Positions 1 to 64,000 of a stretch of DNA of 64,000 nucleotides are shown here, piece by piece. The position numbers and the translations under genes were made by a program. The notes beneath the pieces are model-generated. The model had not been told where the DNA came from. It ran no database searches and saw only the letters and a list, made by a program, of their open reading frames with translations. Source of the stretch: an uncultured Eubacteriales bacterium (lineage in GTDB: Bacteria; Bacillota_I; Bacilli_A; RFN20; UBA1709). Within the stretch, counting starts at the first letter, position 1; each line of letters starts with the position of its first letter. The stretch is taken from positions 13,903 to 77,902 of the forward strand of contig CAYIYR010000002.1 in assembly GCA_964367815.1 (NCBI GenBank), in the 5' to 3' direction.

Positions 1-722
1 CTCCAACAAATTATCAAACTTTAGAGTGGGTTTTTAACAACGTAAACAAAAACTATACTCGAGATACCGATATTAATTTAAATGAAGAAGCTTTTGCTAG
101 AGCAAAGGCCAAGAACAAGTTTGCATTTACGCTCCAAAGGACAACTCTTTGGATTGATCAAGGTCTATATATGTATTCGACTGATGGAACGGTGAATTCA
201 GGCTATTTTACTAACAGCACAGAAGCCAACAAAATGTACCATTATAATATCAATGGTGGTATTACAAACATTGCTGATTCCAGCAAAGTTCAAAATGTTG
301 CTTTCTCGTCTGATATTGTTGGGGGAATGAACGCTTTCTTTATTGATATGTGTAAATTCCACGATAATGCCAGTTCTTATTCGGCTTTATTTACAAATAC
401 AGCTAATAATACTTGGGAATCTACTGATTTAGATATGATTAATTATTTTTTAGCGTTTTGTGCGTCGTGCTATACCAACACCGAAGCTTGGGATGTTGAT
501 GGAAATGGTAGTATTGGGGAAAATGAAGTATTAGAATTCTCAAAAGTGATAGTTACTATTCCTGATAATTCCGGAAATTTTCTCTTCAAGTTATATGTTA
601 CTGAAGCCTGCAAGAGTGTTTTAGATAGTGAAAATATTAATGATTGTTTGTTTGCTTCTGCAAGTGTTCATAATATTGGCTCGACGGCAATTACTGCTCT
701 TTCAGTGGAAATGGGTAAATAG
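1..722 (+). CDS. C-terminal fragment of a larger secreted or surface protein whose 5' end lies outside the window. It carries an EF-hand/dockerin-like Ca-binding motif DVDGNGSIGENE.
   Basis: The frame containing the 171 ATG is open from position 3 with no upstream stop, so the tracked ORF is only the tail. The sequence is Asn/Thr/Ser-rich. A DxDxDG motif is followed by a hairpin/T-run terminator at 744-768. Confidence 0.45.
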   Translation, partial: PTNYQTLEWVFNNVNKNYTRDTDINLNEEAFARAKAKNKFAFTLQRTTLWIDQGLYMYSTDGTVNSGYFTNSTEANKMYHYNINGGITNIADSSKVQNVAFSSDIVGGMNAFFIDMCKFHDNASSYSALFTNTANNTWESTDLDMINYFLAFCASCYTNTEAWDVDGNGSIGENEVLEFSKVIVTIPDNSGNFLFKLYVTEACKSVLDSENINDCLFASASVHNIGSTAITALSVEMGK

Positions 723-743
723 AAAAGGGTTAAGATATTCTTA

Positions 744-768
744 GCAAGGCTTTGGCCTTGCTTTTTTG
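744..768 (+). terminator. Rho-independent terminator
   Basis: Hairpin GCAAGGC-tttg-GCCTTGC followed by TTTTTT. Confidence 0.7.
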
Positions 769-843
769 GTAGAAATCATACAAGAAAATGCAATCTGTGA
801 CTAAACGAATATTCTTTTTTTCTCTTGTATATGGTATCATTAA

Positions 844-2382
844 TTGATAGGAAGTGAGCCTGTGAAAGAACCGATTTTCCCGAAGCTGATGAAAAACTGG
901 CTGGCGAAGTTGAAAGAGTCTTTTTTTTCTATTCTACCTATCTTTTTAATCGTTTTATTATTACATTTCACTGGTCTTGCGCGGCTTAGCAATGATACTT
1001 TTGTTGATTTTCTAATTGCCTCGGCAATACTAGTTGTCGGTATGACAGCGTTTAGTATCGGAACTGATGCTTCAATTATGCCAATGGGCAATAATATTGC
1101 CACTAAATTAATTGGCAAAAGTAAAGCATATCTTTTAATTTTTGTCTGTTTGATTTTGGGAATTTTGATTTCTATCGCTGAGCCAGATCTTAGTGTTTTA
1201 GCTACTTTGGTGGAGAAAGCTATTCCGTACAACACAACATTTTTGACTATTTCAATTGGTGTTGGAATCTTTCTTGCTTTCTCAGTTTTAAGAGTGTTTT
1301 TCAAGATAAAACTAAAGTATTTAATTCTTTTATTGTATGCCTTGGTTTTTATTCTTGCCTCAATATGTGACGTATCTTTCATACCAGTCGCCTTTGATTC
1401 TGGTGGTGTCACTACTGGCCCTGTCACGGTCCCATTCATTATGGCCTTAGGTGTTGGTATCGCAACGATTACCAATCACCATAGTGAAGCCAAAGGAAAT
1501 GAAAACAACTTTGGTATGGTCGCTTTGTGTTCTGTTGGTCCAATCATGGCGATGTTAGTTTTGGGTATTATCAATGGTAATGCTGATATTGGCAGTCACG
1601 CCGTAACTACCCATGATTATTTACCTTTGTTATTACAATACATGAAGAGTGTTGCTTTTGCTTTAATCCCGATAATAGTGATATTTTTACTACTTCAATT
1701 TTCTTATCTAAAGTTAAGCAAAGCAAAGTTAAGATCTATTTTGGTGGGAGTAGTTAATAGTTATATTGGCCTAGTTTTATTTTTGTCAGCCGCTGAATTT
1801 GGCTTTTTGAAAGCTGGCAATGAAATCGGAATTCTTTTGGGTCAATCAGCTAGTACTGGTGCAATAGGTAAAACGGTAGTAATCGTTGTTGGTTTTGCCT
1901 TAGGTTTCTTAGCTGTTTTGGCTGAGCCAGCGGTTCATGTGTTAAATAAATTGATCAGTGAAACCAGTGGTGGAGTTATTAGTAAAAGAGCGATGCTATT
2001 GAGTTTAGCAATTGGCGTTGGTCTTGCAGTGGGCCTCTGTATGGTAAGAATATTATTTGATATTCCTTTCTTAATAATTGCTGGTATTGGCTATAGTATT
2101 GCTCTGATTCTTGCAGTCATTGTTGATGATGTCTATGTGGGAATTGCGTTTGATTCCGGTGGTGTTGCCAGCGGACCGTTATCTTCCTCATTTATTCTTC
2201 CTCTGGCACTAGGAGTCTGCAGTGCTCTAGGCAAAGATGTTTTAAAAAGTGGATTTGGTGTAGTCGCCATGATTGCCTTAACACCATTAATCACAATTCA
2301 AATTCTCGGCTTGATTGTTAAAATTCAGAATCACCAGATGGTTCCAAATTTTGTTGAAGATACAAAGATTATTCAATTTTAG
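844..2382 (+). CDS. DUF1538-family polytopic membrane protein with an internal duplication.
   Basis: 512 aa and very hydrophobic. The motif FDSGGVTTGPVTVPFIMALGVG repeats as FDSGGVASGPLSSSFILPLALGV, matching the two-repeat DUF1538 architecture. An alternative GTG start at 862 lies behind AGGAAGTGAG. Confidence 0.65.
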   Translation: MIGSEPVKEPIFPKLMKNWLAKLKESFFSILPIFLIVLLLHFTGLARLSNDTFVDFLIASAILVVGMTAFSIGTDASIMPMGNNIATKLIGKSKAYLLIFVCLILGILISIAEPDLSVLATLVEKAIPYNTTFLTISIGVGIFLAFSVLRVFFKIKLKYLILLLYALVFILASICDVSFIPVAFDSGGVTTGPVTVPFIMALGVGIATITNHHSEAKGNENNFGMVALCSVGPIMAMLVLGIINGNADIGSHAVTTHDYLPLLLQYMKSVAFALIPIIVIFLLLQFSYLKLSKAKLRSILVGVVNSYIGLVLFLSAAEFGFLKAGNEIGILLGQSASTGAIGKTVVIVVGFALGFLAVLAEPAVHVLNKLISETSGGVISKRAMLLSLAIGVGLAVGLCMVRILFDIPFLIIAGIGYSIALILAVIVDDVYVGIAFDSGGVASGPLSSSFILPLALGVCSALGKDVLKSGFGVVAMIALTPLITIQILGLIVKIQNHQMVPNFVEDTKIIQF

Positions 2383-2393
2383 GGAGGGCGGAT

Positions 2394-2741
2394 ATGAAAA
2401 AATTAAAAACAGTTTATGTAATCTGTAATCCTGATAAAGTCTTAATGGTTGAGAAAACATTGAAATCGCATCATTGTAATTATCTCTATTCTTATCACAG
2501 CCGTGGAGGAGCAACTAATGATATAATTGATTTGTTAGGGTTGAGGTCTTCCAATCGAATGGTTATAATTGGAGTAATTGCTGCCAATGAAGAAGCACGT
2601 TTATTGAAGGTATTAGGTAAGAAATTACAGGTTGAACATCATGGTACCGGAATTGCCTTCACTATCCCATTAGATAGTCTATTAGGAACATACACTTATC
2701 GCTTTTTAGCGAATGAAATAGGAGGACAACAAAATGGCTGA
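2394..2741 (+). CDS. PII-like (GlnB-fold) small signal-transduction protein, copy 1
   Basis: 115 aa with a strong SD (GGGAGGG). The context is the DUF1538-associated PII-like family. This copy is diverged from copy 2. Confidence 0.5.
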   Translation: MKKLKTVYVICNPDKVLMVEKTLKSHHCNYLYSYHSRGGATNDIIDLLGLRSSNRMVIIGVIAANEEARLLKVLGKKLQVEHHGTGIAFTIPLDSLLGTYTYRFLANEIGGQQNG

Positions 2742-3051
2742 TGCAAAAAAAGAATATGAATTAATAACCGTAATTGTAAATGTTGATTTTGCAGAGATTG
2801 CAATTGAGGCCTCCCAACAAGCTGGAGCACGCGGAGCAACAATTATAAATGCCCATGGCAGTGGATCAAAGGAAGCCGGTCTGCTAATGGGACTAAAAGT
2901 CACACCAGAAAAAGATGTGGTATTAATTGTTGTTGAAAGCAGCATGCGCGATGCGGTTATGACTGCCATCGGTGAGAAAGTCGGATTGAGTATGCCGGGG
3001 CAAGGAATTATTTTCTCTCAGAAGATTGATTCAGCAATCGGTTTAGCATAA
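2734..3051 (+). CDS. PII-like (GlnB-fold) small signal-transduction protein, copy 2
   Basis: 105 aa with a beta-alpha-beta layout (ELITVIVNVDFAEIAIEASQQAGARGATIINAHGSG...VVLIVVESSMRDAV) reminiscent of PII/GlnB. It overlaps the upstream gene by 8 nt, indicating translational coupling. Confidence 0.6.
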   Translation: MADAKKEYELITVIVNVDFAEIAIEASQQAGARGATIINAHGSGSKEAGLLMGLKVTPEKDVVLIVVESSMRDAVMTAIGEKVGLSMPGQGIIFSQKIDSAIGLA

Positions 3052-3064
3052 GGAGGAATATTCA

Positions 3065-3487
3065 ATGAAGAAAGAGTTTAAAACACAAGAATATAAGACT
3101 ATTGTTCAACACAAGATTGAGCAATCAGATTACACTTTTGCTATCAGGGTTTTACATTTTGATAAAAAGAAGTTAAGCATCAAAAAAGTACCTTACTTAC
3201 CAGCGATAATTGAAATTGACTTTAATCCATTAAAGGAAAATACCAGGATGAGTTTTACGGTATCAGCGACTTCAGCGACTGCTGCTACAAAGAGAATTCT
3301 TTTTAGTCCTGCTAAGTTTACTAGTTCCTTTCCTTTGAAACAACGCTACCTATTAAGAGTGCCAATTGTTGAAGATGAACCAATTCAAAGAATCGTTTTC
3401 CGAATCGAAGCTTATAAGAATGTTTTCTCAAAAGAAGGAAAACAAGTTGAGTTTCAACATAAGCTAGATGTCACGCAAATGCTATAA
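3065..3487 (+). CDS. Hypothetical protein, the last gene of the DUF1538/PII operon.
   Basis: 140 aa behind the SD AAGGAGG. No recognisable family. A terminator follows. Confidence 0.45.
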   Translation: MKKEFKTQEYKTIVQHKIEQSDYTFAIRVLHFDKKKLSIKKVPYLPAIIEIDFNPLKENTRMSFTVSATSATAATKRILFSPAKFTSSFPLKQRYLLRVPIVEDEPIQRIVFRIEAYKNVFSKEGKQVEFQHKLDVTQML

Positions 3488-3515
3488 CTTGCGCAGTAAT
3501 TTTTTCTCTTAAAAA

Positions 3516-3544
3516 CGCCATTTAAACACAATGGTGTTTTTTTG
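3516..3544 (+). terminator. Rho-independent terminator
   Basis: Stem CGCCATT/AATGGTG followed by TTTTTTT. Confidence 0.7.
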
Positions 3545-3624
3545 TTAGCGTTTACTTAAATTTTTCCTTGAATTAAGTTCATAGATTTGGTATAACTCAA
3601 TTGTGATTTTGGAGGTGCTGCATA

Positions 3625-5256
3625 ATGAAAGACACAAAGTTTATTTTTATTACGGGTGGAGTTGTATCTAGTTTAGGAAAAGGAATAACATCTTCCTGTA
3701 TTGGACGATTACTTAAGGAACGTGGCTTGAAAATCTTTATGCAGAAATTTGATCCATATCTTAACTATGATCCCGGGACAATGTCTCCCTATCAACATGG
3801 CGAGGTTTTTGTCACTTGTGATGGAGCGGAAACCGATTTGGATTTAGGTCACTATGAGAGATTTACTAATGAGTTAGTAACTAAAGATTCTAATGTTACT
3901 ACGGGAAAAATCTACTCAAGTGTTATCGATAAAGAACGCAAAGGTCATTATAATGGTGGGACTGTTCAAGTCATTCCTCATATTACTAATGAAATAAAAG
4001 GTTATCTTCATAGAGCGAAAGCAACTGGAGCAGATGTTGTCATCACCGAAATTGGTGGGACAGTAGGCGATATTGAATCACAACCATTTTTGGAAGCTAT
4101 TAGACAAGCTAGAAGAGAGTTTGGCTTTCATAATACTTTTTATGTTCATGTTACTTTAGTACCATATCTTCATAGTGCTCATGAGTTAAAGACAAAACCG
4201 ACCCAACATAGCGTTAAAGAGATGAAGGGATTAGGAATTCAACCCGATATGATTGTTCTGAGAACGGAAATTCCCGTACCAGAAGAGCATAAACAAAAAA
4301 TCGCCTTATTCTGTGATGTTGATGCCAAAGCAGTCATTGAAGCAAGAGACATGGGAATCGTTTATGATTTGGTTAATGAGTTTCAAAGACAAGGAGTCGA
4401 TGATTTCATTTGCAACCATTTTGAGTTAGAAACACCAGCAGCAGACCTTACCGATTGGAATAAAATGATTAATTGGATTAAGCATGCGAAAGGCAAAGTT
4501 ACTATTGGTTTAATTGGCAAATATATTTCGCTTAAAGATGCCTATATTTCAGTAAATGAAAGTTTAGCCCATGCTGGTTTCTTCTATGGTAAGAAAGTCG
4601 AGATTGTTGGGATAGAGTCAGAAACAATTACGGAAGCCACAGCGGATGAACTATTGGGAAATCTTGATGGTATTTTAGTTCCTGGCGGTTTTGGTGTGCG
4701 GGGCATTGCGGGAAAGATCATTGCATCACAATATGCCCGAGAGCATAAGATTCCTTATTTTGGCATCTGCTTAGGCATGCAAGTAGCCTTGATTGATATT
4801 GCTCGTAATGTTGCTCATCTTGAAGATGCTGATTCCACGGAGTTTAATGCCCAAACACCTTATAAGATTATTGATTTGTTGCCCGACCAATTTACAGGTA
4901 TAAATATTGGTGGAACCTTAAGGTTAGGAAACTATGAATGTCGAATTGATCCGAGTTCAAAGCCGTTTTCTTATTATAAGAATAGAGAGTCGGTTCAAGA
5001 AAGACATCGCCACCGGTATGAATTTAATAATGAATACAAGGAGCTTCTTCACCAAAATGGCGTGAAATTTATCGGTATTAATCCCCAAGCCAATCTAGTT
5101 GAAATGATTGAACTAGAGGGACATCCTTGGTATGTAGCGTGCCAATTCCATCCTGAATTTAGATCTAGACCTAATCATCCCCATCCTTTATTTAAGGGAT
5201 TTATTGATGCGGCGATTAAATATAAGCAAGAAAAAAACAAGAAGGCTTCAGTTTAA
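3625..5256 (+). CDS. pyrG: CTP synthase
   Basis: The N-terminus FITGGVVSSLGKGITSSCIGRLLKERGLKIFMQKFDPYLNYDPGTMSPYQHGEVFVTCDGAETDLDLGHYERF is diagnostic. A C-terminal glutamine amidotransferase domain is present. Confidence 0.95.
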   Translation: MKDTKFIFITGGVVSSLGKGITSSCIGRLLKERGLKIFMQKFDPYLNYDPGTMSPYQHGEVFVTCDGAETDLDLGHYERFTNELVTKDSNVTTGKIYSSVIDKERKGHYNGGTVQVIPHITNEIKGYLHRAKATGADVVITEIGGTVGDIESQPFLEAIRQARREFGFHNTFYVHVTLVPYLHSAHELKTKPTQHSVKEMKGLGIQPDMIVLRTEIPVPEEHKQKIALFCDVDAKAVIEARDMGIVYDLVNEFQRQGVDDFICNHFELETPAADLTDWNKMINWIKHAKGKVTIGLIGKYISLKDAYISVNESLAHAGFFYGKKVEIVGIESETITEATADELLGNLDGILVPGGFGVRGIAGKIIASQYAREHKIPYFGICLGMQVALIDIARNVAHLEDADSTEFNAQTPYKIIDLLPDQFTGINIGGTLRLGNYECRIDPSSKPFSYYKNRESVQERHRHRYEFNNEYKELLHQNGVKFIGINPQANLVEMIELEGHPWYVACQFHPEFRSRPNHPHPLFKGFIDAAIKYKQEKNKKASV

Positions 5257-5270
5257 CTGAAGCTTTTTTG
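5245..5270 (+). terminator. Rho-independent terminator overlapping the pyrG stop codon
   Basis: GCTTCAG-tttaa-CTGAAGC followed by TTTTTT. Confidence 0.75.
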
Positions 5271-5326
5271 ATGAATAATAGTGAAAATAGTATATAATAT
5301 AATCATATCATTAGGAGGAAATCACA

Positions 5327-5668
5327 ATGGATAAGAAACACTTATATGTTTTATGGACAAATGCTGATCCTGTTACTGCGAAGTTAATGGTTTTTATGTA
5401 TACAATTAATTCTATGAAACGGGGATGGTGGGAGAAAGTTACTCTAGTCATCTGGGGCGCCCCGACTAAATTAGTTGCCACCAATGAAGAAATGCAAGCG
5501 AAGATTAAAGAAGCTCAAGAAGCTGGTGTGGAAGTTGAAGCCTGTATCGCTTGTGCGCGAGAACTTGGTGTTATCGAGGATTTAGAAAATCTCGGCATCA
5601 AGGTTGTCTCCTGGGGACCATTATTGACAAATGTGCTCAAGGAAGATGAAACATTGATTACAATTTAA
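5327..5668 (+). CDS. DsrE/DsrF(YchN)-like small protein
   Basis: 113 aa with a CIAC cysteine pair. The overall pattern LYVLWTNADP...MVFMY...GWW..V.LVIWG resembles the DsrE family. Confidence 0.5.
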   Translation: MDKKHLYVLWTNADPVTAKLMVFMYTINSMKRGWWEKVTLVIWGAPTKLVATNEEMQAKIKEAQEAGVEVEACIACARELGVIEDLENLGIKVVSWGPLLTNVLKEDETLITI

Positions 5669-5708
5669 TTAACTCTGCTGGAAAGTTAATATGTCTATTG
5701 TTGAAATT

Positions 5709-5737
5709 GATAGCCAAATAGATTATAATTAAACCGC
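5709..5737 (+). promoter_or_regulatory. Sigma-A-type promoter for apt
   Basis: TTGAAA, a 17-nt spacer, then TATAAT. Confidence 0.55.
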
Positions 5738-5775
5738 TTTTCTGATTGAAATAGCGATAAAGTGAGGCTTTATTT

Positions 5776-6300
5776 ATGAAAAAAGTTGAAGATTATATTG
5801 TTACCATACCAAATTTCCCTGAACCAGGGATTATGTTTAGAGATGTTACTTCGGTTCTTCAAGATGCCGATGGTTTAAAGTTAGCTATTGATGAAATGGA
5901 CAATCTATTAAAGGATGTCGATTGTGATGTCATTGCGGGAACTGAATCTAGAGGTTTTATTTTTGGTATGCCAATCGCTTATAATCTTCATAAGCCTTTT
6001 GTTTTGATTCGGAAGAAAGGTAAGTTGCCAAGAGAAACTGTATCTATGACTTATGATTTAGAATACGGTAAAGCAACTATCGAGATGCATAAAAGTGCGA
6101 TTATTCCTGGTCAAAAGGTTGTTGTGGTTGATGATCTAATCGCAACTGGTGGTACACTAGAAGCCTGTGTTAAATTGATTGAAAGACTAGGCGGAGTTGT
6201 CGTAAAGATTATTGTATTAATGGAACTTAAGGGGCTTAATGGTCGTGATAAATTACAAGGTTATGATGTCGCTTCTGTAGTCTCGTATGACGGAAAATAA
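5776..6300 (+). CDS. apt: Adenine phosphoribosyltransferase
   Basis: The PRTase motif VVVVDDLIATGGT and Apt-typical N-terminal sequence. Confidence 0.93.
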   Translation: MKKVEDYIVTIPNFPEPGIMFRDVTSVLQDADGLKLAIDEMDNLLKDVDCDVIAGTESRGFIFGMPIAYNLHKPFVLIRKKGKLPRETVSMTYDLEYGKATIEMHKSAIIPGQKVVVVDDLIATGGTLEACVKLIERLGGVVVKIIVLMELKGLNGRDKLQGYDVASVVSYDGK

Positions 6301-6312
6301 ATTAATTAACTG

Positions 6313-6346
6313 AAAAGAACCATTCACGTGAATGGTTCTTTTTTTA
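6313..6346. terminator. Bidirectional terminator between the convergent apt and gpsA genes.
   Basis: AAAAGAACCATTCACGTGAATGGTTCTTTTTTT has an A-tract on the left and a T-tract on the right. Confidence 0.8.
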
Positions 6347-6350
6347 ATGG

Positions 6351-7310
6351 TTATTTGGTTTCGGATTTTAATTCTCTTAAGAATAATTGTTCAAGACTCT
6401 TTTCCGGGTCTTTGTTTTCAAACAGAACGCCATAGATGGCTTCGCATATTGGGAGGTCAACGTTGTATTTTTGGCCTAGTTTACACATGGCTTTAACAGT
6501 ATAATAACCTTCTGCTAAGTCGGTGTATGGTTCATGTTTGACAAATTTCTCACCAAACATCCGGTTATGTGAATAGGGCGAGAAGATTGTGGCTTGATAA
6601 TCGCCTAAATGGCAGAGGCCGTAGGCGGAAATCTCATTGCCACCTAAAGCTTTAATCAAACGAGCGACTTCCTTAGTTCCTCTAGCCATCAAAGGTCCTT
6701 TAAGCGGGGACATATTCAAGCCATCCAACATACCGGCCGCAATGCCGATTACGTTTTTGGCGGCCGCACCGATTTCATTACCAATGAGGTCTTCACCATA
6801 ATAGAAACGAATCAAGCTGCTAGAGAAATTTTTAACCAGCATGCGCTTAATTCCTTTATTCTCACAATCGACGGTCATGCAAGTAGGAATGCCACTATAG
6901 ATTTCCTGAACATGTCCGGGACCAATCCAAACAGCGACAGCGCAGGTATCATCAATATATTCATTAACAATTTCTGTTAAGCGTTCACCAGTTTCAACTT
7001 CTAAGCCTTTCATACAGAGAACAAAAACTTTATTATGCAGATTAAGTGGTTTCAGTTCTTCCATGAGATGTCTTAAGCCCTGTGAATCAACAGAAATGAC
7101 TATTGCGTCGGAATCATCAATTAATTTTTGATCGGATGTCAACCGAATCGATTCGGGTAAGACTACTTGACCGTTTGTCCGTGTTTCTTTCAATTGCTTT
7201 AAATGAGAGGAAGATTCACGACCATAAAGAATCACTTGGTGATTAAATTTGTTTAGATACCACGCTAGAAAAGTACCCCAGCGTCCACAACCAATAACAG
7301 CAACTTTCAT
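6351..7310 (-). CDS. gpsA: NAD(P)H-dependent glycerol-3-phosphate dehydrogenase
   Basis: MKVAVIGCGRWGTFLA Rossmann N-terminus and GpsA-typical length and sequence. Confidence 0.92.
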   Translation of the reverse strand: MKVAVIGCGRWGTFLAWYLNKFNHQVILYGRESSSHLKQLKETRTNGQVVLPESIRLTSDQKLIDDSDAIVISVDSQGLRHLMEELKPLNLHNKVFVLCMKGLEVETGERLTEIVNEYIDDTCAVAVWIGPGHVQEIYSGIPTCMTVDCENKGIKRMLVKNFSSSLIRFYYGEDLIGNEIGAAAKNVIGIAAGMLDGLNMSPLKGPLMARGTKEVARLIKALGGNEISAYGLCHLGDYQATIFSPYSHNRMFGEKFVKHEPYTDLAEGYYTVKAMCKLGQKYNVDLPICEAIYGVLFENKDPEKSLEQLFLRELKSETK

Positions 7311-7491
7311 TTGAGATCATCTCCTTGATTAATTATAACATATTATAACTGAGTAAGAGGAAAAAGTTTGACAGAAAAAATCTTCATTTTAGTGAGATTC
7401 TATTATAAATAATAGTTGATTCGATATACAAAATATGATATATTTATATCTAATGAGTAAAAACGCATTATGTTTTCTGCGGGGGTAGCAA

Positions 7492-10260
7492 ATGAAGCTT
7501 TCAAATAGGGTAAATAATGATTTGTTAAGGAATGTACTTGATAAAGCAAATATTTATTATTGGCGTTACGATGTTCAAAAAGATATTTGTTATTCTGGAT
7601 ATCGTTCGATTCAAGAATTTCAGATGCCCGAAATAGTTGAAAATGCCCCTTTTTCCTTCGCTGAGCAGGGATTTATTCATCCCGATTCAATAGAAGATTA
7701 TCTCCAACTACACTTAGATATGAAGAAAGGATTACCATACTCAGAAAAGAATATTCGGATGAGTAATCGTTTTAATAATGCTTGTTGGTATCATGTAAAA
7801 ATAACTAATTCTTTTGATAAAGCAGGTAAACCGACTATTGCTTTAGCAATAGCTAATGAAATAAGTGACTATAAAAACCTAGAAGAATGTTTCAATTTTG
7901 CTATTCAACATGAGGGAATGAATATTTGGACCTATGATTTTGCTACCGATACGATTAGAAATGATAGCAACGGCGATTCTCACTTGCCTTATGGAACGAT
8001 TAGTAATGTCCCCGATTCAATTATTGATTCATGTACTATTCATCCTGATGATATTAAAGAATTTAGAGCGATGTTTAATCGACTGAAAACCAATGGAGAT
8101 AATTTAGGCTGCATAATTAGAGTATATAACAAAACAAATAGTGATTATGATTGGATGCACATTACTTATTCGCTTCTTTATGATCAACATGGAAAACCAA
8201 TCAAAGCGATGGGCACATCGAAAAATATTAATGAGAAAATGGAAGCCGAGGAGAAATCTCGAGTATTTCAAACCTATCAGAGAATGGCCCTCAGTAATAC
8301 ATTAATGTCTTGCCGCTTGAATCTTACAACTAATCGCTGCGGTGATTTTCAAAGTGCAAAGCGCCATTTTTTAGTAGTAACTAAAGATAGTACAGTTGAT
8401 AGTTTCTTTGAAGGCGTTTGTCAGCACATTAACGAAGATGATCTTGGTAAGTTTACAAAGATTTTTGGTCATAGGGTACTATTAAGCGCTTATTTCCGTG
8501 GAGAAACATCGGTGTCAACCAAATTCCGTTATCATCCAACCCGTAATTCTGTTAGATGGATAAAGATGACTTGTGAGATGACAGAGAACCCTAATACTCA
8601 TCAGATTGAAGGCATGCTATATGCCCATGACATTCATAAAGAGAAGACTTTACAGTTAGTCATTGAACAATTAGTTGGCGTTGATTATGAGTTTATTGCC
8701 ACTTTGAATTTTCTTAATGATGAAGTTACTTTATTTGCTAAAGATAAGAAAGATATTTGGTGCTCTCCTTCGGAGGAGGAACCATATTCTACATCTCACG
8801 ATGCGATAATCAAAGCTTATGTAAAGAGCGACTATCAAGAAGAAGCTGTTGCGAAAATGAGTGTTAAAGCAATCAAAAAAGCTTTAAAAGTATCAAAGGT
8901 TTATAATGTAACTTTCCCTGTAATTAACAGTGATGGGGAGGAAGAGTATAAGACTTGGCGTTATTTCTATGTTGATGATGATCATAAAGCATGTATTTTC
9001 ACTAGAACTGATGTTACTGATATCATTAATGAGCAGAAAAAGCAGCAAAGAAACCTTGAAGAGGCTTTAAAAGTTGCTGAAGAAGCTAACCTAGCAAAAA
9101 CAGATTTTCTCTCCAGAATGAGTCATGATATGCGCACTCCTATGAATGGAATCTTAGGATTGATTAATTTGAGCAATGAAGAACCAATGTCACCTTCTTT
9201 GAAGGATAATTTACAAAAGATGCAATCATCGGGAAAATATCTACTGAATATTATTAATGATATTCTGGATATGAGTAAGATTGAGAGTAATAATATTACT
9301 TTGAAAATCGAAACAGTCAATCCGAAAGAGTTTTTAGAGAGTTTGTTAGCGGCAATTAAACCAGCAATTGTTGAGAAAAACATCGATCTTCAAGTAAGTC
9401 TTGAACAAATAATGTTCGATTATATTAATATTGATCCAGTTAGAACCCAGCAGACTCTCTTAAATATTTTATCTAATGCCATTAAGTTTACCCCTAATGA
9501 TGGGAAGATAGAGTTTCTCGCTGAAAGAATGAGAATAGATGATGACAAATTTTACGATTGTATCACTATCAGAGATAATGGAGTAGGTATTTCGCCAAAG
9601 TTTTTGCCTAATATCTATGATTTGTTCGCTCAAGAAGATAATGAGATTAATACCCAATACGCAGGTACTGGATTAGGTATGCCAATTGTAAAGCGACTAG
9701 TGGAACTGATGAATGGAAGCATTGAGATAAAAAGTGAATTAAATAAGGGAACAGAAGTTAAAATCTTCTTACCGATTACTAAAGGCAAGTGTTTGTCTGA
9801 TGAAAGTCAAGAAACCTTCTGCGACCAAAAGTCCTTAAGGGGCCGGAAAATTCTTCTTTGTGAGGACAATCATCTTAATTCAGAGATTGCAAGGCGTTTA
9901 TTAGAAATGCAAGGCTGTGTGGTTGATATAGCAGCTAACGGAAAGATAGGTTTAGACAAATTTATTCAGTCGAAGAAGAATTATTATGATTTAATTTTGA
10001 TGGATATCAGAATGCCGGAGATGGATGGTATAGATGCCACAAAAGCAATTAGAGCTTTACCAAGATGTGATGCTAGGCAGATACCAATTATTGCAATGAC
10101 AGCAAACGCTTATTTGGAAGACAAATTAAAATCACAGGAAGCGGGAATGAACGCTCATATTGCGAAGCCTTTTGATCCGCAACAATTATTCAATGTTATC
10201 AATGAAATGATAGAGCTGAAAAACAAGGGTTTAATGAAAGTAGATTTTTGGTTAAAATAG
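7492..10260 (+). CDS. Cytoplasmic hybrid sensor histidine kinase with multiple PAS-like regions, HisKA, HATPase_c and a C-terminal receiver domain.
   Basis: H-box FLSRMSHDMRTPMNGILGL. ATPase G-boxes DNGVGI and GTGLGM. A receiver domain ILLCEDN...LILMDIRMPEMDG...K. No clear TM segments. Confidence 0.85.
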   Translation: MKLSNRVNNDLLRNVLDKANIYYWRYDVQKDICYSGYRSIQEFQMPEIVENAPFSFAEQGFIHPDSIEDYLQLHLDMKKGLPYSEKNIRMSNRFNNACWYHVKITNSFDKAGKPTIALAIANEISDYKNLEECFNFAIQHEGMNIWTYDFATDTIRNDSNGDSHLPYGTISNVPDSIIDSCTIHPDDIKEFRAMFNRLKTNGDNLGCIIRVYNKTNSDYDWMHITYSLLYDQHGKPIKAMGTSKNINEKMEAEEKSRVFQTYQRMALSNTLMSCRLNLTTNRCGDFQSAKRHFLVVTKDSTVDSFFEGVCQHINEDDLGKFTKIFGHRVLLSAYFRGETSVSTKFRYHPTRNSVRWIKMTCEMTENPNTHQIEGMLYAHDIHKEKTLQLVIEQLVGVDYEFIATLNFLNDEVTLFAKDKKDIWCSPSEEEPYSTSHDAIIKAYVKSDYQEEAVAKMSVKAIKKALKVSKVYNVTFPVINSDGEEEYKTWRYFYVDDDHKACIFTRTDVTDIINEQKKQQRNLEEALKVAEEANLAKTDFLSRMSHDMRTPMNGILGLINLSNEEPMSPSLKDNLQKMQSSGKYLLNIINDILDMSKIESNNITLKIETVNPKEFLESLLAAIKPAIVEKNIDLQVSLEQIMFDYINIDPVRTQQTLLNILSNAIKFTPNDGKIEFLAERMRIDDDKFYDCITIRDNGVGISPKFLPNIYDLFAQEDNEINTQYAGTGLGMPIVKRLVELMNGSIEIKSELNKGTEVKIFLPITKGKCLSDESQETFCDQKSLRGRKILLCEDNHLNSEIARRLLEMQGCVVDIAANGKIGLDKFIQSKKNYYDLILMDIRMPEMDGIDATKAIRALPRCDARQIPIIAMTANAYLEDKLKSQEAGMNAHIAKPFDPQQLFNVINEMIELKNKGLMKVDFWLK

Positions 10261-10303
10261 TATATAATAATACTATCATTATGATAAAAAGGAGATGAAT
10301 CAT

Positions 10304-11119
10304 ATGAATGGAAGTACGAAAAATTATTCGAAGTCGCTAGTATTAATTTTTGTGGGCTTGTTGTGTTCAACTTTTGCCTTGAATTTATTTGATATTGCCG
10401 GAATATCTACCTCTGTGTATATTTCAGCGGCAGGATATATTCTGATGATTGTTGGAATTGTCAAGATGAAAGATATTAATCCTCGTTTCAAAGTAACAGC
10501 AATATTACTAGGAGCCTGTGCAATCGTGACAATTGGCGAAGGAATTTATGCGGGTTTAATTCAAACAGATATTCCCAATTTGGATGAAATTACCTCAACC
10601 GCGGGTTTAACAAAACTTGACCAATCAGTATTTGTTAATGTCTATGTTAGTTTGGTTATTGCTGTAGTAATGTCAGTCGTCAAGATAATGTCCGTCTATT
10701 ATGTCTTAATCGGTGTTAGAGAATATTGCAAAGATTACTGCCCTGATTTTTATGATGTTGGTGTTGTTAGAGCTAAAAAGTATAAGTTTTATGGTGTTCT
10801 AAGCGCTATTTCAACTATTTTGCTAACTGCTTCAACATTGCCAGTATTACGGGCATATAACCAATATGTTGACAATCAAATAAGCGCTGTAGAATTAGCT
10901 TCAAGTTCCTCGATTACCTTGATTATTTCAATTGTTTCACTTGTAGTTGGTATATGCTATATCGTTGCGATGATTAAAACTTTAGTTTATGTTTATAAGG
11001 TTAGCAATGCACCCATGACCGTACCGGTAATTGATGCAGAAGCAAGTTATGTCAATAGCAATGACGAGACAAAAGTTGAGCCAACCAAAAAAGATACTTG
11101 GAACGATGAGATAAAATAA
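10304..11119 (+). CDS. Hypothetical polytopic membrane protein
   Basis: About 6 TM helices. The start was moved to the second ATG because its spacing from AAGGAG is better. Confidence 0.5.
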   Translation: MNGSTKNYSKSLVLIFVGLLCSTFALNLFDIAGISTSVYISAAGYILMIVGIVKMKDINPRFKVTAILLGACAIVTIGEGIYAGLIQTDIPNLDEITSTAGLTKLDQSVFVNVYVSLVIAVVMSVVKIMSVYYVLIGVREYCKDYCPDFYDVGVVRAKKYKFYGVLSAISTILLTASTLPVLRAYNQYVDNQISAVELASSSSITLIISIVSLVVGICYIVAMIKTLVYVYKVSNAPMTVPVIDAEASYVNSNDETKVEPTKKDTWNDEIK

Positions 11120-11125
11120 GATTTT

Positions 11126-11148
11126 GGAGCCGAAAGGCTCTTTTTTTG
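11126..11148 (+). terminator. Rho-independent terminator
   Basis: GGAGCC-gaaa-GGCTC followed by TTTTTTT. Confidence 0.75.
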
Positions 11149-11198
11149 TGCATAAATAAGTGTATAATGTAGCGTTGTTGAGATTTGGTGGGAACAGT

Positions 11199-12368
11199 AT
11201 GAAAGAAATTTGGAAATACAAAATATTAACATTAGTTCGTTATTTTGGCGATGCACTATATTATCCGTTTTTATCTCTATATCTAGTAAGTACTGGACTG
11301 ACCACGGCATCCATTGGTTTTGTTTTGTCTATCACACCCATAATCGGTATTATCGTTAATCCTTTATATACCATGATTTGTAAGAATGTAAAGATTACGA
11401 GAAAAGTATTGGGTATAATCACCGTTGTTGAAGCCTTATTAATTATTTCTTTGACTTTTACAACTAATCTTTATCTAATATCCATAATAGTTGGACTAAT
11501 TGCCATCTTTGGCACTTCTCATTATGGATTAATGGATTCGTTAACAGCTGTTTTTGCGAATGAATCACATACAAGTTATACTTCATATCGGATGTTTGGT
11601 TCTATTGCATATATTATTGCTACCACTTTAGGCGGAATTATTATTGATAAAAGTAGTTATCAGATTTGTTTTATGATTGGTGCCAGCCTTTTCATTATCT
11701 CGGGACTACTGTATCGTTGGCTTAAACCCATTGAAATTGAGAATGTTGAAGAAGTTGGAAAAGAAAAAGTTAAATTCAAAGATCTATTAAAAAATAAGAC
11801 TTATATATTCTTCTTGATTTTCCATGTTTTATTTATGGGTGCCATGAATAGCACTGAGAACTTTTTCGCTGTTTATTTGGAAAGCCGGGGAGTGGGAGCC
11901 GATCAATACGGCTTGATCTATTCATATTTTGTTGTTTTTGAAGTAATTACCTTATTAATTCTAAATAAATTTTTCAAGAGAGCAAATTACCAAGTCCTAC
12001 ATTTAATTGCTGCCGGATTAATGCTGATGCGCTATATAATTAACTTCTTAGATCTTCCCGTCGGGCTAGTAATTGCGGTGGCCGGTGCTAGAGGGATTGC
12101 TTTCGCTATGATTCTTTTTATTACTTATCAATATATTGTCAAAATAGTGGGGGAAAGAAATTCTATTACTGCGGTTATGTTTTTGACTTTAGTTACCTCT
12201 ATTTATACTGCGATATTTAACAATATCTATGGAAATATTATCGATAATAGTGGTTATCAAGTTTTTTACCTAATCAGTGCGATTATCTTCGCTGCTGTAG
12301 TAATCCTTGCGGTGTTTAGATTAGTATACTATAAAAGAAAGGCGCATAAAGAAACAGAGAACAAATAA
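11199..12368 (+). CDS. MFS transporter
   Basis: About 12 TM helices with an MFS-like layout. The start was taken at MKEIWKYK, after a GGTGGGAAC SD. Confidence 0.65.
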   Translation: MKEIWKYKILTLVRYFGDALYYPFLSLYLVSTGLTTASIGFVLSITPIIGIIVNPLYTMICKNVKITRKVLGIITVVEALLIISLTFTTNLYLISIIVGLIAIFGTSHYGLMDSLTAVFANESHTSYTSYRMFGSIAYIIATTLGGIIIDKSSYQICFMIGASLFIISGLLYRWLKPIEIENVEEVGKEKVKFKDLLKNKTYIFFLIFHVLFMGAMNSTENFFAVYLESRGVGADQYGLIYSYFVVFEVITLLILNKFFKRANYQVLHLIAAGLMLMRYIINFLDLPVGLVIAVAGARGIAFAMILFITYQYIVKIVGERNSITAVMFLTLVTSIYTAIFNNIYGNIIDNSGYQVFYLISAIIFAAVVILAVFRLVYYKRKAHKETENK

Positions 12369-12421
12369 TTATTGTTATATTGGTAAATAGGCATAAATAT
12401 GCTAAAATAAAGAGCTGACAA

Positions 12422-12497
12422 CGGGGCGTAGCACAGTTGGTAGTGCGCTTGGTTCGGGACCAAGAGGTCGCGGGTTCGATTCCCACTGCTCCGACCA
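12422..12497 (+). tRNA. tRNA-Pro (anticodon CGG)
   Basis: 76-nt cloverleaf read by hand. Acceptor CGGGGCG/TGCTCCG, D-arm GCAC/GTGC, anticodon stem CTTGG/CCAAG with loop TTCGGGA, T-loop TTCGATT, and a 3' CCA. Confidence 0.8.
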
Positions 12498-12706
12498 ACT
12501 TAATTAAGATTTCCTCCATGATTTTGCCTTTTGGTAAAACTAGATGGGGGATTTTTTCTTTTTAATTGCCAACAAAATAATAAGTTGGGATAGACCATCC
12601 ATTCCCTTTTGTTTTTAGAAATGATATACTGATGCCAAATACATTCGAATAAAAATCCCAAATATTATGTATATTGAATTACAAAGAAAGATGGAGGAAA
12701 CAGAAA

Positions 12707-14086
12707 ATGGAAGAGAGAAAATTGAAGCTTAACACAAAGAATACTTTTTTTATTGGGTTGGCCTTTTTTGCCATCCTTATGCTTTGGCAAGTTTACAACA
12801 CTTATTGTCCTTTGATACTAGAAGAACTATTGGCATCAAAATATGGTGATGCCAATAAGCTCACTTATGTCATTGGAATTATTATGGCCGCTGATAATCT
12901 AGCAGCCCTAGTATTAATGCCAATCTTTGGCGTTATGTCCGATAAAACAAAAACGAAATTTGGCAAGAGAATGCCATACATTTTAATTGGCATGCTAGCA
13001 TCATCTTTGCTGTTCCCCTTTGTGGCGGTTACCTACATTTTAAATTCCTTAGTTGGCGTTATTATCACGATGGCTTTAATTCTAATTATCATGCAATGCT
13101 ATCGTTCACCAGCGGTAGCGCTGATGCCCGATGTTACGCCAAAACCTCTGCGTAGTAAAGCCAATGGAATAATTAATTTAGTTGGTTATATTGGTGCGAT
13201 TATTGCAGGTGCGATTGCCATGGTGTTTAAGAAAGCGGATGGAGAAGTCAATTCACTTGCTTATCTTTGGCCATTTGTAATCGCCAGTGTATGTATGCTA
13301 ATTGCAATGGTTATTCTATATGCAAAAATCAAAGAGCCAAAATTACTAGAAGAGAACAAAGAAGATATGGAATATGGTGAGAAACTAAGTTTATCTTTAG
13401 AAACTGTTAATGAGGATAAACCTCTTAGCAAAGCTGATAAGCGGAATTTAATTATTATCTTAATTTCTATTTTCTTCTGGTTTATGTCATTCAACGCAGT
13501 TGAAACATTTAATAGTTTATTTGCTAAAAACATTCTTGGTAGCAGTAGTATTCATGGTACTTTTACGATTATCTTAACAGTATCTTCTATTGTGGCCTTT
13601 ATTACCTTATCTTCGCTTTCAAATCGGATTGGCAGAAAGAAGACTATTGTTATTGGTCTGATAATGTTAGTTGTGGCTTTTGCAGTAGTGGCAGTGTTTG
13701 CCTATGTGGCGGAGCCAGCGGTTATTCAAAAGTTTGTTTGGGTCATCTATCTATGTACTGTCGTCTTAGGTATTGGCTGGGCAATGGTTAACGTTAATTC
13801 TTATCCAATGATAGTTGAGATGTCGAATAAAACTAATGTTGGCAAGTTTACAGGATATTATTATACAGCATCGATGATAGCTCAAACGGCGACCCCAGTA
13901 TTAATTGGCTTGATCATGTCTTTAAATCATTCGGGATTAAAATTATTATACATTTATGCAGCGGTGGTTATGCTCATTGCCTTAGTCGTTTTCTTCTTTG
14001 TAAAAGAGAACGAAGCGAATAAGAAAAAAGTAATGGAGCAGACAGCCAAAAAGAGCGTTTTAGAAAAATTGGCAGATAATGACTAG
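12707..14086 (+). CDS. GPH-family (MelB-like) MFS cation symporter
   Basis: SDKTKTKFGKRMPY matches the GPH DxTxSxxGRRRP-type motif. About 12 TM helices. The start was taken at the ATG preceded by GGAGG. Confidence 0.65.
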   Translation: MEERKLKLNTKNTFFIGLAFFAILMLWQVYNTYCPLILEELLASKYGDANKLTYVIGIIMAADNLAALVLMPIFGVMSDKTKTKFGKRMPYILIGMLASSLLFPFVAVTYILNSLVGVIITMALILIIMQCYRSPAVALMPDVTPKPLRSKANGIINLVGYIGAIIAGAIAMVFKKADGEVNSLAYLWPFVIASVCMLIAMVILYAKIKEPKLLEENKEDMEYGEKLSLSLETVNEDKPLSKADKRNLIIILISIFFWFMSFNAVETFNSLFAKNILGSSSIHGTFTIILTVSSIVAFITLSSLSNRIGRKKTIVIGLIMLVVAFAVVAVFAYVAEPAVIQKFVWVIYLCTVVLGIGWAMVNVNSYPMIVEMSNKTNVGKFTGYYYTASMIAQTATPVLIGLIMSLNHSGLKLLYIYAAVVMLIALVVFFFVKENEANKKKVMEQTAKKSVLEKLADND

Positions 14087-14117
14087 ATATATTTATTTTT
14101 TCTGCTAAAATAATTTA

Positions 14118-14245
14118 TAAATAAGGGAGTAGTTGGCACCTTTGTGCGTTTTGATCAACATGCTGATATGAATATATCTGGTCAAAGCTATCACAACGAG
14201 ACTTATTTACGTCATTAACGTAGTGAGTTTCACGGAGGGGCAATT
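14118..14245 (+). promoter_or_regulatory. Probable yybP-ykoY (Mn2+) riboswitch in the mntP leader
   Basis: An AAGGGAGTAG 5' motif, a GAGAC...ACGTCATTAACGT hairpin, and a GGAGGGG SD immediately upstream of the mntP ATG. Confidence 0.5.
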
Positions 14246-14812
14246 ATGGGGATAATTGAATTAGTTTTAACGGGTATTGGTTTAGCAATGGATGCTTTTG
14301 CGGTGGCAACTTGCAAAGGACTTGCTAGTAAGAAAGCAACCTGGACCAATGCTATTATCATTGGATTATGGTTTGGTATTTTTCAGGCCTTAATGCCTTT
14401 GGTTGGTTTTTTTGTTGGCTCTACTTTTAGTGCTTATATTGAATCTATAGATCATTGGGTGGCTTTTGCTTTGCTAGCTTTTATTGGTCTTAAGATGATA
14501 TATGATGCGTTTAAGGGTGGCGAAGAGAACAGCAATGCTTCATTAGCCTTTAAGGTAATGCTTGTTATGGCGATAGCTACTAGTATTGATGCATTAGCTG
14601 TGGGTATTAGTTTTTCTTTCTTACAGGTTAATATTTGGCTTGCTATTGCAATCATTGGCGTAATTACTTTTACGCTATCAATGATTGGATATAAGATAGG
14701 CAACCTTTTGGGTAGCAAATTTGAGAAATGGGCCGAACTGGCCGGTGGTATTATTTTGGTTCTTCTAGGACTAAAGATAATGCTTGAACACATTGGTGTA
14801 ATTGCTTTCTAA
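14246..14812 (+). CDS. mntP: Manganese efflux pump MntP
   Basis: 188 aa with an internal two-fold repeat containing a DAFAV motif. MntP/YebN-like. Confidence 0.85.
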   Translation: MGIIELVLTGIGLAMDAFAVATCKGLASKKATWTNAIIIGLWFGIFQALMPLVGFFVGSTFSAYIESIDHWVAFALLAFIGLKMIYDAFKGGEENSNASLAFKVMLVMAIATSIDALAVGISFSFLQVNIWLAIAIIGVITFTLSMIGYKIGNLLGSKFEKWAELAGGIILVLLGLKIMLEHIGVIAF

Positions 14813-15060
14813 TCTTAACCACGATTAAGAAAAGATAAGTAAATAGTCAATAGAAAATTTATTTAGAAAAACAAGAGGAAGTATTAAAAACCCTCTTCTT
14901 TTTATGAGAAAGAGGAATATATTATCTATATCACTAGAAAAATAAAAGCGAATTGTCTTTACTTTATTAATTTAAAGGTGGTAAAATGAAAGTTGTAATC
15001 TTTCGATGCGACATTGATAGATTATAAAGTAACGTAAATTTACGGAAGGGAAAATTTAAG

Positions 15061-15261
15061 ATGAAGGGCAAAGTCAAGATGTTTAGCAAAGAAAAAGGTT
15101 TCGGATTCATTCACACAGAGAATGGTCAAGATGTCTTTTTCCACTACTCCGAACTCCAAATGGAAGGCTTTAAGACTGCTGAAGTCGGCGATGAAGTAGA
15201 ATTCGATCTACAAGAATCCGATAGAGGTCCAAGAGCTTCTAACATTCGCAAAGTTGGATAG
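15061..15261 (+). CDS. Cold-shock protein (CspA family)
   Basis: KGFGFI RNP1 motif and VFFHYS RNP2-like motif in a 66-aa protein. Confidence 0.92.
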   Translation: MKGKVKMFSKEKGFGFIHTENGQDVFFHYSELQMEGFKTAEVGDEVEFDLQESDRGPRASNIRKVG

Positions 15262-15276
15262 AAAAAACAAGTAAGA

Positions 15277-15301
15277 AACCACTTCGGTGGTTTTTTCTTT
15301 G
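15277..15301 (+). terminator. Rho-independent terminator
   Basis: AACCAC-ttcg-GTGGTT followed by TTTTTCTTT. Confidence 0.8.
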
Positions 15302-15367
15302 TCTTTTTGCTATAATAGGTAATTGTAAAAACTAATGACACTATCTTGATAGTGGGAGGTATAGTCT

Positions 15368-16471
15368 ATGCCATTAACAGCTGGAATTATCGGGTTACCA
15401 AATGTTGGTAAATCGACTTTATTTAATGCGATAACATCATCGCATGTAATTGCGGAGAATTATCCGTTTGCGACCATTGAACCAAATACCGGAACGGTGG
15501 AAGTAGCTGATAAACGCTTAACCAAGTTGACTGAGATGTTTTCCTCAGCGAAAACAATTGCAGCAACTTTTGAATTTAGAGACATCGCTGGTCTCGTCAA
15601 GGGAGCCTCTAAGGGAGAGGGATTAGGAAATCAATTCTTATCACACATTAGGGAAACCGATGCTATCTGTCATGTTGTCAGATGCTTCGATGATGCGGAA
15701 GTCATCCATGTTGATGGTGATGTTAATCCTATTCGCGATGTGGAAACCATCAATATTGAATTAATTATGGCGGATTTAGATACTGTCGAAAAAAGAATTG
15801 CCCGCGTAGAGAATAAAGCCCGAGTTAACAAGGATCCTGATTCTGTTGCTGAATATAATGTTTTGAAGATTATTCAAGAAGTTTTACTCAAAGAGCAACC
15901 AGCGCGAAGCTTATCCTTTACTGATGCTCAATTAGCCATTGTAAAAGGATTTCATCTATTGACCTTAAAACCAATTATTTATATTGCAAATATCAGTGAA
16001 GAAGATTTAGCGGATCCCCAAAAGAATCACTATTATCAAGAATTAAAAATTGTTGCCGAGAAAGAGCATGCCCAGATAGTTGAAATTTGTGCCAAGATAG
16101 AAGAAGACCTTGTTTCCTTATCCGCCGAAGAGAAGAAAGAGTTCCTTCAGGATCTTGGGGTTGAGGAATCTGGTCTAGATAAAGTAGTTCATGCCGCCTA
16201 TTCTTTGTTGGGATTGAGAACTTTTTTCACAGCGGGACCAAAAGAATCTCGGGCTTGGACTTTCAAAGAAGGCATGAAAGCTCCTCAATGTGCGGGAATT
16301 ATTCATACAGATTTTGAAAAAGGCTTTATAAAAGCCGAGATATATAGTTATGATGATTTAATTAAATGTGGTAGCGAACAACTCGTAAAAGACAATGGGA
16401 AATTCCGTATTGAAGGAAAGGAATATATTGTAAAAGACGGGGACATAGTTCACTTCCGCTTCAATCTATAA
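15368..16471 (+). CDS. ychF: Ribosome-binding ATPase YchF (Obg-family)
   Basis: [17 protein letters not shown]-loop, a TGS-like C-terminus and a length of 367 aa. Confidence 0.93.
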
Positions 16472-16480
16472 TTCAAAAAA

Positions 16481-16506
16481 GGCGTTCAAACAGCGCCTTT
16501 TTTATT
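16481..16506 (+). terminator. Rho-independent terminator
   Basis: GGCGT-tcaaaca-GCGCC followed by TTTTTTATTTTT. Confidence 0.75.
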
Positions 16507-16553
16507 TTTGTCATAAAACTCAGTAGCGATATATATTGTATATATATCACTTC

Positions 16554-16582
16554 TTGCTTTATATTCTCTAATAGTATATAAT
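16554..16582 (+). promoter_or_regulatory. Sigma-A-type promoter of the ABC/giant-lipoprotein operon
   Basis: TTGCTT, a 17-nt spacer, then TATAAT. Confidence 0.55.
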
Positions 16583-16608
16583 GCCTTTATAAAAAAGAGG
16601 TTAATTTT

Positions 16609-18834
16609 GTGATATATATATTGCTCGGATTATCCGTTATCATCTCTGCGATAGTAATTTATTTATGTTTGTTTTGTAAAAAAATTCGTTTCCCTAAAAA
16701 GGTGAAACTTTCAATTGATGATGATAAAGATAACAAATTCTATGTTGTGATGCGTATCCTTTGTTGGATATTAATCGCAGCAGTCGCTGTTAGATTAGTG
16801 AATAACGATGTCATTGCTGCAATGGTAAAAAGAGACATCCTTTTTTCCACGTCTATGGCGACCATTGTTATAGTTATTCGCGCATTAACTATGGGTGCAG
16901 TTTTAGCTTGTGCGGTTGTCTCTTACTTTAATTATCGTAGCTTTCGGAATATCGTTGCGTTTTTTGTTCCGATTATCTACATTGTAAATATTCTATTTTT
17001 TACCCAAAATATCCAAGCGATGTTGGGAATTGTTAAGGTTCCAACGTATAATTATCGCGAGATTGTTTTTGCGATTGAATGCGTTTTAGGAGTAGTGATT
17101 GGGCTTTCTTTCTTGGTTAAGAAAATCAAAGATCGTGATTTCTCTAAGATGTATTTACAACTTCCAATCGCTCTATTTACCTTGATAGGCTTTTCCCTCG
17201 CCAATATGCATCCTTGCAGTATTGAGAATATGTGGGGAACTGATTGGTGTGGAGCCTCAACTAATTTCAATCGGATGCATATCTATATAATTATTGGAAT
17301 GCTGATTGTTACCGTCTTATTAATAGCCTTATTTAAGAAGTTGAAAAACGATGACATGACACACTGTTTCCTTTGCATCTGCTCGGTTTGTTGTGCCATG
17401 GTCTTTACTGCTAATCGCGACTATGCTAACTTTAAATTTTGGAATTTGCCCTTACATCTTTGTAATACGGGTGTCTTCTTGATGCTTTTTAGTTTTACTT
17501 GTCGTAATAAACCCATTTTCTATTTTAATTATTTAGTTAATGTGGTTGGAACTCTGTTTGCAATTATCTTGCCAGATTATGGGGCGGCCTTATTCTCAGA
17601 TCCAGGAATTCACTATTGGCATAACCACCTTTTGTTATTTATTCTACCATTGGTAGCGGTTGGTGCTGGCTATTATGAAAGACCGAAACTGAAGTATATT
17701 TATTATTCAATGGTTGTCTTTACAATCTATTTTCTTTTAGTTTGTTTTATTAATGCCTGGTTTAAGAATTTTGAACCAGGAGTAAACTACTTCTATTTAA
17801 ATGGCGATACTATTGTTAATCGATTTGTCTGGGCGCCGCATCTAAAAAATGATTTTATTTTTGTTTTCAAGATTCAGAATTGCACTTTCGAAATCTATTG
17901 GTTGTATTGGCTATTAACCTATGTCATTTATATTGGTTTTATTTTTGTCGCTTGGTTTGGCTTTGTCGCTTTATATAAGGTTAGTGATGGATATACAGAC
18001 TTGATTGTCCGCAATCACAAAATAGGTGAGGAACATAGTCATCTAATGCATGAGATGAAAGGGCGAAAACTTTCGGAGCCTCTGCATCCTGAGGACAAAG
18101 ATATGATAAAAATCAGCCATTTTACGAAGGTTTATAATGGTAGTAGCAATAAATCAGTTGATGATTTCTCTTTGCAGATACACGGTGGGGAAGTCTATGG
18201 TTTCCTCGGCCACAATGGTGCGGGAAAATCAACAACAATTAAATCTTTAGTGGGAATTCAAACAATTACTTCTGGAACCATGGAAGTATGTGGTTTTGAT
18301 GTTGAACGCCAACCTCTACAAGCGAAAAGAGTCATTGGCTATGTTTCAGATAATCATACTGTCTATGAAAACTTGACCGGCCGTGAGTATATCAATTATG
18401 TCGCTGATTTGTATTTGGTAGCACAAGCTGAAAGAGATGAGAGAATAACTAAATATGTGAAGATGTTCAACTTGGAAGATGCCATCGATCGAGAAATAAA
18501 GGGCTATTCCCATGGAATGAAGCAGAAAATTGTTGTCATAGCTTCATTGATTCATAATCCCAAAATTTGGATTCTTGATGAGCCACTTACCGGCTTAGAT
18601 CCTTCTAGTAGTTTCCAGATAAAATCAGTAATGAAAGAATATGCCAACAATGGCAACATTGTCTTTTTCAGCAGCCATGTTATCGAGGTTGTTGAGAAAA
18701 TCTGTGACAAGATCTGCATTATCAATCATGGTAAACTTGTGGGCGAATGGGCATTAAAAGATCTTTCGGCCCATGGGGAAACACTTCAAGATTTATATAT
18801 GAAGTATGTTTCGATAAATAAGGAGGATAACTAG
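16609..18834 (+). CDS. Fusion protein: N-terminal polytopic membrane domain (about 480 aa, LPLHLC motif, possibly YwaF/TMEM164-like) fused to a C-terminal ABC-2-type ATP-binding domain.
   Basis: GTG start after AAGAGG. At least 10 predicted TM segments. Walker A GHNGAGKST, signature variant YSHGMKQK, Walker B ILDEPLTGLDP. Confidence 0.7.
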   Translation: MIYILLGLSVIISAIVIYLCLFCKKIRFPKKVKLSIDDDKDNKFYVVMRILCWILIAAVAVRLVNNDVIAAMVKRDILFSTSMATIVIVIRALTMGAVLACAVVSYFNYRSFRNIVAFFVPIIYIVNILFFTQNIQAMLGIVKVPTYNYREIVFAIECVLGVVIGLSFLVKKIKDRDFSKMYLQLPIALFTLIGFSLANMHPCSIENMWGTDWCGASTNFNRMHIYIIIGMLIVTVLLIALFKKLKNDDMTHCFLCICSVCCAMVFTANRDYANFKFWNLPLHLCNTGVFLMLFSFTCRNKPIFYFNYLVNVVGTLFAIILPDYGAALFSDPGIHYWHNHLLLFILPLVAVGAGYYERPKLKYIYYSMVVFTIYFLLVCFINAWFKNFEPGVNYFYLNGDTIVNRFVWAPHLKNDFIFVFKIQNCTFEIYWLYWLLTYVIYIGFIFVAWFGFVALYKVSDGYTDLIVRNHKIGEEHSHLMHEMKGRKLSEPLHPEDKDMIKISHFTKVYNGSSNKSVDDFSLQIHGGEVYGFLGHNGAGKSTTIKSLVGIQTITSGTMEVCGFDVERQPLQAKRVIGYVSDNHTVYENLTGREYINYVADLYLVAQAERDERITKYVKMFNLEDAIDREIKGYSHGMKQKIVVIASLIHNPKIWILDEPLTGLDPSSSFQIKSVMKEYANNGNIVFFSSHVIEVVEKICDKICIINHGKLVGEWALKDLSAHGETLQDLYMKYVSINKEDN

Positions 18835-18835
18835 T

Positions 18836-20437
18836 ATGTTTGAAAGAATTAACACATTAGTCAAACTCCAGCTTGGTCATCGCTACCGGATCAAAAAGAG
18901 TGGCGATCAAATATGGAAATTAATCTTTAAAATTGCGGGTTTCTTCATCGTAGGAGCTGCCGCTTATTTAGTTATGTTTGCGATCAAGAAATTCGTTTAT
19001 CTAACAATTACGAATTCAATGATTCTTTTCATTATTTTCTTCACGCAGGTTTTAACTCTTTTAGCGAATGCCGCTTCCTTAACTAAATCTCTTTATGGTA
19101 GTAAAGATAATGCGATTCTTCTTTCTTTACCAGCTCATAATAGTGAAATCTATATTTCCAAATTAATCGTCTTTTATCTACTAGAACTCTATGGTAATGC
19201 GATGTTTCTCTTACCAATTCTAGCGGGTTATGGACTATTTTCTGGGCAGGGTTTATGGTATTATTTTGCTGCTGTTATTATTACCTTTTTATTACCAATA
19301 GTGTCCGTTCTTGCGGGAGCTTTACTATCCATACCGCTATCTTATGTTGCGAAATTGTTTAGAAAGTTTTCCATCTTATATGGTATATTTACATTAGGAA
19401 TTGTCGGCTTGGTCTTCTATTTTGTAACTAAACTAGTAGCTCTAATTCCTGTTCCGTTCCGCTTAGTTGCACTTTATAACTCATTGATGAACAAAATACT
19501 AGTGCTTGTTGAAACCGCTAATAGTTATGCTCTGTTCTACAAGTGGTTTTCTAATTTCCTTTTCAACATTCATGCGGGAATGAATATTGTCTTTATAATT
19601 CTATTAATTATCGGTTTAATTATTGCTAATATGTTATTGTCACAACCGTTATTCTTTAAGCTATCTAGTCATAGTGCGGAAGATGCAGTTCAAAAGAAGC
19701 ATAAAGGAATCAATAAAAAATCAAAGAGCACGTTCTTGGCCTTCTATAAAAAAGAGGTCATTATCTCCATTCGCTGTTTTGGCAAAGTATTAGAAAACTA
19801 TCTAATGATTATCTGCATGCCGATTATTCTCTATCTTATTAACAGTATATTTTTAGCACTGAATTTAAGCACGTTTGGTCAAACGCTTATTTTTGGAATT
19901 AATATTCTAATCGGACTAATGATGATGATTGCTAGCAACACCGCTAGTTCAATGTCACTGAGTGAAGAAGGCAGCGAGTTTGTGCTGCTGAAAACCTCAC
20001 CCGCAAATACGCAAAAAATAGCATGGGCTAAGATCGCTAACAACATTCTTATCTCCACGTTTTTACTGATTGTTTCTTTATTTATTCTAGCTTTTATGAA
20101 AGTGATGCCAATTAGATCGGTTGTAGTTTTAGGCATTATCTTCTTCTTGGTAAATTGCGGACATATTATGTGGTCCTTCCAATTGGATTTAAGGAATCCG
20201 CAGATTAAAGATGTGGCATTAACAGGAACAGTTAGTAATCAAGTTAATGTTACGAGTTGCTTGACAATCGGAACACTCATCTCTGTTGTTTTTGGTGCTT
20301 TAGCGGTCCTGCTTTCTTTTGGACTGGGCAGTGCGGCCTATTTACAAATGATAGATTTAGCAGTTTTATTTGTGGTTTGGAGATTCATTGTTTTCCGAAT
20401 CAACTTAAAAGTCTATTTCTATGATATAGAGTTATAG
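18836..20437 (+). CDS. Large polytopic membrane protein, the putative permease partner of the upstream ABC ATPase.
   Basis: Its ATG lies 2 nt after the upstream stop, indicating coupling. 533 aa with about 12 hydrophobic segments. Confidence 0.55.
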   Translation: MFERINTLVKLQLGHRYRIKKSGDQIWKLIFKIAGFFIVGAAAYLVMFAIKKFVYLTITNSMILFIIFFTQVLTLLANAASLTKSLYGSKDNAILLSLPAHNSEIYISKLIVFYLLELYGNAMFLLPILAGYGLFSGQGLWYYFAAVIITFLLPIVSVLAGALLSIPLSYVAKLFRKFSILYGIFTLGIVGLVFYFVTKLVALIPVPFRLVALYNSLMNKILVLVETANSYALFYKWFSNFLFNIHAGMNIVFIILLIIGLIIANMLLSQPLFFKLSSHSAEDAVQKKHKGINKKSKSTFLAFYKKEVIISIRCFGKVLENYLMIICMPIILYLINSIFLALNLSTFGQTLIFGINILIGLMMMIASNTASSMSLSEEGSEFVLLKTSPANTQKIAWAKIANNILISTFLLIVSLFILAFMKVMPIRSVVVLGIIFFLVNCGHIMWSFQLDLRNPQIKDVALTGTVSNQVNVTSCLTIGTLISVVFGALAVLLSFGLGSAAYLQMIDLAVLFVVWRFIVFRINLKVYFYDIEL

Positions 20438-20448
20438 GAGGAGAAGGT

Positions 20449-20931
20449 ATGAATAGAAAAACTATTATCTTATTAATTATTGCCTTCTCAATCATCTTTG
20501 TAGCGTTGGTTGGCTTCTATGGGGTGAAACCCTTCAATGATAATCCAGTTCAAGCGACTTATATTAAGTGGCAGAATGAAGAATTATCCATTGATGACAA
20601 CGGCAAGGTTTATTATTATTTACCCTGTGTCGAAGAGAATGAAACAAAGAGAGTTTATTTAGCAAACTTTGTAGTTTTGGACTCAGCAGCAACGCTGGGA
20701 AAAGAAACTTTGAAGTATTCGATTATCTACGATAAAGAGGAAGAAAAAGGTCGCTTAGAATTAACCGAAACCGGAACTTTTGCGGGTTGGTTAACCATCA
20801 AAGGTCAAACTACGGCGACAATTACTGTGTCCACTACAGATGGTAGTGGCATCGATGCCCGTTTATTTATTCGAAACAAGACAGCTTGTGTGATTCCGGG
20901 TGAAGTAATCGGTGGCGATATATTTAAATAG
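20449..20931 (+). CDS. Small membrane-anchored extracytoplasmic protein (N-terminal TM anchor plus a beta-rich domain).
   Basis: SD AGGAGGAG. N-terminal LLIIAFSIIFVALVGF, followed by about 130 hydrophilic residues. Confidence 0.5.
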   Translation: MNRKTIILLIIAFSIIFVALVGFYGVKPFNDNPVQATYIKWQNEELSIDDNGKVYYYLPCVEENETKRVYLANFVVLDSAATLGKETLKYSIIYDKEEEKGRLELTETGTFAGWLTIKGQTTATITVSTTDGSGIDARLFIRNKTACVIPGEVIGGDIFK

Positions 20932-20990
20932 TTTATAAAACTGTTAATTCAGTTTTGTAATATAAGCAGACAAAAAGAAGGAGGTTTAAT

Positions 20991-23900
20991 ATGAAAAAAC
21001 CATTTAAGAAAATAGCGTTTTTTCTGAGCATTTTGTTTCTATGCTTAGGGGTAGGCACATTAACATCATGTAATGAACAAGCAGCTGTCAAAGTTAAGTT
21101 CTATGACTCTTTGACGACTACCGAAACAACAGAAAAATTGTTATTTCCTGGATCTTATGATCTAGCGAAACTGGCTTCTGAAGGTCTTGATGACTTTGTT
21201 CCAGAAAAGAAGGGATATACCTTCGTAAAATGGACACTTGATAAAAGTGGGACAAGCGACTTTGATCCCAAAAAATATACAAGTGGAACAGAAACCGTCG
21301 TGAATGTCTATGCCCAATGGGAGGAGAGAGCAAAGATTGCTTACTATAACGGTAGCAATCCCATTGGAACCTATTATTTTGATGAACTAAAGACTGGCAC
21401 CCAAACAGTTGCGGCGCCCACAAGGACTGGATACACCTTTGTGAGATGGACAACTGATTCGGCCAATACAACAGAATTTGTTGCTTCAACCTTTAGTTAT
21501 CCAACTGATAAGAAAACCGTTAATGTCTACGCTCAATGGGAGAAAGTAGTTACCATTATTTATATGAATGGCAACACCGAAGCAGGAAGAGTATTATTAT
21601 CAGCTCTAAAAGAGGGTACTTCTACTGCACCAACAGTTACAAAAGTTGGTTTCAATTTTGATAAGTGGACAACTGATACTGAAGGGACAACCACATTTAA
21701 TCCCGCAACTTTAGTTACTGATAAAGATACAATAACTGTTTATGCGAAATTTAATGCGAAAGCCAAAGTGACTTATTATGATGCCTCGGTAGTTCTTTAT
21801 GATTATTATCTTGAAGACATCACCACATCGACTCCCCAACCAACCCCAACAAAAGTCGGCTATACATTTGTCGGCTGGGTCGATGGCAATAATGCCGCTT
21901 TTACAGTCAATTTAAGTGCAACTGCTAACCAAGTAGCTTATGCAAAGTGGGAGCAGAGAGCTCTAGTTAATTTCTATAATGGTTCAACAAAAGTTGAAAC
22001 CAAGTATTTAGATGAACTTAAAGCCGGAACAACCACACAACCAGTTGTTACCAAAACGGGTTATTCCTTCCTCGAATGGAATCTATCCGAGAATGGTGCG
22101 GGCGTAACCTTTAATCCAAATACTTATAATGGAAGTTCCAAAACTATTAATGTTTATGCTCAGTGGGAAAGAGTAGTAACTGTTATCTATATGAATGGTT
22201 CTACCGAAGTCGGAAGAGTTCTGCTATCTGCCTTAAAAGATGGCACATTACCAGCACCAACCGCTACCAAGGCTCACTATACGTTCAAGAACTGGACAAC
22301 TGATAGTGCGGGAACAACGCCATTTGTGGTAGCTAATTGCCCAATGACAAACGCCACATTCACTGTCTATGCTCAATGGACTGAGAATGTCAAAGTCATC
22401 TATATGAGCGATAATTCCATCTATCAAACTTATTATTTAGATGAATTATCAGCTGGATTTACTAATCCTGTCATTAATAAAACTGGATATACCTTTGTCA
22501 AATGGGAAAACAGTGAGAATGAAGAATTTGTTTTAAATCGTGAAGCGACTGTTAACCAGATTGCTTACGCCAAATGGGAACAAAGAGCGGTTGTTAAATA
22601 TTATGATGGCAACACTCTTGTTGAAACGAAGTATCTCGATGAATTGAAAGCGGGAACAACCACTCAACCATCAGTCACGAAGACTGGTTATACCTTTGTT
22701 GAATGGAATACTTCATCCGATGGAGAAGGAAATACCTTTAATTATGTGGCCTATGCCGGAACAGAAAAGACCATCAATGTTTATGCTAAATGGGATTTAA
22801 TTGTTACAGTTGTCTATATGAATGGTGCAAGTGAAGTCAATAGAATTCTTCTCTCAGCTTTGAGAAGCGGAACTTCTGAACCAGTAGTTACTAAGACCGG
22901 TTATTACTTCAGTGCTTGGACAACTGATCTTGAAGGTAACACTCCATTCGTTTATGGAAGTTATTTTGCTAGTACTGCCACAGTTACTGTCTATGCTCAA
23001 TGGACAGAAAAATTAGTTGTTACTTACTACAATGGTAATGATGTTTATGATACCAAATATCTAGAGGATATTACCAATTCTTATGTTCCAGCCGAGCCTA
23101 CTAAAACGGGTTATGACTTCCAAGGATGGGTTACCACTGATGATGGTTCAACAAGTTTTGTTCTTGACGTCGCTGCTTCAAGCAACATTAATGCTTACGC
23201 CAAATGGGAACAAAAAGTAACTGTTAGATATTATGATGGCGAAACCCTAGTTGCTTCTAGATATTTAGATGAACTAAAAGCAGATATTACTTCTGCTCCA
23301 GCTGCTCCATCTAAGACTGGTTATACCTTTATAAGATGGACTGTCAATGGCGAAACATTCAATTATGATACATATGTCAGTGCTGTAAAGACAGTTAATG
23401 TTAATACTGAATATGAGTTAATTGTTACAGTAATCTATATGAATGGTTCAAGTGAAACAGGTAGAGTTCTATTATCAGCTTTGAAAGCTGGGACTTCAAC
23501 TGCTCCAACTGCGACCAAACAACATTATACCTTCCAAGGATGGAAGACTGATGTTCTAGGGACAATTCCATTTGTCGTTTCTAACTGTCCAATGGACAAT
23601 GAAACAGTTACTGTTTATGCAAGTTGGACAGAAAATTCCAAGGTAACATACTATGTAGGCAATGAATTGTACGATAGTAAATATCTAGATGAAATTGCCA
23701 ATAGTTATGTTCCAACAACACCAACTGCTTCTGGTAAGTTCTTCAATACTTGGGTAACTACCGCTGAAGGTAGCACCGCCTTTGTTTTGGACTGTGCTTC
23801 TACAACAGACTTAGTTGCTTATGCAACTTGGTACAATGAGCCAGAAATTACTGGACTTAACTACGATGCTGCTAATGGCCGAATTGAATGGAATGCTTTG

Positions 23901-26522
23901 ATCGATGCGACTTATCAGATTAAGATTGATGCTGGTGAACCAGTTTCAACTGTTACAGTCGAAGGTGGAAAAGTTCATTACTCCTTAGATTCAAGTTTGG
24001 ACATTGGACAGCATACCGCGTATGTAATGATCACTTATCACGGACATAGCACAGTTTGGACAAGTTTATCATTCACAAAGCAGATTGTTTTATCAATTGG
24101 TACACCAAGTTTTAATGCGGAAACTCGTGTAATATCTTGGGATGAGCCTGCTGGTGATGGTTATTATTATGATGTTTATTGGAATGGCATTGTTGGTGTT
24201 ACTCCAGTAAGAGTCAATACTAATAGTTATACTATTCCAGCAAGCATCGTTACTGGTTCTTATGTTATCTATGTAAAGGCTTATAAAGAAGTCAATTCTG
24301 TTATTATTAGTTCTAATACTGATAGTGCTTCAGTAACAGTAGTTTCAGTTGAAAGATACGATGAAACATTAAAATTATTTATTAATGCCGATGATAGATA
24401 TGTTCTCATGACCGGTGTCGATTACACATTTGCTACAGTATCTTCCATTACTGAAAACACCGAATATTTCACTGTTACAGGTAACAAAATCACGATTAAG
24501 AACAATCTTGCCAATGGTACAATATTTGATGTAGTAACTAACTTGGGAACCATTCATGCTTGTGCAGAAAATGTTATCTTGAGCATATCACCAGATGATA
24601 ATTGGACCACTTATCAAAACAACGCGAAATTAAGCAATGTTAATAGTAATTCAAATCAAACTGGTTTTATGAATATTACTAATTTATATGAAGTTGGTAC
24701 AGGAGATGACAATTATCGCTTAGAGTTGAATATCACTAGTAGTAGTGCATTCGCCGCAACTTGTTTCCCTCTAGATGTTAGCGGAACAGTTGGTTTAAGC
24801 AGTAATATTGGTTACTATTTATCACTGAAGAAGGTTGGAGAATACTACTGCATTGATTGGACAGAGCATGCTTCTGAATTAGCAGATGGAACGGTTGTTT
24901 CATTAACTATTAAGGCACATTATGTAACTGGTGCACAGAAGGAAATACCTTTCTATACTTACACATTTAAAGTAAACAAAGGTGTTAACGTTTATACTGA
25001 TGCTGAATTAAGAGAAAATTTCAGTGATTTAGATGTTAAGTCAATTAATCTTCATAGCAATATTATCTTGAGTCAAGCCGAGTTAACAGAGCTAGGAATA
25101 GTCTACAGTAATCATACTGATACCACTGTAGAGAATCCGAAAAACAGTATTGAAAATAGTATTTATTTCCGTTCTTCCGCTGTGGATGATGATTTCAGAC
25201 TTAATGGAAACTATTTCCAAATTGATGCTTCAAACGTTAATAAACTAATTGGTAAAGCTAATTCTACTTTTGGCACCTACAAGATGTATTATGTGTTTGT
25301 TGCTGTCTTAGGAATTCAAGGTGGCGGAAGTGATTCAGTCAATTATGAAGAATTAGGTGGCGCCGTAACTGTGAGTAAAAAGCAGAATGCCTCTATAACA
25401 AATATTAAAGTAAAAGGTAATGCAACGCTTACTACAACTGAGGGTTCATTCTTAACCGATTCAGGGGCAATTGATGGCTTTATTAGCCAAACCTATGCAA
25501 CAACCTTAGATAACGTTGTAATCTACAATTGTAATGAAGGAATCAAGCTCGAATCACAAAATAATGGGACTCACTTTATCAGAAACAATCTACATATTGT
25601 AAAGAATACTGCAATTAGCCAATGTTGGAATAGTAGTACTTACTTATTTACAGATGGCGAAATCAGATTTGAAGATAGCCATTTCTATAAGTCATATAGC
25701 ACATCTTCAACTCTAGCTATGTCAGAGTCTAGCAATAGAAATATTGTTTTCACTGATGTTGATAATGGCATTTATGCAAGAGCATATCCATGCATCACAT
25801 TAGATAATATGATTTTTGATAACTGGGCATATGGTGATGAATTCTACTATCAAGCTGTCGGGTTTAGCTCATCATTAACAAGTTATAAGCAACAAATGGA
25901 TACCAATGTTAAAGCACTGACACAAGATGGCTATACCTTAGTCCGTACTAATCAAGATTCAACAACTCAAATCAATATGGAACTTATGATTAATGGTAAG
26001 AATGATAGTATGTACGAAATAAGATATGTCAAAGCTGATGGAACAGTTTATAGTTCATTGAGATCTTGTAAGCAAGTTGGCGATATAGACTGTCCAAATG
26101 ATCCTAGAGCCGGAGCTGACCCATATACTGTTTTATGGCCAGTAGGATCAACAAGTAGTTCAGAAAACTTTGGTGCATTAGCGACACAACTTACTAATGA
26201 ACTCACCGCTTTAGGTGCTCAATTATCAGGCAATTCTGAATATGCTACCGCTTATACTAATATGGAAGGTAAATTCTTGCTGGATTCCGTGTTTGGTGAT
26301 AATTTGATGACTTATGCACTAACTTTATTAGGACAAACTGGTGATGAAACAGCAACAAGTAACTTACGTACATCTACTCTTTACCAATACGCATTTGCTC
26401 AAGCATACAATGATGCTAACAGTGGCAGAATCCACATGGAAGCAACCTTGCCAAATGCCGGTCTTGGAAATGGTAATGATGGTATTTCAACAATACTTGT
26501 TGAAGCCATTAAAGCATCTTAA
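20991..26522 (+). CDS. Giant cell-surface lipoprotein of 1843 aa. It has 13 tandem Listeria-Bacteroides (Flg_new)-type repeats, two FN3-like modules and a C-terminal beta-helix-like region.
   Basis: Signal peptide with the lipobox LTSC. Repeats of about 72-88 aa end in the pattern KTGYTF..W......F.........V(Y)A.WE. The segment NIKVKGNATL...VVIYNCNEGIKL...IRNNLHIVKNTAIS is reminiscent of parallel beta-helix repeats. Confidence 0.8.
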   Translation: MKKPFKKIAFFLSILFLCLGVGTLTSCNEQAAVKVKFYDSLTTTETTEKLLFPGSYDLAKLASEGLDDFVPEKKGYTFVKWTLDKSGTSDFDPKKYTSGTETVVNVYAQWEERAKIAYYNGSNPIGTYYFDELKTGTQTVAAPTRTGYTFVRWTTDSANTTEFVASTFSYPTDKKTVNVYAQWEKVVTIIYMNGNTEAGRVLLSALKEGTSTAPTVTKVGFNFDKWTTDTEGTTTFNPATLVTDKDTITVYAKFNAKAKVTYYDASVVLYDYYLEDITTSTPQPTPTKVGYTFVGWVDGNNAAFTVNLSATANQVAYAKWEQRALVNFYNGSTKVETKYLDELKAGTTTQPVVTKTGYSFLEWNLSENGAGVTFNPNTYNGSSKTINVYAQWERVVTVIYMNGSTEVGRVLLSALKDGTLPAPTATKAHYTFKNWTTDSAGTTPFVVANCPMTNATFTVYAQWTENVKVIYMSDNSIYQTYYLDELSAGFTNPVINKTGYTFVKWENSENEEFVLNREATVNQIAYAKWEQRAVVKYYDGNTLVETKYLDELKAGTTTQPSVTKTGYTFVEWNTSSDGEGNTFNYVAYAGTEKTINVYAKWDLIVTVVYMNGASEVNRILLSALRSGTSEPVVTKTGYYFSAWTTDLEGNTPFVYGSYFASTATVTVYAQWTEKLVVTYYNGNDVYDTKYLEDITNSYVPAEPTKTGYDFQGWVTTDDGSTSFVLDVAASSNINAYAKWEQKVTVRYYDGETLVASRYLDELKADITSAPAAPSKTGYTFIRWTVNGETFNYDTYVSAVKTVNVNTEYELIVTVIYMNGSSETGRVLLSALKAGTSTAPTATKQHYTFQGWKTDVLGTIPFVVSNCPMDNETVTVYASWTENSKVTYYVGNELYDSKYLDEIANSYVPTTPTASGKFFNTWVTTAEGSTAFVLDCASTTDLVAYATWYNEPEITGLNYDAANGRIEWNALIDATYQIKIDAGEPVSTVTVEGGKVHYSLDSSLDIGQHTAYVMITYHGHSTVWTSLSFTKQIVLSIGTPSFNAETRVISWDEPAGDGYYYDVYWNGIVGVTPVRVNTNSYTIPASIVTGSYVIYVKAYKEVNSVIISSNTDSASVTVVSVERYDETLKLFINADDRYVLMTGVDYTFATVSSITENTEYFTVTGNKITIKNNLANGTIFDVVTNLGTIHACAENVILSISPDDNWTTYQNNAKLSNVNSNSNQTGFMNITNLYEVGTGDDNYRLELNITSSSAFAATCFPLDVSGTVGLSSNIGYYLSLKKVGEYYCIDWTEHASELADGTVVSLTIKAHYVTGAQKEIPFYTYTFKVNKGVNVYTDAELRENFSDLDVKSINLHSNIILSQAELTELGIVYSNHTDTTVENPKNSIENSIYFRSSAVDDDFRLNGNYFQIDASNVNKLIGKANSTFGTYKMYYVFVAVLGIQGGGSDSVNYEELGGAVTVSKKQNASITNIKVKGNATLTTTEGSFLTDSGAIDGFISQTYATTLDNVVIYNCNEGIKLESQNNGTHFIRNNLHIVKNTAISQCWNSSTYLFTDGEIRFEDSHFYKSYSTSSTLAMSESSNRNIVFTDVDNGIYARAYPCITLDNMIFDNWAYGDEFYYQAVGFSSSLTSYKQQMDTNVKALTQDGYTLVRTNQDSTTQINMELMINGKNDSMYEIRYVKADGTVYSSLRSCKQVGDIDCPNDPRAGADPYTVLWPVGSTSSSENFGALATQLTNELTALGAQLSGNSEYATAYTNMEGKFLLDSVFGDNLMTYALTLLGQTGDETATSNLRTSTLYQYAFAQAYNDANSGRIHMEATLPNAGLGNGNDGISTILVEAIKAS
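21072..23850 (+). repeat. Coding tandem repeat array: 13 Flg_new-like units with a higher-order 3-4-unit periodicity.
   Basis: Units R5 and R8 are near-identical at the protein level (AKWEQRA.V..Y.G.T.VETKYLDELKAGTTTQP.VTKTGY.F.EWN) but only about 75% identical at the DNA level. Confidence 0.8.
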
Positions 26523-26546
26523 GATTAGAAATTCTATTTAAAAAGG

Positions 26547-26578
26547 GGTACTGTTAATAACAGTGCCTCTTTTCTTTG
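26547..26578 (+). terminator. Rho-independent terminator of the operon
   Basis: GGTACTGTT-aat-AACAGTGCC followed by TCTTTTCTTT. Confidence 0.7.
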
Positions 26579-26617
26579 TAATTGTGTTATATTATTAGTG
26601 TTGTTGGAGGTGTTAAT

Positions 26618-26998
26618 ATGTCGTTATTAAGGAATGTCGATTGCGTATCATTTTTCTGTGATGATCTAGATGATGGAATCAAGTTTTATACAACTCTCGG
26701 ATTTAAGTCATTATGGCGAACAAAGAATTCCTGTGGTTTAGGAATGGATAGTGATATTACAGAAGTAGTATTGGTTAATGAACACAATCCAATAGTAGAT
26801 TTCAAAGTTGACAATGTTATTGATGCCATTGATGAGTATGTTAAAGCCGGTGGAAAAGTAAAATATGGTCCATTTTATATTGATATTGGCAAATGCGTGG
26901 TTGTTGAGGATAAATGGGGTAACACTTATTGCTTGCTCGATATGACCAAAGGTTTATACCAAGTTGATAAGGATGGAAAAGTCATTGGAGTTAAGTAA
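26618..26998 (+). CDS. VOC (glyoxalase/bleomycin-resistance) family protein
   Basis: About 127 aa from the ATG preceded by GGAGGTG. Fold-typical pattern. Confidence 0.55.
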   Translation: MSLLRNVDCVSFFCDDLDDGIKFYTTLGFKSLWRTKNSCGLGMDSDITEVVLVNEHNPIVDFKVDNVIDAIDEYVKAGGKVKYGPFYIDIGKCVVVEDKWGNTYCLLDMTKGLYQVDKDGKVIGVK

Positions 26999-27054
26999 AT
27001 TCAGTGTTTTAATTGAAGGATAAATGGATGTAAGGTAAAATATAGATGAAGTAG

Positions 27055-28011
27055 GTGGATGTAGTGAAAAGAAAAGTTGGATTAGTATTAGGTGGTGGCG
27101 GAGCAAAAGGTGCCTATCAGATTGGTGTCTATAAAGCGCTACGTGAATATAAGCAGATAGAACAAATCGTGGCTTTCTCTGGAACGTCAATAGGGGCTCT
27201 TAATTTGGTTTTGTTATCTTCTAAGGAAATTGATAAGGCTGAGCGAATTTGGTTAAATTTGAGCCGAAAAAACATCTTAACGTTGAAAAACTGGAAAGAA
27301 TATTTATCTTTCAAGAATTTTAGTGTTCTCTCAAGAAGGGGAATGTTAGAAATCTTTAGTAGTGATATAGATTTTGATAAAGTCTCTAAATGTGAATATC
27401 CATTATATGTTGGCGCGACAAATACAATTGAAGACTGTGGAGAGATATTTAAGTTGAATGGAATGGAATCTAATAAGATTATTGATTGTCTTTCAGCTTC
27501 AAGTGCAATCCCAAAGATATTCGCACAAGTATTTATTAATGGCAAAAAGTATTGTGATGGCTTTCGTTATTTAAATGTTCCCATTCAATGCCTCATTGAA
27601 GAGAAGTGTAACTTCCTATTCACCATTCCCTTAAGTCCTTATCTAGCACCTAAAGATGGTGATTTCCCAGACACCACGATTATCGACTTTAATGAGAAGA
27701 TTTTCGCTAATCTCAAAACTTGGGAAGGGACACTTGGTTTTGATGCCAAGATAGTTGAGGAGAGAATGAATCTTGGTTATAAGAATGCCATGAAATTATT
27801 GGAATTCTTAAGAAAAGAAGGAGTCATTACTGTCACCTTCAAGGATAAAGTCCGTTATTTCTTCGGCAAGATCACTGGTCGGAACAAGAAATTCAAAAAG
27901 TACTATTCTATGGAAGACGTGAATATAATTAAGGAACTACCAAAACCTAATGATGAGGTAGAACAAACCATAGAAGAGGGATCGACCACAGATGGGACAA
28001 AGACTAGTTGA
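27055..28011 (+). CDS. Patatin-like phospholipase
   Basis: GGGGAKG oxyanion motif and GTSIG nucleophile elbow. GTG start. Confidence 0.8.
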   Translation: MDVVKRKVGLVLGGGGAKGAYQIGVYKALREYKQIEQIVAFSGTSIGALNLVLLSSKEIDKAERIWLNLSRKNILTLKNWKEYLSFKNFSVLSRRGMLEIFSSDIDFDKVSKCEYPLYVGATNTIEDCGEIFKLNGMESNKIIDCLSASSAIPKIFAQVFINGKKYCDGFRYLNVPIQCLIEEKCNFLFTIPLSPYLAPKDGDFPDTTIIDFNEKIFANLKTWEGTLGFDAKIVEERMNLGYKNAMKLLEFLRKEGVITVTFKDKVRYFFGKITGRNKKFKKYYSMEDVNIIKELPKPNDEVEQTIEEGSTTDGTKTS

Positions 28012-28810
28012 GTTATTGAAGTATCTTTTGTTAGGCTTTGTGCAGGGCGCTTGTGAGATATTACCTATCTCATCAAGTGGGCATTTAATAATTTTCCAAT
28101 ATATTATGGGGAGGGAAGAAGTAAATCTTGCCTTCTCTGTTTTTTTGCATTTTGGTAGTTTGATAGCGGTATCCATTTTTCTACGCAAGCGAATAGTTGA
28201 ATTGTTAAGTGGAACGTATAAATATCTTATAAAGAAAGATCGGAATTATTATAATCAGGCTCATTATTGCTTGCTACTTGTTTTATCAACAATTGTTACT
28301 GGAATAATTGGTCTAGTATTTGAGGATAAAGTTCAACAGATAAGTACATTAGGCTTTGTGGGATGCGCACTAATTATTAATGGAATATGTTTGTTAATTG
28401 TTAATCGTATAAGTAACAAAGCAACTAAAACTATCAACAATATGCCTTGGTGGAAAGCCGTATTGATTGGACTGGGTCAAGGGGTCGGAATACTTCCTGG
28501 TATTTCTCGTAGTGGAGCGACACTTGGAACATCAATTGCGGTTGGAGTCAAAAAAGAAGTCGCTGCTGAGTATGCATTTCTTCTTTTTATTCCCGTAGAA
28601 TTTGGAGCATTAATCATCAGCATTGATGATTTAATGACAACTGAAAAGTCTCTGATTATCCCATATATTTTAGGAATGGTAATCGCCGCAATTACTACAT
28701 ACTTTGCGCTCGTTTTATTTTTGGGAGTAATTAAAAAGAAGAAGATTAATTACTTCTCCTTTTACTCGTTAATTGTTGGTGTTATTTGCACTCTGGTTTA
28801 TTTTTTTTAA
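27992..28810 (+). CDS. uppP: Undecaprenyl-diphosphatase
   Basis: EILPISSSGHL and GISRSGAT motifs typical of BacA/UppP. Confidence 0.9.
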   Translation: MGQRLVELLKYLLLGFVQGACEILPISSSGHLIIFQYIMGREEVNLAFSVFLHFGSLIAVSIFLRKRIVELLSGTYKYLIKKDRNYYNQAHYCLLLVLSTIVTGIIGLVFEDKVQQISTLGFVGCALIINGICLLIVNRISNKATKTINNMPWWKAVLIGLGQGVGILPGISRSGATLGTSIAVGVKKEVAAEYAFLLFIPVEFGALIISIDDLMTTEKSLIIPYILGMVIAAITTYFALVLFLGVIKKKKINYFSFYSLIVGVICTLVYFF

Positions 28811-29329
28811 TCGTTGAATAACGTCGCAATCGGGGCAAAGTTATAATTAGAACAAAGCAATAAAAGATGCCAAAAGCGATAGCAATCCCACATCTTGCAA
28901 CTAAGCCCGTGATGATATATGGGGTAGGATAACCCATGATTAATCCATCAAGCCACATGGCCAAAGTATTAAGTCCGGTGGCAACGGCGGAAGTTAGAAA
29001 AACAGTTACAATCACTTTCTTGGGATTAAAATCTTCACTCTTAAGGGCTTTTGCGAGTAGTCCACTAATGAAACCCCAAGCAATTGGTGCTAGCATCCAT
29101 AATGGTGCGGTAGCAGACAATCCATAAATAATTTGGGCAATCATGCCAGTAACAAAACCAGCTAAAGCACCAACTAGCGGACCAAAAAGTATGCCAGTAA
29201 TCATCAATGGCAGACCATAAAGCGTATATTTTGATTCGTTGGTTTTGAAACTAATATAGTCCAATACAATAGCGAAAGTTGCCATTGAGGCAGCAATAGC
29301 CATCTGCTTAGTCGTAATCTTGCTCATAA
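28782..29329 (-). CDS. folT: ECF transporter S component, folate family (FolT)
   Basis: ECF-S-like small 5-6 TM protein. Start taken at MSKITTK behind GGAGG. A THF riboswitch lies immediately upstream. Confidence 0.7.
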
Positions 29330-29452
29330 AAAAGACCTCCAAACGAGGTCCGCTATAACAGCGGACGCATTGGTAAACCGCCACATCGTGTGTTCGTGTA
29401 TTCACGACTTCCCATTGAATACCACTTAACGCTTACCAACTACTCTGTTGAA
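29330..29452 (-). promoter_or_regulatory. THF (tetrahydrofolate) riboswitch with an SD-sequestering expression platform.
   Basis: The minus-strand transcript contains AGAGUAG...GCGUUAAGUG...AAUGGGAAGUCGU...ACACGA...GCGGU...AAUGCGUCCGCU, which matches the THF aptamer consensus. A downstream ACCUC...GGAGGU helix occludes the folT SD. Confidence 0.8.
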
Positions 29453-29532
29453 ATCATTATATAATAATGCAGATAGAAATGCAAAAAGATAATCGGATAT
29501 GTTATAGTTAAAAAGTAGAAAGAAGGACGAGT

Positions 29533-30192
29533 ATGGTTACTAATGGTTGGAAAGAGATTATCGACAATGAAATCAAGCAAGATTATTTTCACGATTTGAG
29601 TGCCTTTGTTAAGAATGAATATGCCACCAAAACAATTTATCCGAAAGGAAAGAATATTTTTAAGGCCTTTGAATTAACAGACTTTTCTGATGTTCGTGTA
29701 GTAATCATTGGTCAAGATCCTTATCATAATCCAAACCAAGCCCAAGGTTTATGTTTTTCCGTTCCTGCTGATGAAGAAATACCGCCTAGTTTAGTCAATA
29801 TTTTCAAGGAGTTACACGATGATATAGGAATTGATATTCCCAAGAGTGGCAATTTGGAAAAATGGGCTAGCAATGGTGTATTATTATTAAATGCTATTTT
29901 AACGGTTCAAGCTCATCGTCCCTTGTCTCATAGTGGGAAGGGCTGGGAAATATTTTCGGAAAATATTATCAAAAAGCTCAATGAGGATGATAGTCCGAAA
30001 GTTTTTATGCTTTGGGGTAATTATGCGAAAACAAAAGCACCCCTTATTACCAATCCTAAGCATTTGGTTTTAATGGCTAATCACCCATCACCTTTATCTG
30101 CCTACCGAGGGTTCTTTGGCTGTCATCACTTCTCCCAAGCCAATAATTATTTGGTTGAGAATGGTCGTAAACCTATCGACTGGTCAATATAA
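29533..30192 (+). CDS. ung: Uracil-DNA glycosylase
   Basis: The motifs GQDPYH, LLLN and HPSPLSA. Confidence 0.92.
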   Translation: MVTNGWKEIIDNEIKQDYFHDLSAFVKNEYATKTIYPKGKNIFKAFELTDFSDVRVVIIGQDPYHNPNQAQGLCFSVPADEEIPPSLVNIFKELHDDIGIDIPKSGNLEKWASNGVLLLNAILTVQAHRPLSHSGKGWEIFSENIIKKLNEDDSPKVFMLWGNYAKTKAPLITNPKHLVLMANHPSPLSAYRGFFGCHHFSQANNYLVENGRKPIDWSI

Positions 30193-30195
30193 TTA

Positions 30196-30227
30196 AAGCA
30201 CCAACTTATTCAGCTGGTGCTTTTTCT
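30196..30227. terminator. Bidirectional terminator between the convergent ung and gerQ genes.
   Basis: AAAGCACCAAC...GCTGGTGCTTTTTCT. Confidence 0.75.
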
Positions 30228-30630
30228 ATCTAATTGGATATTCGTAATTAATCTCTTCGTTGAATTCCACCCAATCAAGATAAACATTCAATAAAATATA
30301 CCGTTTCCCATCTTTGGGGTTACTAATAATGATGTGGTCTCTTCCGGCCGCTTCAATTACGCCTTGGTAAACGCGATCTCTCCATTCCAGTGAATCACTA
30401 TAGGTAAAATAAAAGGTTCCAAATTTTCCTCTGTTTAGCCGAAGAATGTTTTCAATATAGGATTCTTCGATATCATCACGATTAGTGTTAAGACCTGGAT
30501 TGGTTGGAGTAGGATAAGTTGGGTAATTTTGTGGTGGTATTGGCCGTGGTGGAGGCGGATACATTGGTCCTTGATTTGGTACTGGTCCTCCTGGGTAAGG
30601 CATAGCAAATGGCATATTTGCTTCTTGCAT
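30226..30630 (-). CDS. gerQ: Spore coat protein GerQ-like
   Basis: Pro/Gln-rich N-terminus and the conserved C-terminal block SYIENILRLNRGK...GVIEAAGRDHIIISNPKDGKRYILL..YLDWVEF. Confidence 0.7.
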   Translation of the reverse strand: MQEANMPFAMPYPGGPVPNQGPMYPPPPRPIPPQNYPTYPTPTNPGLNTNRDDIEESYIENILRLNRGKFGTFYFTYSDSLEWRDRVYQGVIEAAGRDHIIISNPKDGKRYILLNVYLDWVEFNEEINYEYPIR

Positions 30631-30711
30631 AATATAGTCACTCCTTTTTCAGTTAAGTATATGCACTTTAGATTTAAAACTTGCTTAATTGTTTGTTTTG
30701 AAGCATAATAT

Positions 30712-30850
30712 TTACGGGAGTTCACCGAAGTGGACTGAGAGTATTCCTGATACGGGAATAGACCGGACCTGATCTAGGTAATGCTAGCGGAGGGATTTAG
30801 TGATAAACCTTTCTTAATCTTTGCTAGCCAAAGATTTTTCTTTTTTGGAG
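30712..30850 (+). promoter_or_regulatory. TPP riboswitch with an intrinsic terminator
   Basis: GGGAG...CUGAGA...ACCUGAUCUAGGUAAUGCUAGCGGAGGGA, followed by CTTTG-ctagc-CAAAG and a T-run. Confidence 0.85.
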
Positions 30851-30859
30851 GATAATTAG

Positions 30860-31441
30860 ATGAATAAGAGTATTAGAGTGATGTGTGAAACAGCAATTTT
30901 TGTGGCTTTAGCTGTTTTGCTGGATTGGTTATTTAAGATGATACCTTTCTTAGATATGCCGGCCGGTGGGAGCCTTTCTATTGCGATGCTTCCCATTATC
31001 TTGATTGGCTTCCGCAATGGAACAAAATGGGGGATTATCGGTGGCCTGTGTTACGCGGTAATCAATTTCTTTCTCGACGGTAGGTTTTGGCATTTAGGTT
31101 CAATCTTTTTTGACTATATCTTTGCTTTTGGTGTCCTGGGATTAACGGGATTATTCAAAAAGAAAGGGCAAAAAGTTGGTTGGTATGTATTCGCAATCGT
31201 ATTTGTTTGCTTTCTTCGCTATCTCTGTCATAGCTTAAGTGGAGTTTTGTTTTTTGCTAGTTATGCCGAAGATTGGTTTATAGAGAATCCTAACTCATTC
31301 GCAGTTGGTTCGGCCTTTCTTTATAGTTTTGTAATCTATAACCTTCCTTATATGCTTGCTAGTACTGTTGCAACTGTCATTATCGCTTTAGGATTATATC
31401 GTTTCATCTATCCAAAAACTAATGTAAATAAAGCTGTGTAG
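30860..31441 (+). CDS. thiT: ECF transporter S component for thiamine (ThiT)
   Basis: 193-aa ECF-S architecture directly downstream of the TPP riboswitch. Confidence 0.75.
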   Translation: MNKSIRVMCETAIFVALAVLLDWLFKMIPFLDMPAGGSLSIAMLPIILIGFRNGTKWGIIGGLCYAVINFFLDGRFWHLGSIFFDYIFAFGVLGLTGLFKKKGQKVGWYVFAIVFVCFLRYLCHSLSGVLFFASYAEDWFIENPNSFAVGSAFLYSFVIYNLPYMLASTVATVIIALGLYRFIYPKTNVNKAV

Positions 31442-31478
31442 TGTTATAATACTTATAACTACTACGGGGGATAATAAT

Positions 31479-32642
31479 ATGTTCGAAAAATTTAATAAAA
31501 AGCCCAATCGTCGCAACACAAATTGCTATAAATGGGATCTACAAGCGCCAGATAATCGTTTGCCTTTTGGTGTCGCAGATAGTGATTATCCTACGGTGCC
31601 TTGCATAATTAAAGCTATTCAAAGACGAGCAGAGAATGGTTATTTTGGTTATTCAATCATTGGCAATCAATATAAAGAAGCAATTAAGACATGGTATATT
31701 AAAAGTCATAATACATCAATTGAGACCGATTGGATTGTGCCGGTCACGGGAGTCTTAAAAGCGGTTGAAGTAATTTTGAAAGTTATTAGTCAACCCGGCG
31801 ACAAAGTGATTATTCAGACTCCAGTTTATGTATGCTTTTTTCAACTCCTTTCAGGAATGAATCGTAGCATTGTCGAAAATAAATTAATTAATGATGATGA
31901 ACATTATTCAATGGATTATAACGATTTGGAGGAGAAATTTAAGCAAGGAAATAAAATTCTTTTGTTGTGTAGCCCTCATAACCCTATTGGGAGAGTATGG
32001 ACAAAAGATGAATTAAAAAAAGTAGCCGAATTGGCCATAAAATATGATGTTACAGTTATTAGTGATGAAATACACGCTGACATTATTATGGAGAGTAATA
32101 GCTTTGTTTCAATGCTGAACTTTAAAGAATTATATAAGCATTTATTTGTTACCTCAGCGCCGAGCAAAACATTCAATATGGCCGGTCTTCATTCCTCTTA
32201 TCTTATTTGTCCAAACAAAGAGATAAAGGATAAGTGTCAAGCATATACTAGTGCAATCTATATGGCTGGTGTTAATTGCTTGGCCGAAGAGGCCACCATT
32301 GCGGCTTATATAGAAGAGGAAGCCTATGAATGGATGCTTACACAAAATCTCTTTATTAAGAGCAACTATGAGATGTTAGTCGATTACTTAGCACAACATC
32401 TGCCAAGGGCAAAAGTTCCGCCATTACAAGGAACCTTTCTTGTTTGGGTTAATCTTGAATATCTTAAATTGAACAGTGCTGAAATTTATAATCTACTTTA
32501 TTCGGCCGGCATTGCTATCAGCAAAGGGAAAGATTACGGAAGTGAATATGATGGTTATATCCGCTTCAATATTGCTTGTCCTCAACAGCAATTATTAACT
32601 GGACTAAAAGTCTTTTGTCAGTCTTTGAATTCTATTAAATAA
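31479..32642 (+). CDS. patB: PLP-dependent C-S lyase (MalY/PatB-type aminotransferase class I/II)
   Basis: 387 aa with LLCSPHNPIGRVW and SKTFNMAG (the PLP-lysine region). Confidence 0.75.
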   Translation: MFEKFNKKPNRRNTNCYKWDLQAPDNRLPFGVADSDYPTVPCIIKAIQRRAENGYFGYSIIGNQYKEAIKTWYIKSHNTSIETDWIVPVTGVLKAVEVILKVISQPGDKVIIQTPVYVCFFQLLSGMNRSIVENKLINDDEHYSMDYNDLEEKFKQGNKILLLCSPHNPIGRVWTKDELKKVAELAIKYDVTVISDEIHADIIMESNSFVSMLNFKELYKHLFVTSAPSKTFNMAGLHSSYLICPNKEIKDKCQAYTSAIYMAGVNCLAEEATIAAYIEEEAYEWMLTQNLFIKSNYEMLVDYLAQHLPRAKVPPLQGTFLVWVNLEYLKLNSAEIYNLLYSAGIAISKGKDYGSEYDGYIRFNIACPQQQLLTGLKVFCQSLNSIK

Positions 32643-32723
32643 GGTTTGTCGAACAGTAAGTATTGAAAAATAACGTGATTTTTAGTACAATAAGAAAGTT
32701 AAGTGCGAAAGGAATGAATTTAT

Positions 32724-33443
32724 ATGGGAAGAGCGCATGAAGTTAGAAAAGCCGCGATGGAAAAAACCAACGCTGCCAAAACAAAAGTATATTCGAAGTT
32801 TGGTAAAGAAATTTTGCTTGCAGCAAAAAGTGGCGTTCCTGACCCGGACATGAATTTATCCTTGCGGAGAACTATTGAAAGAGCCAAAAAAGCTCAAGTT
32901 CCTGCCGACATTATTAAAAGAGCAATTGAAAGAGCAAAATCTGGAAGCGGTGAAGATTATACTGTAGCTATTTATGAGGGCTTTGGTCCTGGTGCATCAA
33001 CGGTTATTGTCGAGTGCCTTACCGATAATCTAAATCGTTCAGTCAGTTCCGTTAGATCAACTATCACCAAGAACAAAGGAAAACTAGGTATTGGTGGTAG
33101 CGTTATGCATAACTATAATCATGTTTCACTAGTCAGTTGTACTGGCGTCAGCGAGGATCAAGCACTTGAAGCCTTACTTATGGCGGAAATTGATGTGAAA
33201 TCAGTGGAAACAGATGAAGATTTAGTAATAGTTTATGGTGAACCAAACGATCGTGATTCAATAAAAGAAACTCTTGAATCAATCGAGGGAGCAACTATTG
33301 ATTCGGCGGAAACAACCTATGTTCCCGAGAATGATGAATATGTTACTTTGGAAGGCGAAGATAAGGAATTATTTGTAAGAATGCTTCAAATGTTGGAAGA
33401 CATCGAAGACGTTCAAGAAGTATATCACAACGTCGACTTATAG
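32724..33443 (+). CDS. YebC/PmpR-family transcriptional regulator
   Basis: YebC-like N-terminus and a length of 239 aa. Confidence 0.88.
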   Translation: MGRAHEVRKAAMEKTNAAKTKVYSKFGKEILLAAKSGVPDPDMNLSLRRTIERAKKAQVPADIIKRAIERAKSGSGEDYTVAIYEGFGPGASTVIVECLTDNLNRSVSSVRSTITKNKGKLGIGGSVMHNYNHVSLVSCTGVSEDQALEALLMAEIDVKSVETDEDLVIVYGEPNDRDSIKETLESIEGATIDSAETTYVPENDEYVTLEGEDKELFVRMLQMLEDIEDVQEVYHNVDL

Positions 33444-33464
33444 ATACCTAACGGTTGAGGTGGT

Positions 33465-33494
33465 CAAGACAGCACACCAGTCTTGTTTAATTTA
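33465..33494 (+). terminator. Rho-independent terminator
   Basis: CAAGAC-agcacacca-GTCTTG followed by TTTAATTT. Confidence 0.65.
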
Positions 33495-33518
33495 ATCAAT
33501 GAAAGGGATTGACTAATT

Positions 33519-34685
33519 ATGATAAGATTACTTGCGCGGATTTTTATCAAAGATAGAAAAAACTATCAGGACCTCAAGGTTCGGGAGAAATACGGTATAT
33601 TATGTGGGGTTACAGGAATTGTTTGTAACATTATTTCCTCTGCGGGAAAAATTATTGTTGGCATTATAAGTGGCAGCATTGCAGTTCTATCCGATGGCTT
33701 GAATAACTTAGCGGATATGGCTTCATCAGTCATTGGAATTATCTCTGCCAAACTGTCTAATCGACGTCCCGATAAGGAACATCCATTTGGTCATGGTCGC
33801 TATGAATATATTGCGAGTTTGACAGTTGCTTTCCTTATTCTATTTATGGCTTTGGAATTAATGATTAGTTCTGTTCAGAAAGTAATCACGCCCGAGCCAG
33901 TTGATTTCAGTATTATTTTAATTATCGCTATGGGTGGATCGATTTTAATCAAACTATGGATGTTTGGTTACAACTATATTTATGCCAAGAAAACTCAATC
34001 AATGGTTTTAAAAGCAACCTCTTTTGATAGTATCAGTGATGTTATCACTACGAGTGTTATCTTAATTGCTACGATTGTTGGCCAATATACAACTTTTCCT
34101 TTAGATGCGTTAGGTGGAATTCTTGTTTCAGCGTTAATCGCTTTTGGTGGATTGAAGATTGCAAAAGAAGCAATTAAAACCTTATTAGGTAATCCTCCAT
34201 CCAAAGAGACCATTACGAAAATTACGAAAATGGTTATGAGTGGCAAGGGAATAATCGGAACTCACGATTTGATGGTTCATGATTATGGGCCTGGTCGTTC
34301 ATTTGCTTCCATTCATGCGGAGGTAAGTGACAAAGCTGATATTGTTCAAATTCATGAAGTCATTGATCGGATTGAAACGGAGATAAGTCAGGAGTTAGGT
34401 ATCATAATGGTCATCCATATGGATCCAATCTCAACTAGTGAAGATGTAGTTGAGCATAAACAAATGGTTCAGAATGTAATTACAGAGATTAGTCCATCTT
34501 TGAAACTTCATGATTTCCGTATGGTTGGTGGTGTGAATCAGATTAATTTAATTTTTGATTTGGTTGTTCCATATAATTGGACGGCCGAACAAAGAAGAAC
34601 GATATCTACACAGATAAGTGAGAAATTAACGGCCTTAGATTCTCGTTATAAATGTGTCATTCAAGTTGAAACAGAATTTGTTTAA
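33519..34685 (+). CDS. Cation diffusion facilitator (CDF) family metal efflux transporter
   Basis: Six TM helices plus a cytoplasmic domain. HPFGHGRYE motif. Confidence 0.85.
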   Translation: MIRLLARIFIKDRKNYQDLKVREKYGILCGVTGIVCNIISSAGKIIVGIISGSIAVLSDGLNNLADMASSVIGIISAKLSNRRPDKEHPFGHGRYEYIASLTVAFLILFMALELMISSVQKVITPEPVDFSIILIIAMGGSILIKLWMFGYNYIYAKKTQSMVLKATSFDSISDVITTSVILIATIVGQYTTFPLDALGGILVSALIAFGGLKIAKEAIKTLLGNPPSKETITKITKMVMSGKGIIGTHDLMVHDYGPGRSFASIHAEVSDKADIVQIHEVIDRIETEISQELGIIMVIHMDPISTSEDVVEHKQMVQNVITEISPSLKLHDFRMVGGVNQINLIFDLVVPYNWTAEQRRTISTQISEKLTALDSRYKCVIQVETEFV

Positions 34686-34778
34686 AGTCAGCGAAAGTTG
34701 ACTTTTTTTACTAATAAATCGTTTTAGTGGCAAAATAACACTCATTGTGGTAATATAACTTAGCAAAGGAGGGATAGC

Positions 34779-35765
34779 ATGGAAAAAGAAGTAAATAAAA
34801 AAGAAGAAGTTTCGTTTACAAAGACAGTTAAAGAAGAAGTATCCCTCTATGAAGAACGAACCCCTAACCAATTCAAAGTATTGTTGTCGGCTTTCATTAA
34901 AATTAATGGCCATTTGGTTTTAAGAAATAACGAATGGATAATTGTTATCAAGAGTGAAAATATTAAGACAGCGAAAATGATTTTGAAACATTTAAAGCTA
35001 CTATATGATGTTGAAACTAGGGTAGCAATTAGTGAAAAGCGCCGCTTGAGAGTCAGTGGTGATAACAAGATTGTTAATATTGAAGTCAGCCATAATGCGA
35101 AAGAAGTCCTCGAGGACTTGCAGATTTATAACGAGTCCCAAGGATTTGAAGGTTTACCAACCAGTCAATTCTTAGGTGAAGCCGAATTGAAGAAGGCATA
35201 TCTAGCGGGAGCATTTTTAGCATCAGGCAGTGTGAATTCGCCAGTTACAAAGAATTATCACTTAGAGATAGCGGTTAATGGTAAGTATTATGGAGATTAT
35301 ATAATTCGCTTATTAAAGCGTTTCTATCTTGATGGAAAACAGATTCAAAGAAGAAATCAGACAATCGTTTACTTAAAAAAGAGCGAACAAATAGGCGACT
35401 TTTTAAAGATTTTAGGTGCTTGGCAGAGTCTTCTGAAGTTTGAAGAGATAAGAATTCAACGTGATCAGTTTAATTCCTTAAATCGCATTTACAATTGCGA
35501 AATCTCTAATGAAAAAAAAGCGATGGAGATAGGAAACAAGCAAGCGGAAAGTATTAGTTGGTATCAACAAAATATTGGATTAGAGCATCTACCGGAAGCC
35601 CTGAAAGTGGTGGCGGAAGTAAGACTTGCAAATCCTGAGGGAACATACTTGGAATTAGCCGAAGAATGCCATGAAAACTTTGGGGTGCAGATTTCTAAAC
35701 CTGGGTTCTCTTACCGCATGCAGAAATTATTGGATGAAATAGCAAAAGTTAGAGGTGAACACTAA
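34779..35765 (+). CDS. whiA: DNA-binding protein WhiA
   Basis: SFTKTVKEEV N-terminus, LAGLIDADG-like core and a C-terminal HTH. 328 aa. Confidence 0.85.
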   Translation: MEKEVNKKEEVSFTKTVKEEVSLYEERTPNQFKVLLSAFIKINGHLVLRNNEWIIVIKSENIKTAKMILKHLKLLYDVETRVAISEKRRLRVSGDNKIVNIEVSHNAKEVLEDLQIYNESQGFEGLPTSQFLGEAELKKAYLAGAFLASGSVNSPVTKNYHLEIAVNGKYYGDYIIRLLKRFYLDGKQIQRRNQTIVYLKKSEQIGDFLKILGAWQSLLKFEEIRIQRDQFNSLNRIYNCEISNEKKAMEIGNKQAESISWYQQNIGLEHLPEALKVVAEVRLANPEGTYLELAEECHENFGVQISKPGFSYRMQKLLDEIAKVRGEH

Positions 35766-35977
35766 TGAAGCAAGAAATAGAAGTAGTATTTGGTGAGCGT
35801 GTTCGGGTTTTGAGAAAACTATTGAACATTTCTCAAGATGAGTTAGCTTTCAGAGCTGACTTACACCGCAACTATATTTCCGATGTAGAATGTGGAAGAC
35901 GCAATGTTTCATTGAAAGCCATTGAAAAGATTGCTAATGGGTTGAATGTTCCCATTGATACTTTATTTGTTAAATAG
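35765..35977 (+). CDS. XRE-family helix-turn-helix transcriptional regulator
   Basis: The LRKLLNISQDELAFRADLHRNYISDVECGRRNVSL HTH_3 pattern. Its start overlaps the whiA stop. Confidence 0.8.
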   Translation: MKQEIEVVFGERVRVLRKLLNISQDELAFRADLHRNYISDVECGRRNVSLKAIEKIANGLNVPIDTLFVK

Positions 35978-35985
35978 GAGAGTAT

Positions 35986-36873
35986 ATGAGTTTTAAAAGA
36001 ATTACAATCGAAGATTTAGGGTTGATTAAGAGTTATATTGACAATCAAGAGTATCGGTCATGTGATTATACCTTAGGTGGTGTCTTTATGTGGGTCGATT
36101 ATTTCAATTATCAATATGATATTATTGATGGTTTCTTAGTGATTAAGGGTAAATATCCTGAAAATGAGGAAGAATCATACGCTTTCCCACTAGGAAAAGG
36201 CGATATCAACAAAGTATTGGAAGAATTAGATAAGAAAGCAACAAAGCCTTTAGCCTTTGCTTCCGTTCCTGAAGAAGCAATAGGCATTCTTCAAGATTAC
36301 TTTAAAGAAAGAGTGGAGATTATTGATACTCCACAGTGGGCTGACTATCTGTACAATTATGCTGATTTGGCGACATTAAACGGAAAAGCAAATAGTAAGC
36401 ATCGAAATCATGTTAATAAGTTTATGCGGACTTATCCTGATTATCAATTTGATTGGATAAGTGAGGCTGACTTGCCAGAAGTAAATGAATTTCTAAAGGA
36501 ATATCATAAGGTTGGCAGCGAATCAGTTATCAGCAAATATGAGATACTAGCGGATATCAATGCTATCAATATGTTTAAGACCTTGAATCAAAAAGCCGCT
36601 TGTATTCGTATAGGTGGAAAAATGGTGGCTATAACTATGGGTGAGGTAGTTGGCGATACGCTTTATATCCATATAGAGAAAGCTTTTCGAGAGTATGAAG
36701 GTAGCTATGCAACTATCAACAAAGATTTTGCTTCCCATATGATGTCACCACAAATAAAGTACATCAATCGTGAAGATGATGCCGGTGATGAAGGGCTTAG
36801 AATTGCTAAGATGAACTATCATCCTGTTAAACTACTTAAAAAGTATTTAGCAGTCATTAAAAATAGTATATAA
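35986..36873 (+). CDS. DUF2156-like protein (lysyl-phosphatidylglycerol synthase C-terminal / GNAT-like fold)
   Basis: 295 aa. The family assignment is made from memory of the sequence pattern and needs an HMM search. Confidence 0.4.
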   Translation: MSFKRITIEDLGLIKSYIDNQEYRSCDYTLGGVFMWVDYFNYQYDIIDGFLVIKGKYPENEEESYAFPLGKGDINKVLEELDKKATKPLAFASVPEEAIGILQDYFKERVEIIDTPQWADYLYNYADLATLNGKANSKHRNHVNKFMRTYPDYQFDWISEADLPEVNEFLKEYHKVGSESVISKYEILADINAINMFKTLNQKAACIRIGGKMVAITMGEVVGDTLYIHIEKAFREYEGSYATINKDFASHMMSPQIKYINREDDAGDEGLRIAKMNYHPVKLLKKYLAVIKNSI

Positions 36874-36895
36874 TAGAATGGTTGGAGGGCTTGAT

Positions 36896-37975
36896 ATGGA
36901 CGAGAAAATGAGAGAAAGATTGGACACTATACTGCAAAGATGCACTTATCTAGAAAAGATGATGGAGCTTCCTTCAGTGGTTAGTGATTTCCAAAGATAT
37001 AAGTTATATGCGAAAGAGCATAGTAATCTCGAAGAGATTGCTAATATCTACAAAGAGTTTAAAGAAGCAGAAGCCACAGTTGAAGATGGTTTAGTTTTAG
37101 TTCACGATACTGATCCTGAAGTCTCTCAACTTGCAAAAGAAGAAATTGCCCAAGGTCAAGCTAAACAAGAAGAACTAACAGAGAAGATTAAAGTTATGTT
37201 ATTGCCAAAGGATCCTAATGATGAGAAAAATATTATTATGGAAATCAGAGGAGCTGCTGGTGGCGATGAAGGAAATATTTTTGCTGGCGATTTATTAAGA
37301 ATGTACACTAAGTTTTGTGACTATCGTGGCTGGCATTACGAAATGGTTGATTCTAATGAATGTGCAGCGGGAGGCTTTTCCTTTGTTTCAATATTGATTA
37401 GAGGCAAGAGAGTTTATTCAGAATTAAAATATGAATCTGGCGCTCATCGTGTTCAAAGAGTTCCCAAGACTGAGGCATCGGGAAGAATTCATACTTCTAC
37501 AGCGACCGTTTTAATTATGCCTGAAGCTGATGAAGTGGATGTTCAAATTAATCCTGGTGATATCCAAATAGATACTTATAGAGCTAGCGGTGCTGGTGGT
37601 CAGCATATTAATAAAACAGACTCAGCGGTAAGATTAACCCATATTCCAACTGGTATTGTTGTTACCTGCCAAGATGGAAGATCTCAAATTGAAAACAGAG
37701 AGAAAGCCATGGCAGTCTTGCGGACTAGAATCTATGATCATATGCGTGAAGAAAGTGAAATGCAAAGAGGAGCCGAGCGTCGTTCTAAAATAGGAACAGG
37801 CGATCGTAGCGAGAAAATTAGAACCTACAACTATCCACAAAATAGAGTTACCGATCATCGTATTGGCTTTACTATTCAGCAACTGGATCGGGTAATGGAA
37901 GGAAATCTATCGGATATCGTATCAGCACTAATAAACGAAGACCAACGGCGAAAACTAATGGGGAGCGGATTATAG
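36896..37975 (+). CDS. prfA: Peptide chain release factor 1
   Basis: PxT-type RF1 and a GGQ motif (GAGGQHINKT). Confidence 0.95.
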   Translation: MDEKMRERLDTILQRCTYLEKMMELPSVVSDFQRYKLYAKEHSNLEEIANIYKEFKEAEATVEDGLVLVHDTDPEVSQLAKEEIAQGQAKQEELTEKIKVMLLPKDPNDEKNIIMEIRGAAGGDEGNIFAGDLLRMYTKFCDYRGWHYEMVDSNECAAGGFSFVSILIRGKRVYSELKYESGAHRVQRVPKTEASGRIHTSTATVLIMPEADEVDVQINPGDIQIDTYRASGAGGQHINKTDSAVRLTHIPTGIVVTCQDGRSQIENREKAMAVLRTRIYDHMREESEMQRGAERRSKIGTGDRSEKIRTYNYPQNRVTDHRIGFTIQQLDRVMEGNLSDIVSALINEDQRRKLMGSGL

Positions 37976-37976
37976 A

Positions 37977-38810
37977 ATGGAAGAAAAGTACCTAAATTAT
38001 CAAAGAAAACTTGAAAACATTTTTGCTGAAAAGGGATTGGAGACAATGGCGGCAAGAATAATTATTGCTTCCGTTTTAGGCTGCAGAGTTGCTGAGATTA
38101 TTCAGCATGGTGATGAGCTAATAACCAATGAAGCGATGGAAAAAATCAATGCTTATGTTGAGGAATATATGGCTGGCAGACCAGTTCAATATGTTGTCAA
38201 CACAGCATATTTCTTTAACCTTGAACTTTATGTTGATGAATCAGTTCTTATTCCTCGGCCAGAAACTGAGGAGTTAGTGGAATGGGTATTAGGTGAATAT
38301 ACTGATGAACCGATAAATGTTGTTGATGCTGGCTGTGGAAGTGGATGCATCGGATTAGCAATCAAAGCAAATCGTCCATTATGGAATGTTTATGGAACGG
38401 ATATTTCCCAATCAGCTTTAATTGTGTCAGCAGCAAATGCTGAATCATTAGGACTACTAGTAGAATACAATAAAGGCAACTTCTTAGCGCCATTAATTGA
38501 TAAGGGCATTCATATTGATGTGGTTATTGCCAATCCACCTTATATTGCGCCAGATGATCCTGATGTATCGCAAACAGTTAAGAATTATGAACCTTCTATA
38601 GCGTTGTTTACGCATGATAAAGAAGGTCTCGAATATTATAAAGTTCTTTTGAACCAACTCGCTACTTTGAACTTTAGAGCCGCCTATTTCGAATTTGGTT
38701 ATACACAAAAAGAAGCTCTTGCAGAGTTGATTGAATCGTATGATTTTAAAGCGGTATTTAAACAAGATTTATCCAATCATGATCGGATGGTAAAAATAAC
38801 TAAAGTATAA
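37977..38810 (+). CDS. prmC: Release-factor glutamine N5-methyltransferase
   Basis: NPPY motif, the SAM-binding VVDAGCGSG, and coupling to prfA. Confidence 0.9.
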   Translation: MEEKYLNYQRKLENIFAEKGLETMAARIIIASVLGCRVAEIIQHGDELITNEAMEKINAYVEEYMAGRPVQYVVNTAYFFNLELYVDESVLIPRPETEELVEWVLGEYTDEPINVVDAGCGSGCIGLAIKANRPLWNVYGTDISQSALIVSAANAESLGLLVEYNKGNFLAPLIDKGIHIDVVIANPPYIAPDDPDVSQTVKNYEPSIALFTHDKEGLEYYKVLLNQLATLNFRAAYFEFGYTQKEALAELIESYDFKAVFKQDLSNHDRMVKITKV

Positions 38811-38854
38811 AATTGGAAATGTTTCCCATAATTAGGATGGGAGATGAAAAAATG

Positions 38855-39250
38855 ATCAAGAAATTATTTATGGGAGCGTTATTAACCTTATCAACTCTTT
38901 TTACAGGGTCAAGTGAGTGCGTTCCTTTTTCTTTTGAGTATCGAGTCGTAGCTTCAGATAATACAGCAAGTGAGTTAGTACATTTGTATGAAGTGAAAGA
39001 ATATATGCTAATAGAGTATGACAATTTGATTATGGATATCGAAAATGATGAAATATCACAGGTCATTTATGAGAACTATAGCAAAATGTGTAATTCAAGT
39101 GATGCTCAAATAAACTATGTTGATGGAGTCATTGAAATAATCATTGGCGAAGGCAAAGGAATTAGTCTAAAAGGCAAGTTTAAAAGTAGTTATTGTGATA
39201 GTCGTACTATCAATGGAAGATACTACTTTATTGAGGAAATACTACGGTAA
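38855..39250 (+). CDS. Hypothetical secreted protein with a signal peptide
   Basis: MIKKLFMGALLTLSTLF signal sequence. SD GGGAGATG. No recognisable family. Confidence 0.45.
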   Translation: MKKLFMGALLTLSTLFTGSSECVPFSFEYRVVASDNTASELVHLYEVKEYMLIEYDNLIMDIENDEISQVIYENYSKMCNSSDAQINYVDGVIEIIIGEGKGISLKGKFKSSYCDSRTINGRYYFIEEILR

Positions 39251-39312
39251 AAAATCTTTACAAATCCTCTCATAATTGTTATCATAAAAAAGGCAAAAAG
39301 GAAGTAACGTAA

Positions 39313-40047
39313 ATGGCACAAGAAAAGAAGTTTCAATATTCATTAGCAACACGGGCTTTTCGAGTTGTAATGAAACTTTTCTACAAGAAACCAAAAATAA
39401 TTTGCCTGTGTGATACATTAGAAAATCAAGCCATTTATATTTCCAATCATAGTTCAACGAGTGGTCCTATCGGTTATGTTATTCGTTTCCCAAAGATCTT
39501 CCAACCCTGGGGAACTTATGAAATGAATGGAACTCGAAAAGAAAGATGGAATTATATGTACCATATCTTCTATCGACATAAGAAGAAAAAAGGAAAAGTA
39601 TATTCCTTTATAATGGCTTCTATTATTAGCACTCTTTCTAAAATCTTTTATAACGGAGTTCATTTATTGCCGACCTATGGAGATTTAAGAATGGTTTCCA
39701 CCATTAAAAGCAGTATGAAAAGTCTTGATAATAATGTCAGCATCATGATTTTTCCGGAAGATTCAATGAATGGTGGTTATAAAACTATTCTTGAAAAGTA
39801 TCACCCTGGATTTGTTACTCTTGCGACAAGATATGCCGCGACTCGTAATATAGATTTGCCAATTTACACGGTTTATTACTCAAAACAAGTTAACACTATT
39901 GTTATTGATAAACCAGAAACAATCAAGCAGTATACAGATCAAAACATGACTAAAGAAGAGATTGCTGAATTGTTTTTGAAGAAGACAAATGACCTGTATT
40001 TCCGCTACATTTTACCACTCATTGCGAAAGGAAAAGTGCAGGAATAA
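39313..40047 (+). CDS. Putative lysophospholipid acyltransferase (PlsC-like, divergent)
   Basis: NHSSTSG (the HX4D position lacks the Asp) and an IFPEDS block. Confidence 0.35.
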   Translation: MAQEKKFQYSLATRAFRVVMKLFYKKPKIICLCDTLENQAIYISNHSSTSGPIGYVIRFPKIFQPWGTYEMNGTRKERWNYMYHIFYRHKKKKGKVYSFIMASIISTLSKIFYNGVHLLPTYGDLRMVSTIKSSMKSLDNNVSIMIFPEDSMNGGYKTILEKYHPGFVTLATRYAATRNIDLPIYTVYYSKQVNTIVIDKPETIKQYTDQNMTKEEIAELFLKKTNDLYFRYILPLIAKGKVQE

Positions 40048-40054
40048 AAGATAG

Positions 40055-40091
40055 ACTCAATCTGAATAATTATCGGATTGAGTTTTTTTAT
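40055..40091 (+). terminator. Rho-independent terminator
   Basis: ACTCAATC-...-GATTGAGT followed by TTTTTTT. Confidence 0.75.
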
Positions 40092-40155
40092 AAAAAAAGT
40101 ATTCACGGAATTTTGACTTGTCCATGAATACTTTATTCGATTAATTATAATTAAT

Positions 40156-41814
40156 TTAAACGTCTTGGAAACAACTATCACCAATGAATTCTCTTAACAG
40201 AGAGTTGCACGGTACTAACTTATCATCAATATCTTCATAATACTTAATAAACTTAATTAGATTATTTGCTGCTATGTAATGTGGACTAGTGTCGGGTATT
40301 CTTCTTAGTAAAGGTAATGCATGCTTCTTAAGAACACAAACCTCATATACTAAATCCGAGTTAAAGACAAAATCGACTCCTTCTTGGTTATCATAAATCC
40401 AGCGAAATTCACCGTTTCTTACTGAATCCCAGACATCCAAAGTTCTTTCAGCTTCAAAGCCTCTGAATTTATAGTCTCTAACGATTCTTCTAAGCAGTCT
40501 AATCTGCGTACTACTGATTGGAGAATGATTGTCGACATTGACTTGAACATGGGGAGCAATATAAATCTTAAACTTCTGATTACGGGGAATAGATGGCGTC
40601 AAGGCTTCATTCAAAGCATGAATGCCTTCGATGATTATTGGGCTATTAGGGCCGACTTTCATTTTTTTGCCGGGTCTGCGTGTTCCACTGATAAAATCAA
40701 AACTTGGAATATCTACTTCTTCACCATTAATTAAGGCAAATAAATGCTGATTGAATAGTTCAACATCAATAGTATTGATATGTTCTAAATCATAGCGACC
40801 ATTCTCATCGGGGACTAGTTTATCACGATTGACATAATAGTCATCGATGGACAGTTTTACTGGCGTTATTCCTCTAGTCATTAATTGGATACGCAGACGA
40901 TTTGAGAAAGTAGTTTTGCCACTGGATGATGGCCCAGCGATAGCGATAATCTTGATGTTATCAATATTTTCATAGATCTGTTGAGCCAAAAGACTTAAAC
41001 GATCATTATGACGAGCTTCACAGACATTAACAAAATCAACCATGGAAGCATTTCCGGCATCGATATGAGCATTTATTTCCGCAACACTCTCCGCGCCAAC
41101 AACCTTTGCCCACATATTAGCTCTTTTTAAAGTCTCACCATATGTAGGTTCATCTTCAAATGTAGGAATCTCACCATTAAACTCTGAACGAGGATAACGA
41201 AGAAGAATACCTGGTGAATAGAGTTTCAAGGCAAACTTGGACAAATAACCTGTTGAAGGAACCATGTAACTATAGACATAGTTCAAATACTCGGCGCATT
41301 GATATAAGTGAACAGTTTTCTCCGGACGATACTTGAGGATCTCTATTTTATCATCTAAGTGATATTGTTCATATATTGCGGCTGCTTCACTATTGGATAC
41401 AACACGACGACTTATATCTAAATCCATATTGATTAAACGATGCATCTCAGTTTCAATTTCTTTCAACATATCCAGATTAAAACGTCTATTTGGCGTCAAG
41501 ATATGGCAGAAAAGGGAACGCGAAATATGATAAGAGAATTTAATATCTAATTCGGGATATAAGCGTGATACGACCATCGCAAATAAATAGCGAAGAGAAG
41601 CATTGTAAATTTTGACCGCTTCTTCATCATCAAGACGTAAGAATTTTACGGTCGCATCATAATATATTTCGAAAGTTAATTCTCTGATACGATTATTAAC
41701 CGTACAAGCGATAATTGAATAGTCTTTTTCGGGCATTAAATCTAAAACTTTAACTTTTTTTTGAAAGGAAAGCTTTTTATCACCCAGTGTGATAGTAAAC
41801 ATTGTATTCCTCAT
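40156..41814 (-). CDS. Uridine/cytidine kinase-family nucleoside kinase with a long (about 280 aa) N-terminal extension, possibly a TGS/ThrRS-like domain.
   Basis: IAIAGPSSSGKTTFSNRL P-loop and a PRK-family core in the C-terminal half. Confidence 0.65.
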   Translation of the reverse strand: MRNTMFTITLGDKKLSFQKKVKVLDLMPEKDYSIIACTVNNRIRELTFEIYYDATVKFLRLDDEEAVKIYNASLRYLFAMVVSRLYPELDIKFSYHISRSLFCHILTPNRRFNLDMLKEIETEMHRLINMDLDISRRVVSNSEAAAIYEQYHLDDKIEILKYRPEKTVHLYQCAEYLNYVYSYMVPSTGYLSKFALKLYSPGILLRYPRSEFNGEIPTFEDEPTYGETLKRANMWAKVVGAESVAEINAHIDAGNASMVDFVNVCEARHNDRLSLLAQQIYENIDNIKIIAIAGPSSSGKTTFSNRLRIQLMTRGITPVKLSIDDYYVNRDKLVPDENGRYDLEHINTIDVELFNQHLFALINGEEVDIPSFDFISGTRRPGKKMKVGPNSPIIIEGIHALNEALTPSIPRNQKFKIYIAPHVQVNVDNHSPISSTQIRLLRRIVRDYKFRGFEAERTLDVWDSVRNGEFRWIYDNQEGVDFVFNSDLVYEVCVLKKHALPLLRRIPDTSPHYIAANNLIKFIKYYEDIDDKLVPCNSLLREFIGDSCFQDV

Positions 41815-41956
41815 TTCTGATAGTGGTCTTTTATGTATGCATATTTTATATTATACACTCCAAAATAGCAAACAATTATTTATTTCACACATTTTTTTAG
41901 AATAAGTTGTCTTTAGGTTTTCTAATCGTTATAATTGACCAAGAAGGAGTGATGAC

Positions 41957-42592
41957 ATGAAATACGATTACATCATTTGGGATTTTAATGGAACTATTAT
42001 TGATGATGCCCAGTTATGCTTAGACATCTTAAACTTCATGTTGATGGAGCGTCATCTTCCAACTGTTACCATGAAAGAATATCGCGAAATATTTGGCTTT
42101 CCGGTAATAGATTACTATCGTAAAGTTGGCTTTGATTTTGATAAGGAGCCATTTGCAGTTACGGCGATTGAATTTATCGAGTTATATCAATCTCGTAGTT
42201 TCAACTGTCCATTAGTCAAGAATAGTTTAATTGCCATCAAAAAATTGAAAGAACTTGGTTATCATTTGATTCTCCTTTCCGCTTCGAAGAAGGAAAATCT
42301 TTTGGAACAAATGAATCACTTTGACTTAGTCCAATACTTTGATGAGATTCTAGGCTTAGGTGATATTCATGCGACCAGCAAAGAAGCGATTGCCACGGAA
42401 TGGATTAATAGTTTAGAAATAAAGAATCCAAAGCTATTAATGATTGGTGATTCTCTGCATGACGCCGAAGTTGCTGAACAAATAGGTGCTCAATGTGTCC
42501 TTGTTGCTAGGGGACATCAAAGTAAAAGAAGACTACTAGAGTCTTCAGCTACGGTATTCGATAATGTTAGCGAAATATTTAAACTAGTTTAG
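41957..42592 (+). CDS. HAD-family hydrolase (subfamily IA)
   Basis: DFNGT motif I, the SAS motif II region and GDSLHD motif IV. Confidence 0.8.
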   Translation: MKYDYIIWDFNGTIIDDAQLCLDILNFMLMERHLPTVTMKEYREIFGFPVIDYYRKVGFDFDKEPFAVTAIEFIELYQSRSFNCPLVKNSLIAIKKLKELGYHLILLSASKKENLLEQMNHFDLVQYFDEILGLGDIHATSKEAIATEWINSLEIKNPKLLMIGDSLHDAEVAEQIGAQCVLVARGHQSKRRLLESSATVFDNVSEIFKLV

Positions 42593-42595
42593 GAA

Positions 42596-43618
42596 CTATT
42601 TGAGATAAGTCTCAATGGTTCCTTTTTTGTTAGTTAAATCGATTTTGACATAACTACCAGTAATCAAGGTATTGATTGGGGGAAGATGACCGATATCAGC
42701 ATCATAAATAATGGGGAAGTCATCATCGGCAAAAGCTTCTTTAAGAATATCTTCATATGTTAATCCAAAGGCTGATTCTCTATTATATGGCCGACCAATA
42801 ATTATGCCCTTACAATATTTGAACCATCCACATTGGTGCAGGAACCAATATGACCTTAATTGGCTGATAATATTTAAATCACAAGATTCGAAAAACCAAA
42901 CAAAACCATCATTCTTGTATTTCTCAAGAAAGTTTTTGACATTGTCAAAGGGAGTTCCAGGGAAAGAACACATAATATCTAAACAGCCGCCAATTAAGCG
43001 CCCTTCCATTTTGACATCATCACTACCGCGAAGATTCTTCCAACATGTTGGAACAATGTCATTCAGCGTGCATAGTTCTTGTCCTGGCGTGTGTTTTGGA
43101 TCATCTAATTGATAGAAATCATAGTTGTGTTGAAGCAAGCTTGTCCCGGTTATGATATTATAGCAATCACTTAATGATTGGTGCCACACAGTGCTTCCAA
43201 ACTCGGGAAGATTGTAGCCATAAATTGCCGCAACATCACAAATTGTAGGCAAAGCAAAAGCCAACCAAGAATTATCTGAGAAACCCATAAACCATTTAGG
43301 TGTCGATCTTTTGATTTTCTCAAAATTATAGTAAGGCATAGTTTCATTCATAACCTCACCACCGCCAACGGAGAAAATGAAATGAACATTATCATCAAAA
43401 TAGAGATCTTCAAATTCTTTGACTCTTTGCTGTGCTGAGGCACTACGTATATGGTCCAAAGAATAAACACTTTGAGATAATTTTAAACTATAGCCTTTGG
43501 CTTCAAACTTTTTGATAGCATTATTCAGCCTAGCACGATAAGGATTCTCACTGCAGCCAAATGATGGTGCACAAGCACCAATGGTTTGATTTTTACCTAA
43601 AAATTTTGGATATCTCAT
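42596..43618 (-). CDS. LD-carboxypeptidase (peptidase S66)
   Basis: About 340 aa with a GFSDNSWL nucleophile-elbow-like block. Family-typical length. Confidence 0.65.
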   Translation of the reverse strand: MRYPKFLGKNQTIGACAPSFGCSENPYRARLNNAIKKFEAKGYSLKLSQSVYSLDHIRSASAQQRVKEFEDLYFDDNVHFIFSVGGGEVMNETMPYYNFEKIKRSTPKWFMGFSDNSWLAFALPTICDVAAIYGYNLPEFGSTVWHQSLSDCYNIITGTSLLQHNYDFYQLDDPKHTPGQELCTLNDIVPTCWKNLRGSDDVKMEGRLIGGCLDIMCSFPGTPFDNVKNFLEKYKNDGFVWFFESCDLNIISQLRSYWFLHQCGWFKYCKGIIIGRPYNRESAFGLTYEDILKEAFADDDFPIIYDADIGHLPPINTLITGSYVKIDLTNKKGTIETYLK

Positions 43619-43752
43619 AAATAATGCCTTCTTTCTTCCTCTATAGAATATCTTATCTTGGATTTTTTGTCGACATTACATTCTTTATATAATAGCAAAA
43701 ATGCTTTCAATGGGCATAAAAAAAGTGATATGCAATATCACTGATTTGTTAA

Positions 43753-43828
43753 TGGTGGGAGCTGAGGGGATCGAACCCACGACCTTCTGTACGTCAAACA
43801 GATGCTCTCCCAACTGAGCTAAACTCCC
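43753..43828 (-). tRNA. tRNA-Val (anticodon GAC)
   Basis: The reverse complement folds as acceptor GGGAGTT/AGCTCCC, D-arm GCTC/GAGC, anticodon stem TCTGT/ACAGA with loop TTGACGT, and a 3' CCA. Confidence 0.8.
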
Positions 43829-43846
43829 ACGTGTTGAGAAAAATAA

Positions 43847-43922
43847 TGGTGCCGGCTACCGGAGTTGAACCAGTGACCCACTGATTACGATTCAGTAGCT
43901 CTACCAACTGAGCTAAGCCGGC
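43847..43922 (-). tRNA. tRNA-Thr (anticodon CGU)
   Basis: The reverse complement folds as acceptor GCCGGCT/AGCCGGC, anticodon stem ACTGA/TCAGT with loop ATCGTAA, T-arm ACTGG/CCGGT and a 3' CCA. Confidence 0.85.
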
Positions 43923-44145
43923 GGCTTAAAGCATAGATATTGTATATAATTTTAAAGAAAAATGCAAGAACTTTTTCGCTCATATTGGTCTATATGTCGA
44001 AAAGTTAGCGAAAACATTGAAAAAAAGATTAAGTTTTTTTGTAATAAAACTTTTATTTTACTATTTTATTTGGTAAACTATAGGTTACTAATGATTATAT
44101 AAAGACTTATGTCTTTTTGATAGATATTGTAAGGAAGGTGAAGTT

Positions 44146-44913
44146 ATGTATTTGAGTTTTTTCCAGGATTTAGTTACCAAGATTGGATCTTGGTCGCCAT
44201 ATGTTGACTTAATAGCTAGTTTTGTTGTCGCGGTTCTGCTAGGGGTAGTTATCACCAAAGTATCTAAACGTCCCTTCTTTGTAGTGACCTTTGTCATTTT
44301 ATATTTATTGATCATTATTGGCCAATATTTGGAATTGAAGATCTTTACTGATGTTGTCTTAGTCCTTATGTTCGGAATCATCTGTGGTTTCTTTGTCATC
44401 CACTCAAAAGAGTTTGTGGGAATGTTTGCTAAAAAGAAAAAGAAACGTTATTTTGAAACCTTTGATGGCGAAGCGAAAACAAAATTTGGCGATATTATCG
44501 AAAATGCTGTTCTCACTCTATCCGCAACAAAGACAGGCGCCATTATTACTTTTGAAAAGAATGAGAATCTTGATGAATATATTGCAAGGGGTGAAGTGGT
44601 TGATGCTCCAGTAACTAGTGAGTTATTAAGAACTATCTTCTATCCGGGAACTCCATTGCATGATGGAGCGGTTATTATCAGAGGATTTACGATTGAAGCC
44701 GCTTCCGTTTATTACACTCCGACCACCAAACCAATGACTGGTAAGTTCGGAGCTAGACATAGAGCAGCCATCGGATTCAGTGAAGTACATGATGCTGTTA
44801 CGGTCGTCGTTAGTGAAGAAACGGGACGTATTTCCTTCGCTATCGGTGGTGAATTAATTCCAGTCCCCCGGGATGGATTTAGAAAGAGATTCGAAGAATA
44901 CATCGAAAAATAG
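44146..44913 (+). CDS. cdaA: Diadenylate cyclase CdaA (c-di-AMP synthase)
   Basis: Three N-terminal TM helices. The DAC domain contains TPLHDGAVIIRG, GARHRAAIG and VVVSEETGRIS. Confidence 0.9.
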   Translation: MYLSFFQDLVTKIGSWSPYVDLIASFVVAVLLGVVITKVSKRPFFVVTFVILYLLIIIGQYLELKIFTDVVLVLMFGIICGFFVIHSKEFVGMFAKKKKKRYFETFDGEAKTKFGDIIENAVLTLSATKTGAIITFEKNENLDEYIARGEVVDAPVTSELLRTIFYPGTPLHDGAVIIRGFTIEAASVYYTPTTKPMTGKFGARHRAAIGFSEVHDAVTVVVSEETGRISFAIGGELIPVPRDGFRKRFEEYIEK

Positions 44914-44921
44914 CAAAAGAA

Positions 44922-44953
44922 AACTCCAGAGTTTAGTGCTCTGGAGTTTTTTA
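44922..44953. terminator. Bidirectional terminator between cdaA and the SPFH gene.
   Basis: CTCCAGAG-tttagtg-CTCTGGAG flanked by A and T tracts. Confidence 0.8.
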
Positions 44954-44963
44954 ATAACAATAA

Positions 44964-45929
44964 TTACTTTTTAGTTGTAGGTTTTACTTCAACTGGTTTT
45001 TTCTCTACTGGTTTGACCGGAGTGACTACTTCAGTTAAGGCACTTAAGGTACCAGCAAGATTTTGTAAGTTGGATGGAATGATAATCTTGGTAGATTGAC
45101 CATCAGCAACTTTCTCTAAAGCTTTGAAACCTTCAAGTGTAACATATTCTTGCGAAGGAGCAGCATCATTAATGAACTTAATGGCATCGGCTTGAGCGGA
45201 GAATAATTGTCTCAATGCTTCTGCACGACCTTCAGCTTCGGTAATAGTAGATTGTCTACTAGCTTCAGCTTTTAAGATCATTGATTCTTTTAAACCTTCA
45301 GCGGTTAGAATAGCAGCTTTCTTTTCACCTTCAGCACGTAGAATAGATTCACGTCTTTCACGTTCAGCTCTCATTTGTTTTTCCATGGCATCTTGGATAT
45401 CACGTGGTGGGAGAATATTCTTTACTTCAACACGGTTGACTTTAATGCCCCATGGATCGGTAGCTTCATCAAGAATAGCTCTCATTTTATAGTTGATAGT
45501 ATCACGAGAAGTTAAGGTTTCATCAAGTTCGAGTTCACCAATAATATTACGTAAGGTTGTAGCAGTTAAATTCTCAATAGCGTTCATTGGGCGTTCAACT
45601 CCATAGCAATACATCTTTGGATCTGTAACTTGGAAGTAAACAACAGTATCAATTTGCATAGTAACGTTATCTTTAGTGATAACGGGTTGTGGTGGGAAAT
45701 CGGCAACTCTTTCCTTTAAGGAAATCTTTGCTGCTACCCGATCAAAGAAAGGCCATAACCAGACTAGACCACTACCACAGACACGGTCAAATTTACCTAA
45801 GCGCTCGATTACAAGAGTTTCACTTTGACGAACAACACGAACAGAGACTAAACTTAACACGATTAAAACGAAAACAATAATACAGACTGCAATTAACCAA
45901 CCGACACCATTTCCAGCGAAAATTAACAT
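44964..45929 (-). CDS. SPFH/band-7 (stomatin/prohibitin-like) protein
   Basis: An N-terminal TM helix, an SPFH core, and a coiled-coil Glu/Arg/Ala-rich C-terminus. Confidence 0.85.
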   Translation of the reverse strand: MLIFAGNGVGWLIAVCIIVFVLIVLSLVSVRVVRQSETLVIERLGKFDRVCGSGLVWLWPFFDRVAAKISLKERVADFPPQPVITKDNVTMQIDTVVYFQVTDPKMYCYGVERPMNAIENLTATTLRNIIGELELDETLTSRDTINYKMRAILDEATDPWGIKVNRVEVKNILPPRDIQDAMEKQMRAERERRESILRAEGEKKAAILTAEGLKESMILKAEASRQSTITEAEGRAEALRQLFSAQADAIKFINDAAPSQEYVTLEGFKALEKVADGQSTKIIIPSNLQNLAGTLSALTEVVTPVKPVEKKPVEVKPTTKK

Positions 45930-45932
45930 ATT

Positions 45933-46406
45933 TTATTCCTCCTTGTTTATTTTCTTTTCAACTATCAATTTGTTACCGACAACTTCTAGAATAGTTGCAA
46001 TATCACCGACTTGAACTTTGGTTCCTTCTTTGCATGTGATTGTCCAAGAAAGACCATTATACTTACCCTCACCATAGTTCAAATAATCGGCATCCTTTGT
46101 AACTATGACTTCTTTACCGATGGCAGCATCAATATTTGTTGGATGGTTTTTATTCTTCATCATCCTATTTGCCCATCGGCCAACGGTAAATAGCAGTGTA
46201 CAGGAGACAACAACGAAGGCGATTACTTGAATCAATATTGATTGAACTCCGCATAACAAGAGAATCAATGCGACAATTGCGCCAGCTGTAAACCATACAC
46301 AATCTAACTCTTCGGTTGCTAACTCGATTACGATGGTGGCGACAATTAAAACGCCCCAAATAATGCCGATAGTACCAAAGAAGACTGCATTAAACATATC
46401 TATCAC
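45933..46406 (-). CDS. NfeD-family membrane protein, the partner of the SPFH protein.
   Basis: Membrane N-terminal half and an OB-like C-terminal half. It lies in the canonical nfeD-spfh gene order. Confidence 0.65.
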   Translation of the reverse strand: MIDMFNAVFFGTIGIIWGVLIVATIVIELATEELDCVWFTAGAIVALILLLCGVQSILIQVIAFVVVSCTLLFTVGRWANRMMKNKNHPTNIDAAIGKEVIVTKDADYLNYGEGKYNGLSWTITCKEGTKVQVGDIATILEVVGNKLIVEKKINKEE

Positions 46407-46492
46407 CTCACCTATAATATATCACACTATTATATGCACCGCAAGTAATATTTAGAAATTCATCTAAACGTTATTTCAACGATTTTTTCATA

Positions 46493-47233
46493 ATGTTTTT
46501 TGATTTATCATATATTTCTAGGGGTGATATGGTGGATGAAGTATATCAGTATCAAATAGTTGGTCAAGGAGTTGAAATCTTATTTCTTCCTGGCTGGGGC
46601 AATGCGAAAGAAACTTGGTTGCCTCTAGTTAGTCTATTAAAGAATAAGTATCAATGTATAATGCTAGATCTGCCAGGATTCGGTAAAGCTAATAAGCCCG
46701 ACTATCCTTTCGCACCCCAAGACTATGCCACTTTTGTAAAGAATTTCTTAATTAATAACAATTTAAATCCCCAGGTATTAATTGGTCATTCCTTTGGGGG
46801 AAAGGTAATTACCGAGATGGTATTAGGAGGGTATGATGCGAAAGTAATTTATGTCAGTGCATCAATAATTAAACCCAAGACAAGCTTATCAAAGCTTATT
46901 AAGAAAGTGCGGGTTAAGATTCTAAAAAAACTTAGAATAGAATACCAACAATTAGGCAGCAAGGATTATCGTGACAGTCAAGGTATTATGCGAGCTGTCC
47001 TAATCAAAGCCACCCATACTTATTATGACCATGAACTGACAAGAATAGCCGTGCCAGTTTTAGTATGCTTTGGATTGCATGACACAGAGACACCATTGTG
47101 GATGGGAAAAAAGATTTCCAAATTAATTAAGCATTCGCAATTTAAATTACTTGATGGTGGCCATTTTGCTCATCTTGAACAACCATATATCTTTGCCACC
47201 TATGTCGATAAATTCATTATGGAGGGAAAATAA
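46493..47233 (+). CDS. Alpha/beta hydrolase
   Basis: GHSFGG nucleophile elbow. LPGWG oxyanion region. The start may be the internal ATG at 46529. Confidence 0.75.
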   Translation: MFFDLSYISRGDMVDEVYQYQIVGQGVEILFLPGWGNAKETWLPLVSLLKNKYQCIMLDLPGFGKANKPDYPFAPQDYATFVKNFLINNNLNPQVLIGHSFGGKVITEMVLGGYDAKVIYVSASIIKPKTSLSKLIKKVRVKILKKLRIEYQQLGSKDYRDSQGIMRAVLIKATHTYYDHELTRIAVPVLVCFGLHDTETPLWMGKKISKLIKHSQFKLLDGGHFAHLEQPYIFATYVDKFIMEGK

Positions 47234-48747
47234 TGACGATTCTGCTAGTATCTTTACTTACTATACCAGTCTATTATCGCTTAGCCTATCAGCACACAAA
47301 ATTGTTTCAACAACAATTCTATAACCATCGACGTTATTTTTTGGGATTAAGAGATAGTATTAAATTTAGTTTACTTGATTTCCTACCCATTCTCATAATC
47401 ATTCCTTTTCTTGTGCTTCAGCCAAAACTTCTCTATGTCAGTGTCATGTTGTTTGCTATTTATGTGGTAGAAGTTGTTAAACGCAAACCAGAAATAATCA
47501 AACTGAAGTTTACGGCCCGTGTTTATCGCTTATTGATAGCACTAGCTGTTGTCATCTTTCTTATGATTGGAATACCCTCCTATTTTTATCCTCCCATCTA
47601 TTATTACTTGGTTTTGGGGATATATCTTTTGTTTCCTCTTTTCTTTGCTCTGATAGCTTACCTTATGAAACCATTAGAAGGAAGTATAAAGAATAAATAC
47701 CTTAAGAAAGCGAAAAAGAAGCTGGCAGAAATTGAACCAATCTTTGTCGCTATTACGGGAAGCTATGGCAAGACATCAACTAAAGAATGGGTAAGTGAAA
47801 TTCTCTCTAAGAAGTATAAAGTACTGGCCACACCAAAATCATATAATACGATGATGGGTATAACGAAAACAATCAATGAGAGTCTGCAAAAAGATCATCA
47901 AGTATTAGTAATTGAAGTCGGAGTAGACAAAGTCGGCGGTATGGATGAATTTAAAAAACTATTTACTCCTAATTTTGTGATAATCACAGGAATTGGTCCT
48001 CAGCATCTCAAAACATTTAAATCGTTAGATAATATTGCGAAAGAGAAAATGAAACTTGCAAGTTGGGTTGATAAAAACGGGGTGATTATTCTCAATGGTG
48101 ATTGTTCTGAACTAAGAGATGCTCCTGTGGGTGTCACTCAGCGTCTTTATTATGGTTTCAAGGAAAACAATGCTTATACGATTAAACTAGGAAAGAAGCG
48201 CAAGGACATGACCCGTTTCTCACTTAATAATTCCGACTTTGAAACCGGGGTTATTGGTGATCACTTTCTTCTTAACATCGCAGCCAGCATTATTCTGGCG
48301 CGGCGATTAATTATCCCAGAAAAGTTGATAGTGGATGCCGTGAAGGGATTATGTAATGCAGATCATCGGCTGAAGCTAATTCAAAAAGAAGATTATCAAA
48401 TCTTAGATGATTCCTATAATTCGAATCTTCATAGTTTTCGGTGTGCGATTAAGACCTTGAGTTCTTTTGCGGGTTATCGAGTATTGATTACGCCCGGATT
48501 AGTTGAACTAGGTGACAATTATTATTCCTATAATTATCAAGCTGCCGAGTTTTGTGTGGATAAGGTGGATTATGTTATTGTTGTTGGTAATATGAAACCA
48601 TTTAGAGATGCATTTGAGAACAAGAAATACGAAGAATATGTCTTTGTCGATGATTTCAAGTCAGCGATGGCTCATCTGCAAAAGATTAAGCAAGTAGGAA
48701 TGACAGTTCTAATTGAGAATGATTTGCCGGATATCTATCTGCGCTGA
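47233..48747 (+). CDS. Mur ligase family protein (MurF-like) with an unusual N-terminal multi-pass membrane domain of about 150 aa.
   Basis: The central P-loop VAITGSYGKTSTKE and Mur ligase middle and C-terminal regions are present. The N-terminus has about 5 hydrophobic helices. Confidence 0.6.
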   Translation: MTILLVSLLTIPVYYRLAYQHTKLFQQQFYNHRRYFLGLRDSIKFSLLDFLPILIIIPFLVLQPKLLYVSVMLFAIYVVEVVKRKPEIIKLKFTARVYRLLIALAVVIFLMIGIPSYFYPPIYYYLVLGIYLLFPLFFALIAYLMKPLEGSIKNKYLKKAKKKLAEIEPIFVAITGSYGKTSTKEWVSEILSKKYKVLATPKSYNTMMGITKTINESLQKDHQVLVIEVGVDKVGGMDEFKKLFTPNFVIITGIGPQHLKTFKSLDNIAKEKMKLASWVDKNGVIILNGDCSELRDAPVGVTQRLYYGFKENNAYTIKLGKKRKDMTRFSLNNSDFETGVIGDHFLLNIAASIILARRLIIPEKLIVDAVKGLCNADHRLKLIQKEDYQILDDSYNSNLHSFRCAIKTLSSFAGYRVLITPGLVELGDNYYSYNYQAAEFCVDKVDYVIVVGNMKPFRDAFENKKYEEYVFVDDFKSAMAHLQKIKQVGMTVLIENDLPDIYLR

Positions 48748-48782
48748 ATGATGCATAATAAAAGCGTAAGGGAAGTGTCAAC

Positions 48783-49382
48783 ATGGATGATATTTATAAG
48801 TTTATTACGAAAGTCCAGAGTATTGCGAAAATTGGGAAACTATTTTCCCAAGACCCCTATGCTTTAGAAAACTATGAAGAGTTGGAACAATTAAGCAAGC
48901 AGGCATTGGAAAAATATACTGGCGAAGATTATCAAAGGGATAATCTTTTTGTCAGAGACATTTATCCAACACCAAATATCTCAGTCAGAGCTTTAATCTT
49001 TAATGATAAAAAAGAAATATTATTAGTTAAGGAAGCGAAATGGGAAACCTGGTCCCTACCCGGTGGTTGGTGTGATTTATATGAGAGTCCAATGGAAGCT
49101 ATTGTCAAGGAGTGTTCACAAGAAGCAGGTTGTGATGTCAAGATAACTAGACTTTTGGCTCTAACTAATCGTGCTTCTTATTTACAGGATAAATCTTTAT
49201 GCGAGTATACTGCGTGTTTCTTAGGCGAAGTTCTGATTGATCATCATACTCATTGTCATGAGACAACACAGGTTGCATATTTCCCCCTCGATAAGTTACC
49301 AACAATTTCCCATAAGTACACTTTAGTTGAGATAAAACGTGTCATAGAAGCCCTTGAAAAAGGAATTACCGTTTTCGACTAG
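48783..49382 (+). CDS. NUDIX hydrolase
   Basis: Nudix box GGWCDLYESPMEAIVKECSQEAG. Confidence 0.8.
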   Translation: MDDIYKFITKVQSIAKIGKLFSQDPYALENYEELEQLSKQALEKYTGEDYQRDNLFVRDIYPTPNISVRALIFNDKKEILLVKEAKWETWSLPGGWCDLYESPMEAIVKECSQEAGCDVKITRLLALTNRASYLQDKSLCEYTACFLGEVLIDHHTHCHETTQVAYFPLDKLPTISHKYTLVEIKRVIEALEKGITVFD

Positions 49383-49429
49383 TATTTTTATTTTCTCTCT
49401 CGCATATTCTTTAAGCAAGGAGTGAGAAG

Positions 49430-50521
49430 ATGCGAAGTGCGATTTTTTATGGTGGTCGTAGTGTTGAACATGAGATAAGTATTGTCAGTGCGCTGCAGGC
49501 TTATCAGACATTGATTGGCCAAGGTCAGAAACCAATTTTAGTTTATTTAGATAAGAGTAATCGAATGTTTGTCGGTAAGGAATTAGAAGATAAATCAACC
49601 TATATAAATTTTGAAGGTCAAATAAAAAAACTTCGGGAAGTTTATATAGATTTTTTAGTTGGCCCAACTATAATATTTAAAAAGAGAAGAAAGAGAAAAA
49701 TCAATTTTGATGTCGCTTTATTATTGGTTCATGGTTATGGTGTGGAAGATGGGACTTTATCCGCTTTATTTGAATTATTAAATATTCCATACTTTGGTCC
49801 CTCCGTTTTATCTGGATCAATCTGCCAAGATAAAGTCTTAACTAAGACGATTTTACAATCTATACAGATTCCGGTCCTGCCAGCACTTGATTCTGCGAAA
49901 AAAGAGGAGTTCAAATATCCAATAATTGTTAAGCCAGCCCATTTAGGCTCATCAATAGGAATTCATGTTGCGGATAGTCTTAATAGTTTTGAAGATATAA
50001 TTCATACAGTCCAAGTATTTGACACGAAGATTCTAGTTGAACCTTATGTTGAAGATATGCGTGAATTCAATATTGCGATTATCGGTGATGAGACAACACA
50101 GGTAATTTCCCAAATAGAAGAAGTTCATGGAAGTCAAGAGATTCTGACTTTCAATGATAAGTACTTGGATGGGGGCAGCCTAGCTAATCTAAAAAGGAAA
50201 ATCCCTGCGAAAGTGAATCGGGCTTTAGCAAGCAGAATTGAGAAGTATGCGAAAGCGGCCTTTATAAACTTAGAATGTTTTGGCATTGTTCGTTTTGATT
50301 TTATTTATGACCGCAGCCAACACAAATTGTATCTTAATGAAGTGAATTCGATACCGGGTTCATTAGGTTTCTACTTATTCAAAGATCTGTCCTATGGTGA
50401 GCTTTTGGAGCAGGCGATGACTTTGGCCATTAAACGCTATGAAAAGAAGAATATGATGACCTCTTGTCTAGATAATCATCAAGTATTAGTAGGCCATAAT
50501 AACTTCAAATTCGTAAAATAA
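49430..50521 (+). CDS. ddl: D-alanine--D-alanine ligase
   Basis: Ddl N-terminus MRSAIFYGGRSVEHEISIVSA and an ATP-grasp core. Confidence 0.88.
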   Translation: MRSAIFYGGRSVEHEISIVSALQAYQTLIGQGQKPILVYLDKSNRMFVGKELEDKSTYINFEGQIKKLREVYIDFLVGPTIIFKKRRKRKINFDVALLLVHGYGVEDGTLSALFELLNIPYFGPSVLSGSICQDKVLTKTILQSIQIPVLPALDSAKKEEFKYPIIVKPAHLGSSIGIHVADSLNSFEDIIHTVQVFDTKILVEPYVEDMREFNIAIIGDETTQVISQIEEVHGSQEILTFNDKYLDGGSLANLKRKIPAKVNRALASRIEKYAKAAFINLECFGIVRFDFIYDRSQHKLYLNEVNSIPGSLGFYLFKDLSYGELLEQAMTLAIKRYEKKNMMTSCLDNHQVLVGHNNFKFVK

Positions 50522-50578
50522 GGTAAAGGCCTAAACATCTGCGTTTTATTGGAATATAGATAACTAGGAGGTATAAAT

Positions 50579-51007
50579 ATGAACAATCAGTATTTTGCAA
50601 TGAATTATGGCTATCCGGCTTTAAAAACACCGACTCCTAGTATCAACAATAATCAGCGTTTTTATTCTCAAGATGAAGCTTTTGTCTTAGGGAATATAGA
50701 AAAACGCCTTTATCGAGGCTATAAGAATTATCAATCGGTGCTACCAAGTCGGAATAACGAAAGAATGACTAGAATGCAAGAGATTATGCGTAGTGGGAGC
50801 AGCGCCCATGACTTAACGCTCTTTCTCGATGTATTCCCCGAAGATCAAGAAGCAATCCGCCTGTTCTCATATTTTCGTTTAGAAACCGAGCGGCTAATAA
50901 ATGAGTATGAGAAGAAGTATGGACCAATCCAACTGTCGTCTTCCTCGCTCGAGGCTTATCCTTGGGCCTGGGAAAGTGGTATTTGGCCTTGGGAGGTGGA
51001 TAATTAA
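50579..51007 (+). CDS. cotJB: Spore coat protein CotJB-like, with an N-terminal extension that may correspond to CotJA.
   Basis: The C-terminal half LTLFLDVFPEDQEAIRLF...YEKKYGPIQL...PWAWESGIWPWEV matches CotJB. It runs straight into cotJC. Confidence 0.65.
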   Translation: MNNQYFAMNYGYPALKTPTPSINNNQRFYSQDEAFVLGNIEKRLYRGYKNYQSVLPSRNNERMTRMQEIMRSGSSAHDLTLFLDVFPEDQEAIRLFSYFRLETERLINEYEKKYGPIQLSSSSLEAYPWAWESGIWPWEVDN

Positions 51008-51564
51008 TGTGGAATTATGAGAAAAGACTTCTTTATCCCATCAACATTAAAAGAAGAGATTTAAAATTTGCGAAAGTTGTGGTTGAGCAGTATGGTGGTG
51101 CGAATGGTGAATTAGGTGCCGCTATTCGTTATCTAAATCAACGTTACACAATGCCAGATGGTAGAGGGAAAGCCTTGTTAACCGATATTGGCACCGAAGA
51201 ATTAGGTCATGTTGAAATGATCTGCGCGATGATTTATCAATTGACTAAAGGGGCGACAGTTGAAGAAATGAAAGTGGCAGGTCTAACTGCCGATTATGTT
51301 CAGCATGGTTTAGATCCATTTCCCGCCAACTCATCCGGGGTTCCATTCACCACAGCCGGGATTGGTTCGGTTGGCGACCCAATTGTGAATCTTTATGAAG
51401 ATATGGCTGCCGAAGAAAAAGCTCGTGCAGTATATGAGCATTTGATTGATGTGGCCACTGATCCAGATGTTATTCAACCATTGTTGTATTTAAGACAAAG
51501 AGAAATAGTTCATTTCAATCGTTTTAAAGAATTATTGGAATATTATCAAGGTAAGGGATTGTAA
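51007..51564 (+). CDS. cotJC: Spore coat protein CotJC (manganese-catalase family)
   Basis: MWNYEKRLLYPI...QYGGANGELGAAIRYLNQRYTMPD...TDIGTEELGHVEMI...YEDMAAEEKAR closely matches CotJC. Confidence 0.9.
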   Translation: MWNYEKRLLYPINIKRRDLKFAKVVVEQYGGANGELGAAIRYLNQRYTMPDGRGKALLTDIGTEELGHVEMICAMIYQLTKGATVEEMKVAGLTADYVQHGLDPFPANSSGVPFTTAGIGSVGDPIVNLYEDMAAEEKARAVYEHLIDVATDPDVIQPLLYLRQREIVHFNRFKELLEYYQGKGL

Positions 51565-51628
51565 AACAATCCTTTTTAATTTATAAGAATAATTGACAAA
51601 AAAACCCGGAATGAGTCCGAGGTTTTTG

Positions 51629-53173
51629 TTATTTGTGTTTTAAATGTTTGAACAATGGTTTTAATTGTTTATACATTGGCTTATAAACTTCTTTATAGAT
51701 ACGATCATAAGTATTTGCAACTTCTTTATTAGGAGTGAATTCATCACAATAATGAATCATTGATTTCGCGGCTTCCTCATAATTTTTGAAGACACCACAG
51801 GAAACAAAACCAATCAGTGATGAGCCTAGAGCACAGGCTTCAGCGGTTTGAATTCTTTTAACAGGTAAGTTAAAGACATCCGAAGCGATTTGACAGACAA
51901 GGTCACTTGCGCTGCCCCCACCAGAGACAACTAGTTGATTAACAGGCTGTTTACGGGAGATATGTTCAAGTCCAGCTCTTAATCCGAAGCAGATACCTTC
52001 GATTATCGCTCTATATAAATGATATTTGGTATGAGAGGAATTAAAACCAATTATGCTGCCTCTAGCTTCCGGAATTTTTAAAGCTGGAGCCCAGAATGGT
52101 TGCAGAACTAAGCCGTTGCAACCGGGAGCAATGTCTTTAATCTTTTCATTTAAAATTTCTTCTGGTCTGACACCTTTTTCCTTGGCAAGATGGGCTTCAT
52201 CTTGACCAAATTGTTCGATAAACCAAGTTAGCATCCAGCAGCCTCTGAATAGTTGAACTTCAGGAGTATAATAATTTGGAATACTAGCAGGGTAGCAAGG
52301 CAAGAAGGTCTCGGGTTCAATATATTTTTTTGACATTATTTGAATAGAAGCAGCGGTACCAAAACTAATAGCAGCCGTTGATTCATCGATACCAATCGTA
52401 CCTAGAGTTTCACAACTCTTATCTGCTCCGGTGGCAACTATTTTTAACCCTTCTGGTAAGCCAGTTGCTAGGCTAGCTTCCTTCGTAATTGTTCCTAAGA
52501 GTTCTCCGGGAGCAACGATATCACAGTTCTTTGCTTCTTCAATGCCAAAGATGCCATATTTTAATGCACCCTTCTTATAATAAACCGATTTCTTGTTATC
52601 AAAAGAAATATGTCCAATTTGAGCGCTGGCAGAATCAATTAGTTTCCCACATAAACGATAAATAAAGTAGCCTGACAAGAAAACATATTTTTTAGTCTTG
52701 GCCCATATCTCTGGTTCATTCTCAATTATCCAATGTGATTTTCCTTGCTTTAGTAATGAATTCATACATTCACTCATTCCTACAAGATTGAAGACCGTTT
52801 TTTGAACGGCAGTTAATGGAGATTTCTCCAGTTTCGCAACTCTTTGGTCAGACCACATGATGCAGGGACGAAGGGGTTTGTTATCTTTATCTAAGTTGAC
52901 CATTGAATCCCGGAAAACGGTTACGGTTACAGCTACAATGTTAGGAATTATATCCGCATGGTTAGTTGTTACATTTTTCGCTGCTTGGCAAAGCAAGTCA
53001 TAAAAGACTTCTGGTTGCTGCTCAAACCATTCATCATGGAGTGAAATGTAAGGTGGCAATTTGATTTGTTTCATCGCTATGGTTTTGCCGTAACGGTCGA
53101 AAATTGAGGCGCGTACGCTTTGCGTACCGCAGTCAAATGTAAATATTAGTGGTTCATTGGGCATAGAATTCAC
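51629..53173 (-). CDS. FGGY-family carbohydrate kinase
   Basis: N-terminus FTFDCGTQSVRASIF. Family-typical length of 514 aa and sugar-kinase fold blocks. Confidence 0.75.
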   Translation of the reverse strand: MNSMPNEPLIFTFDCGTQSVRASIFDRYGKTIAMKQIKLPPYISLHDEWFEQQPEVFYDLLCQAAKNVTTNHADIIPNIVAVTVTVFRDSMVNLDKDNKPLRPCIMWSDQRVAKLEKSPLTAVQKTVFNLVGMSECMNSLLKQGKSHWIIENEPEIWAKTKKYVFLSGYFIYRLCGKLIDSASAQIGHISFDNKKSVYYKKGALKYGIFGIEEAKNCDIVAPGELLGTITKEASLATGLPEGLKIVATGADKSCETLGTIGIDESTAAISFGTAASIQIMSKKYIEPETFLPCYPASIPNYYTPEVQLFRGCWMLTWFIEQFGQDEAHLAKEKGVRPEEILNEKIKDIAPGCNGLVLQPFWAPALKIPEARGSIIGFNSSHTKYHLYRAIIEGICFGLRAGLEHISRKQPVNQLVVSGGGSASDLVCQIASDVFNLPVKRIQTAEACALGSSLIGFVSCGVFKNYEEAAKSMIHYCDEFTPNKEVANTYDRIYKEVYKPMYKQLKPLFKHLKHK

Positions 53174-53280
53174 CTCTTATGTTATTAATATAATAACACG
53201 AATGCGAAAGTTGGTGTGTCAAAATTGACAATTACTATGATATACTTTACAATTAGGTGGAAAATAGGAGCTGATGATAA

Positions 53281-54177
53281 ATGTTTTTAGGTATTGAATT
53301 GGAATTTTTACGCCTTCTTGAAGGAATTAGGACAGGTTTTTTAGATAAAGTCTTTGAGTACATAACAAAATTGGGCGAGGAAACAATTTTTATTTTTTTA
53401 CTAGCGATTATCTATTTTGTGATTGATAAGAAGTATGCTCAAAAACTATTGTTTGTTGTGGCGACATCAATGGGTATTAATGGTGTGGTTAAGAACTTCG
53501 CCAAGATTGTTAGACCATTTGATGTACTTAATAATCCTGTGCATCCGGTTGAGACAGCCAGAGAAGCAGCGACGGGTTATTCTTTCCCAAGTGGCCATAC
53601 ACAAACCTTTTCAACTTGGTCTACCTCGCTAGCTATTAAATTAAAAAAATATTGGGTTACCATTATTGCTGCTGTCTTGATTGCGGCTGTGGCTTTTTCA
53701 CGTTTATATCTAGGCGTCCATTATCCTAGTGATGTCATCGTTGGCGCCGCTTTAGGTATTGGCTGCGCTTTCTTGTTAGGATATGTTTATGATAAGGCTC
53801 CAAATAAGACAACCCTATTTTTAATTGTCACTTGTGCTTTGGTTCCTTTTGCCGTTTATTTTCTATTTGGCCAGGATTCAGATACCGCTGATTTCTATAA
53901 AATGTATGGATTATTAGCAGGATTTACCTTTGCGGTTATGTTTGAAGATAAGTATGTTAATTTTGACTGCAAGCAAAAAACATGGAAACGTATTGTGGCA
54001 TTAATCTTAGCCCTTGCGATTGCGCTAGGCGTTAAGGAAGGCGTTAAGTTTCTTTTCAATCTTATTACTACTCCTGTTTGGATTGATTTGATTCTGGCAT
54101 GGATAAGATATTTCTGCGTGGCCTTTATTACCTTGGGTTTATATCCTTGGGTTGCGAAAAAGATCAAACTACTTTAG
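53281..54177 (+). CDS. PAP2-family phosphatase (possibly BcrC-like undecaprenyl-PP phosphatase)
   Basis: Motifs KIVRP, PSGH and SRLYLGVHYPSD. Confidence 0.75.
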   Translation: MFLGIELEFLRLLEGIRTGFLDKVFEYITKLGEETIFIFLLAIIYFVIDKKYAQKLLFVVATSMGINGVVKNFAKIVRPFDVLNNPVHPVETAREAATGYSFPSGHTQTFSTWSTSLAIKLKKYWVTIIAAVLIAAVAFSRLYLGVHYPSDVIVGAALGIGCAFLLGYVYDKAPNKTTLFLIVTCALVPFAVYFLFGQDSDTADFYKMYGLLAGFTFAVMFEDKYVNFDCKQKTWKRIVALILALAIALGVKEGVKFLFNLITTPVWIDLILAWIRYFCVAFITLGLYPWVAKKIKLL

Positions 54178-54186
54178 AGGTATGAA

Positions 54187-54774
54187 ATGAATAAAAAGAT
54201 TATTAATATAACCAGAACAGCTATTTTTCTAGCTGTACTTTTAGTGGGTCAGTATATCGGAACATTAATTGGTGTTCCTATTGTCAAACAGTTAGTCACT
54301 GGCAGTATTGTCAATTTACTACTGATTCTCTCAACTGTTTATTGCGGATTGTTTGGTGGCCTTCTTATTGCGATTGCCTCACCATTTCTAGCTTTCGCCC
54401 TTGGTATTACCCCTTTGCCAAGTATCATTTTAGTGCCATTTATCGCTATTGGTAATGTCTTGATTGTCTTAATTAGTGGAATGGTACTTAGATATTCGGT
54501 TAATCGAATTCAAGATCGTAACAAGCGTCTAATTGTCCAAATTGGTGGTTCAATCATTGGATCATTTGTGAAGTTTGGTGCCATCTATATCGGTGTTATT
54601 GTTATAGCATTACCATTAATATTAAGTCAGAAACCTGAAGCTTCTCATGCAACTATTACCAATGCTTTGACCACAGCATTTACCTGGACACAATTGTTTA
54701 CTGCCCTAATTGGAAGTGCTTTTGCAATTACGCTTCTGCCAATCATTAAGATTGGGAGCAAAAGTTCTCGATAA
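54187..54774 (+). CDS. ECF-transporter S component of unknown substrate
   Basis: 195 aa with about 5-6 TM helices. ECF-S-like N-terminus TRTAIFLAVLLVGQY. Confidence 0.5.
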   Translation: MNKKIINITRTAIFLAVLLVGQYIGTLIGVPIVKQLVTGSIVNLLLILSTVYCGLFGGLLIAIASPFLAFALGITPLPSIILVPFIAIGNVLIVLISGMVLRYSVNRIQDRNKRLIVQIGGSIIGSFVKFGAIYIGVIVIALPLILSQKPEASHATITNALTTAFTWTQLFTALIGSAFAITLLPIIKIGSKSSR

Positions 54775-54814
54775 AAACGATTGTCAATTAGTTGGCAAAT
54801 GTAATATACTATCA

Positions 54815-55030
54815 ATGTAAATCGCAAGTGAGAATGAAATAGCAATTAACTTGTTAAGAGAGGATTTGGCTGGTGTGAAAATCCCAAGAAATGCTTAATG
54901 TGCCCTCACTAGAGTTTCTCGGAATTCAGTATGAGAAAACGTATATCGGCGTTAACGAGTAGAGTAGTTATTTCAATATAACTAAGTAGAGTGGAACCGT
55001 ACTCAAGTGCCTCTATGGGCACTTTTTTTG
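54815..55030 (+). promoter_or_regulatory. T-box riboswitch leader with a Cys (UGC) specifier and an intrinsic terminator.
   Basis: AGAGAG GA-motif in stem I. UGC in AAAUGCUU of the specifier loop. T-box-like AGAGTGGAACCGT. Terminator GTGCC-tctatg-GGCAC followed by TTTTTTT. Confidence 0.75.
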
Positions 55031-55044
55031 TGGAGGAAAGAAAA

Positions 55045-56376
55045 ATGGAAGTAAAAATATTTAACAGTTTAAGCAATCAATTAGAGGTCTTCAAACCACT
55101 AGAAGAAGGAAAGGTCTCAATGTATGTGTGTGGACCAACCGTCTATGATTATGCCCATATCGGTAACCTGCGGCCAGTAATTACTTTTGATGTAGTTCGC
55201 CGGATGTTTACCAAGCTCGGGTATGATGTGACCTATATCTCAAACATTACCGATATCGATGACAAGATTATCAATGCGGCCATTAAGAATAATACAACGG
55301 AAGAAGTAATCGCTAATAAATATGAGCAAAACTTCTTTGAAGTCTGCGCTAAAGTAAATGCGATGCGTCCGACTTATGTGCCTCATGCCACCAAAACCAT
55401 TTCGGACATGATTAAGTTCATTCAGAAACTGATTGATTTAGGCTATGCCTATGAGAGTGATGGCGATGTTTTCTTTAGAGTTACGAAAGTAAGCAATTAT
55501 GGTCAATTAAGTCACTTTGAGGTGGAGAATTTACAAAGTGGTGCGCGAATTGAAGAAAATACTAAAAAAGAAAATCCTCTTGATTTTGCCTTATGGAAGA
55601 AAACAGATGTCGGTATTAAGTTTCTTGCCCCCTTTGGTGATGGTCGGCCAGGTTGGCATACAGAATGTGTCGTTATGATTCAGCAGTATTATCCAAGTGC
55701 CCGAATTGATATTCATGGCGGTGGCTTTGATTTAAAATTCCCTCATCATGAGAATGAGATTGCGCAAGCAGAAGCCTGTTTCAATCATAATATTGCGACT
55801 TATTGGATGCATAATGGATTTATCAACATTGGCGATGTTAAGATGTCGAAATCCTTAGGCAATGTCAAACTTGCCAAAGATATTGTGGCTGAGTATGGTG
55901 GTAATGTTGTCAGAATGGTTATGTTGGAAGGCCATTATCGGGCGCCATTAAACTTCAGTGAAGAAGTAATGCAGAATGCTAGCAATGATGTCGATAAGAT
56001 TCTCACACCTTTGAAACAAGCCAGTATTCAATTACAACTGGCCCATAATAAGAGTAATGAGATTGACAAAGAAGCGATTGAACACTTCCTATCAGTCTTA
56101 TCAGTCGACTTGAACACATCTAATGCTTTGACAGATATTTATTTAATTATAAAAGATTTGAATATGTCTATCAGAAGAAAAGATGTTGCCAAGATGGCGA
56201 TATCGTTCAATACCATCAAAGAAATGATTGATGTATTGGGCTTGAAATATGATGATGTTGTTTTATCAGATGAACAAAAAGACTTATTCGCTCAGTGGAA
56301 TCAATGCCGCCAGAATAAGGATTTCGCTCAAGCTGATGTTATTAGAAATAAGTTAGTTGAAATGAATTTAATGTAG
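55045..56376 (+). CDS. cysS: Cysteine--tRNA ligase
   Basis: HIGN (a HIGH variant) and KMSKS motifs. Start at the ATG after GGAGGAAAG. Confidence 0.93.
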   Translation: MEVKIFNSLSNQLEVFKPLEEGKVSMYVCGPTVYDYAHIGNLRPVITFDVVRRMFTKLGYDVTYISNITDIDDKIINAAIKNNTTEEVIANKYEQNFFEVCAKVNAMRPTYVPHATKTISDMIKFIQKLIDLGYAYESDGDVFFRVTKVSNYGQLSHFEVENLQSGARIEENTKKENPLDFALWKKTDVGIKFLAPFGDGRPGWHTECVVMIQQYYPSARIDIHGGGFDLKFPHHENEIAQAEACFNHNIATYWMHNGFINIGDVKMSKSLGNVKLAKDIVAEYGGNVVRMVMLEGHYRAPLNFSEEVMQNASNDVDKILTPLKQASIQLQLAHNKSNEIDKEAIEHFLSVLSVDLNTSNALTDIYLIIKDLNMSIRRKDVAKMAISFNTIKEMIDVLGLKYDDVVLSDEQKDLFAQWNQCRQNKDFAQADVIRNKLVEMNLM

Positions 56377-56425
56377 TCTTTTGTCGAAAGTTGCGACTTT
56401 ATTGAGATTTTTGGAGGTAATATTT

Positions 56426-57145
56426 ATGGCACAATATATCTATGGGAAGAATGCTGTTTTGTCGAGAGTAGAGAATAAAGGAGATATTGAGGCGATTTAT
56501 GTCTTAGAAACGTTGAAGGACAGTCGAATTATCGCCAAACTCCAAGATTATTCTGTAAGCTATGTTTCCAAAGCCAAATTAAGTAATTTGTGCGGTAATC
56601 CCAATCATCAAGGCTTAGTCGCAAAGATTAAAACCTACGATTATGCTTCTTTAGAAGAAGTGATTAATATCGCTGAGCAACAAGAATACCCCTTGATTGT
56701 GATGCTTGATGGAATGGAAGATCCTCACAATGTTGGAGCAATCTTAAGAACTTGTGAATCGATTGGTGTTAATAGTGTCATTGTACCAAAACACAATTGT
56801 GCACCCTTAACCTCAACGGTTGCGAAAGTTTCAACCGGAGCTATTGAATATGTTAAAGTCGCAGAAGTAACCAATCTAACGACAACAATTAATAAGCTCC
56901 AAAAATTAGGCTATTGGGTCGTTGGAGCTGAGGCTAGTGGTGATACTGATTACCGGAAAGTTGATTATAAGACGAAAATTGTCTTAGTAATCGGCAGTGA
57001 AGGAAAAGGAATCGCACCATTAGTTTATAAGCAATGTGATTTTAAGATAAGTTTGCCGATGAAGGGAAAAATTAATTCTTTGAATGCTTCCAACGCTGCC
57101 GCTATTCTACTCTACGCCATTCATGCAAATCGCTATCCCATTTAG
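56426..57145 (+). CDS. rlmB: 23S rRNA (guanosine-2'-O)-methyltransferase RlmB (SpoU/TrmH family)
   Basis: SpoU motifs LDGMEDPHNVGAILRT, VIGSEGKG and SLNASNAAAI. It sits in the conserved position downstream of cysS. Confidence 0.85.
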   Translation: MAQYIYGKNAVLSRVENKGDIEAIYVLETLKDSRIIAKLQDYSVSYVSKAKLSNLCGNPNHQGLVAKIKTYDYASLEEVINIAEQQEYPLIVMLDGMEDPHNVGAILRTCESIGVNSVIVPKHNCAPLTSTVAKVSTGAIEYVKVAEVTNLTTTINKLQKLGYWVVGAEASGDTDYRKVDYKTKIVLVIGSEGKGIAPLVYKQCDFKISLPMKGKINSLNASNAAAILLYAIHANRYPI

Positions 57146-57157
57146 GAGGAATGCTAT

Positions 57158-57769
57158 TTGTATACAACTATTACTGACGATGAATTGATTACTTTGATCC
57201 GCCAAAACAATGCTCAAGCCTATGATTTATTAACAAATCGTTATTGGGTATTTTTATGCCAATGGTTAGATAAGATACTTTACAAGAATACTGATTATTA
57301 TGAAAGAGAAGATGCTTTCCAATGTGGATGGATGATGCTGCTCAGTTGCATCGATAATTACCAATCAGAGAAAGGACTTTTCTACACTTACGCAAAAACC
57401 TGCGTTGAAAGACGCTTAATGTTATTTGTTTCTCAGTATGCCCAAAGAGTTAACACAATCGGCTATTATCCTTTAGATGAATCAGCACAAAATGAAATTG
57501 TATCTCTGCGATTAGCCTCATTATCTTCAGCTGATAACATGCATAATCCAGTTCGCTGCTATCATCTAAAAGAGGAAGTATCAGATATTATGAGTCGTAG
57601 TAATCTGACAACCTTAGAGAAAAGAGTTTTTCTAGCAAGAATGACTGATATGAGTTATGCCGAAATTGCCGAGGCTTTGAATATTACTTTGAAGAAAGTG
57701 GAATATACTCTCAGCTGTGTCAAGCGAAAAGCCCAAGAAAAAAGACCGGGAATGCCGGTCAGTTTATAG
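57158..57769 (+). CDS. sigH: Sigma-70-family sigma factor, probably sigma-H
   Basis: Region 2 and region 4 are recognisable (LSYAEIAEALNITLKKVE HTH). It occupies the conserved cysS-rlmB-sigH-rpmG-secE-nusG locus. Confidence 0.7.
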   Translation: MYTTITDDELITLIRQNNAQAYDLLTNRYWVFLCQWLDKILYKNTDYYEREDAFQCGWMMLLSCIDNYQSEKGLFYTYAKTCVERRLMLFVSQYAQRVNTIGYYPLDESAQNEIVSLRLASLSSADNMHNPVRCYHLKEEVSDIMSRSNLTTLEKRVFLARMTDMSYAEIAEALNITLKKVEYTLSCVKRKAQEKRPGMPVSL

Positions 57770-57794
57770 TCACTTTATAGTGACTTTTTTTTAG
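57768..57794. terminator. Bidirectional terminator between sigH and gltS.
   Basis: AGTCACT-ttat-AGTGACT followed by TTTTTTTT. Confidence 0.8.
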
Positions 57795-59184
57795 CTTTAA
57801 ATTGGCTGCGTCTAATTAGATAAATTATCGCATTATAGACAATAAACATTGCGACTAAGATCCCTAAACAGATCCATTGCAGGGCTGTGCTTCGAGGCGC
57901 ATATCCTAACAAGAGGAGAACGGGGAATCCAAAGGCAATAGCAAACAAACTCTGATAGACTAAGTTATCAGCTGCTGGTGTTTCAAAGTTGGGATCGATT
58001 TCTCGTAATAGAATCATACCTGTACTAGCTGTACCTGTGAGCATTCCAAACATGGACATCATGCCTTGATATTCATATCCTGGCCACAAGAATTTACTAA
58101 CATGTTTTAAATAGACAAAGGTGACAATGGTTCCACCAATTCCTAAGACAATTAATGGTAACCATAGACTCTTCAAATCGGTGATTTCGATAGCAGCAAT
58201 TCCCGCTACGATCATCACATCAAAGAAGAATCCACTAATTCTATTTAGCAGATAATTGCTAGGATATTTATGTGTCATTAATTTAACCTTTTTGTTAAAA
58301 TCAAAGATCTTTTTGAGGCCGACAGCAAAGATTGTACCAAGTAAGAAGTTAAAGCCCCAAATCAAAGGCTTAACCGTATTAACGCCGAAATTTCCCAAGT
58401 AATTATTATCACATAAGAATGTAATTCCGGCCATGGCAAGATAAGTAATGAAATATACAAAGACCACCAATACAATTTGAATGGTGAACTTGTCAATCGA
58501 GTCACTGAGTGGTAATTCGTTCTCGGTTGAGACAACTTCTGTTTTGGCGGCCACTGTCTCTTTGTTAAAACCATCTTTTCTAACTAAACCTTTTCTTTTT
58601 AAAATGTTTAGATAGATAACACCTGCAATACAGGCAACTAAGAAACCAAGGGCAGCGATTGATAAACCAAAGCTAGCTCCACCAATGAACCCATATTGTG
58701 TTTCATAGACTGTTCCCCATGATAGTGCTTGACCAGGACCTTGGCCAAAGCCCAAAGGTAACAATAAACCAGCAGCAGGAATTAATCCTGTGATAAAGGT
58801 TGCCATCACAATAGTGATTACCAAACCAACAATACCTTGAATAATATAGGAGTTGACAGTAACAATACCAGTGTTAATTATGGTAGGCGTTTTTGCTGCA
58901 CCTTTAGCTTTGTTGGTATCCTTTAAGGCGATAGCGATAAAGCCTAATGCTAAAGCATGATAGGTCACAACCGACATAAAATCAACATCAATTAGACTGT
59001 CAAACCAAGGCCAAACTGATTTTAATATTAATAATAATAAACCAGAAATAACCGAAGTTGGTAAGAGGGTTTTCCGAATAAAGGGAATTTTCCTTCGCAA
59101 TGAATTACCCACTAAGATAGCGACACCGATAATGAAACATTCGATTAAGATTGTCCAGACACTAGATTCCCAAAAATTCGTCAT
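57775..59184 (-). CDS. gltS: Sodium/glutamate symporter (GltS family)
   Basis: The GltS-like blocks GFGQGPGQALSWGTVYETQYGF and GMLTGTASTGMILLREIDPNF. Confidence 0.65.
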   Translation of the reverse strand: MTNFWESSVWTILIECFIIGVAILVGNSLRRKIPFIRKTLLPTSVISGLLLLILKSVWPWFDSLIDVDFMSVVTYHALALGFIAIALKDTNKAKGAAKTPTIINTGIVTVNSYIIQGIVGLVITIVMATFITGLIPAAGLLLPLGFGQGPGQALSWGTVYETQYGFIGGASFGLSIAALGFLVACIAGVIYLNILKRKGLVRKDGFNKETVAAKTEVVSTENELPLSDSIDKFTIQIVLVVFVYFITYLAMAGITFLCDNNYLGNFGVNTVKPLIWGFNFLLGTIFAVGLKKIFDFNKKVKLMTHKYPSNYLLNRISGFFFDVMIVAGIAAIEITDLKSLWLPLIVLGIGGTIVTFVYLKHVSKFLWPGYEYQGMMSMFGMLTGTASTGMILLREIDPNFETPAADNLVYQSLFAIAFGFPVLLLLGYAPRSTALQWICLGILVAMFIVYNAIIYLIRRSQFKAKKKSL

Positions 59185-60370
59185 TAGTAACTCCTCCTCT
59201 TAAATTTGTTAAGTGATAGTATATTTGCATATATTTGACAGGGTTGAAATCTTCTTCGCCAACAACTTGATAGATTTCATTGTTTGAGAGATAGAAATTC
59301 ATTTTGTGTTTGCCAAGACATGCGATGGCTTTAATATCTTCTATTGAATAAACATATTTTTTGCTTGTTCCCTCTATCGTAAGATTGAGATTATCAATAA
59401 AGATATTACCTTTACTAATAAATCGTTTTCTCTTACCAATAATTGATTGTTTAAACACGATATTCTTATCACCAATTCCTAAATTAGCGAAATATTCTTC
59501 ATCGGTTTTACAGATGGTTTCTTCTTGATATCGATACCAATCGTATACGGTTGCGAAGGTGAATGCAGGATCATCTGATTTAAATGTTAAATCTTGTTGA
59601 TATTCAACTTCAAGTCCACAGTTATTACATTTAACCATATTTCCATGGGAAGATAGTGTAGAATAATGACCGCATTTCGGACAAATATAGAGAACCCGTT
59701 CTAGCTTCTCGGCTCGAATATCGCTAATTGATGATTGTTGCGTTTCAAATGGTGAGACATCAAGTTTTGTTTTAATCTCTAATAACAATTCCTCTTGATT
59801 CATCTGTGCTGCTATTTCTTTAGGGATAACTTCATTAACTCGACAGGTCATCTGGGCTTTTCTAACTTTACGTGCCCACCTTGGTTCAACCGCATATCCA
59901 CCAATAATGTTGATGATAACAACATCAATCTTTAAAACCTTTGCTAGTTTGGCGATACTCATATCAACACGACCAACTTTTCCACTATAGGTTCGATTGC
60001 CTTCAGGGGTAATAGCGATATTGCCCCCCTCTTTAGCAACTTTTAAGCAGTCCCTAACCGCACCCAAATCCTTAACTGACTTGCTTTTGGGAATGGGCTC
60101 GACCATAAATTTAATTGCTTTTGAACTAATTCCATTCGAAAACAAATCTTCGGTGGTCATATAATAGATTTGATCTTTGAAAACAAGACCAATCATGAAC
60201 TGATCCATACAGGTTTGATGATTATATAGAATCAAGCAGGGAGCTTTGATATCTTTGGCGGGCACAATGGTGCAACCATATTTTTTCTTAAGAAAGACAG
60301 TGAAAAACGGGCGAACTAAATCAGTGAATACCCGATGTCTTTTCTTAATCCAAGTTTTGCTTTTATCCAT
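59162..60370 (-). CDS. Lysophospholipid acyltransferase (PlsC-like) with a C-terminal Cys4 zinc-ribbon extension.
   Basis: NHQTCMD (the HX4D motif) and ITPEGNR (the PEGTR motif). The extension carries CPKCGH...CNNCG. Confidence 0.65.
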   Translation of the reverse strand: MDKSKTWIKKRHRVFTDLVRPFFTVFLKKKYGCTIVPAKDIKAPCLILYNHQTCMDQFMIGLVFKDQIYYMTTEDLFSNGISSKAIKFMVEPIPKSKSVKDLGAVRDCLKVAKEGGNIAITPEGNRTYSGKVGRVDMSIAKLAKVLKIDVVIINIIGGYAVEPRWARKVRKAQMTCRVNEVIPKEIAAQMNQEELLLEIKTKLDVSPFETQQSSISDIRAEKLERVLYICPKCGHYSTLSSHGNMVKCNNCGLEVEYQQDLTFKSDDPAFTFATVYDWYRYQEETICKTDEEYFANLGIGDKNIVFKQSIIGKRKRFISKGNIFIDNLNLTIEGTSKKYVYSIEDIKAIACLGKHKMNFYLSNNEIYQVVGEEDFNPVKYMQIYYHLTNLRGGVTNDEFLGI

Positions 60371-60522
60371 AATATCTCCTAATCTAAACGCTTATATTCT
60401 AATGCTATTTAACTAATTGTGCAATAAAACAGATACCATAAATTTACTATTTTCTTAAAAAAGATAGTGATTAAGAAAAAGCATTCACTGGCAAATTGCC
60501 CTGTGAATGCTTTCTTCAGTCT

Positions 60523-61197
60523 CTAAATTAGTTCAAGCCCATTTATCTTTAATTTGAAATTAATAGATAGTTTTGCTGCTGATTGCCGACATAAGTTCAT
60601 TCTTGTTAGAAATATTTCAAAATAATCCATAACTGGAGTGATCTCGGTATCAATGGTTAAATCGAGTGTCAATGTTCTTGCTTTTTTATCAATATCCACT
60701 TTGCTGTCAACAACAGCGTAGTTAACACGATCATGAATATTGAAATCATAAGTTAGAGGATTTCTAACTCTAGTTCTTCTAACATCTGTTTTATCAGCGA
60801 GAATCAAGGCAGCCGATATGGCATTGACTGGATATGCTGCTGATTCATCATGATTACCAATTGCGGCGATGATAACAGCGATGTCTTTAGGATCCATCTC
60901 TAGATCTGTTAAAATGGAAAAGGCCATAATCGCACCACTTTGACCATGGTTAACTCTGTTAACTGCATTGCCAATATCATGCATATAAGCAGCAATTTGT
61001 CCAAGATTAATCTCTCTTTGCGAATAGCCAAACGCTGATAGAATATCTTTAACTTGTTTCGCACATTTCATTACATGACCAAATGAATGATCAGTGTATC
61101 CCATGGAAGCCAGCGATAAATCAGCTTGAGTAATATATGTTGCAATTTCTTTGTTTTCTTTAATATCTTTATATGTAAATTCTTTATAAGCCATAGT
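60523..61197 (-). CDS. HD-domain phosphohydrolase
   Basis: HSFGHV...MHDIG HD motif. Start at the ATG behind AAAGGGGAG. Confidence 0.75.
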   Translation of the reverse strand, partial: TMAYKEFTYKDIKENKEIATYITQADLSLASMGYTDHSFGHVMKCAKQVKDILSAFGYSQREINLGQIAAYMHDIGNAVNRVNHGQSGAIMAFSILTDLEMDPKDIAVIIAAIGNHDESAAYPVNAISAALILADKTDVRRTRVRNPLTYDFNIHDRVNYAVVDSKVDIDKKARTLTLDLTIDTEITPVMDYFEIFLTRMNLCRQSAAKLSINFKLKINGLELI

Positions 61198-61275
61198 ATC
61201 TCCCCTTTCGCTTACCATATATTACCATTATTTGCATCTATTATCTATTCTTTTACTCTTTTTCGAAAAAATTAG

Positions 61276-61304
61276 TTGCTATTTCTAAAAAACGAGCATA
61301 TACT
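61276..61304 (+). promoter_or_regulatory. Sigma-A-type promoter of the unidentified small RNA
   Basis: TTGCTA, a 17-nt spacer, then TATACT. Confidence 0.5.
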
Positions 61305-61310
61305 ATCTGT

Positions 61311-61510
61311 AAGTGGTGAAAGCCACTCGATTACTATTTGCCAATACGTAGAGACTATGAACTATAAATGGCTCAGATGGTGAAGAAAATTAGTACTGAC
61401 TAATTGGTGGAACCTAGAGCAGTTCGCTTATCGTTTATGGATTAACTTACAGTATTGGTGAATCGTTTCATCAGTAAACTAACGGTCTTCGGGCCGTTTT
61501 TATTTTTCTT
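61311..61510 (+). ncRNA. Candidate stand-alone small RNA of about 200 nt (identity unknown; 6S-type or novel), ending in a UUCG-tetraloop terminator.
   Basis: A promoter sits upstream. The terminator AACGGTC-UUCG-GGCCGTT with a T-run sits at 61481-61510. The downstream gene has its own promoter at 61551-61579. Confidence 0.4.
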
Positions 61511-61550
61511 TATTATACGAATCATGTTCATTTGATATGCATAGATTTAG

Positions 61551-61579
61551 TTGCCATGCTTACATGCGAGTAGTAAAAT
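61551..61579 (+). promoter_or_regulatory. Sigma-A-type promoter for the amidohydrolase gene
   Basis: TTGCCA, a 17-nt spacer, then TAAAAT. Confidence 0.5.
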
Positions 61580-61605
61580 ATAGACAAAGGTTATAGGTGA
61601 TAATT

Positions 61606-62856
61606 ATGTATAACAAATTGCGGGAGACGATAGACGCATTACCAATGGTTGATGATCATAACCATCTGGGTTTTACTGTCGCCAATGATGAGATGCCAAA
61701 AGAGGCTAGAGTAGGGTTTAGGGATGCTTTCGCAACCCCCAAACAATCTTCATCTGGCTTCGCTTATCAAGAAAATCTTCATCGGGAAGCGTACATTAAG
61801 ATTTATGGATTGAAGAAGGAAGAAATTGATGATGAGGCCTATCGAGCTAAAAACAGTGCGATTTATGAGAAAGCTCGGACCGAAGATATTGATAAGACAC
61901 TAACAAAAATAATGGAAGTTGCCAATGTTGAGAAGGTCTTAACTACCTGTTATTTACCAAATAAGTTAAAACACTTCTCTAAACTAGGGTATTTACCATT
62001 AACAGACTTTTTGATGTTTCCTTTTAATAATGATTATTTACGGGAAAGACAGATTTCCGCTCAGTTTGTGAACCAATACGAATATATTCTTCACGAAGCC
62101 ATGCGAGATTATCATTTACCAGTAGATTATGATTTCAATGATTATTTATCATTTGTGAATCGCGTCTTAGATGATTTTCATCAAAAAGGTTATGTCGGTT
62201 ACAAGTTCTTATTGCCGTATGTTCGCAGCCTAAGAATGGATAAAGAGGAACTCACTGATGGACCAAAGTTATTTAAGGAAGCCAAAGAAGGCAACATTAA
62301 GTCTTACCATCGTTTCCAAAACCTTATTGGTTGGCTCATTGCAAGAAAAGCTGCTCAAAATGGCATGCCAATTCAAATACATACGGCTTTGATTGATCCT
62401 AACTTAGATTATGCGGATCCCTTAGGCTTAGAACCATTTCTCCATGATGCGGAAACCTATCAAGCTAAGATTGTAATGCTTCATGTTGGTTATCCAACCT
62501 TTAGTCAAGCATTGACTATTTCAATGGCTGCGAATTTATTTACGGTTAACAATCTTTATCCTGAGATTTCTGGTCGTTTCATTTTTGGTAATCATCCCAA
62601 GATTGTTGCGAAAGAACTGCGGAGATTTCTTGACTTTCCTATTCTTTGGAAGAAGATCACTTTTGGCAGTGATGCCTTAACCGGCGATCGTTATTTCTAT
62701 ACCGGTTCAAGAACGGGGCGCGATGCAGTTTACTATTGTCTAGAAGGTATGATTGATGATGGTATTGTTAGCGAAGAAGTTGCAATTGGAATTGCGAAAG
62801 ATATTCTTCGTAATAATGCGATTCGTTTGTATAATCTTGATATGAAAATTTTGTAA
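61606..62856 (+). CDS. Amidohydrolase-2 (metal-dependent TIM-barrel hydrolase) family protein
   Basis: The DDHNHLG HxH metal motif near the N-terminus and a C-terminal His/Asp pattern. SD AGGTGAT. Confidence 0.55.
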   Translation: MYNKLRETIDALPMVDDHNHLGFTVANDEMPKEARVGFRDAFATPKQSSSGFAYQENLHREAYIKIYGLKKEEIDDEAYRAKNSAIYEKARTEDIDKTLTKIMEVANVEKVLTTCYLPNKLKHFSKLGYLPLTDFLMFPFNNDYLRERQISAQFVNQYEYILHEAMRDYHLPVDYDFNDYLSFVNRVLDDFHQKGYVGYKFLLPYVRSLRMDKEELTDGPKLFKEAKEGNIKSYHRFQNLIGWLIARKAAQNGMPIQIHTALIDPNLDYADPLGLEPFLHDAETYQAKIVMLHVGYPTFSQALTISMAANLFTVNNLYPEISGRFIFGNHPKIVAKELRRFLDFPILWKKITFGSDALTGDRYFYTGSRTGRDAVYYCLEGMIDDGIVSEEVAIGIAKDILRNNAIRLYNLDMKIL

Positions 62857-62860
62857 TATG

Positions 62861-62890
62861 AATGAAGGGTAGCCCCCTTCATTTATTTTG
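62861..62890 (+). terminator. Rho-independent terminator
   Basis: ATGAAGGG-tagcc-CCCTTCAT followed by TTATTTTG. Confidence 0.75.
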
Positions 62891-63024
62891 ATAACTCACT
62901 ACAGGGGCCTGGTTTTAGGAAAGTTATGCTAAAACTGGCGAAAAATGTTAATAATTGGTCTATTCCCTTTGTTGACACATTTTAGTTACCTATGGTAAGA
63001 TATAGAAACGAAGGTGGTTTTACT

Positions 63025-63174
63025 ATGCGCGAAAAAGTGATTTTGGTTTGTACACAGTGTCTATCAAGAAACTATACAACCACAAAACAGAAGTACGAGA
63101 ATAAAGACCGCTTAGAGATCAAAAAGTACTGTAAGAAGTGCAATGCATATACGGTGCATAAAGAAAGCAAATAG
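63025..63174 (+). CDS. rpmG: 50S ribosomal protein L33
   Basis: 49 aa with a CxxC...CxxC zinc ribbon (CTQC...CKKC). SD AAGGTGG. Confidence 0.9.
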
Positions 63175-63183
63175 GTGATATAA

Positions 63184-63366
63184 ATGAAATTTAAAAATTA
63201 TTTAATTGGTGTCGGTCAGGAAGGCAGAAGAGTAAGATGGCCAAAGGGAGCACAATTCAGAGAGGATTGCGTAGTTGTCTTTGCCTACTCGGTATTCTTT
63301 GCATTATTCCTATTGCTATCTGATGCACTTGTCATTAGAATCTTACAACTAATCAATTTTAAATAG
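63184..63366 (+). CDS. secE: Preprotein translocase subunit SecE
   Basis: 60 aa with a single C-terminal TM helix. KVRWP motif. Conserved position between rpmG and nusG. Confidence 0.8.
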   Translation: MKFKNYLIGVGQEGRRVRWPKGAQFREDCVVVFAYSVFFALFLLLSDALVIRILQLINFK

Positions 63367-63375
63367 GTGAACAAC

Positions 63376-63936
63376 ATGGAAGAAAATTTAGCAGGTAAAC
63401 AATGGTACGTCGTTAATACGATGTCTGGCCATGAGAATAAAGTTAAAGCCAACCTTGAAAGACGTATTGAAACTCTCAATATGCAAGACTATATCTATCA
63501 AGTGTTAGTAGCAGAAGAAGAAGTACCAGTAATGAAAGATGGTGTTCCTAGTGGCAAAACAAGAATTAAGAACACTTATCCTGGTTATGTTTTTGTTGAG
63601 ATGGTTATGACTGATGAAGCATGGTTTGTTGTTCGTAACACTCCAGGAGTCACTGGCTTCGTTGGATCATCTGGTAAAGGAACCAAACCATTCCCAGTTC
63701 CAAAAGAACAAATCGACACAGTCTTGAAGAAGATTGGTATTGTAAATAAAGATATGTATGCTGACTATATGGTTGGAACAGAAGTTACAGTTCTAAGAGG
63801 TCCATTAGCTGGTAGTACAGGTCTTATTGTAAGCGTTGATGCTGAACGCGACTGTGTCTCTGTTAAGGCGACTTTCTTTGGCAGAGAAACTTCTGTCGAG
63901 TTAGACTTCGCTGATATTGAGAAAAAAGTCAAGTAA
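63376..63936 (+). CDS. nusG: Transcription termination/antitermination factor NusG
   Basis: KQWYVVNTMSGHENKV NGN domain and a C-terminal KOW domain. Confidence 0.93.
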   Translation: MEENLAGKQWYVVNTMSGHENKVKANLERRIETLNMQDYIYQVLVAEEEVPVMKDGVPSGKTRIKNTYPGYVFVEMVMTDEAWFVVRNTPGVTGFVGSSGKGTKPFPVPKEQIDTVLKKIGIVNKDMYADYMVGTEVTVLRGPLAGSTGLIVSVDAERDCVSVKATFFGRETSVELDFADIEKKVK

Positions 63937-63941
63937 CTAAT

Positions 63942-63968
63942 AGGCATCTACGGATGCCTTTTTGTTTA
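63942..63968 (+). terminator. Rho-independent terminator
   Basis: AGGCATC-tacg-GATGCCT followed by TTTTTGTTT. Confidence 0.8.
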
Positions 63969-64000
63969 GATGAGTAGACAATGCAGATTGGTGATGCAGT

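Follow-up and report, generated by a model that had tools for sequence, protein, structure and literature searches.

The closest described counterparts of the protein analyzed here are fibrillar adhesins with Flg_new stalks and beta-solenoid heads, in which a repeat stalk is combined with a terminal right-handed beta-helix (Monzon & Bateman, PMC9210967). That survey of fibrillar adhesins counts Flg_new among the stalk domains and beta-solenoid heads among the adhesive domains. The class of beta-solenoid heads includes PF20585 (Pectate_lyase_5) and the binding region of the Lactobacillus reuteri SRRP (PDB 5NXK/5NY0). Right-handed beta-helices are also found in polysaccharide-acting enzymes, of which we compared the A-module of the mannuronan C5-epimerase AlgE4 (2PYG), the fucoidan lyase FdlA (7XZ7), Vibrio RbmB (9OZD), pectate lyases, and phage tailspike depolymerases. 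A further group of known proteins is relevant to the genes upstream. The ATGY superfamily (AIG1/TMEM164/GPC1/YwaF/YpjA) comprises enzymes of acyl transfer or hydrolysis with six transmembrane segments, which carry a nucleophile in TM2 and a histidine in TM4 (bioRxiv 10.1101/2022.07.06.498872), and its Bacillus member LhaT (YpjA) N-acetylates lipoproteins (PMC12345273).

Here, we describe a lipoprotein that is fibrillar adhesin-like or enzyme-like and whose gene has a new genomic setting. It is encoded in a stretch of 64,000 nucleotides from an uncultured Eubacteriales bacterium (assembly GCA_964367815.1, contig CAYIYR010000002.1), hereafter the window, whose relevant features are collected in Table 1. 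Like the fibrillar adhesins, the window protein has a stalk that passes the Flg_new HMM, and two members of its family pass PF20585. However, its predicted anchor is an N-terminal lipid and not a C-terminal LPXTG motif, so that the head lies at the C terminus and the polarity is reversed relative to LPXTG adhesins. The window protein itself also differs in giving no match to PF20585 at E ≤ 1 and in having a conserved alpha/beta region of ~225 aa after the head. Moreover, its gene is locked in an ABC cassette, whereas no such feature accompanies SRRPs (SecA2/Y2) or sortase-anchored adhesins. The stalk-and-head design is already known, and the window protein adds a lipid-anchored example of reversed polarity.

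Table 1 Features of the lipoprotein gene and the genes upstream of it (window positions; aa, residues of the encoded protein)
Feature	Positions	Strand	Basis
Upstream boundary: ychF terminator-like hairpin (16475-16503) and best promoter-like site (16508-16537)	16475..16537	+	consensus scans only
Gene 1, 741 aa: TMEM164/ATGY-type polytopic membrane domain (Pfam aa 221-404) and DrrA/GldA-class ABC ATPase (aa ~500-741)	16609..18834	+	PF14808, PF00005
Gene 2, 533 aa: polytopic membrane protein, presumed ABC permease	18836..20437	+	position, L001 counterpart
Gene 3, 160 aa: N-terminal TM anchor and ~130-aa extracellular part	20449..20931	+	single hydrophobic segment, aa 5-23
Ribosome-binding site AAGGAGG, 6 nt 5' of the lipoprotein ATG	20978..20984	+	direct sequence reading
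Type II (lipoprotein) signal peptide, aa 1-27, lipobox L-T-S-C; Cys27, predicted lipidated residue	20991..21071	+	sequence
Leader Flg_new unit U1, aa 28-113 (86 aa including an insertion)	21072..21329	+	unit alignment
Super-repeat block 1: A1, B1, C1, aa 114-323	21330..21959	+	unit identities, DNA spacing
Super-repeat block 2: A2, B2, C2, aa 324-532	21960..22586	+	unit identities, DNA spacing
Super-repeat block 3: A3, B3, C3, aa 533-742	22587..23216	+	unit identities, DNA spacing
Super-repeat block 4: A4, B4, C4, aa 743-949	23217..23837	+	unit identities, DNA spacing
Two FN3-like beta-sandwich modules, aa 950-1036 and 1037-1119	23838..24347	+	predicted fold, low-confidence model
Pre-helix beta-rich region, aa 1120-1318	24348..24944	+	A1/A4 alignments, family HMM
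Right-handed parallel beta-helix head, aa ~1319-1617, starting at KVNKGVNVYTDAELRENF	24945..25841	+	predicted fold
C-terminal alpha/beta region, aa 1618-1843: conserved K1633 and N1662, DPR...PVG motif, poorly modelled helical tail	25842..26519	+	alignments, AF2
Intrinsic-terminator-like 15-pair hairpin and T-run, 19 nt past the lipoprotein stop codon	26541..26573	+	sequence scan

Positions 20,991 to 26,522 of the forward strand form a single intact ORF of 1843 aa, exactly as an initial sequence-only reading had placed it. The ORF contains 33 TGG codons and no in-frame TGA, and code 11 therefore applies. A lipoprotein signal was defined by a charged n-region, a hydrophobic h-region, and the motif [LVI][ASTVI][GAS]C within the first ~35 residues, and the N terminus shows all of these, with MKKPFKK followed by the hydrophobic stretch IAFFLSILFLCLGVGT and by L-T-S-C27. 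The segment at aa 8-26 is the sole hydrophobic segment of the whole protein. This type II signal peptide, with Cys27 as the predicted site of lipidation, agrees with the lipid anchor that had been proposed from the LTSC lipobox. Likewise, the homologues have lipoboxes ending in ..AC, ..SC, or ..GC, and a lipobox signal peptide is present at the start of 19 of the 20 full-length homologues (protein matches P0001-P0025). A scan of the entire protein for an LPXTG-type motif ([LIN][PA]x[TG][GANDS]) found none, as the sequence-only reading had stated, and a sortase substrate was rejected on this ground. An internalin was rejected as well. The window protein resembles the Listeria internalins InlA, InlB, and InlH in its Flg_new/B-repeat modules and gives partial matches to their NCBIfam models; however, it scores far below the cut-off (42 versus 1600 bits), lacks LRRs and an LPXTG or GW anchor, and has a different head.

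The stalk is formed mainly by Flg_new repeats. PF09479 (Flg_new) matched 12 stretches of the protein (E = 7e-53, 177 bits against a cut-off of 27 bits), TIGR02543 similarly matched 12 (E = 3e-60, 200 bits against 20.95), and an HMM made from the protein's own units recovered 13. The count of 13 Flg_new-type units given earlier was thus reproduced, and the concern raised with it, that the repeats might not be of this type by HMM, is dispelled by the PF09479 score. The array is followed by two modules that were previously described as FN3-like. The fold comparison lends this description tentative support on a low-confidence model, the region having been modelled essentially without alignment depth, whereas sequence HMMs do not: fn3 (PF00041) matched neither the whole protein at E ≤ 1 nor the isolated modules at E ≤ 10, and the sole Pfam match to the isolated modules was Big_13 (E = 0.096). 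Among the sequences compared, the only other protein with these modules is the orthologue from an Acholeplasmatales MAG (L002). The pre-helix region is conserved throughout the family, with the consensus ..YVFLTG.TY.F.. / ..P.Y..., and has a pLDDT of ~64-82 over aa 1130-1250 in the AF2 model. The window protein therefore combines the lipobox with 13 Flg_new units, two FN3-like modules, and a beta-rich region, the stalk and anchor expected of a fibrillar adhesin.

The AF2 model is middling overall (pLDDT 63.6, pTM 0.64), and its last ~125 residues are poorly modelled. The predicted head superposes on known right-handed parallel beta-helices, which confirms at the level of the model a pectin-lyase-type fold. 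The predicted structure and the fold search thus bear out the beta-helix-like C-terminal domain of the sequence-only reading, and its caveat that this region might show neither a beta-helix nor another catalytic fold no longer applies. The top Foldseek match of the head was the binding region of the L. reuteri SRRP adhesin, with a weak best E value of 2.3e-3. By sequence, no Pfam beta-helix or adhesive-domain model matched the window protein and no other Pfam model matched aa 950-1843; none of the recognized adhesive-domain HMMs matched the head. When PF20585, which has a gathering score of 24.3 bits, was applied to the homologues, P0006 (25.0 bits) and P0009 (26.4 bits) passed and P0018 (19.8 bits) failed, and the matches of P0006 and P0009 fall at the start of the domain that they share with the window protein. 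These scores point to a distant, superfamily-level relationship between the head family and PF20585.

The head family is rare. An exhaustive HMMER search of 1.84 billion proteins returned 24 representatives, and the family has no Pfam model. The exact window protein occurs once in a collection of 15 billion proteins, as a singleton cluster, and a scan of a genome collection using the head sequence by itself gave no close relative, which indicates that the species of the window lies outside the GTDB representatives. A 16-sequence alignment of the head (A1) contains no conserved 7-10-mer, and the C-terminal tail (aa 1720-1843) has detectable similarity only to L002 and P0005. Particular residues of the head are conserved across the family, namely R1394, D1400, D1412, D1589, and E1617 together with an Asn ladder. 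These five residues and K1633 are conserved in 36-43 of 44 homologues, whose sequences otherwise share ~20% identity.

On these features, we favor, with some but by no means full confidence, a lipid-held stalk-and-head protein on the outer face of the membrane, with a head that most likely binds glycans and with a probable coupling to the ABC/ATGY machine encoded upstream. The protein would be exported via Sec, modified with diacylglyceryl at Cys27, and cleaved by signal peptidase II, after which the N-terminal lipid would hold it on the outer face of the cytoplasmic membrane. The rod begins seven residues past Cys27, runs through the 13 Flg_new units, the two FN3-like modules, and the further beta-rich region, and ends in the right-handed parallel beta-helix with its conserved C-terminal alpha/beta cap. 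Assuming Ig-sized modules, we estimate that the rod probably lifts the head several tens of nanometres off the membrane. As a committed guess, the head would bind a polysaccharide or glycoconjugate, like the pectate-lyase-like domains of serine-rich-repeat and other fibrillar adhesins, although catalysis on this glycan is possible.

A catalytic role is the core of a second explanation, which we consider rather unlikely: a surface-tethered "fibrillar enzyme" whose head is a polysaccharide lyase, hydrolase, or epimerase that cuts or remodels a polymer. Its target would be a glycan from the diet or the host, or else a polymer that the cell itself exports; the ABC-2-type exporter encoded upstream would deliver this polymer or a lipid-linked precursor. 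The six charged residues, conserved in 44 distant homologues, are more in keeping with a catalytic or fixed-ligand site than with an adhesin that evolves fast, the ATPase encoded upstream belongs to the DrrA/GldA/NodI class used by ABC-2 exporters, and putative enzymes with Flg_new stalks have been described (PMC9210967). However, neither the window protein nor the family profile matched any catalytic Pfam or NCBIfam family or any PDB sequence. The head is only 9-13% identical to the beta-helix polysaccharide enzymes compared, with no catalytic motif mapped onto it, and those enzymes, unlike the window protein, have neither an Flg_new stalk nor a lipid anchor. Catalytic families of this fold carry characteristic groove residues, for example Asp triads, Ca2+-binding Asp residues together with an Arg/Lys base, or the YG(F/I)DPH(D/E) motif of AlgE. 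Moreover, the motif SGGAAIH..D, common to most of the family, is replaced by STSSTLAMSE in the window protein, and no glycan-synthesis or sugar-uptake genes lie in or adjoining the cassette. The list of fold matches is also biased, because beta-helices in the PDB are mostly enzymes. A recently acquired phage depolymerase head was rejected, since tblastn with the head found no match in a phage collection.

Four genes form a conserved unit (16,609-26,522) that ends with the lipoprotein gene, a genomic context that the sequence-only reading had missed. Gene 1 scored 67 bits with PF14808 (E = 2e-18; cut-off 25 bits) and 92.6 bits with PF00005, its best NCBIfam matches being drrA and GldA, each under its cut-off. 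Cys285 (PLHLCNT) and His340 (WxNH) are invariant in 31 of 31 homologues and lie in successive conserved membrane motifs, as in ATGY proteins. By HMM score and by this Cys/His pair, gene 1 is a predicted member of the ATGY superfamily. It differs from the known members in that the domain sits within a larger membrane region of ~480 aa and is fused to an ABC ATPase; in addition, the genes after it invariably encode a permease, a small anchored protein, and a giant lipoprotein. Gene 2 comes after the fusion gene in every complete locus. The window protein of gene 2 has no Pfam match and no relative in the PDB, and its L001 counterpart (31% identity) gives weak matches to 12TM_1 and ABC_tran_2. 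In the place of gene 3, all complete loci encode a protein of 130-178 aa, whose sequence is weakly conserved (phmmer E = 1e-34 to L002 and 1e-13 to L003, with most others below threshold).

The four-gene order of the window recurs in 24 loci for which the ABC fusion served as the seed and, in the reverse direction, in 3 of 3 for which the head domain served as the seed; the lipoprotein gene is strictly co-inherited with the three genes upstream. The strongest terminators in our scan flank the unit and none lies inside it. The hairpin on the ychF side has 12 pairs and a T-run, and the promoter-like site after it matches the sigma-70 consensus at 10 of 12 positions. The lipoprotein gene is thus probably co-transcribed with the other three. 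Owing to this probable co-transcription and the strict co-inheritance, the display or activity of the stalk-and-head protein is probably coupled to the ABC system with its ATGY-type fusion. Two other assignments of the cassette were rejected: an ABC importer with the lipoprotein as its substrate-binding protein, because the ATPase falls in the exporter/ABC-2 class and the lipoprotein is unlike a substrate-binding protein, and a known defence system, because PADLOC returned only generic P-loop similarities of the ATPase.

The obligate synteny in both directions would also suit a dedicated lipoprotein-handling machine with the large lipoprotein as its client, a possibility that we regard as quite unlikely. 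The Cys/His domain of the ATGY protein would alter the N-terminal lipid of the client, for example by N-acylation or transacylation, with the ABC ATPase and the permease driving the extraction, positioning, or release of the client. The invariant Cys285 and His340 fit the nucleophile/His dyad of ATGY enzymes (bioRxiv 10.1101/2022.07.06.498872), LhaT provides a precedent for an ATGY member that N-acetylates lipoprotein N termini in Bacillus (PMC12345273), and all full-length family members checked are lipoproteins despite their differing stalks. However, this evidence is wholly circumstantial. ATGY enzymes have many lipid substrates, LhaT is from another branch (DUF1405) and has no fused ABC ATPase, and no conserved residues past the lipobox Cys mark a dedicated client. 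Furthermore, the protein encoded downstream in the Izemoplasma variant (L027) lacks a lipobox and has a TM anchor that looks uncleaved. A broader proposal, which we consider unlikely, is that the cassette constitutes a previously undescribed envelope module, complete in itself, in uncultured Acholeplasmatales, Bacilli, and Clostridia. In this module, a catalytically competent ATGY-ABC fusion would act with the permease and the small anchored protein specifically to mature, lipid-remodel, or operate a single giant stalked beta-helix lipoprotein. If this were true, the four-gene module would be a dedicated, ATP-coupled system of lipoprotein acylation or handling.

The window protein defines a rare, unannotated family of beta-helix heads with no relative in Pfam or the PDB by sequence. 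Of greater use is the genomic context: a strictly conserved four-gene unit couples the lipoprotein to an ABC transporter whose ATPase bears a TMEM164/ATGY-type domain, in which the Cys/His dyad is intact. Neither an ATGY-ABC fusion nor such a cassette was found in the literature searched, and the pairing of the lipoprotein with an ATGY-ABC transporter appears to be undescribed. Bacterial ATGY members are almost uncharacterized, and LhaT, the sole characterized one found in that literature, modifies lipoprotein N termini. The cassette offers a concrete candidate pair of client and enzyme in uncultured Firmicutes and Mollicutes-like bacteria associated with the gut, where N-modification and display of lipoproteins bear on recognition by TLR2.

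The Flg_new array itself consists of the leader U1 followed by units of types A, B, and C in this order, four times over, with a block period of 621-630 nt (about 627 nt) in the DNA. U1 is the unit best conserved relative to the Acholeplasmatales orthologue (66% identity), and A4 lacks the terminal YAxW motif. Protein identity is 46-67% among A units, 51-76% among B units, and 31-55% among C units, compared with 26-51% across types (mean 50.8% for same-type versus 35.6% for cross-type pairs), and the A/B/C partition was the maximum among 20000 label shuffles. The earlier proposal of three or four sub-types in a fixed order, arising by duplication of a multi-unit block, can thus be sharpened to three types repeated four times plus a distinct leader. 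At the DNA level, same-type units are 47-69% identical, with a longest exact run of 23 nt. Nucleotide identity exceeds amino-acid identity in most same-type pairs, and the fraction of conserved residues with identical codons is 0.32-0.71, compared with 0.46 expected for saturated sites. Synonymous sites between the units look saturated, which points to old duplications, and the age of the duplications in turn explains the scarcity of recombination substrate. The sequence-only reading had suggested that units conserved in protein but diverged in DNA damp recombination; the DNA divergence was found, whereas the protein conservation (31-76%) had been overstated, and the low recombination potential would be a by-product of age and need not have been selected.

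Large repetitive genes are prone to misassembly, and this, together with the single occurrence of the exact protein, raises the idea of a decaying or chance ORF or a repeat-assembly artefact with no function. This idea is extremely improbable. The frame is intact over 5.5 kb between a strong ribosome-binding site and a terminator, more than 40 homologues occur in conserved synteny, and the Acholeplasmatales orthologue is full-length and 35-40% identical. The artefact was rejected because the units, with no more than 23 identical nucleotides in a row, are too diverged for assembly collapse or expansion. When eight homologues were scanned against Pfam, six had Flg_new arrays and two had Big_3 domains. 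The number of stalk units across the homologues ranges from 0 to at least 13, a variability that is typical of stalks.

The giant lipoprotein gene is intact, and as its reading frame holds no in-frame TGA and 33 TGG codons, it is read with the standard bacterial code. The N terminus runs from MKKPFKK through a hydrophobic core to L-T-S-C27, as predicted for a textbook type II signal peptide; the protein has no other hydrophobic segment, and no LPXTG-like motif occurs anywhere in its 1843 residues. Both features agree with a sequence-only reading, which had proposed a lipid anchor at an LTSC lipobox and no LPXTG. The precursor would be exported by Sec and processed by Lgt and Lsp at Cys27. An antisense frame of 123 aa (21118-21489, - strand) lies within the first repeats of the gene; it has no supporting evidence, and chance is the most likely source of such a frame in a gene of this length.

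Features of the four-gene cassette and of the lipoprotein it encodes (window positions unless marked aa)
Feature	Position	Strand	Details
Terminator-like hairpin, upstream flank	16475-16503	+	scan
Promoter-like site, best in region	16508-16537		scan
Gene 1, TMEM164-type polytopic membrane domain fused to ABC ATPase	16609-18834	+	741 aa; PF14808 67 bits; ATPase of DrrA/GldA/NodI class
Gene 2, polytopic membrane protein (presumed permease)	18836-20437	+	533 aa
Gene 3, single N-terminal anchor	20449-20931	+	160 aa
Ribosome-binding sequence AAGGAGG	6 nt 5' of lipoprotein ATG	+	read in sequence
Lipoprotein gene (gene 4)	20991..26522	+	1843 aa; single uninterrupted ORF
Hairpin and T-run	26541-26573	+	15 pairs; 3' of lipoprotein stop codon
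Beta-rich region	aa 1120-1318		family-conserved; between FN3-like modules and helix
Alpha/beta region	aa 1618-1843		conserved; after helix; GxE(A/F)(W/Y)F helix and DPR...PVG motif

The Flg_new model of Pfam (PF09479) matched 12 stretches of the lipoprotein with 177 bits, where the cut-off is 27, and the NCBIfam model TIGR02543 gave 200 bits; scores so far past the cut-off settle that the repeats are of the Flg_new type. When cut at the recurrent [VA]YA[QK]W motif, the array (aa 28-949) resolves into 13 units, a longer leader unit U1 (86 aa) followed by four consecutive triplets of unit types A, B, and C. At the protein level, units of the same type are 46-67% (A), 51-76% (B), and 31-55% (C) identical, compared with 26-51% across types, and the difference between the means (50.8% versus 35.6%) was reached among 20000 label shuffles by the observed partition only. 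DNA repeat families spaced 621-630 nt, the length of one triplet, are an independent sign of this period, and the suggested duplication of a multi-unit block with sub-types in fixed order is thus borne out.

At the DNA level, same-type units are 47-69% identical with a longest exact match of 23 nt, and conserved amino acids share the same codon in 0.32-0.71 of cases, where 0.46 is expected under synonymous saturation. Judged by this divergence, the duplications are old, and the array DNA is almost devoid of substrate for homologous recombination. The earlier idea of units conserved in protein and diverged in DNA, which damps recombination, therefore stands for the DNA; "conserved" was too generous for the protein, and the array seems to be stable because it is old, with adaptation undemonstrated.

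The exact lipoprotein is a singleton in a collection of 15 billion proteins, and the genome-collection scan found no genome closely related to that of the window. Its nearest orthologue, in the cassette locus L002 of an uncultured Acholeplasmatales MAG, has 1310 aa and is 35-40% identical end to end. As this orthologue carries only six units, namely U1 (66% identical), a C-type last unit, and four that cannot be sorted into A, B, or C, the fourfold triplet amplification is, by this comparison, specific to the lineage of the window. Family members that share the C-terminal head carry anywhere from 0 to at least 13 Flg-like units, and in some Big_3 domains take their place. In two MAGs (L005:8406-11917 and L024:11305-12182), the contig ends before the fourth cassette gene does, within a Flg-like array that in L005 already counts 13 units; long arrays are thus not unique to the window and tend to break assemblies. 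In addition, a second giant surface protein lies 6.5 kb downstream of the homologous cassette of L001 (L001:20440-23990, GCA_963593855.1). Its 2042 aa extend past the end of the fetched locus and combine Flg_new with LRR domains, so in cassette-bearing genomes several proteins share the Flg_new stalk and differ in their heads.

No sequence match to aa 950-1843 was present in Pfam, NCBIfam, or PDB. An exhaustive HMMER scan with aa 1120-1843 over 1.84 billion representatives recovered 24 proteins at E<=1e-3, the query included, and this number defines the family as a rare one; negatives of the word-indexed protein search are unreliable for such repeat-rich, low-identity sequences, as it missed the query's own database entry and returned zero for a 16-sequence family alignment. 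A lipobox signal peptide begins 19 of the 20 full-length, Met-starting hits, and a Pfam scan of eight homologues placed Flg_new arrays in six and Big_3 domains in two. By its predicted fold the head is a beta-helix, as had been suspected; Foldseek ranked the binding region of SRRP first, although weakly (best E 2.3e-3). Two homologues, P0006 and P0009, pass the gathering cut-off of PF20585 ("putative pectate lyase-like adhesive domain") with matches where the shared domain begins; the window protein does not reach it.

The fold of the head does not decide between an enzyme and an adhesin. In a 44-sequence alignment of about 20% mean identity, the residues kept in 36-44 sequences are an Asn/Gly ladder and R1394, D1400, D1412, D1589, E1617, and K1633, all of them found in the window protein. 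That charged residues are so widely kept speaks for a fixed ligand or chemistry. Two observations speak against catalysis: in the window protein another sequence stands in place of the SGGAAIH..D motif that most family members share, and no signature of a catalytic family could be detected. On balance, we favour a glycan-binding head, with catalysis possible; binding stands at roughly even odds, and an enzyme is given less weight.

The three genes directly upstream of the lipoprotein gene lie on the same strand with gaps of 1, 11, and 59 nt along the cassette, and the two strongest + strand terminator-like hairpins of the region flank exactly this four-gene block. The homologue P0001, distant at 27% identity in the head, has the same three genes in front of it. 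The fusion protein and permease there are 41% and 31% identical to those of the window, and the small protein, though barely alignable, agrees in size and topology. When GTDB species representatives were scanned with the fusion protein as seed, 35 loci were returned; with L001 added, 24 loci lay on contigs long enough to show the whole unit. The order in all 24 is fusion protein, permease, 130-160-aa protein, and 796-1759-aa protein, the last matching the head-domain HMM at E 1e-88 to 1e-181, with a lipobox recognised in 21 of 24 ORFs as called. Likewise, reverse seeding with the head hits P0011, P0024, and P0016 found the same upstream genes in 3/3 and differing flanking genes. On these sequences the four-gene synteny is obligate, in MAGs labelled Acholeplasmatales, Bacilli, Clostridia/Eubacteriales, Candidatus Scatosoma, and Christensenella. 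A variant cassette occurs in a Candidatus Izemoplasma acidinucleici MAG (L027:9845-17072), where PIQLCN replaces PLHLCN in the fusion protein, no separate small protein is present, and the permease is followed by a 1128-aa protein with an uncleaved-looking TM anchor; this protein is unrelated to the head family and has neither Flg-like units nor a head-domain HMM match.

TMEM164, YwaF, and YpjA are members of the ATGY superfamily, whose 6-TM enzymes carry out acyl transfer or hydrolysis; its defining feature is a Cys/Ser/Thr nucleophile on TM2 together with an invariant His on TM4 (bioRxiv 10.1101/2022.07.06.498872). In agreement with this dyad, Cys285 (PLHLCNT; window 17461-17463) and His340 (WxNH; window 17626-17628) are invariant in 31/31 fusion proteins, and the ATGY domain is therefore probably active. 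A bacterial member, LhaT (YpjA), works at the outer face of the membrane in Bacillus, where it N-acetylates lipoprotein N termini (PMC12345273). Given this precedent and the intact dyad, it is conceivable that the cassette is a dedicated system for lipid remodelling or handling of its lipoprotein; alternatively, the system might export or acyl-modify a lipid-linked polymer that is the target of the beta-helix. The lipoprotein is, in any event, probably coupled in function to the ABC/ATGY machine. The membrane parts have no PDB sequence relatives, PADLOC reported only generic ATPase similarity for the cassette, and the literature searched contained no description of an ATGY-ABC ATPase fusion or of the four-gene cassette.

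The window protein shares its architecture with fibrillar adhesins or "fibrillar enzymes" with a Flg_new stalk (PMC9210967), and its head is similar to the pectate-lyase-like adhesive domains found in SRRPs. Four features set it apart: an N-terminal lipid anchor, which reverses its polarity, a head outside every curated family, the conserved C-terminal extension after the head, and the invariable linkage of its gene to an ATGY-ABC system. By typical module sizes, about 17 small beta modules would make up a rod that holds the presumed glycan-binding head several tens of nanometres away from the membrane. While the protein by itself is ordinary for a gut-associated monoderm, the cassette opens bacterial ATGY enzymes, and the way uncultured lineages handle lipoproteins, to testing.

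Elsewhere in the window, an ordinary-looking hybrid sensor kinase of 922 aa (7492-10260) combines PAS, HisKA, and HATPase_c domains with a C-terminal receiver; we draw no link to the cassette. The window also encodes a BacA/UppP undecaprenyl-diphosphatase (27992-28810) and a Mur-ligase-family protein (47233-48747). Acholeplasmatales, the label of the nearest cassette homologue and here the sole guide to the taxonomy of the window, are usually thought of as wall-less; with these two genes, the organism may retain polyprenol-dependent envelope synthesis.

Follow-up and report, generated by a model that had tools for sequence, protein, structure and literature searches.

The question raised by this locus is whether the 408-nt gap between two divergent genes of an uncultured member of the Bacilli holds the gene of a small RNA. 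The gap was analysed together with the whole 64-kb stretch of DNA in which it lies (the window). It is bounded by a gene for an HD-domain phosphohydrolase (60523–61197, minus strand) and an amidohydrolase gene of the Amidohydro_2 family (PF04909; ATG 61606 to 62856, plus strand), the latter with a ribosome-binding site, AGGTGA, read from the sequence at 61593–61598 (plus strand). Both genes were assigned by Pfam and flank the RNA divergently, as the original prediction had it; they are given as context, and regulation of the second by the RNA is not implied. For a compact genome the gap is long, with just 13 intergenic regions in the window reaching 150 nt. The best match to the NusG of this organism among species representatives was 78% identical, and the neighbouring genomes are MAGs from gut and digesters. 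All sequence features listed in the original prediction were found where it had placed them. They are read here as a small non-coding RNA, lineage-specific and transcribed on its own, that would span about 195 nt (about 61311–61507, plus strand) and run from a promoter-like site (P1) to a UUCG terminator, the downstream amidohydrolase gene being driven mainly by a second promoter-like site (P2); a probability of roughly 0.45 was assigned to this reading. The transcript, its ends and any function are what we infer from the sequence features and the predicted fold described below.

Terminator and promoter-like sites

The strongest evidence for a real short transcript of the plus strand comes from a predicted intrinsic terminator, AACGGTC-TTCG-GGCCGTT, with a 7-bp stem and a UUCG loop (stem 61481–61498, with T-tract to 61508, plus strand), which was identified by a strict terminator scan and by folding. 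The T-tract TTTATTTTT stands directly 3' of the stem, and pairing of AGUAAA with UUUAUU was able to lengthen the stem in the predicted fold. With the strict criteria (stem ≥ 6 bp with ≥ 4 G-C pairs, loop of 3–8 nt, ≥ 7 T among the 9 nt that follow), 16 terminators were found in the window and none in five shuffles, so the strong UUCG terminator originally described at this position stands well above chance. Fourteen of the 16 immediately followed a gene or the THF riboswitch aptamer, one lay in the leader of a cysS T-box and the last is that of the RNA. A strong intrinsic terminator was present directly 3' of nusG (63942–63959, plus strand). Among the ORFs of the window, no plus-strand gene was found upstream that could use the terminator at 61481–61498: the three genes preceding the RNA are read from the minus strand, and a plus-strand terminator at 57769–57793 serves the sigH-like gene ahead of those three. 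Since a strict terminator stands here without an upstream plus-strand gene, a transcript starting inside the intergenic region is the simplest reading.

A consensus-like promoter and a separate one for the downstream gene had both been proposed, and both could be located. P1, a sigma-A-type site TTGCTA-17-TATACT (61276–61304, plus strand), matched the consensus at 9/12 positions, with a predicted start near 61311, and lies 177 nt upstream of the terminator stem; P2, TTGCCA-17-TAAAAT (61551–61579, plus strand), matched at 10/12. Promoter-like hexamer pairs were at chance density in the window (7 observed against 7.9 ± 2.6 in shuffles), so that P1 has no statistical support by itself. The 10-nt context of its −10 hexamer, ATATACTATC, had only three exact copies in the window; the second belongs to the promoter of the cysS T-box leader at 54804, identical to P1 in this context, and the third lies about 30 nt upstream of the start of a GltS-like gene. 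P1 and P2 had in common an 11-nt extended −35 element, TTAGTTGCYAT (61272–61282 and 61547–61557, plus strand), with no further exact copy anywhere in the window; it may serve both sites as an operator or extend the promoter, and P1 and P2 may be under common regulation.

As the terminator precedes the next gene and points the same way, the RNA could instead be a cis-acting 5' leader of the amidohydrolase gene, in which case transcripts from P1 would mostly end at the terminator and read-through would be controlled by a factor, for example an RNA-binding protein recognising the UGGUGRA repeats described below or a ligand binding the rod of the predicted fold. This was considered unlikely, though a serious rival. 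It gains from the two other terminators in the window that do not stand at gene ends, both of which are in cis-regulatory leaders (THF riboswitch and cysS T-box), from the length of the intergenic region in a compact genome, and from TTAGTTGCYAT, which hints at co-regulation of the two sites. The distances argue the other way: 100 nt separate the end of the T-tract from the ATG of the amidohydrolase gene, with the 10/12 site P2 in between, whereas the tail of the cysS T-box terminator ends about 14 nt before the start codon, and genuine leader terminators in the window are far nearer their genes.

Predicted fold

The predicted RNA (plus strand, about 61311–61507) comprised a 5' hairpin, an imperfect rod and the UUCG terminator. 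The 5'-terminal hairpin (61312–61327, plus strand; −7.7 kcal/mol, z −2.95) starts one nucleotide from the predicted transcription start; it is the local hairpin of the original prediction, for which a 6-bp stem closed by a GAAA tetraloop is the better description. Both terminal hairpins are thus predicted to carry an extra-stable tetraloop, GAAA at the 5' end and UUCG in the terminator. The rod between them (61329–61473, plus strand) is long and imperfect, with about 50 pairs over about 145 nt, and is interrupted by a 6x6 purine internal loop, in which GAAGAA faces GGUGGA, and closed at its apex by a 7-bp hairpin whose loop is ACUG; hairpin and rod together had 57 pairs, of which 8 were G-U. 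The sequence element named in the original prediction, AATTGGTGGAACC, was read at 61401–61413 (plus strand). The rod folded at −37.3 kcal/mol on the plus strand and at −23.8 kcal/mol on the minus strand (z −2.62 and −0.90, respectively), so any selected structure would be at the RNA level and on the plus strand. For the whole RNA the fold reached −55.3 kcal/mol (z −2.79). The fold z-score is unexceptional, ranking about 12th to 15th among 96 intergenic 150-nt windows of the same sequence. In a second strain (L001, Logan ERR5332651), six differences were found in 2.7 kb, two of them at the 5' end of the RNA (61310 and 61312); with G in place of A61312, the 5' hairpin is closed by G-U rather than A-U at an unchanged predicted stability.

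Stronger folds than that of the RNA were found in two other intergenic regions, at 35816–35965 (plus strand, z −3.65; within 35766–35985) and at 15163–15312 (plus strand, z −2.95; within 14813–15367). No Rfam match was obtained at either, and both regions may contain terminators or additional RNA elements.

When the 5' strand of the rod was removed, the 3' strand was predicted to form local hairpins and the terminator was left intact. No antiterminator alternative competing with the terminator was found by fold prediction, and the test for a generic riboswitch or attenuator was therefore negative, which counts against a leader. With no upstream plus-strand gene, no antiterminator fold and a promoter-like site in the 100-nt gap, the terminated transcript is, as originally stated, not an obvious leader. 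The missing antiterminator, the gap with P2 and the nearer terminators of real leaders together favour an independent small RNA, with a separate promoter for the enzyme gene.

UGGUGRA repeats and coding potential

A motif scan of both strands gave, on the plus strand of the RNA, UGGUGAA at 61314–61320, 61378–61384 and 61456–61462 and UGGUGGA at 61405–61411; the exact heptamer thus occurs three times in the 195-nt RNA, and with the one UGGUGGA all copies fall within 150 nt. All four copies in the RNA are on the plus strand, and their predicted structural contexts differ: UGGUGGA lies inside the AAUUGGUGGAACC element and is predicted to be unpaired, and the copy at 61456–61462 is paired in the rod and, with the rod opened, forms a local hairpin with UUCAUCA. 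Threefold repetition of a 7-mer with at least three different bases occurred in 0.17% of dinucleotide shuffles of the RNA, and some 7-mer was repeated three times in about 3% of real 195-nt windows of this sequence; the whole 64-kb window holds 29 copies of UGGUGRA on both strands. The fourfold occurrence in the RNA appears to be an unusual and curious feature. UGGUG is complementary to the common tRNA 3' end CACCA, and GGUGA to the anti-Shine-Dalgarno sequence UCACC of 16S rRNA. A UYCACCA site near start codons was not found in the window, and a literature search on the UGGUGRA motif returned nothing relevant. It is very improbable that the RNA founds a new class of structured RNA in which the four UGGUGRA copies act in trans on a universal pyrimidine-rich partner; such an RNA would stand alone and sense or titrate 30S subunits or the 3' ends of uncharged tRNAs, with T-box-like chemistry outside a T-box.

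All six frames were rich in stops, and the longest ORF (35 aa) started from a TTG overlapping the promoter; with none longer than this, the earlier statement that the RNA contains no convincing ORF can be retained. A peptide could be had by reading through UGA: an mRNA for a small Trp-rich peptide would run from AUG 61357 to UAA 61480–61482, with two in-frame UGA codons, each after UGG, read as Trp. Three of the four UGGUGRA copies share this frame, the 41-codon frame finishes exactly at the terminator, and TGA is a rare stop in the window (2/50 ORFs). Chances for this peptide were nonetheless rated as slight, because TGA ends two genes plausibly and the long ORFs are intact under table 11, because AUG 61357 is enclosed in the rod of the predicted fold and lacks a Shine-Dalgarno sequence, because no homologue was found in a collection of 5.8 billion proteins at the sensitivity of that search, and because a 41-codon frame free of TAA and TAG is, by our estimate, expected by chance in about 12% of cases at this base composition. 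Ribosome-mediated attenuation through a mini-ORF (MNYKWLRW, with two Trp codons, ending UGG UGA) was rejected, its AUG being buried in the rod without a Shine-Dalgarno sequence and opening of the rod leaving the terminator unaffected.

Stop codons in the 50 ORFs of at least 150 codons in the window were TAA (28), TAG (20) and TGA (2). TGA is used hardly at all and TAG more often than is usual at 36% G+C; the two TGA stops, at 28009–28011 and 48745–48747, look genuine.

Comparison with known RNA families

The Rfam/Infernal scan that the original prediction had proposed was run at the gathering threshold and, for positions 61150–61650, at E ≤ 10; it gave chance matches only (RAGATH-17, Ysr209 and snoR117), all far below their thresholds, and no match to 6S, SRP or any other family. 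SRP RNA, RNase P RNA and tmRNA gave no match in searches with Rfam models or, for tmRNA, with ARAGORN, and the lack of any riboswitch or leader family match in Rfam is a further point against a leader. Elsewhere in the window, a TPP riboswitch aptamer was matched at 30704–30814 (plus strand) with 48.4 bits (E 2e-06), just under the gathering score of 54.3 and upstream of an ORF starting near 30860.

The length of about 195 nt and the largely rod-like secondary structure would fit a 6S RNA or another housekeeping RNA (SRP RNA, RNase P RNA or tmRNA) that has diverged past easy recognition, and the RNA does resemble 6S RNA (RF00013) in its length and mostly double-stranded rod. It differs from 6S RNA in that it has no match to the model and no closing stem or central bubble (neither the minimum-energy nor the centroid fold paired the 5' and 3' ends or formed a large central bubble, the largest internal loop being 6x6) and that it was absent from the loci of relatives that were examined. 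No housekeeping family was matched even at E ≤ 10, and the RNA lies in a lineage-specific insertion with no homologue in the related sequence searched, which makes a housekeeping role unlikely. The 6S, SRP and 'housekeeping sRNA' candidates put forward originally were dropped on these grounds, and such an origin is hardly credible.

A degenerate or atypical T-box, that is, a tRNA-binding RNA, was compared in greater depth, because of short sequence likenesses and because the gathering threshold had let a genuine T-box of the window pass unnoticed. In this reading the T-box bulge, which binds the 3' end of the tRNA, would be represented by AAUUGGUGGAACC, and UGGUGAA would resemble a distal loop. 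A genuine cysS T-box leader is present in the window (54816–55032, plus strand; specifier UGC, bulge UGGAACC, terminator 55006–55023); at 84.5 bits it falls below the Rfam T-box gathering score of 93 and was for this reason missed by the gathering-threshold scan. UGGAACC of the RNA is identical to the 7-nt bulge of this leader, as GGUGGAACC is to its bulge region, and GGUGAAAGCC resembles the Rfam consensus of the Stem I distal loop. Further likenesses to T-box leaders (RF00230) are the UGGUGAA, AGAGA and AGUA elements and the position of an intrinsic terminator ahead of a gene on the same strand, and a semi-global alignment of the RNA to the cysS leader reached a z of about 3 with the promoters included in the alignment. 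Against this, the Rfam T-box model gave no match on the RNA at E ≤ 10 compared with 84.5 bits on the cysS leader, and a covariance model made from the cysS T-box scored the RNA at 3.9 bits and deleted the bulge. What the RNA has of the T-box elements is short strings whose order and spacing do not fit; it lacks a Stem I with K-turn, specifier loop, AG bulge and distal loop in canonical order, a partner for helix A1 and an alternative fold overlapping the 5' arm of the terminator, and the downstream Amidohydro_2 gene (PF04909) is neither an aminoacyl-tRNA synthetase nor an amino-acid gene. With both covariance models, the element order and the missing antiterminator against it, membership of the RNA in the T-box family was rejected, and a degenerate form was given very little credence.

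Two further candidates were also rejected. The layout of promoter, repeated-motif RNA, terminator and protein gene is like that of a ToxI-like Type III antitoxin, but the RNA contains no tandem repeat array, and the Amidohydro_2 neighbour matched no toxin family and nothing in PADLOC. A palindromic repeat of the MITE, REP or ERIC kind was discarded because the RNA is a single copy in the 64-kb window, has no copy in 1.1 Mb of relatives and folds strand-asymmetrically. Short similarities between the RNA and the start region and 5' UTR of the HD gene (repeat families I1 and D1) were at chance level by our estimate.

Trans-acting intergenic sRNAs of Firmicutes with a sigma-A promoter and an intrinsic terminator include SR1 and RoxS of B. 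subtilis. Like them, the RNA is an orphan unit between genes, about 200 nt long, that has a promoter, a 5' stem-loop and a Rho-independent terminator, lacks an ORF and has a narrow phylogenetic range; it differs in having no C-rich seed loop for pairing with Shine-Dalgarno sequences, its predicted exposed elements being purine-rich. Judged by sequence and fold, the RNA does not appear to belong to any known family and is a plausible candidate for an orphan sRNA; it may be the novel regulatory RNA that the original prediction also offered.

Homologue search and genomic context

The original prediction had also called for conservation and covariation analysis in related genomes; the search for homologues found none in the related sequence that was reached. 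When about 1.1 Mb of related sequence was searched with nhmmer, blastn and an RNA covariance model (R1), only the window and the second strain matched, and none of these methods found a homologue of the RNA at the nusG loci of 80 relative species. JGI metagenomes were searched with one pattern, ATGGTGAAGAAN{12,28}TTGGTGGAACC, which gave six matches, all by chance and mostly inside coding sequence; a viral scan for the RNA and a blastn search of phages and plasmids gave no match.

The neighbouring genes were followed in the same way. The HD family is widespread; homologues 91%, 79% and 76% identical have other neighbours, with no homologue of the RNA found beside them, and for the closest (91%) the neighbours differ on both sides. 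The amidohydrolase family is rare (12 proteins, nearest 49% identity), and its homologues elsewhere stand close behind another gene or have a sigma-54 promoter; neither the RNA nor a conserved aptamer was present upstream of six of them. That amidohydrolase homologues do without such an RNA, with sigma-54 promoters instead, also speaks against a leader. In Clostridia-like contigs, Amidohydro_2 homologues were preceded by sigma-54-type promoters, TTGGCATGAAGCTTGCG and TTGGCACGCAATTTGCA (L086, about 3908–3935; L100, about 279–296), and in L086 to L088 a gene for a sigma-54 activator follows the Amidohydro_2 homologue; this arrangement suggests a regulated catabolic enzyme.

Gene order in relatives is cysS, rlmB, sigH-like, rpmG, secE, nusG. 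The interval between the sigH-like gene and rpmG, about 100–150 nt in relatives, holds about 5 kb of inserted sequence here (57775–62885), with a GltS-like transporter, an acyltransferase, the HD gene, the RNA and the amidohydrolase as cargo. Judged from these sequence comparisons, the insertion is lineage-specific and the RNA sits inside it. Such an insertion, absent in relatives, also allows that the locus is a non-functional by-product of recent rearrangement, in which a promoter that is a relic or arose by chance and a terminator that is a relic or acts as an insulator lie in a lineage-specific island, any transcript being functionless. The different neighbours of the closest HD homologue on both sides, the lack of conservation in the sequences searched and a fold z-score unexceptional among intergenic regions agree with such a relic. 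Less easily reconciled with it are the stable fold on the plus strand alone, with 8 G-U pairs included, the two extra-stable tetraloops on the terminal hairpins, a motif repetition seen in just 0.17% of shuffles and the functional placement of every other strong terminator in the window. This explanation was held to be doubtful, rating below the leader, and is the second serious rival.

Discussion

The reading as an independent transcript was considered the most likely of those compared, at the probability of less than one half given above. Sequence prediction alone gives the RNA what an independent sRNA gene would have, namely its own promoter, its own terminator and no ORF. Counted against it were the failure to find a homologue anywhere one was sought, the ordinary fold z-score, the chance level of the promoters, the repeat rate of about 3% in real windows and the two strain differences at the 5' end. 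If the reading is correct, transcription would begin at P1 and stop at the UUCG-capped intrinsic terminator, the RNA would fold into the GAAA-capped 5' hairpin, the long imperfect rod and the terminator hairpin, and the amidohydrolase gene would be transcribed mainly from its own promoter, P2. Stable sRNAs of Firmicutes are usually built in this way, with a hairpin at either end. As a weak guess, the RNA might act in trans by binding a protein, or by pairing with pyrimidine-rich partners, through exposed purine-rich elements; those proposed are the UGGUGRA repeats, the GAAA loop and the internal loop GAAGAA/GGUGGA.

The RNA opens no long-standing question, and its value hinges on the finding of a partner for the UGGUGRA motif. 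If real, it would add one lineage-restricted sRNA for a poorly studied branch of uncultured Bacilli (relatives of RFN20, Erysipelotrichales-like gut and digester MAGs), and it would mean that reduced genomes of this kind still carry orphan RNA genes on recently acquired islands.
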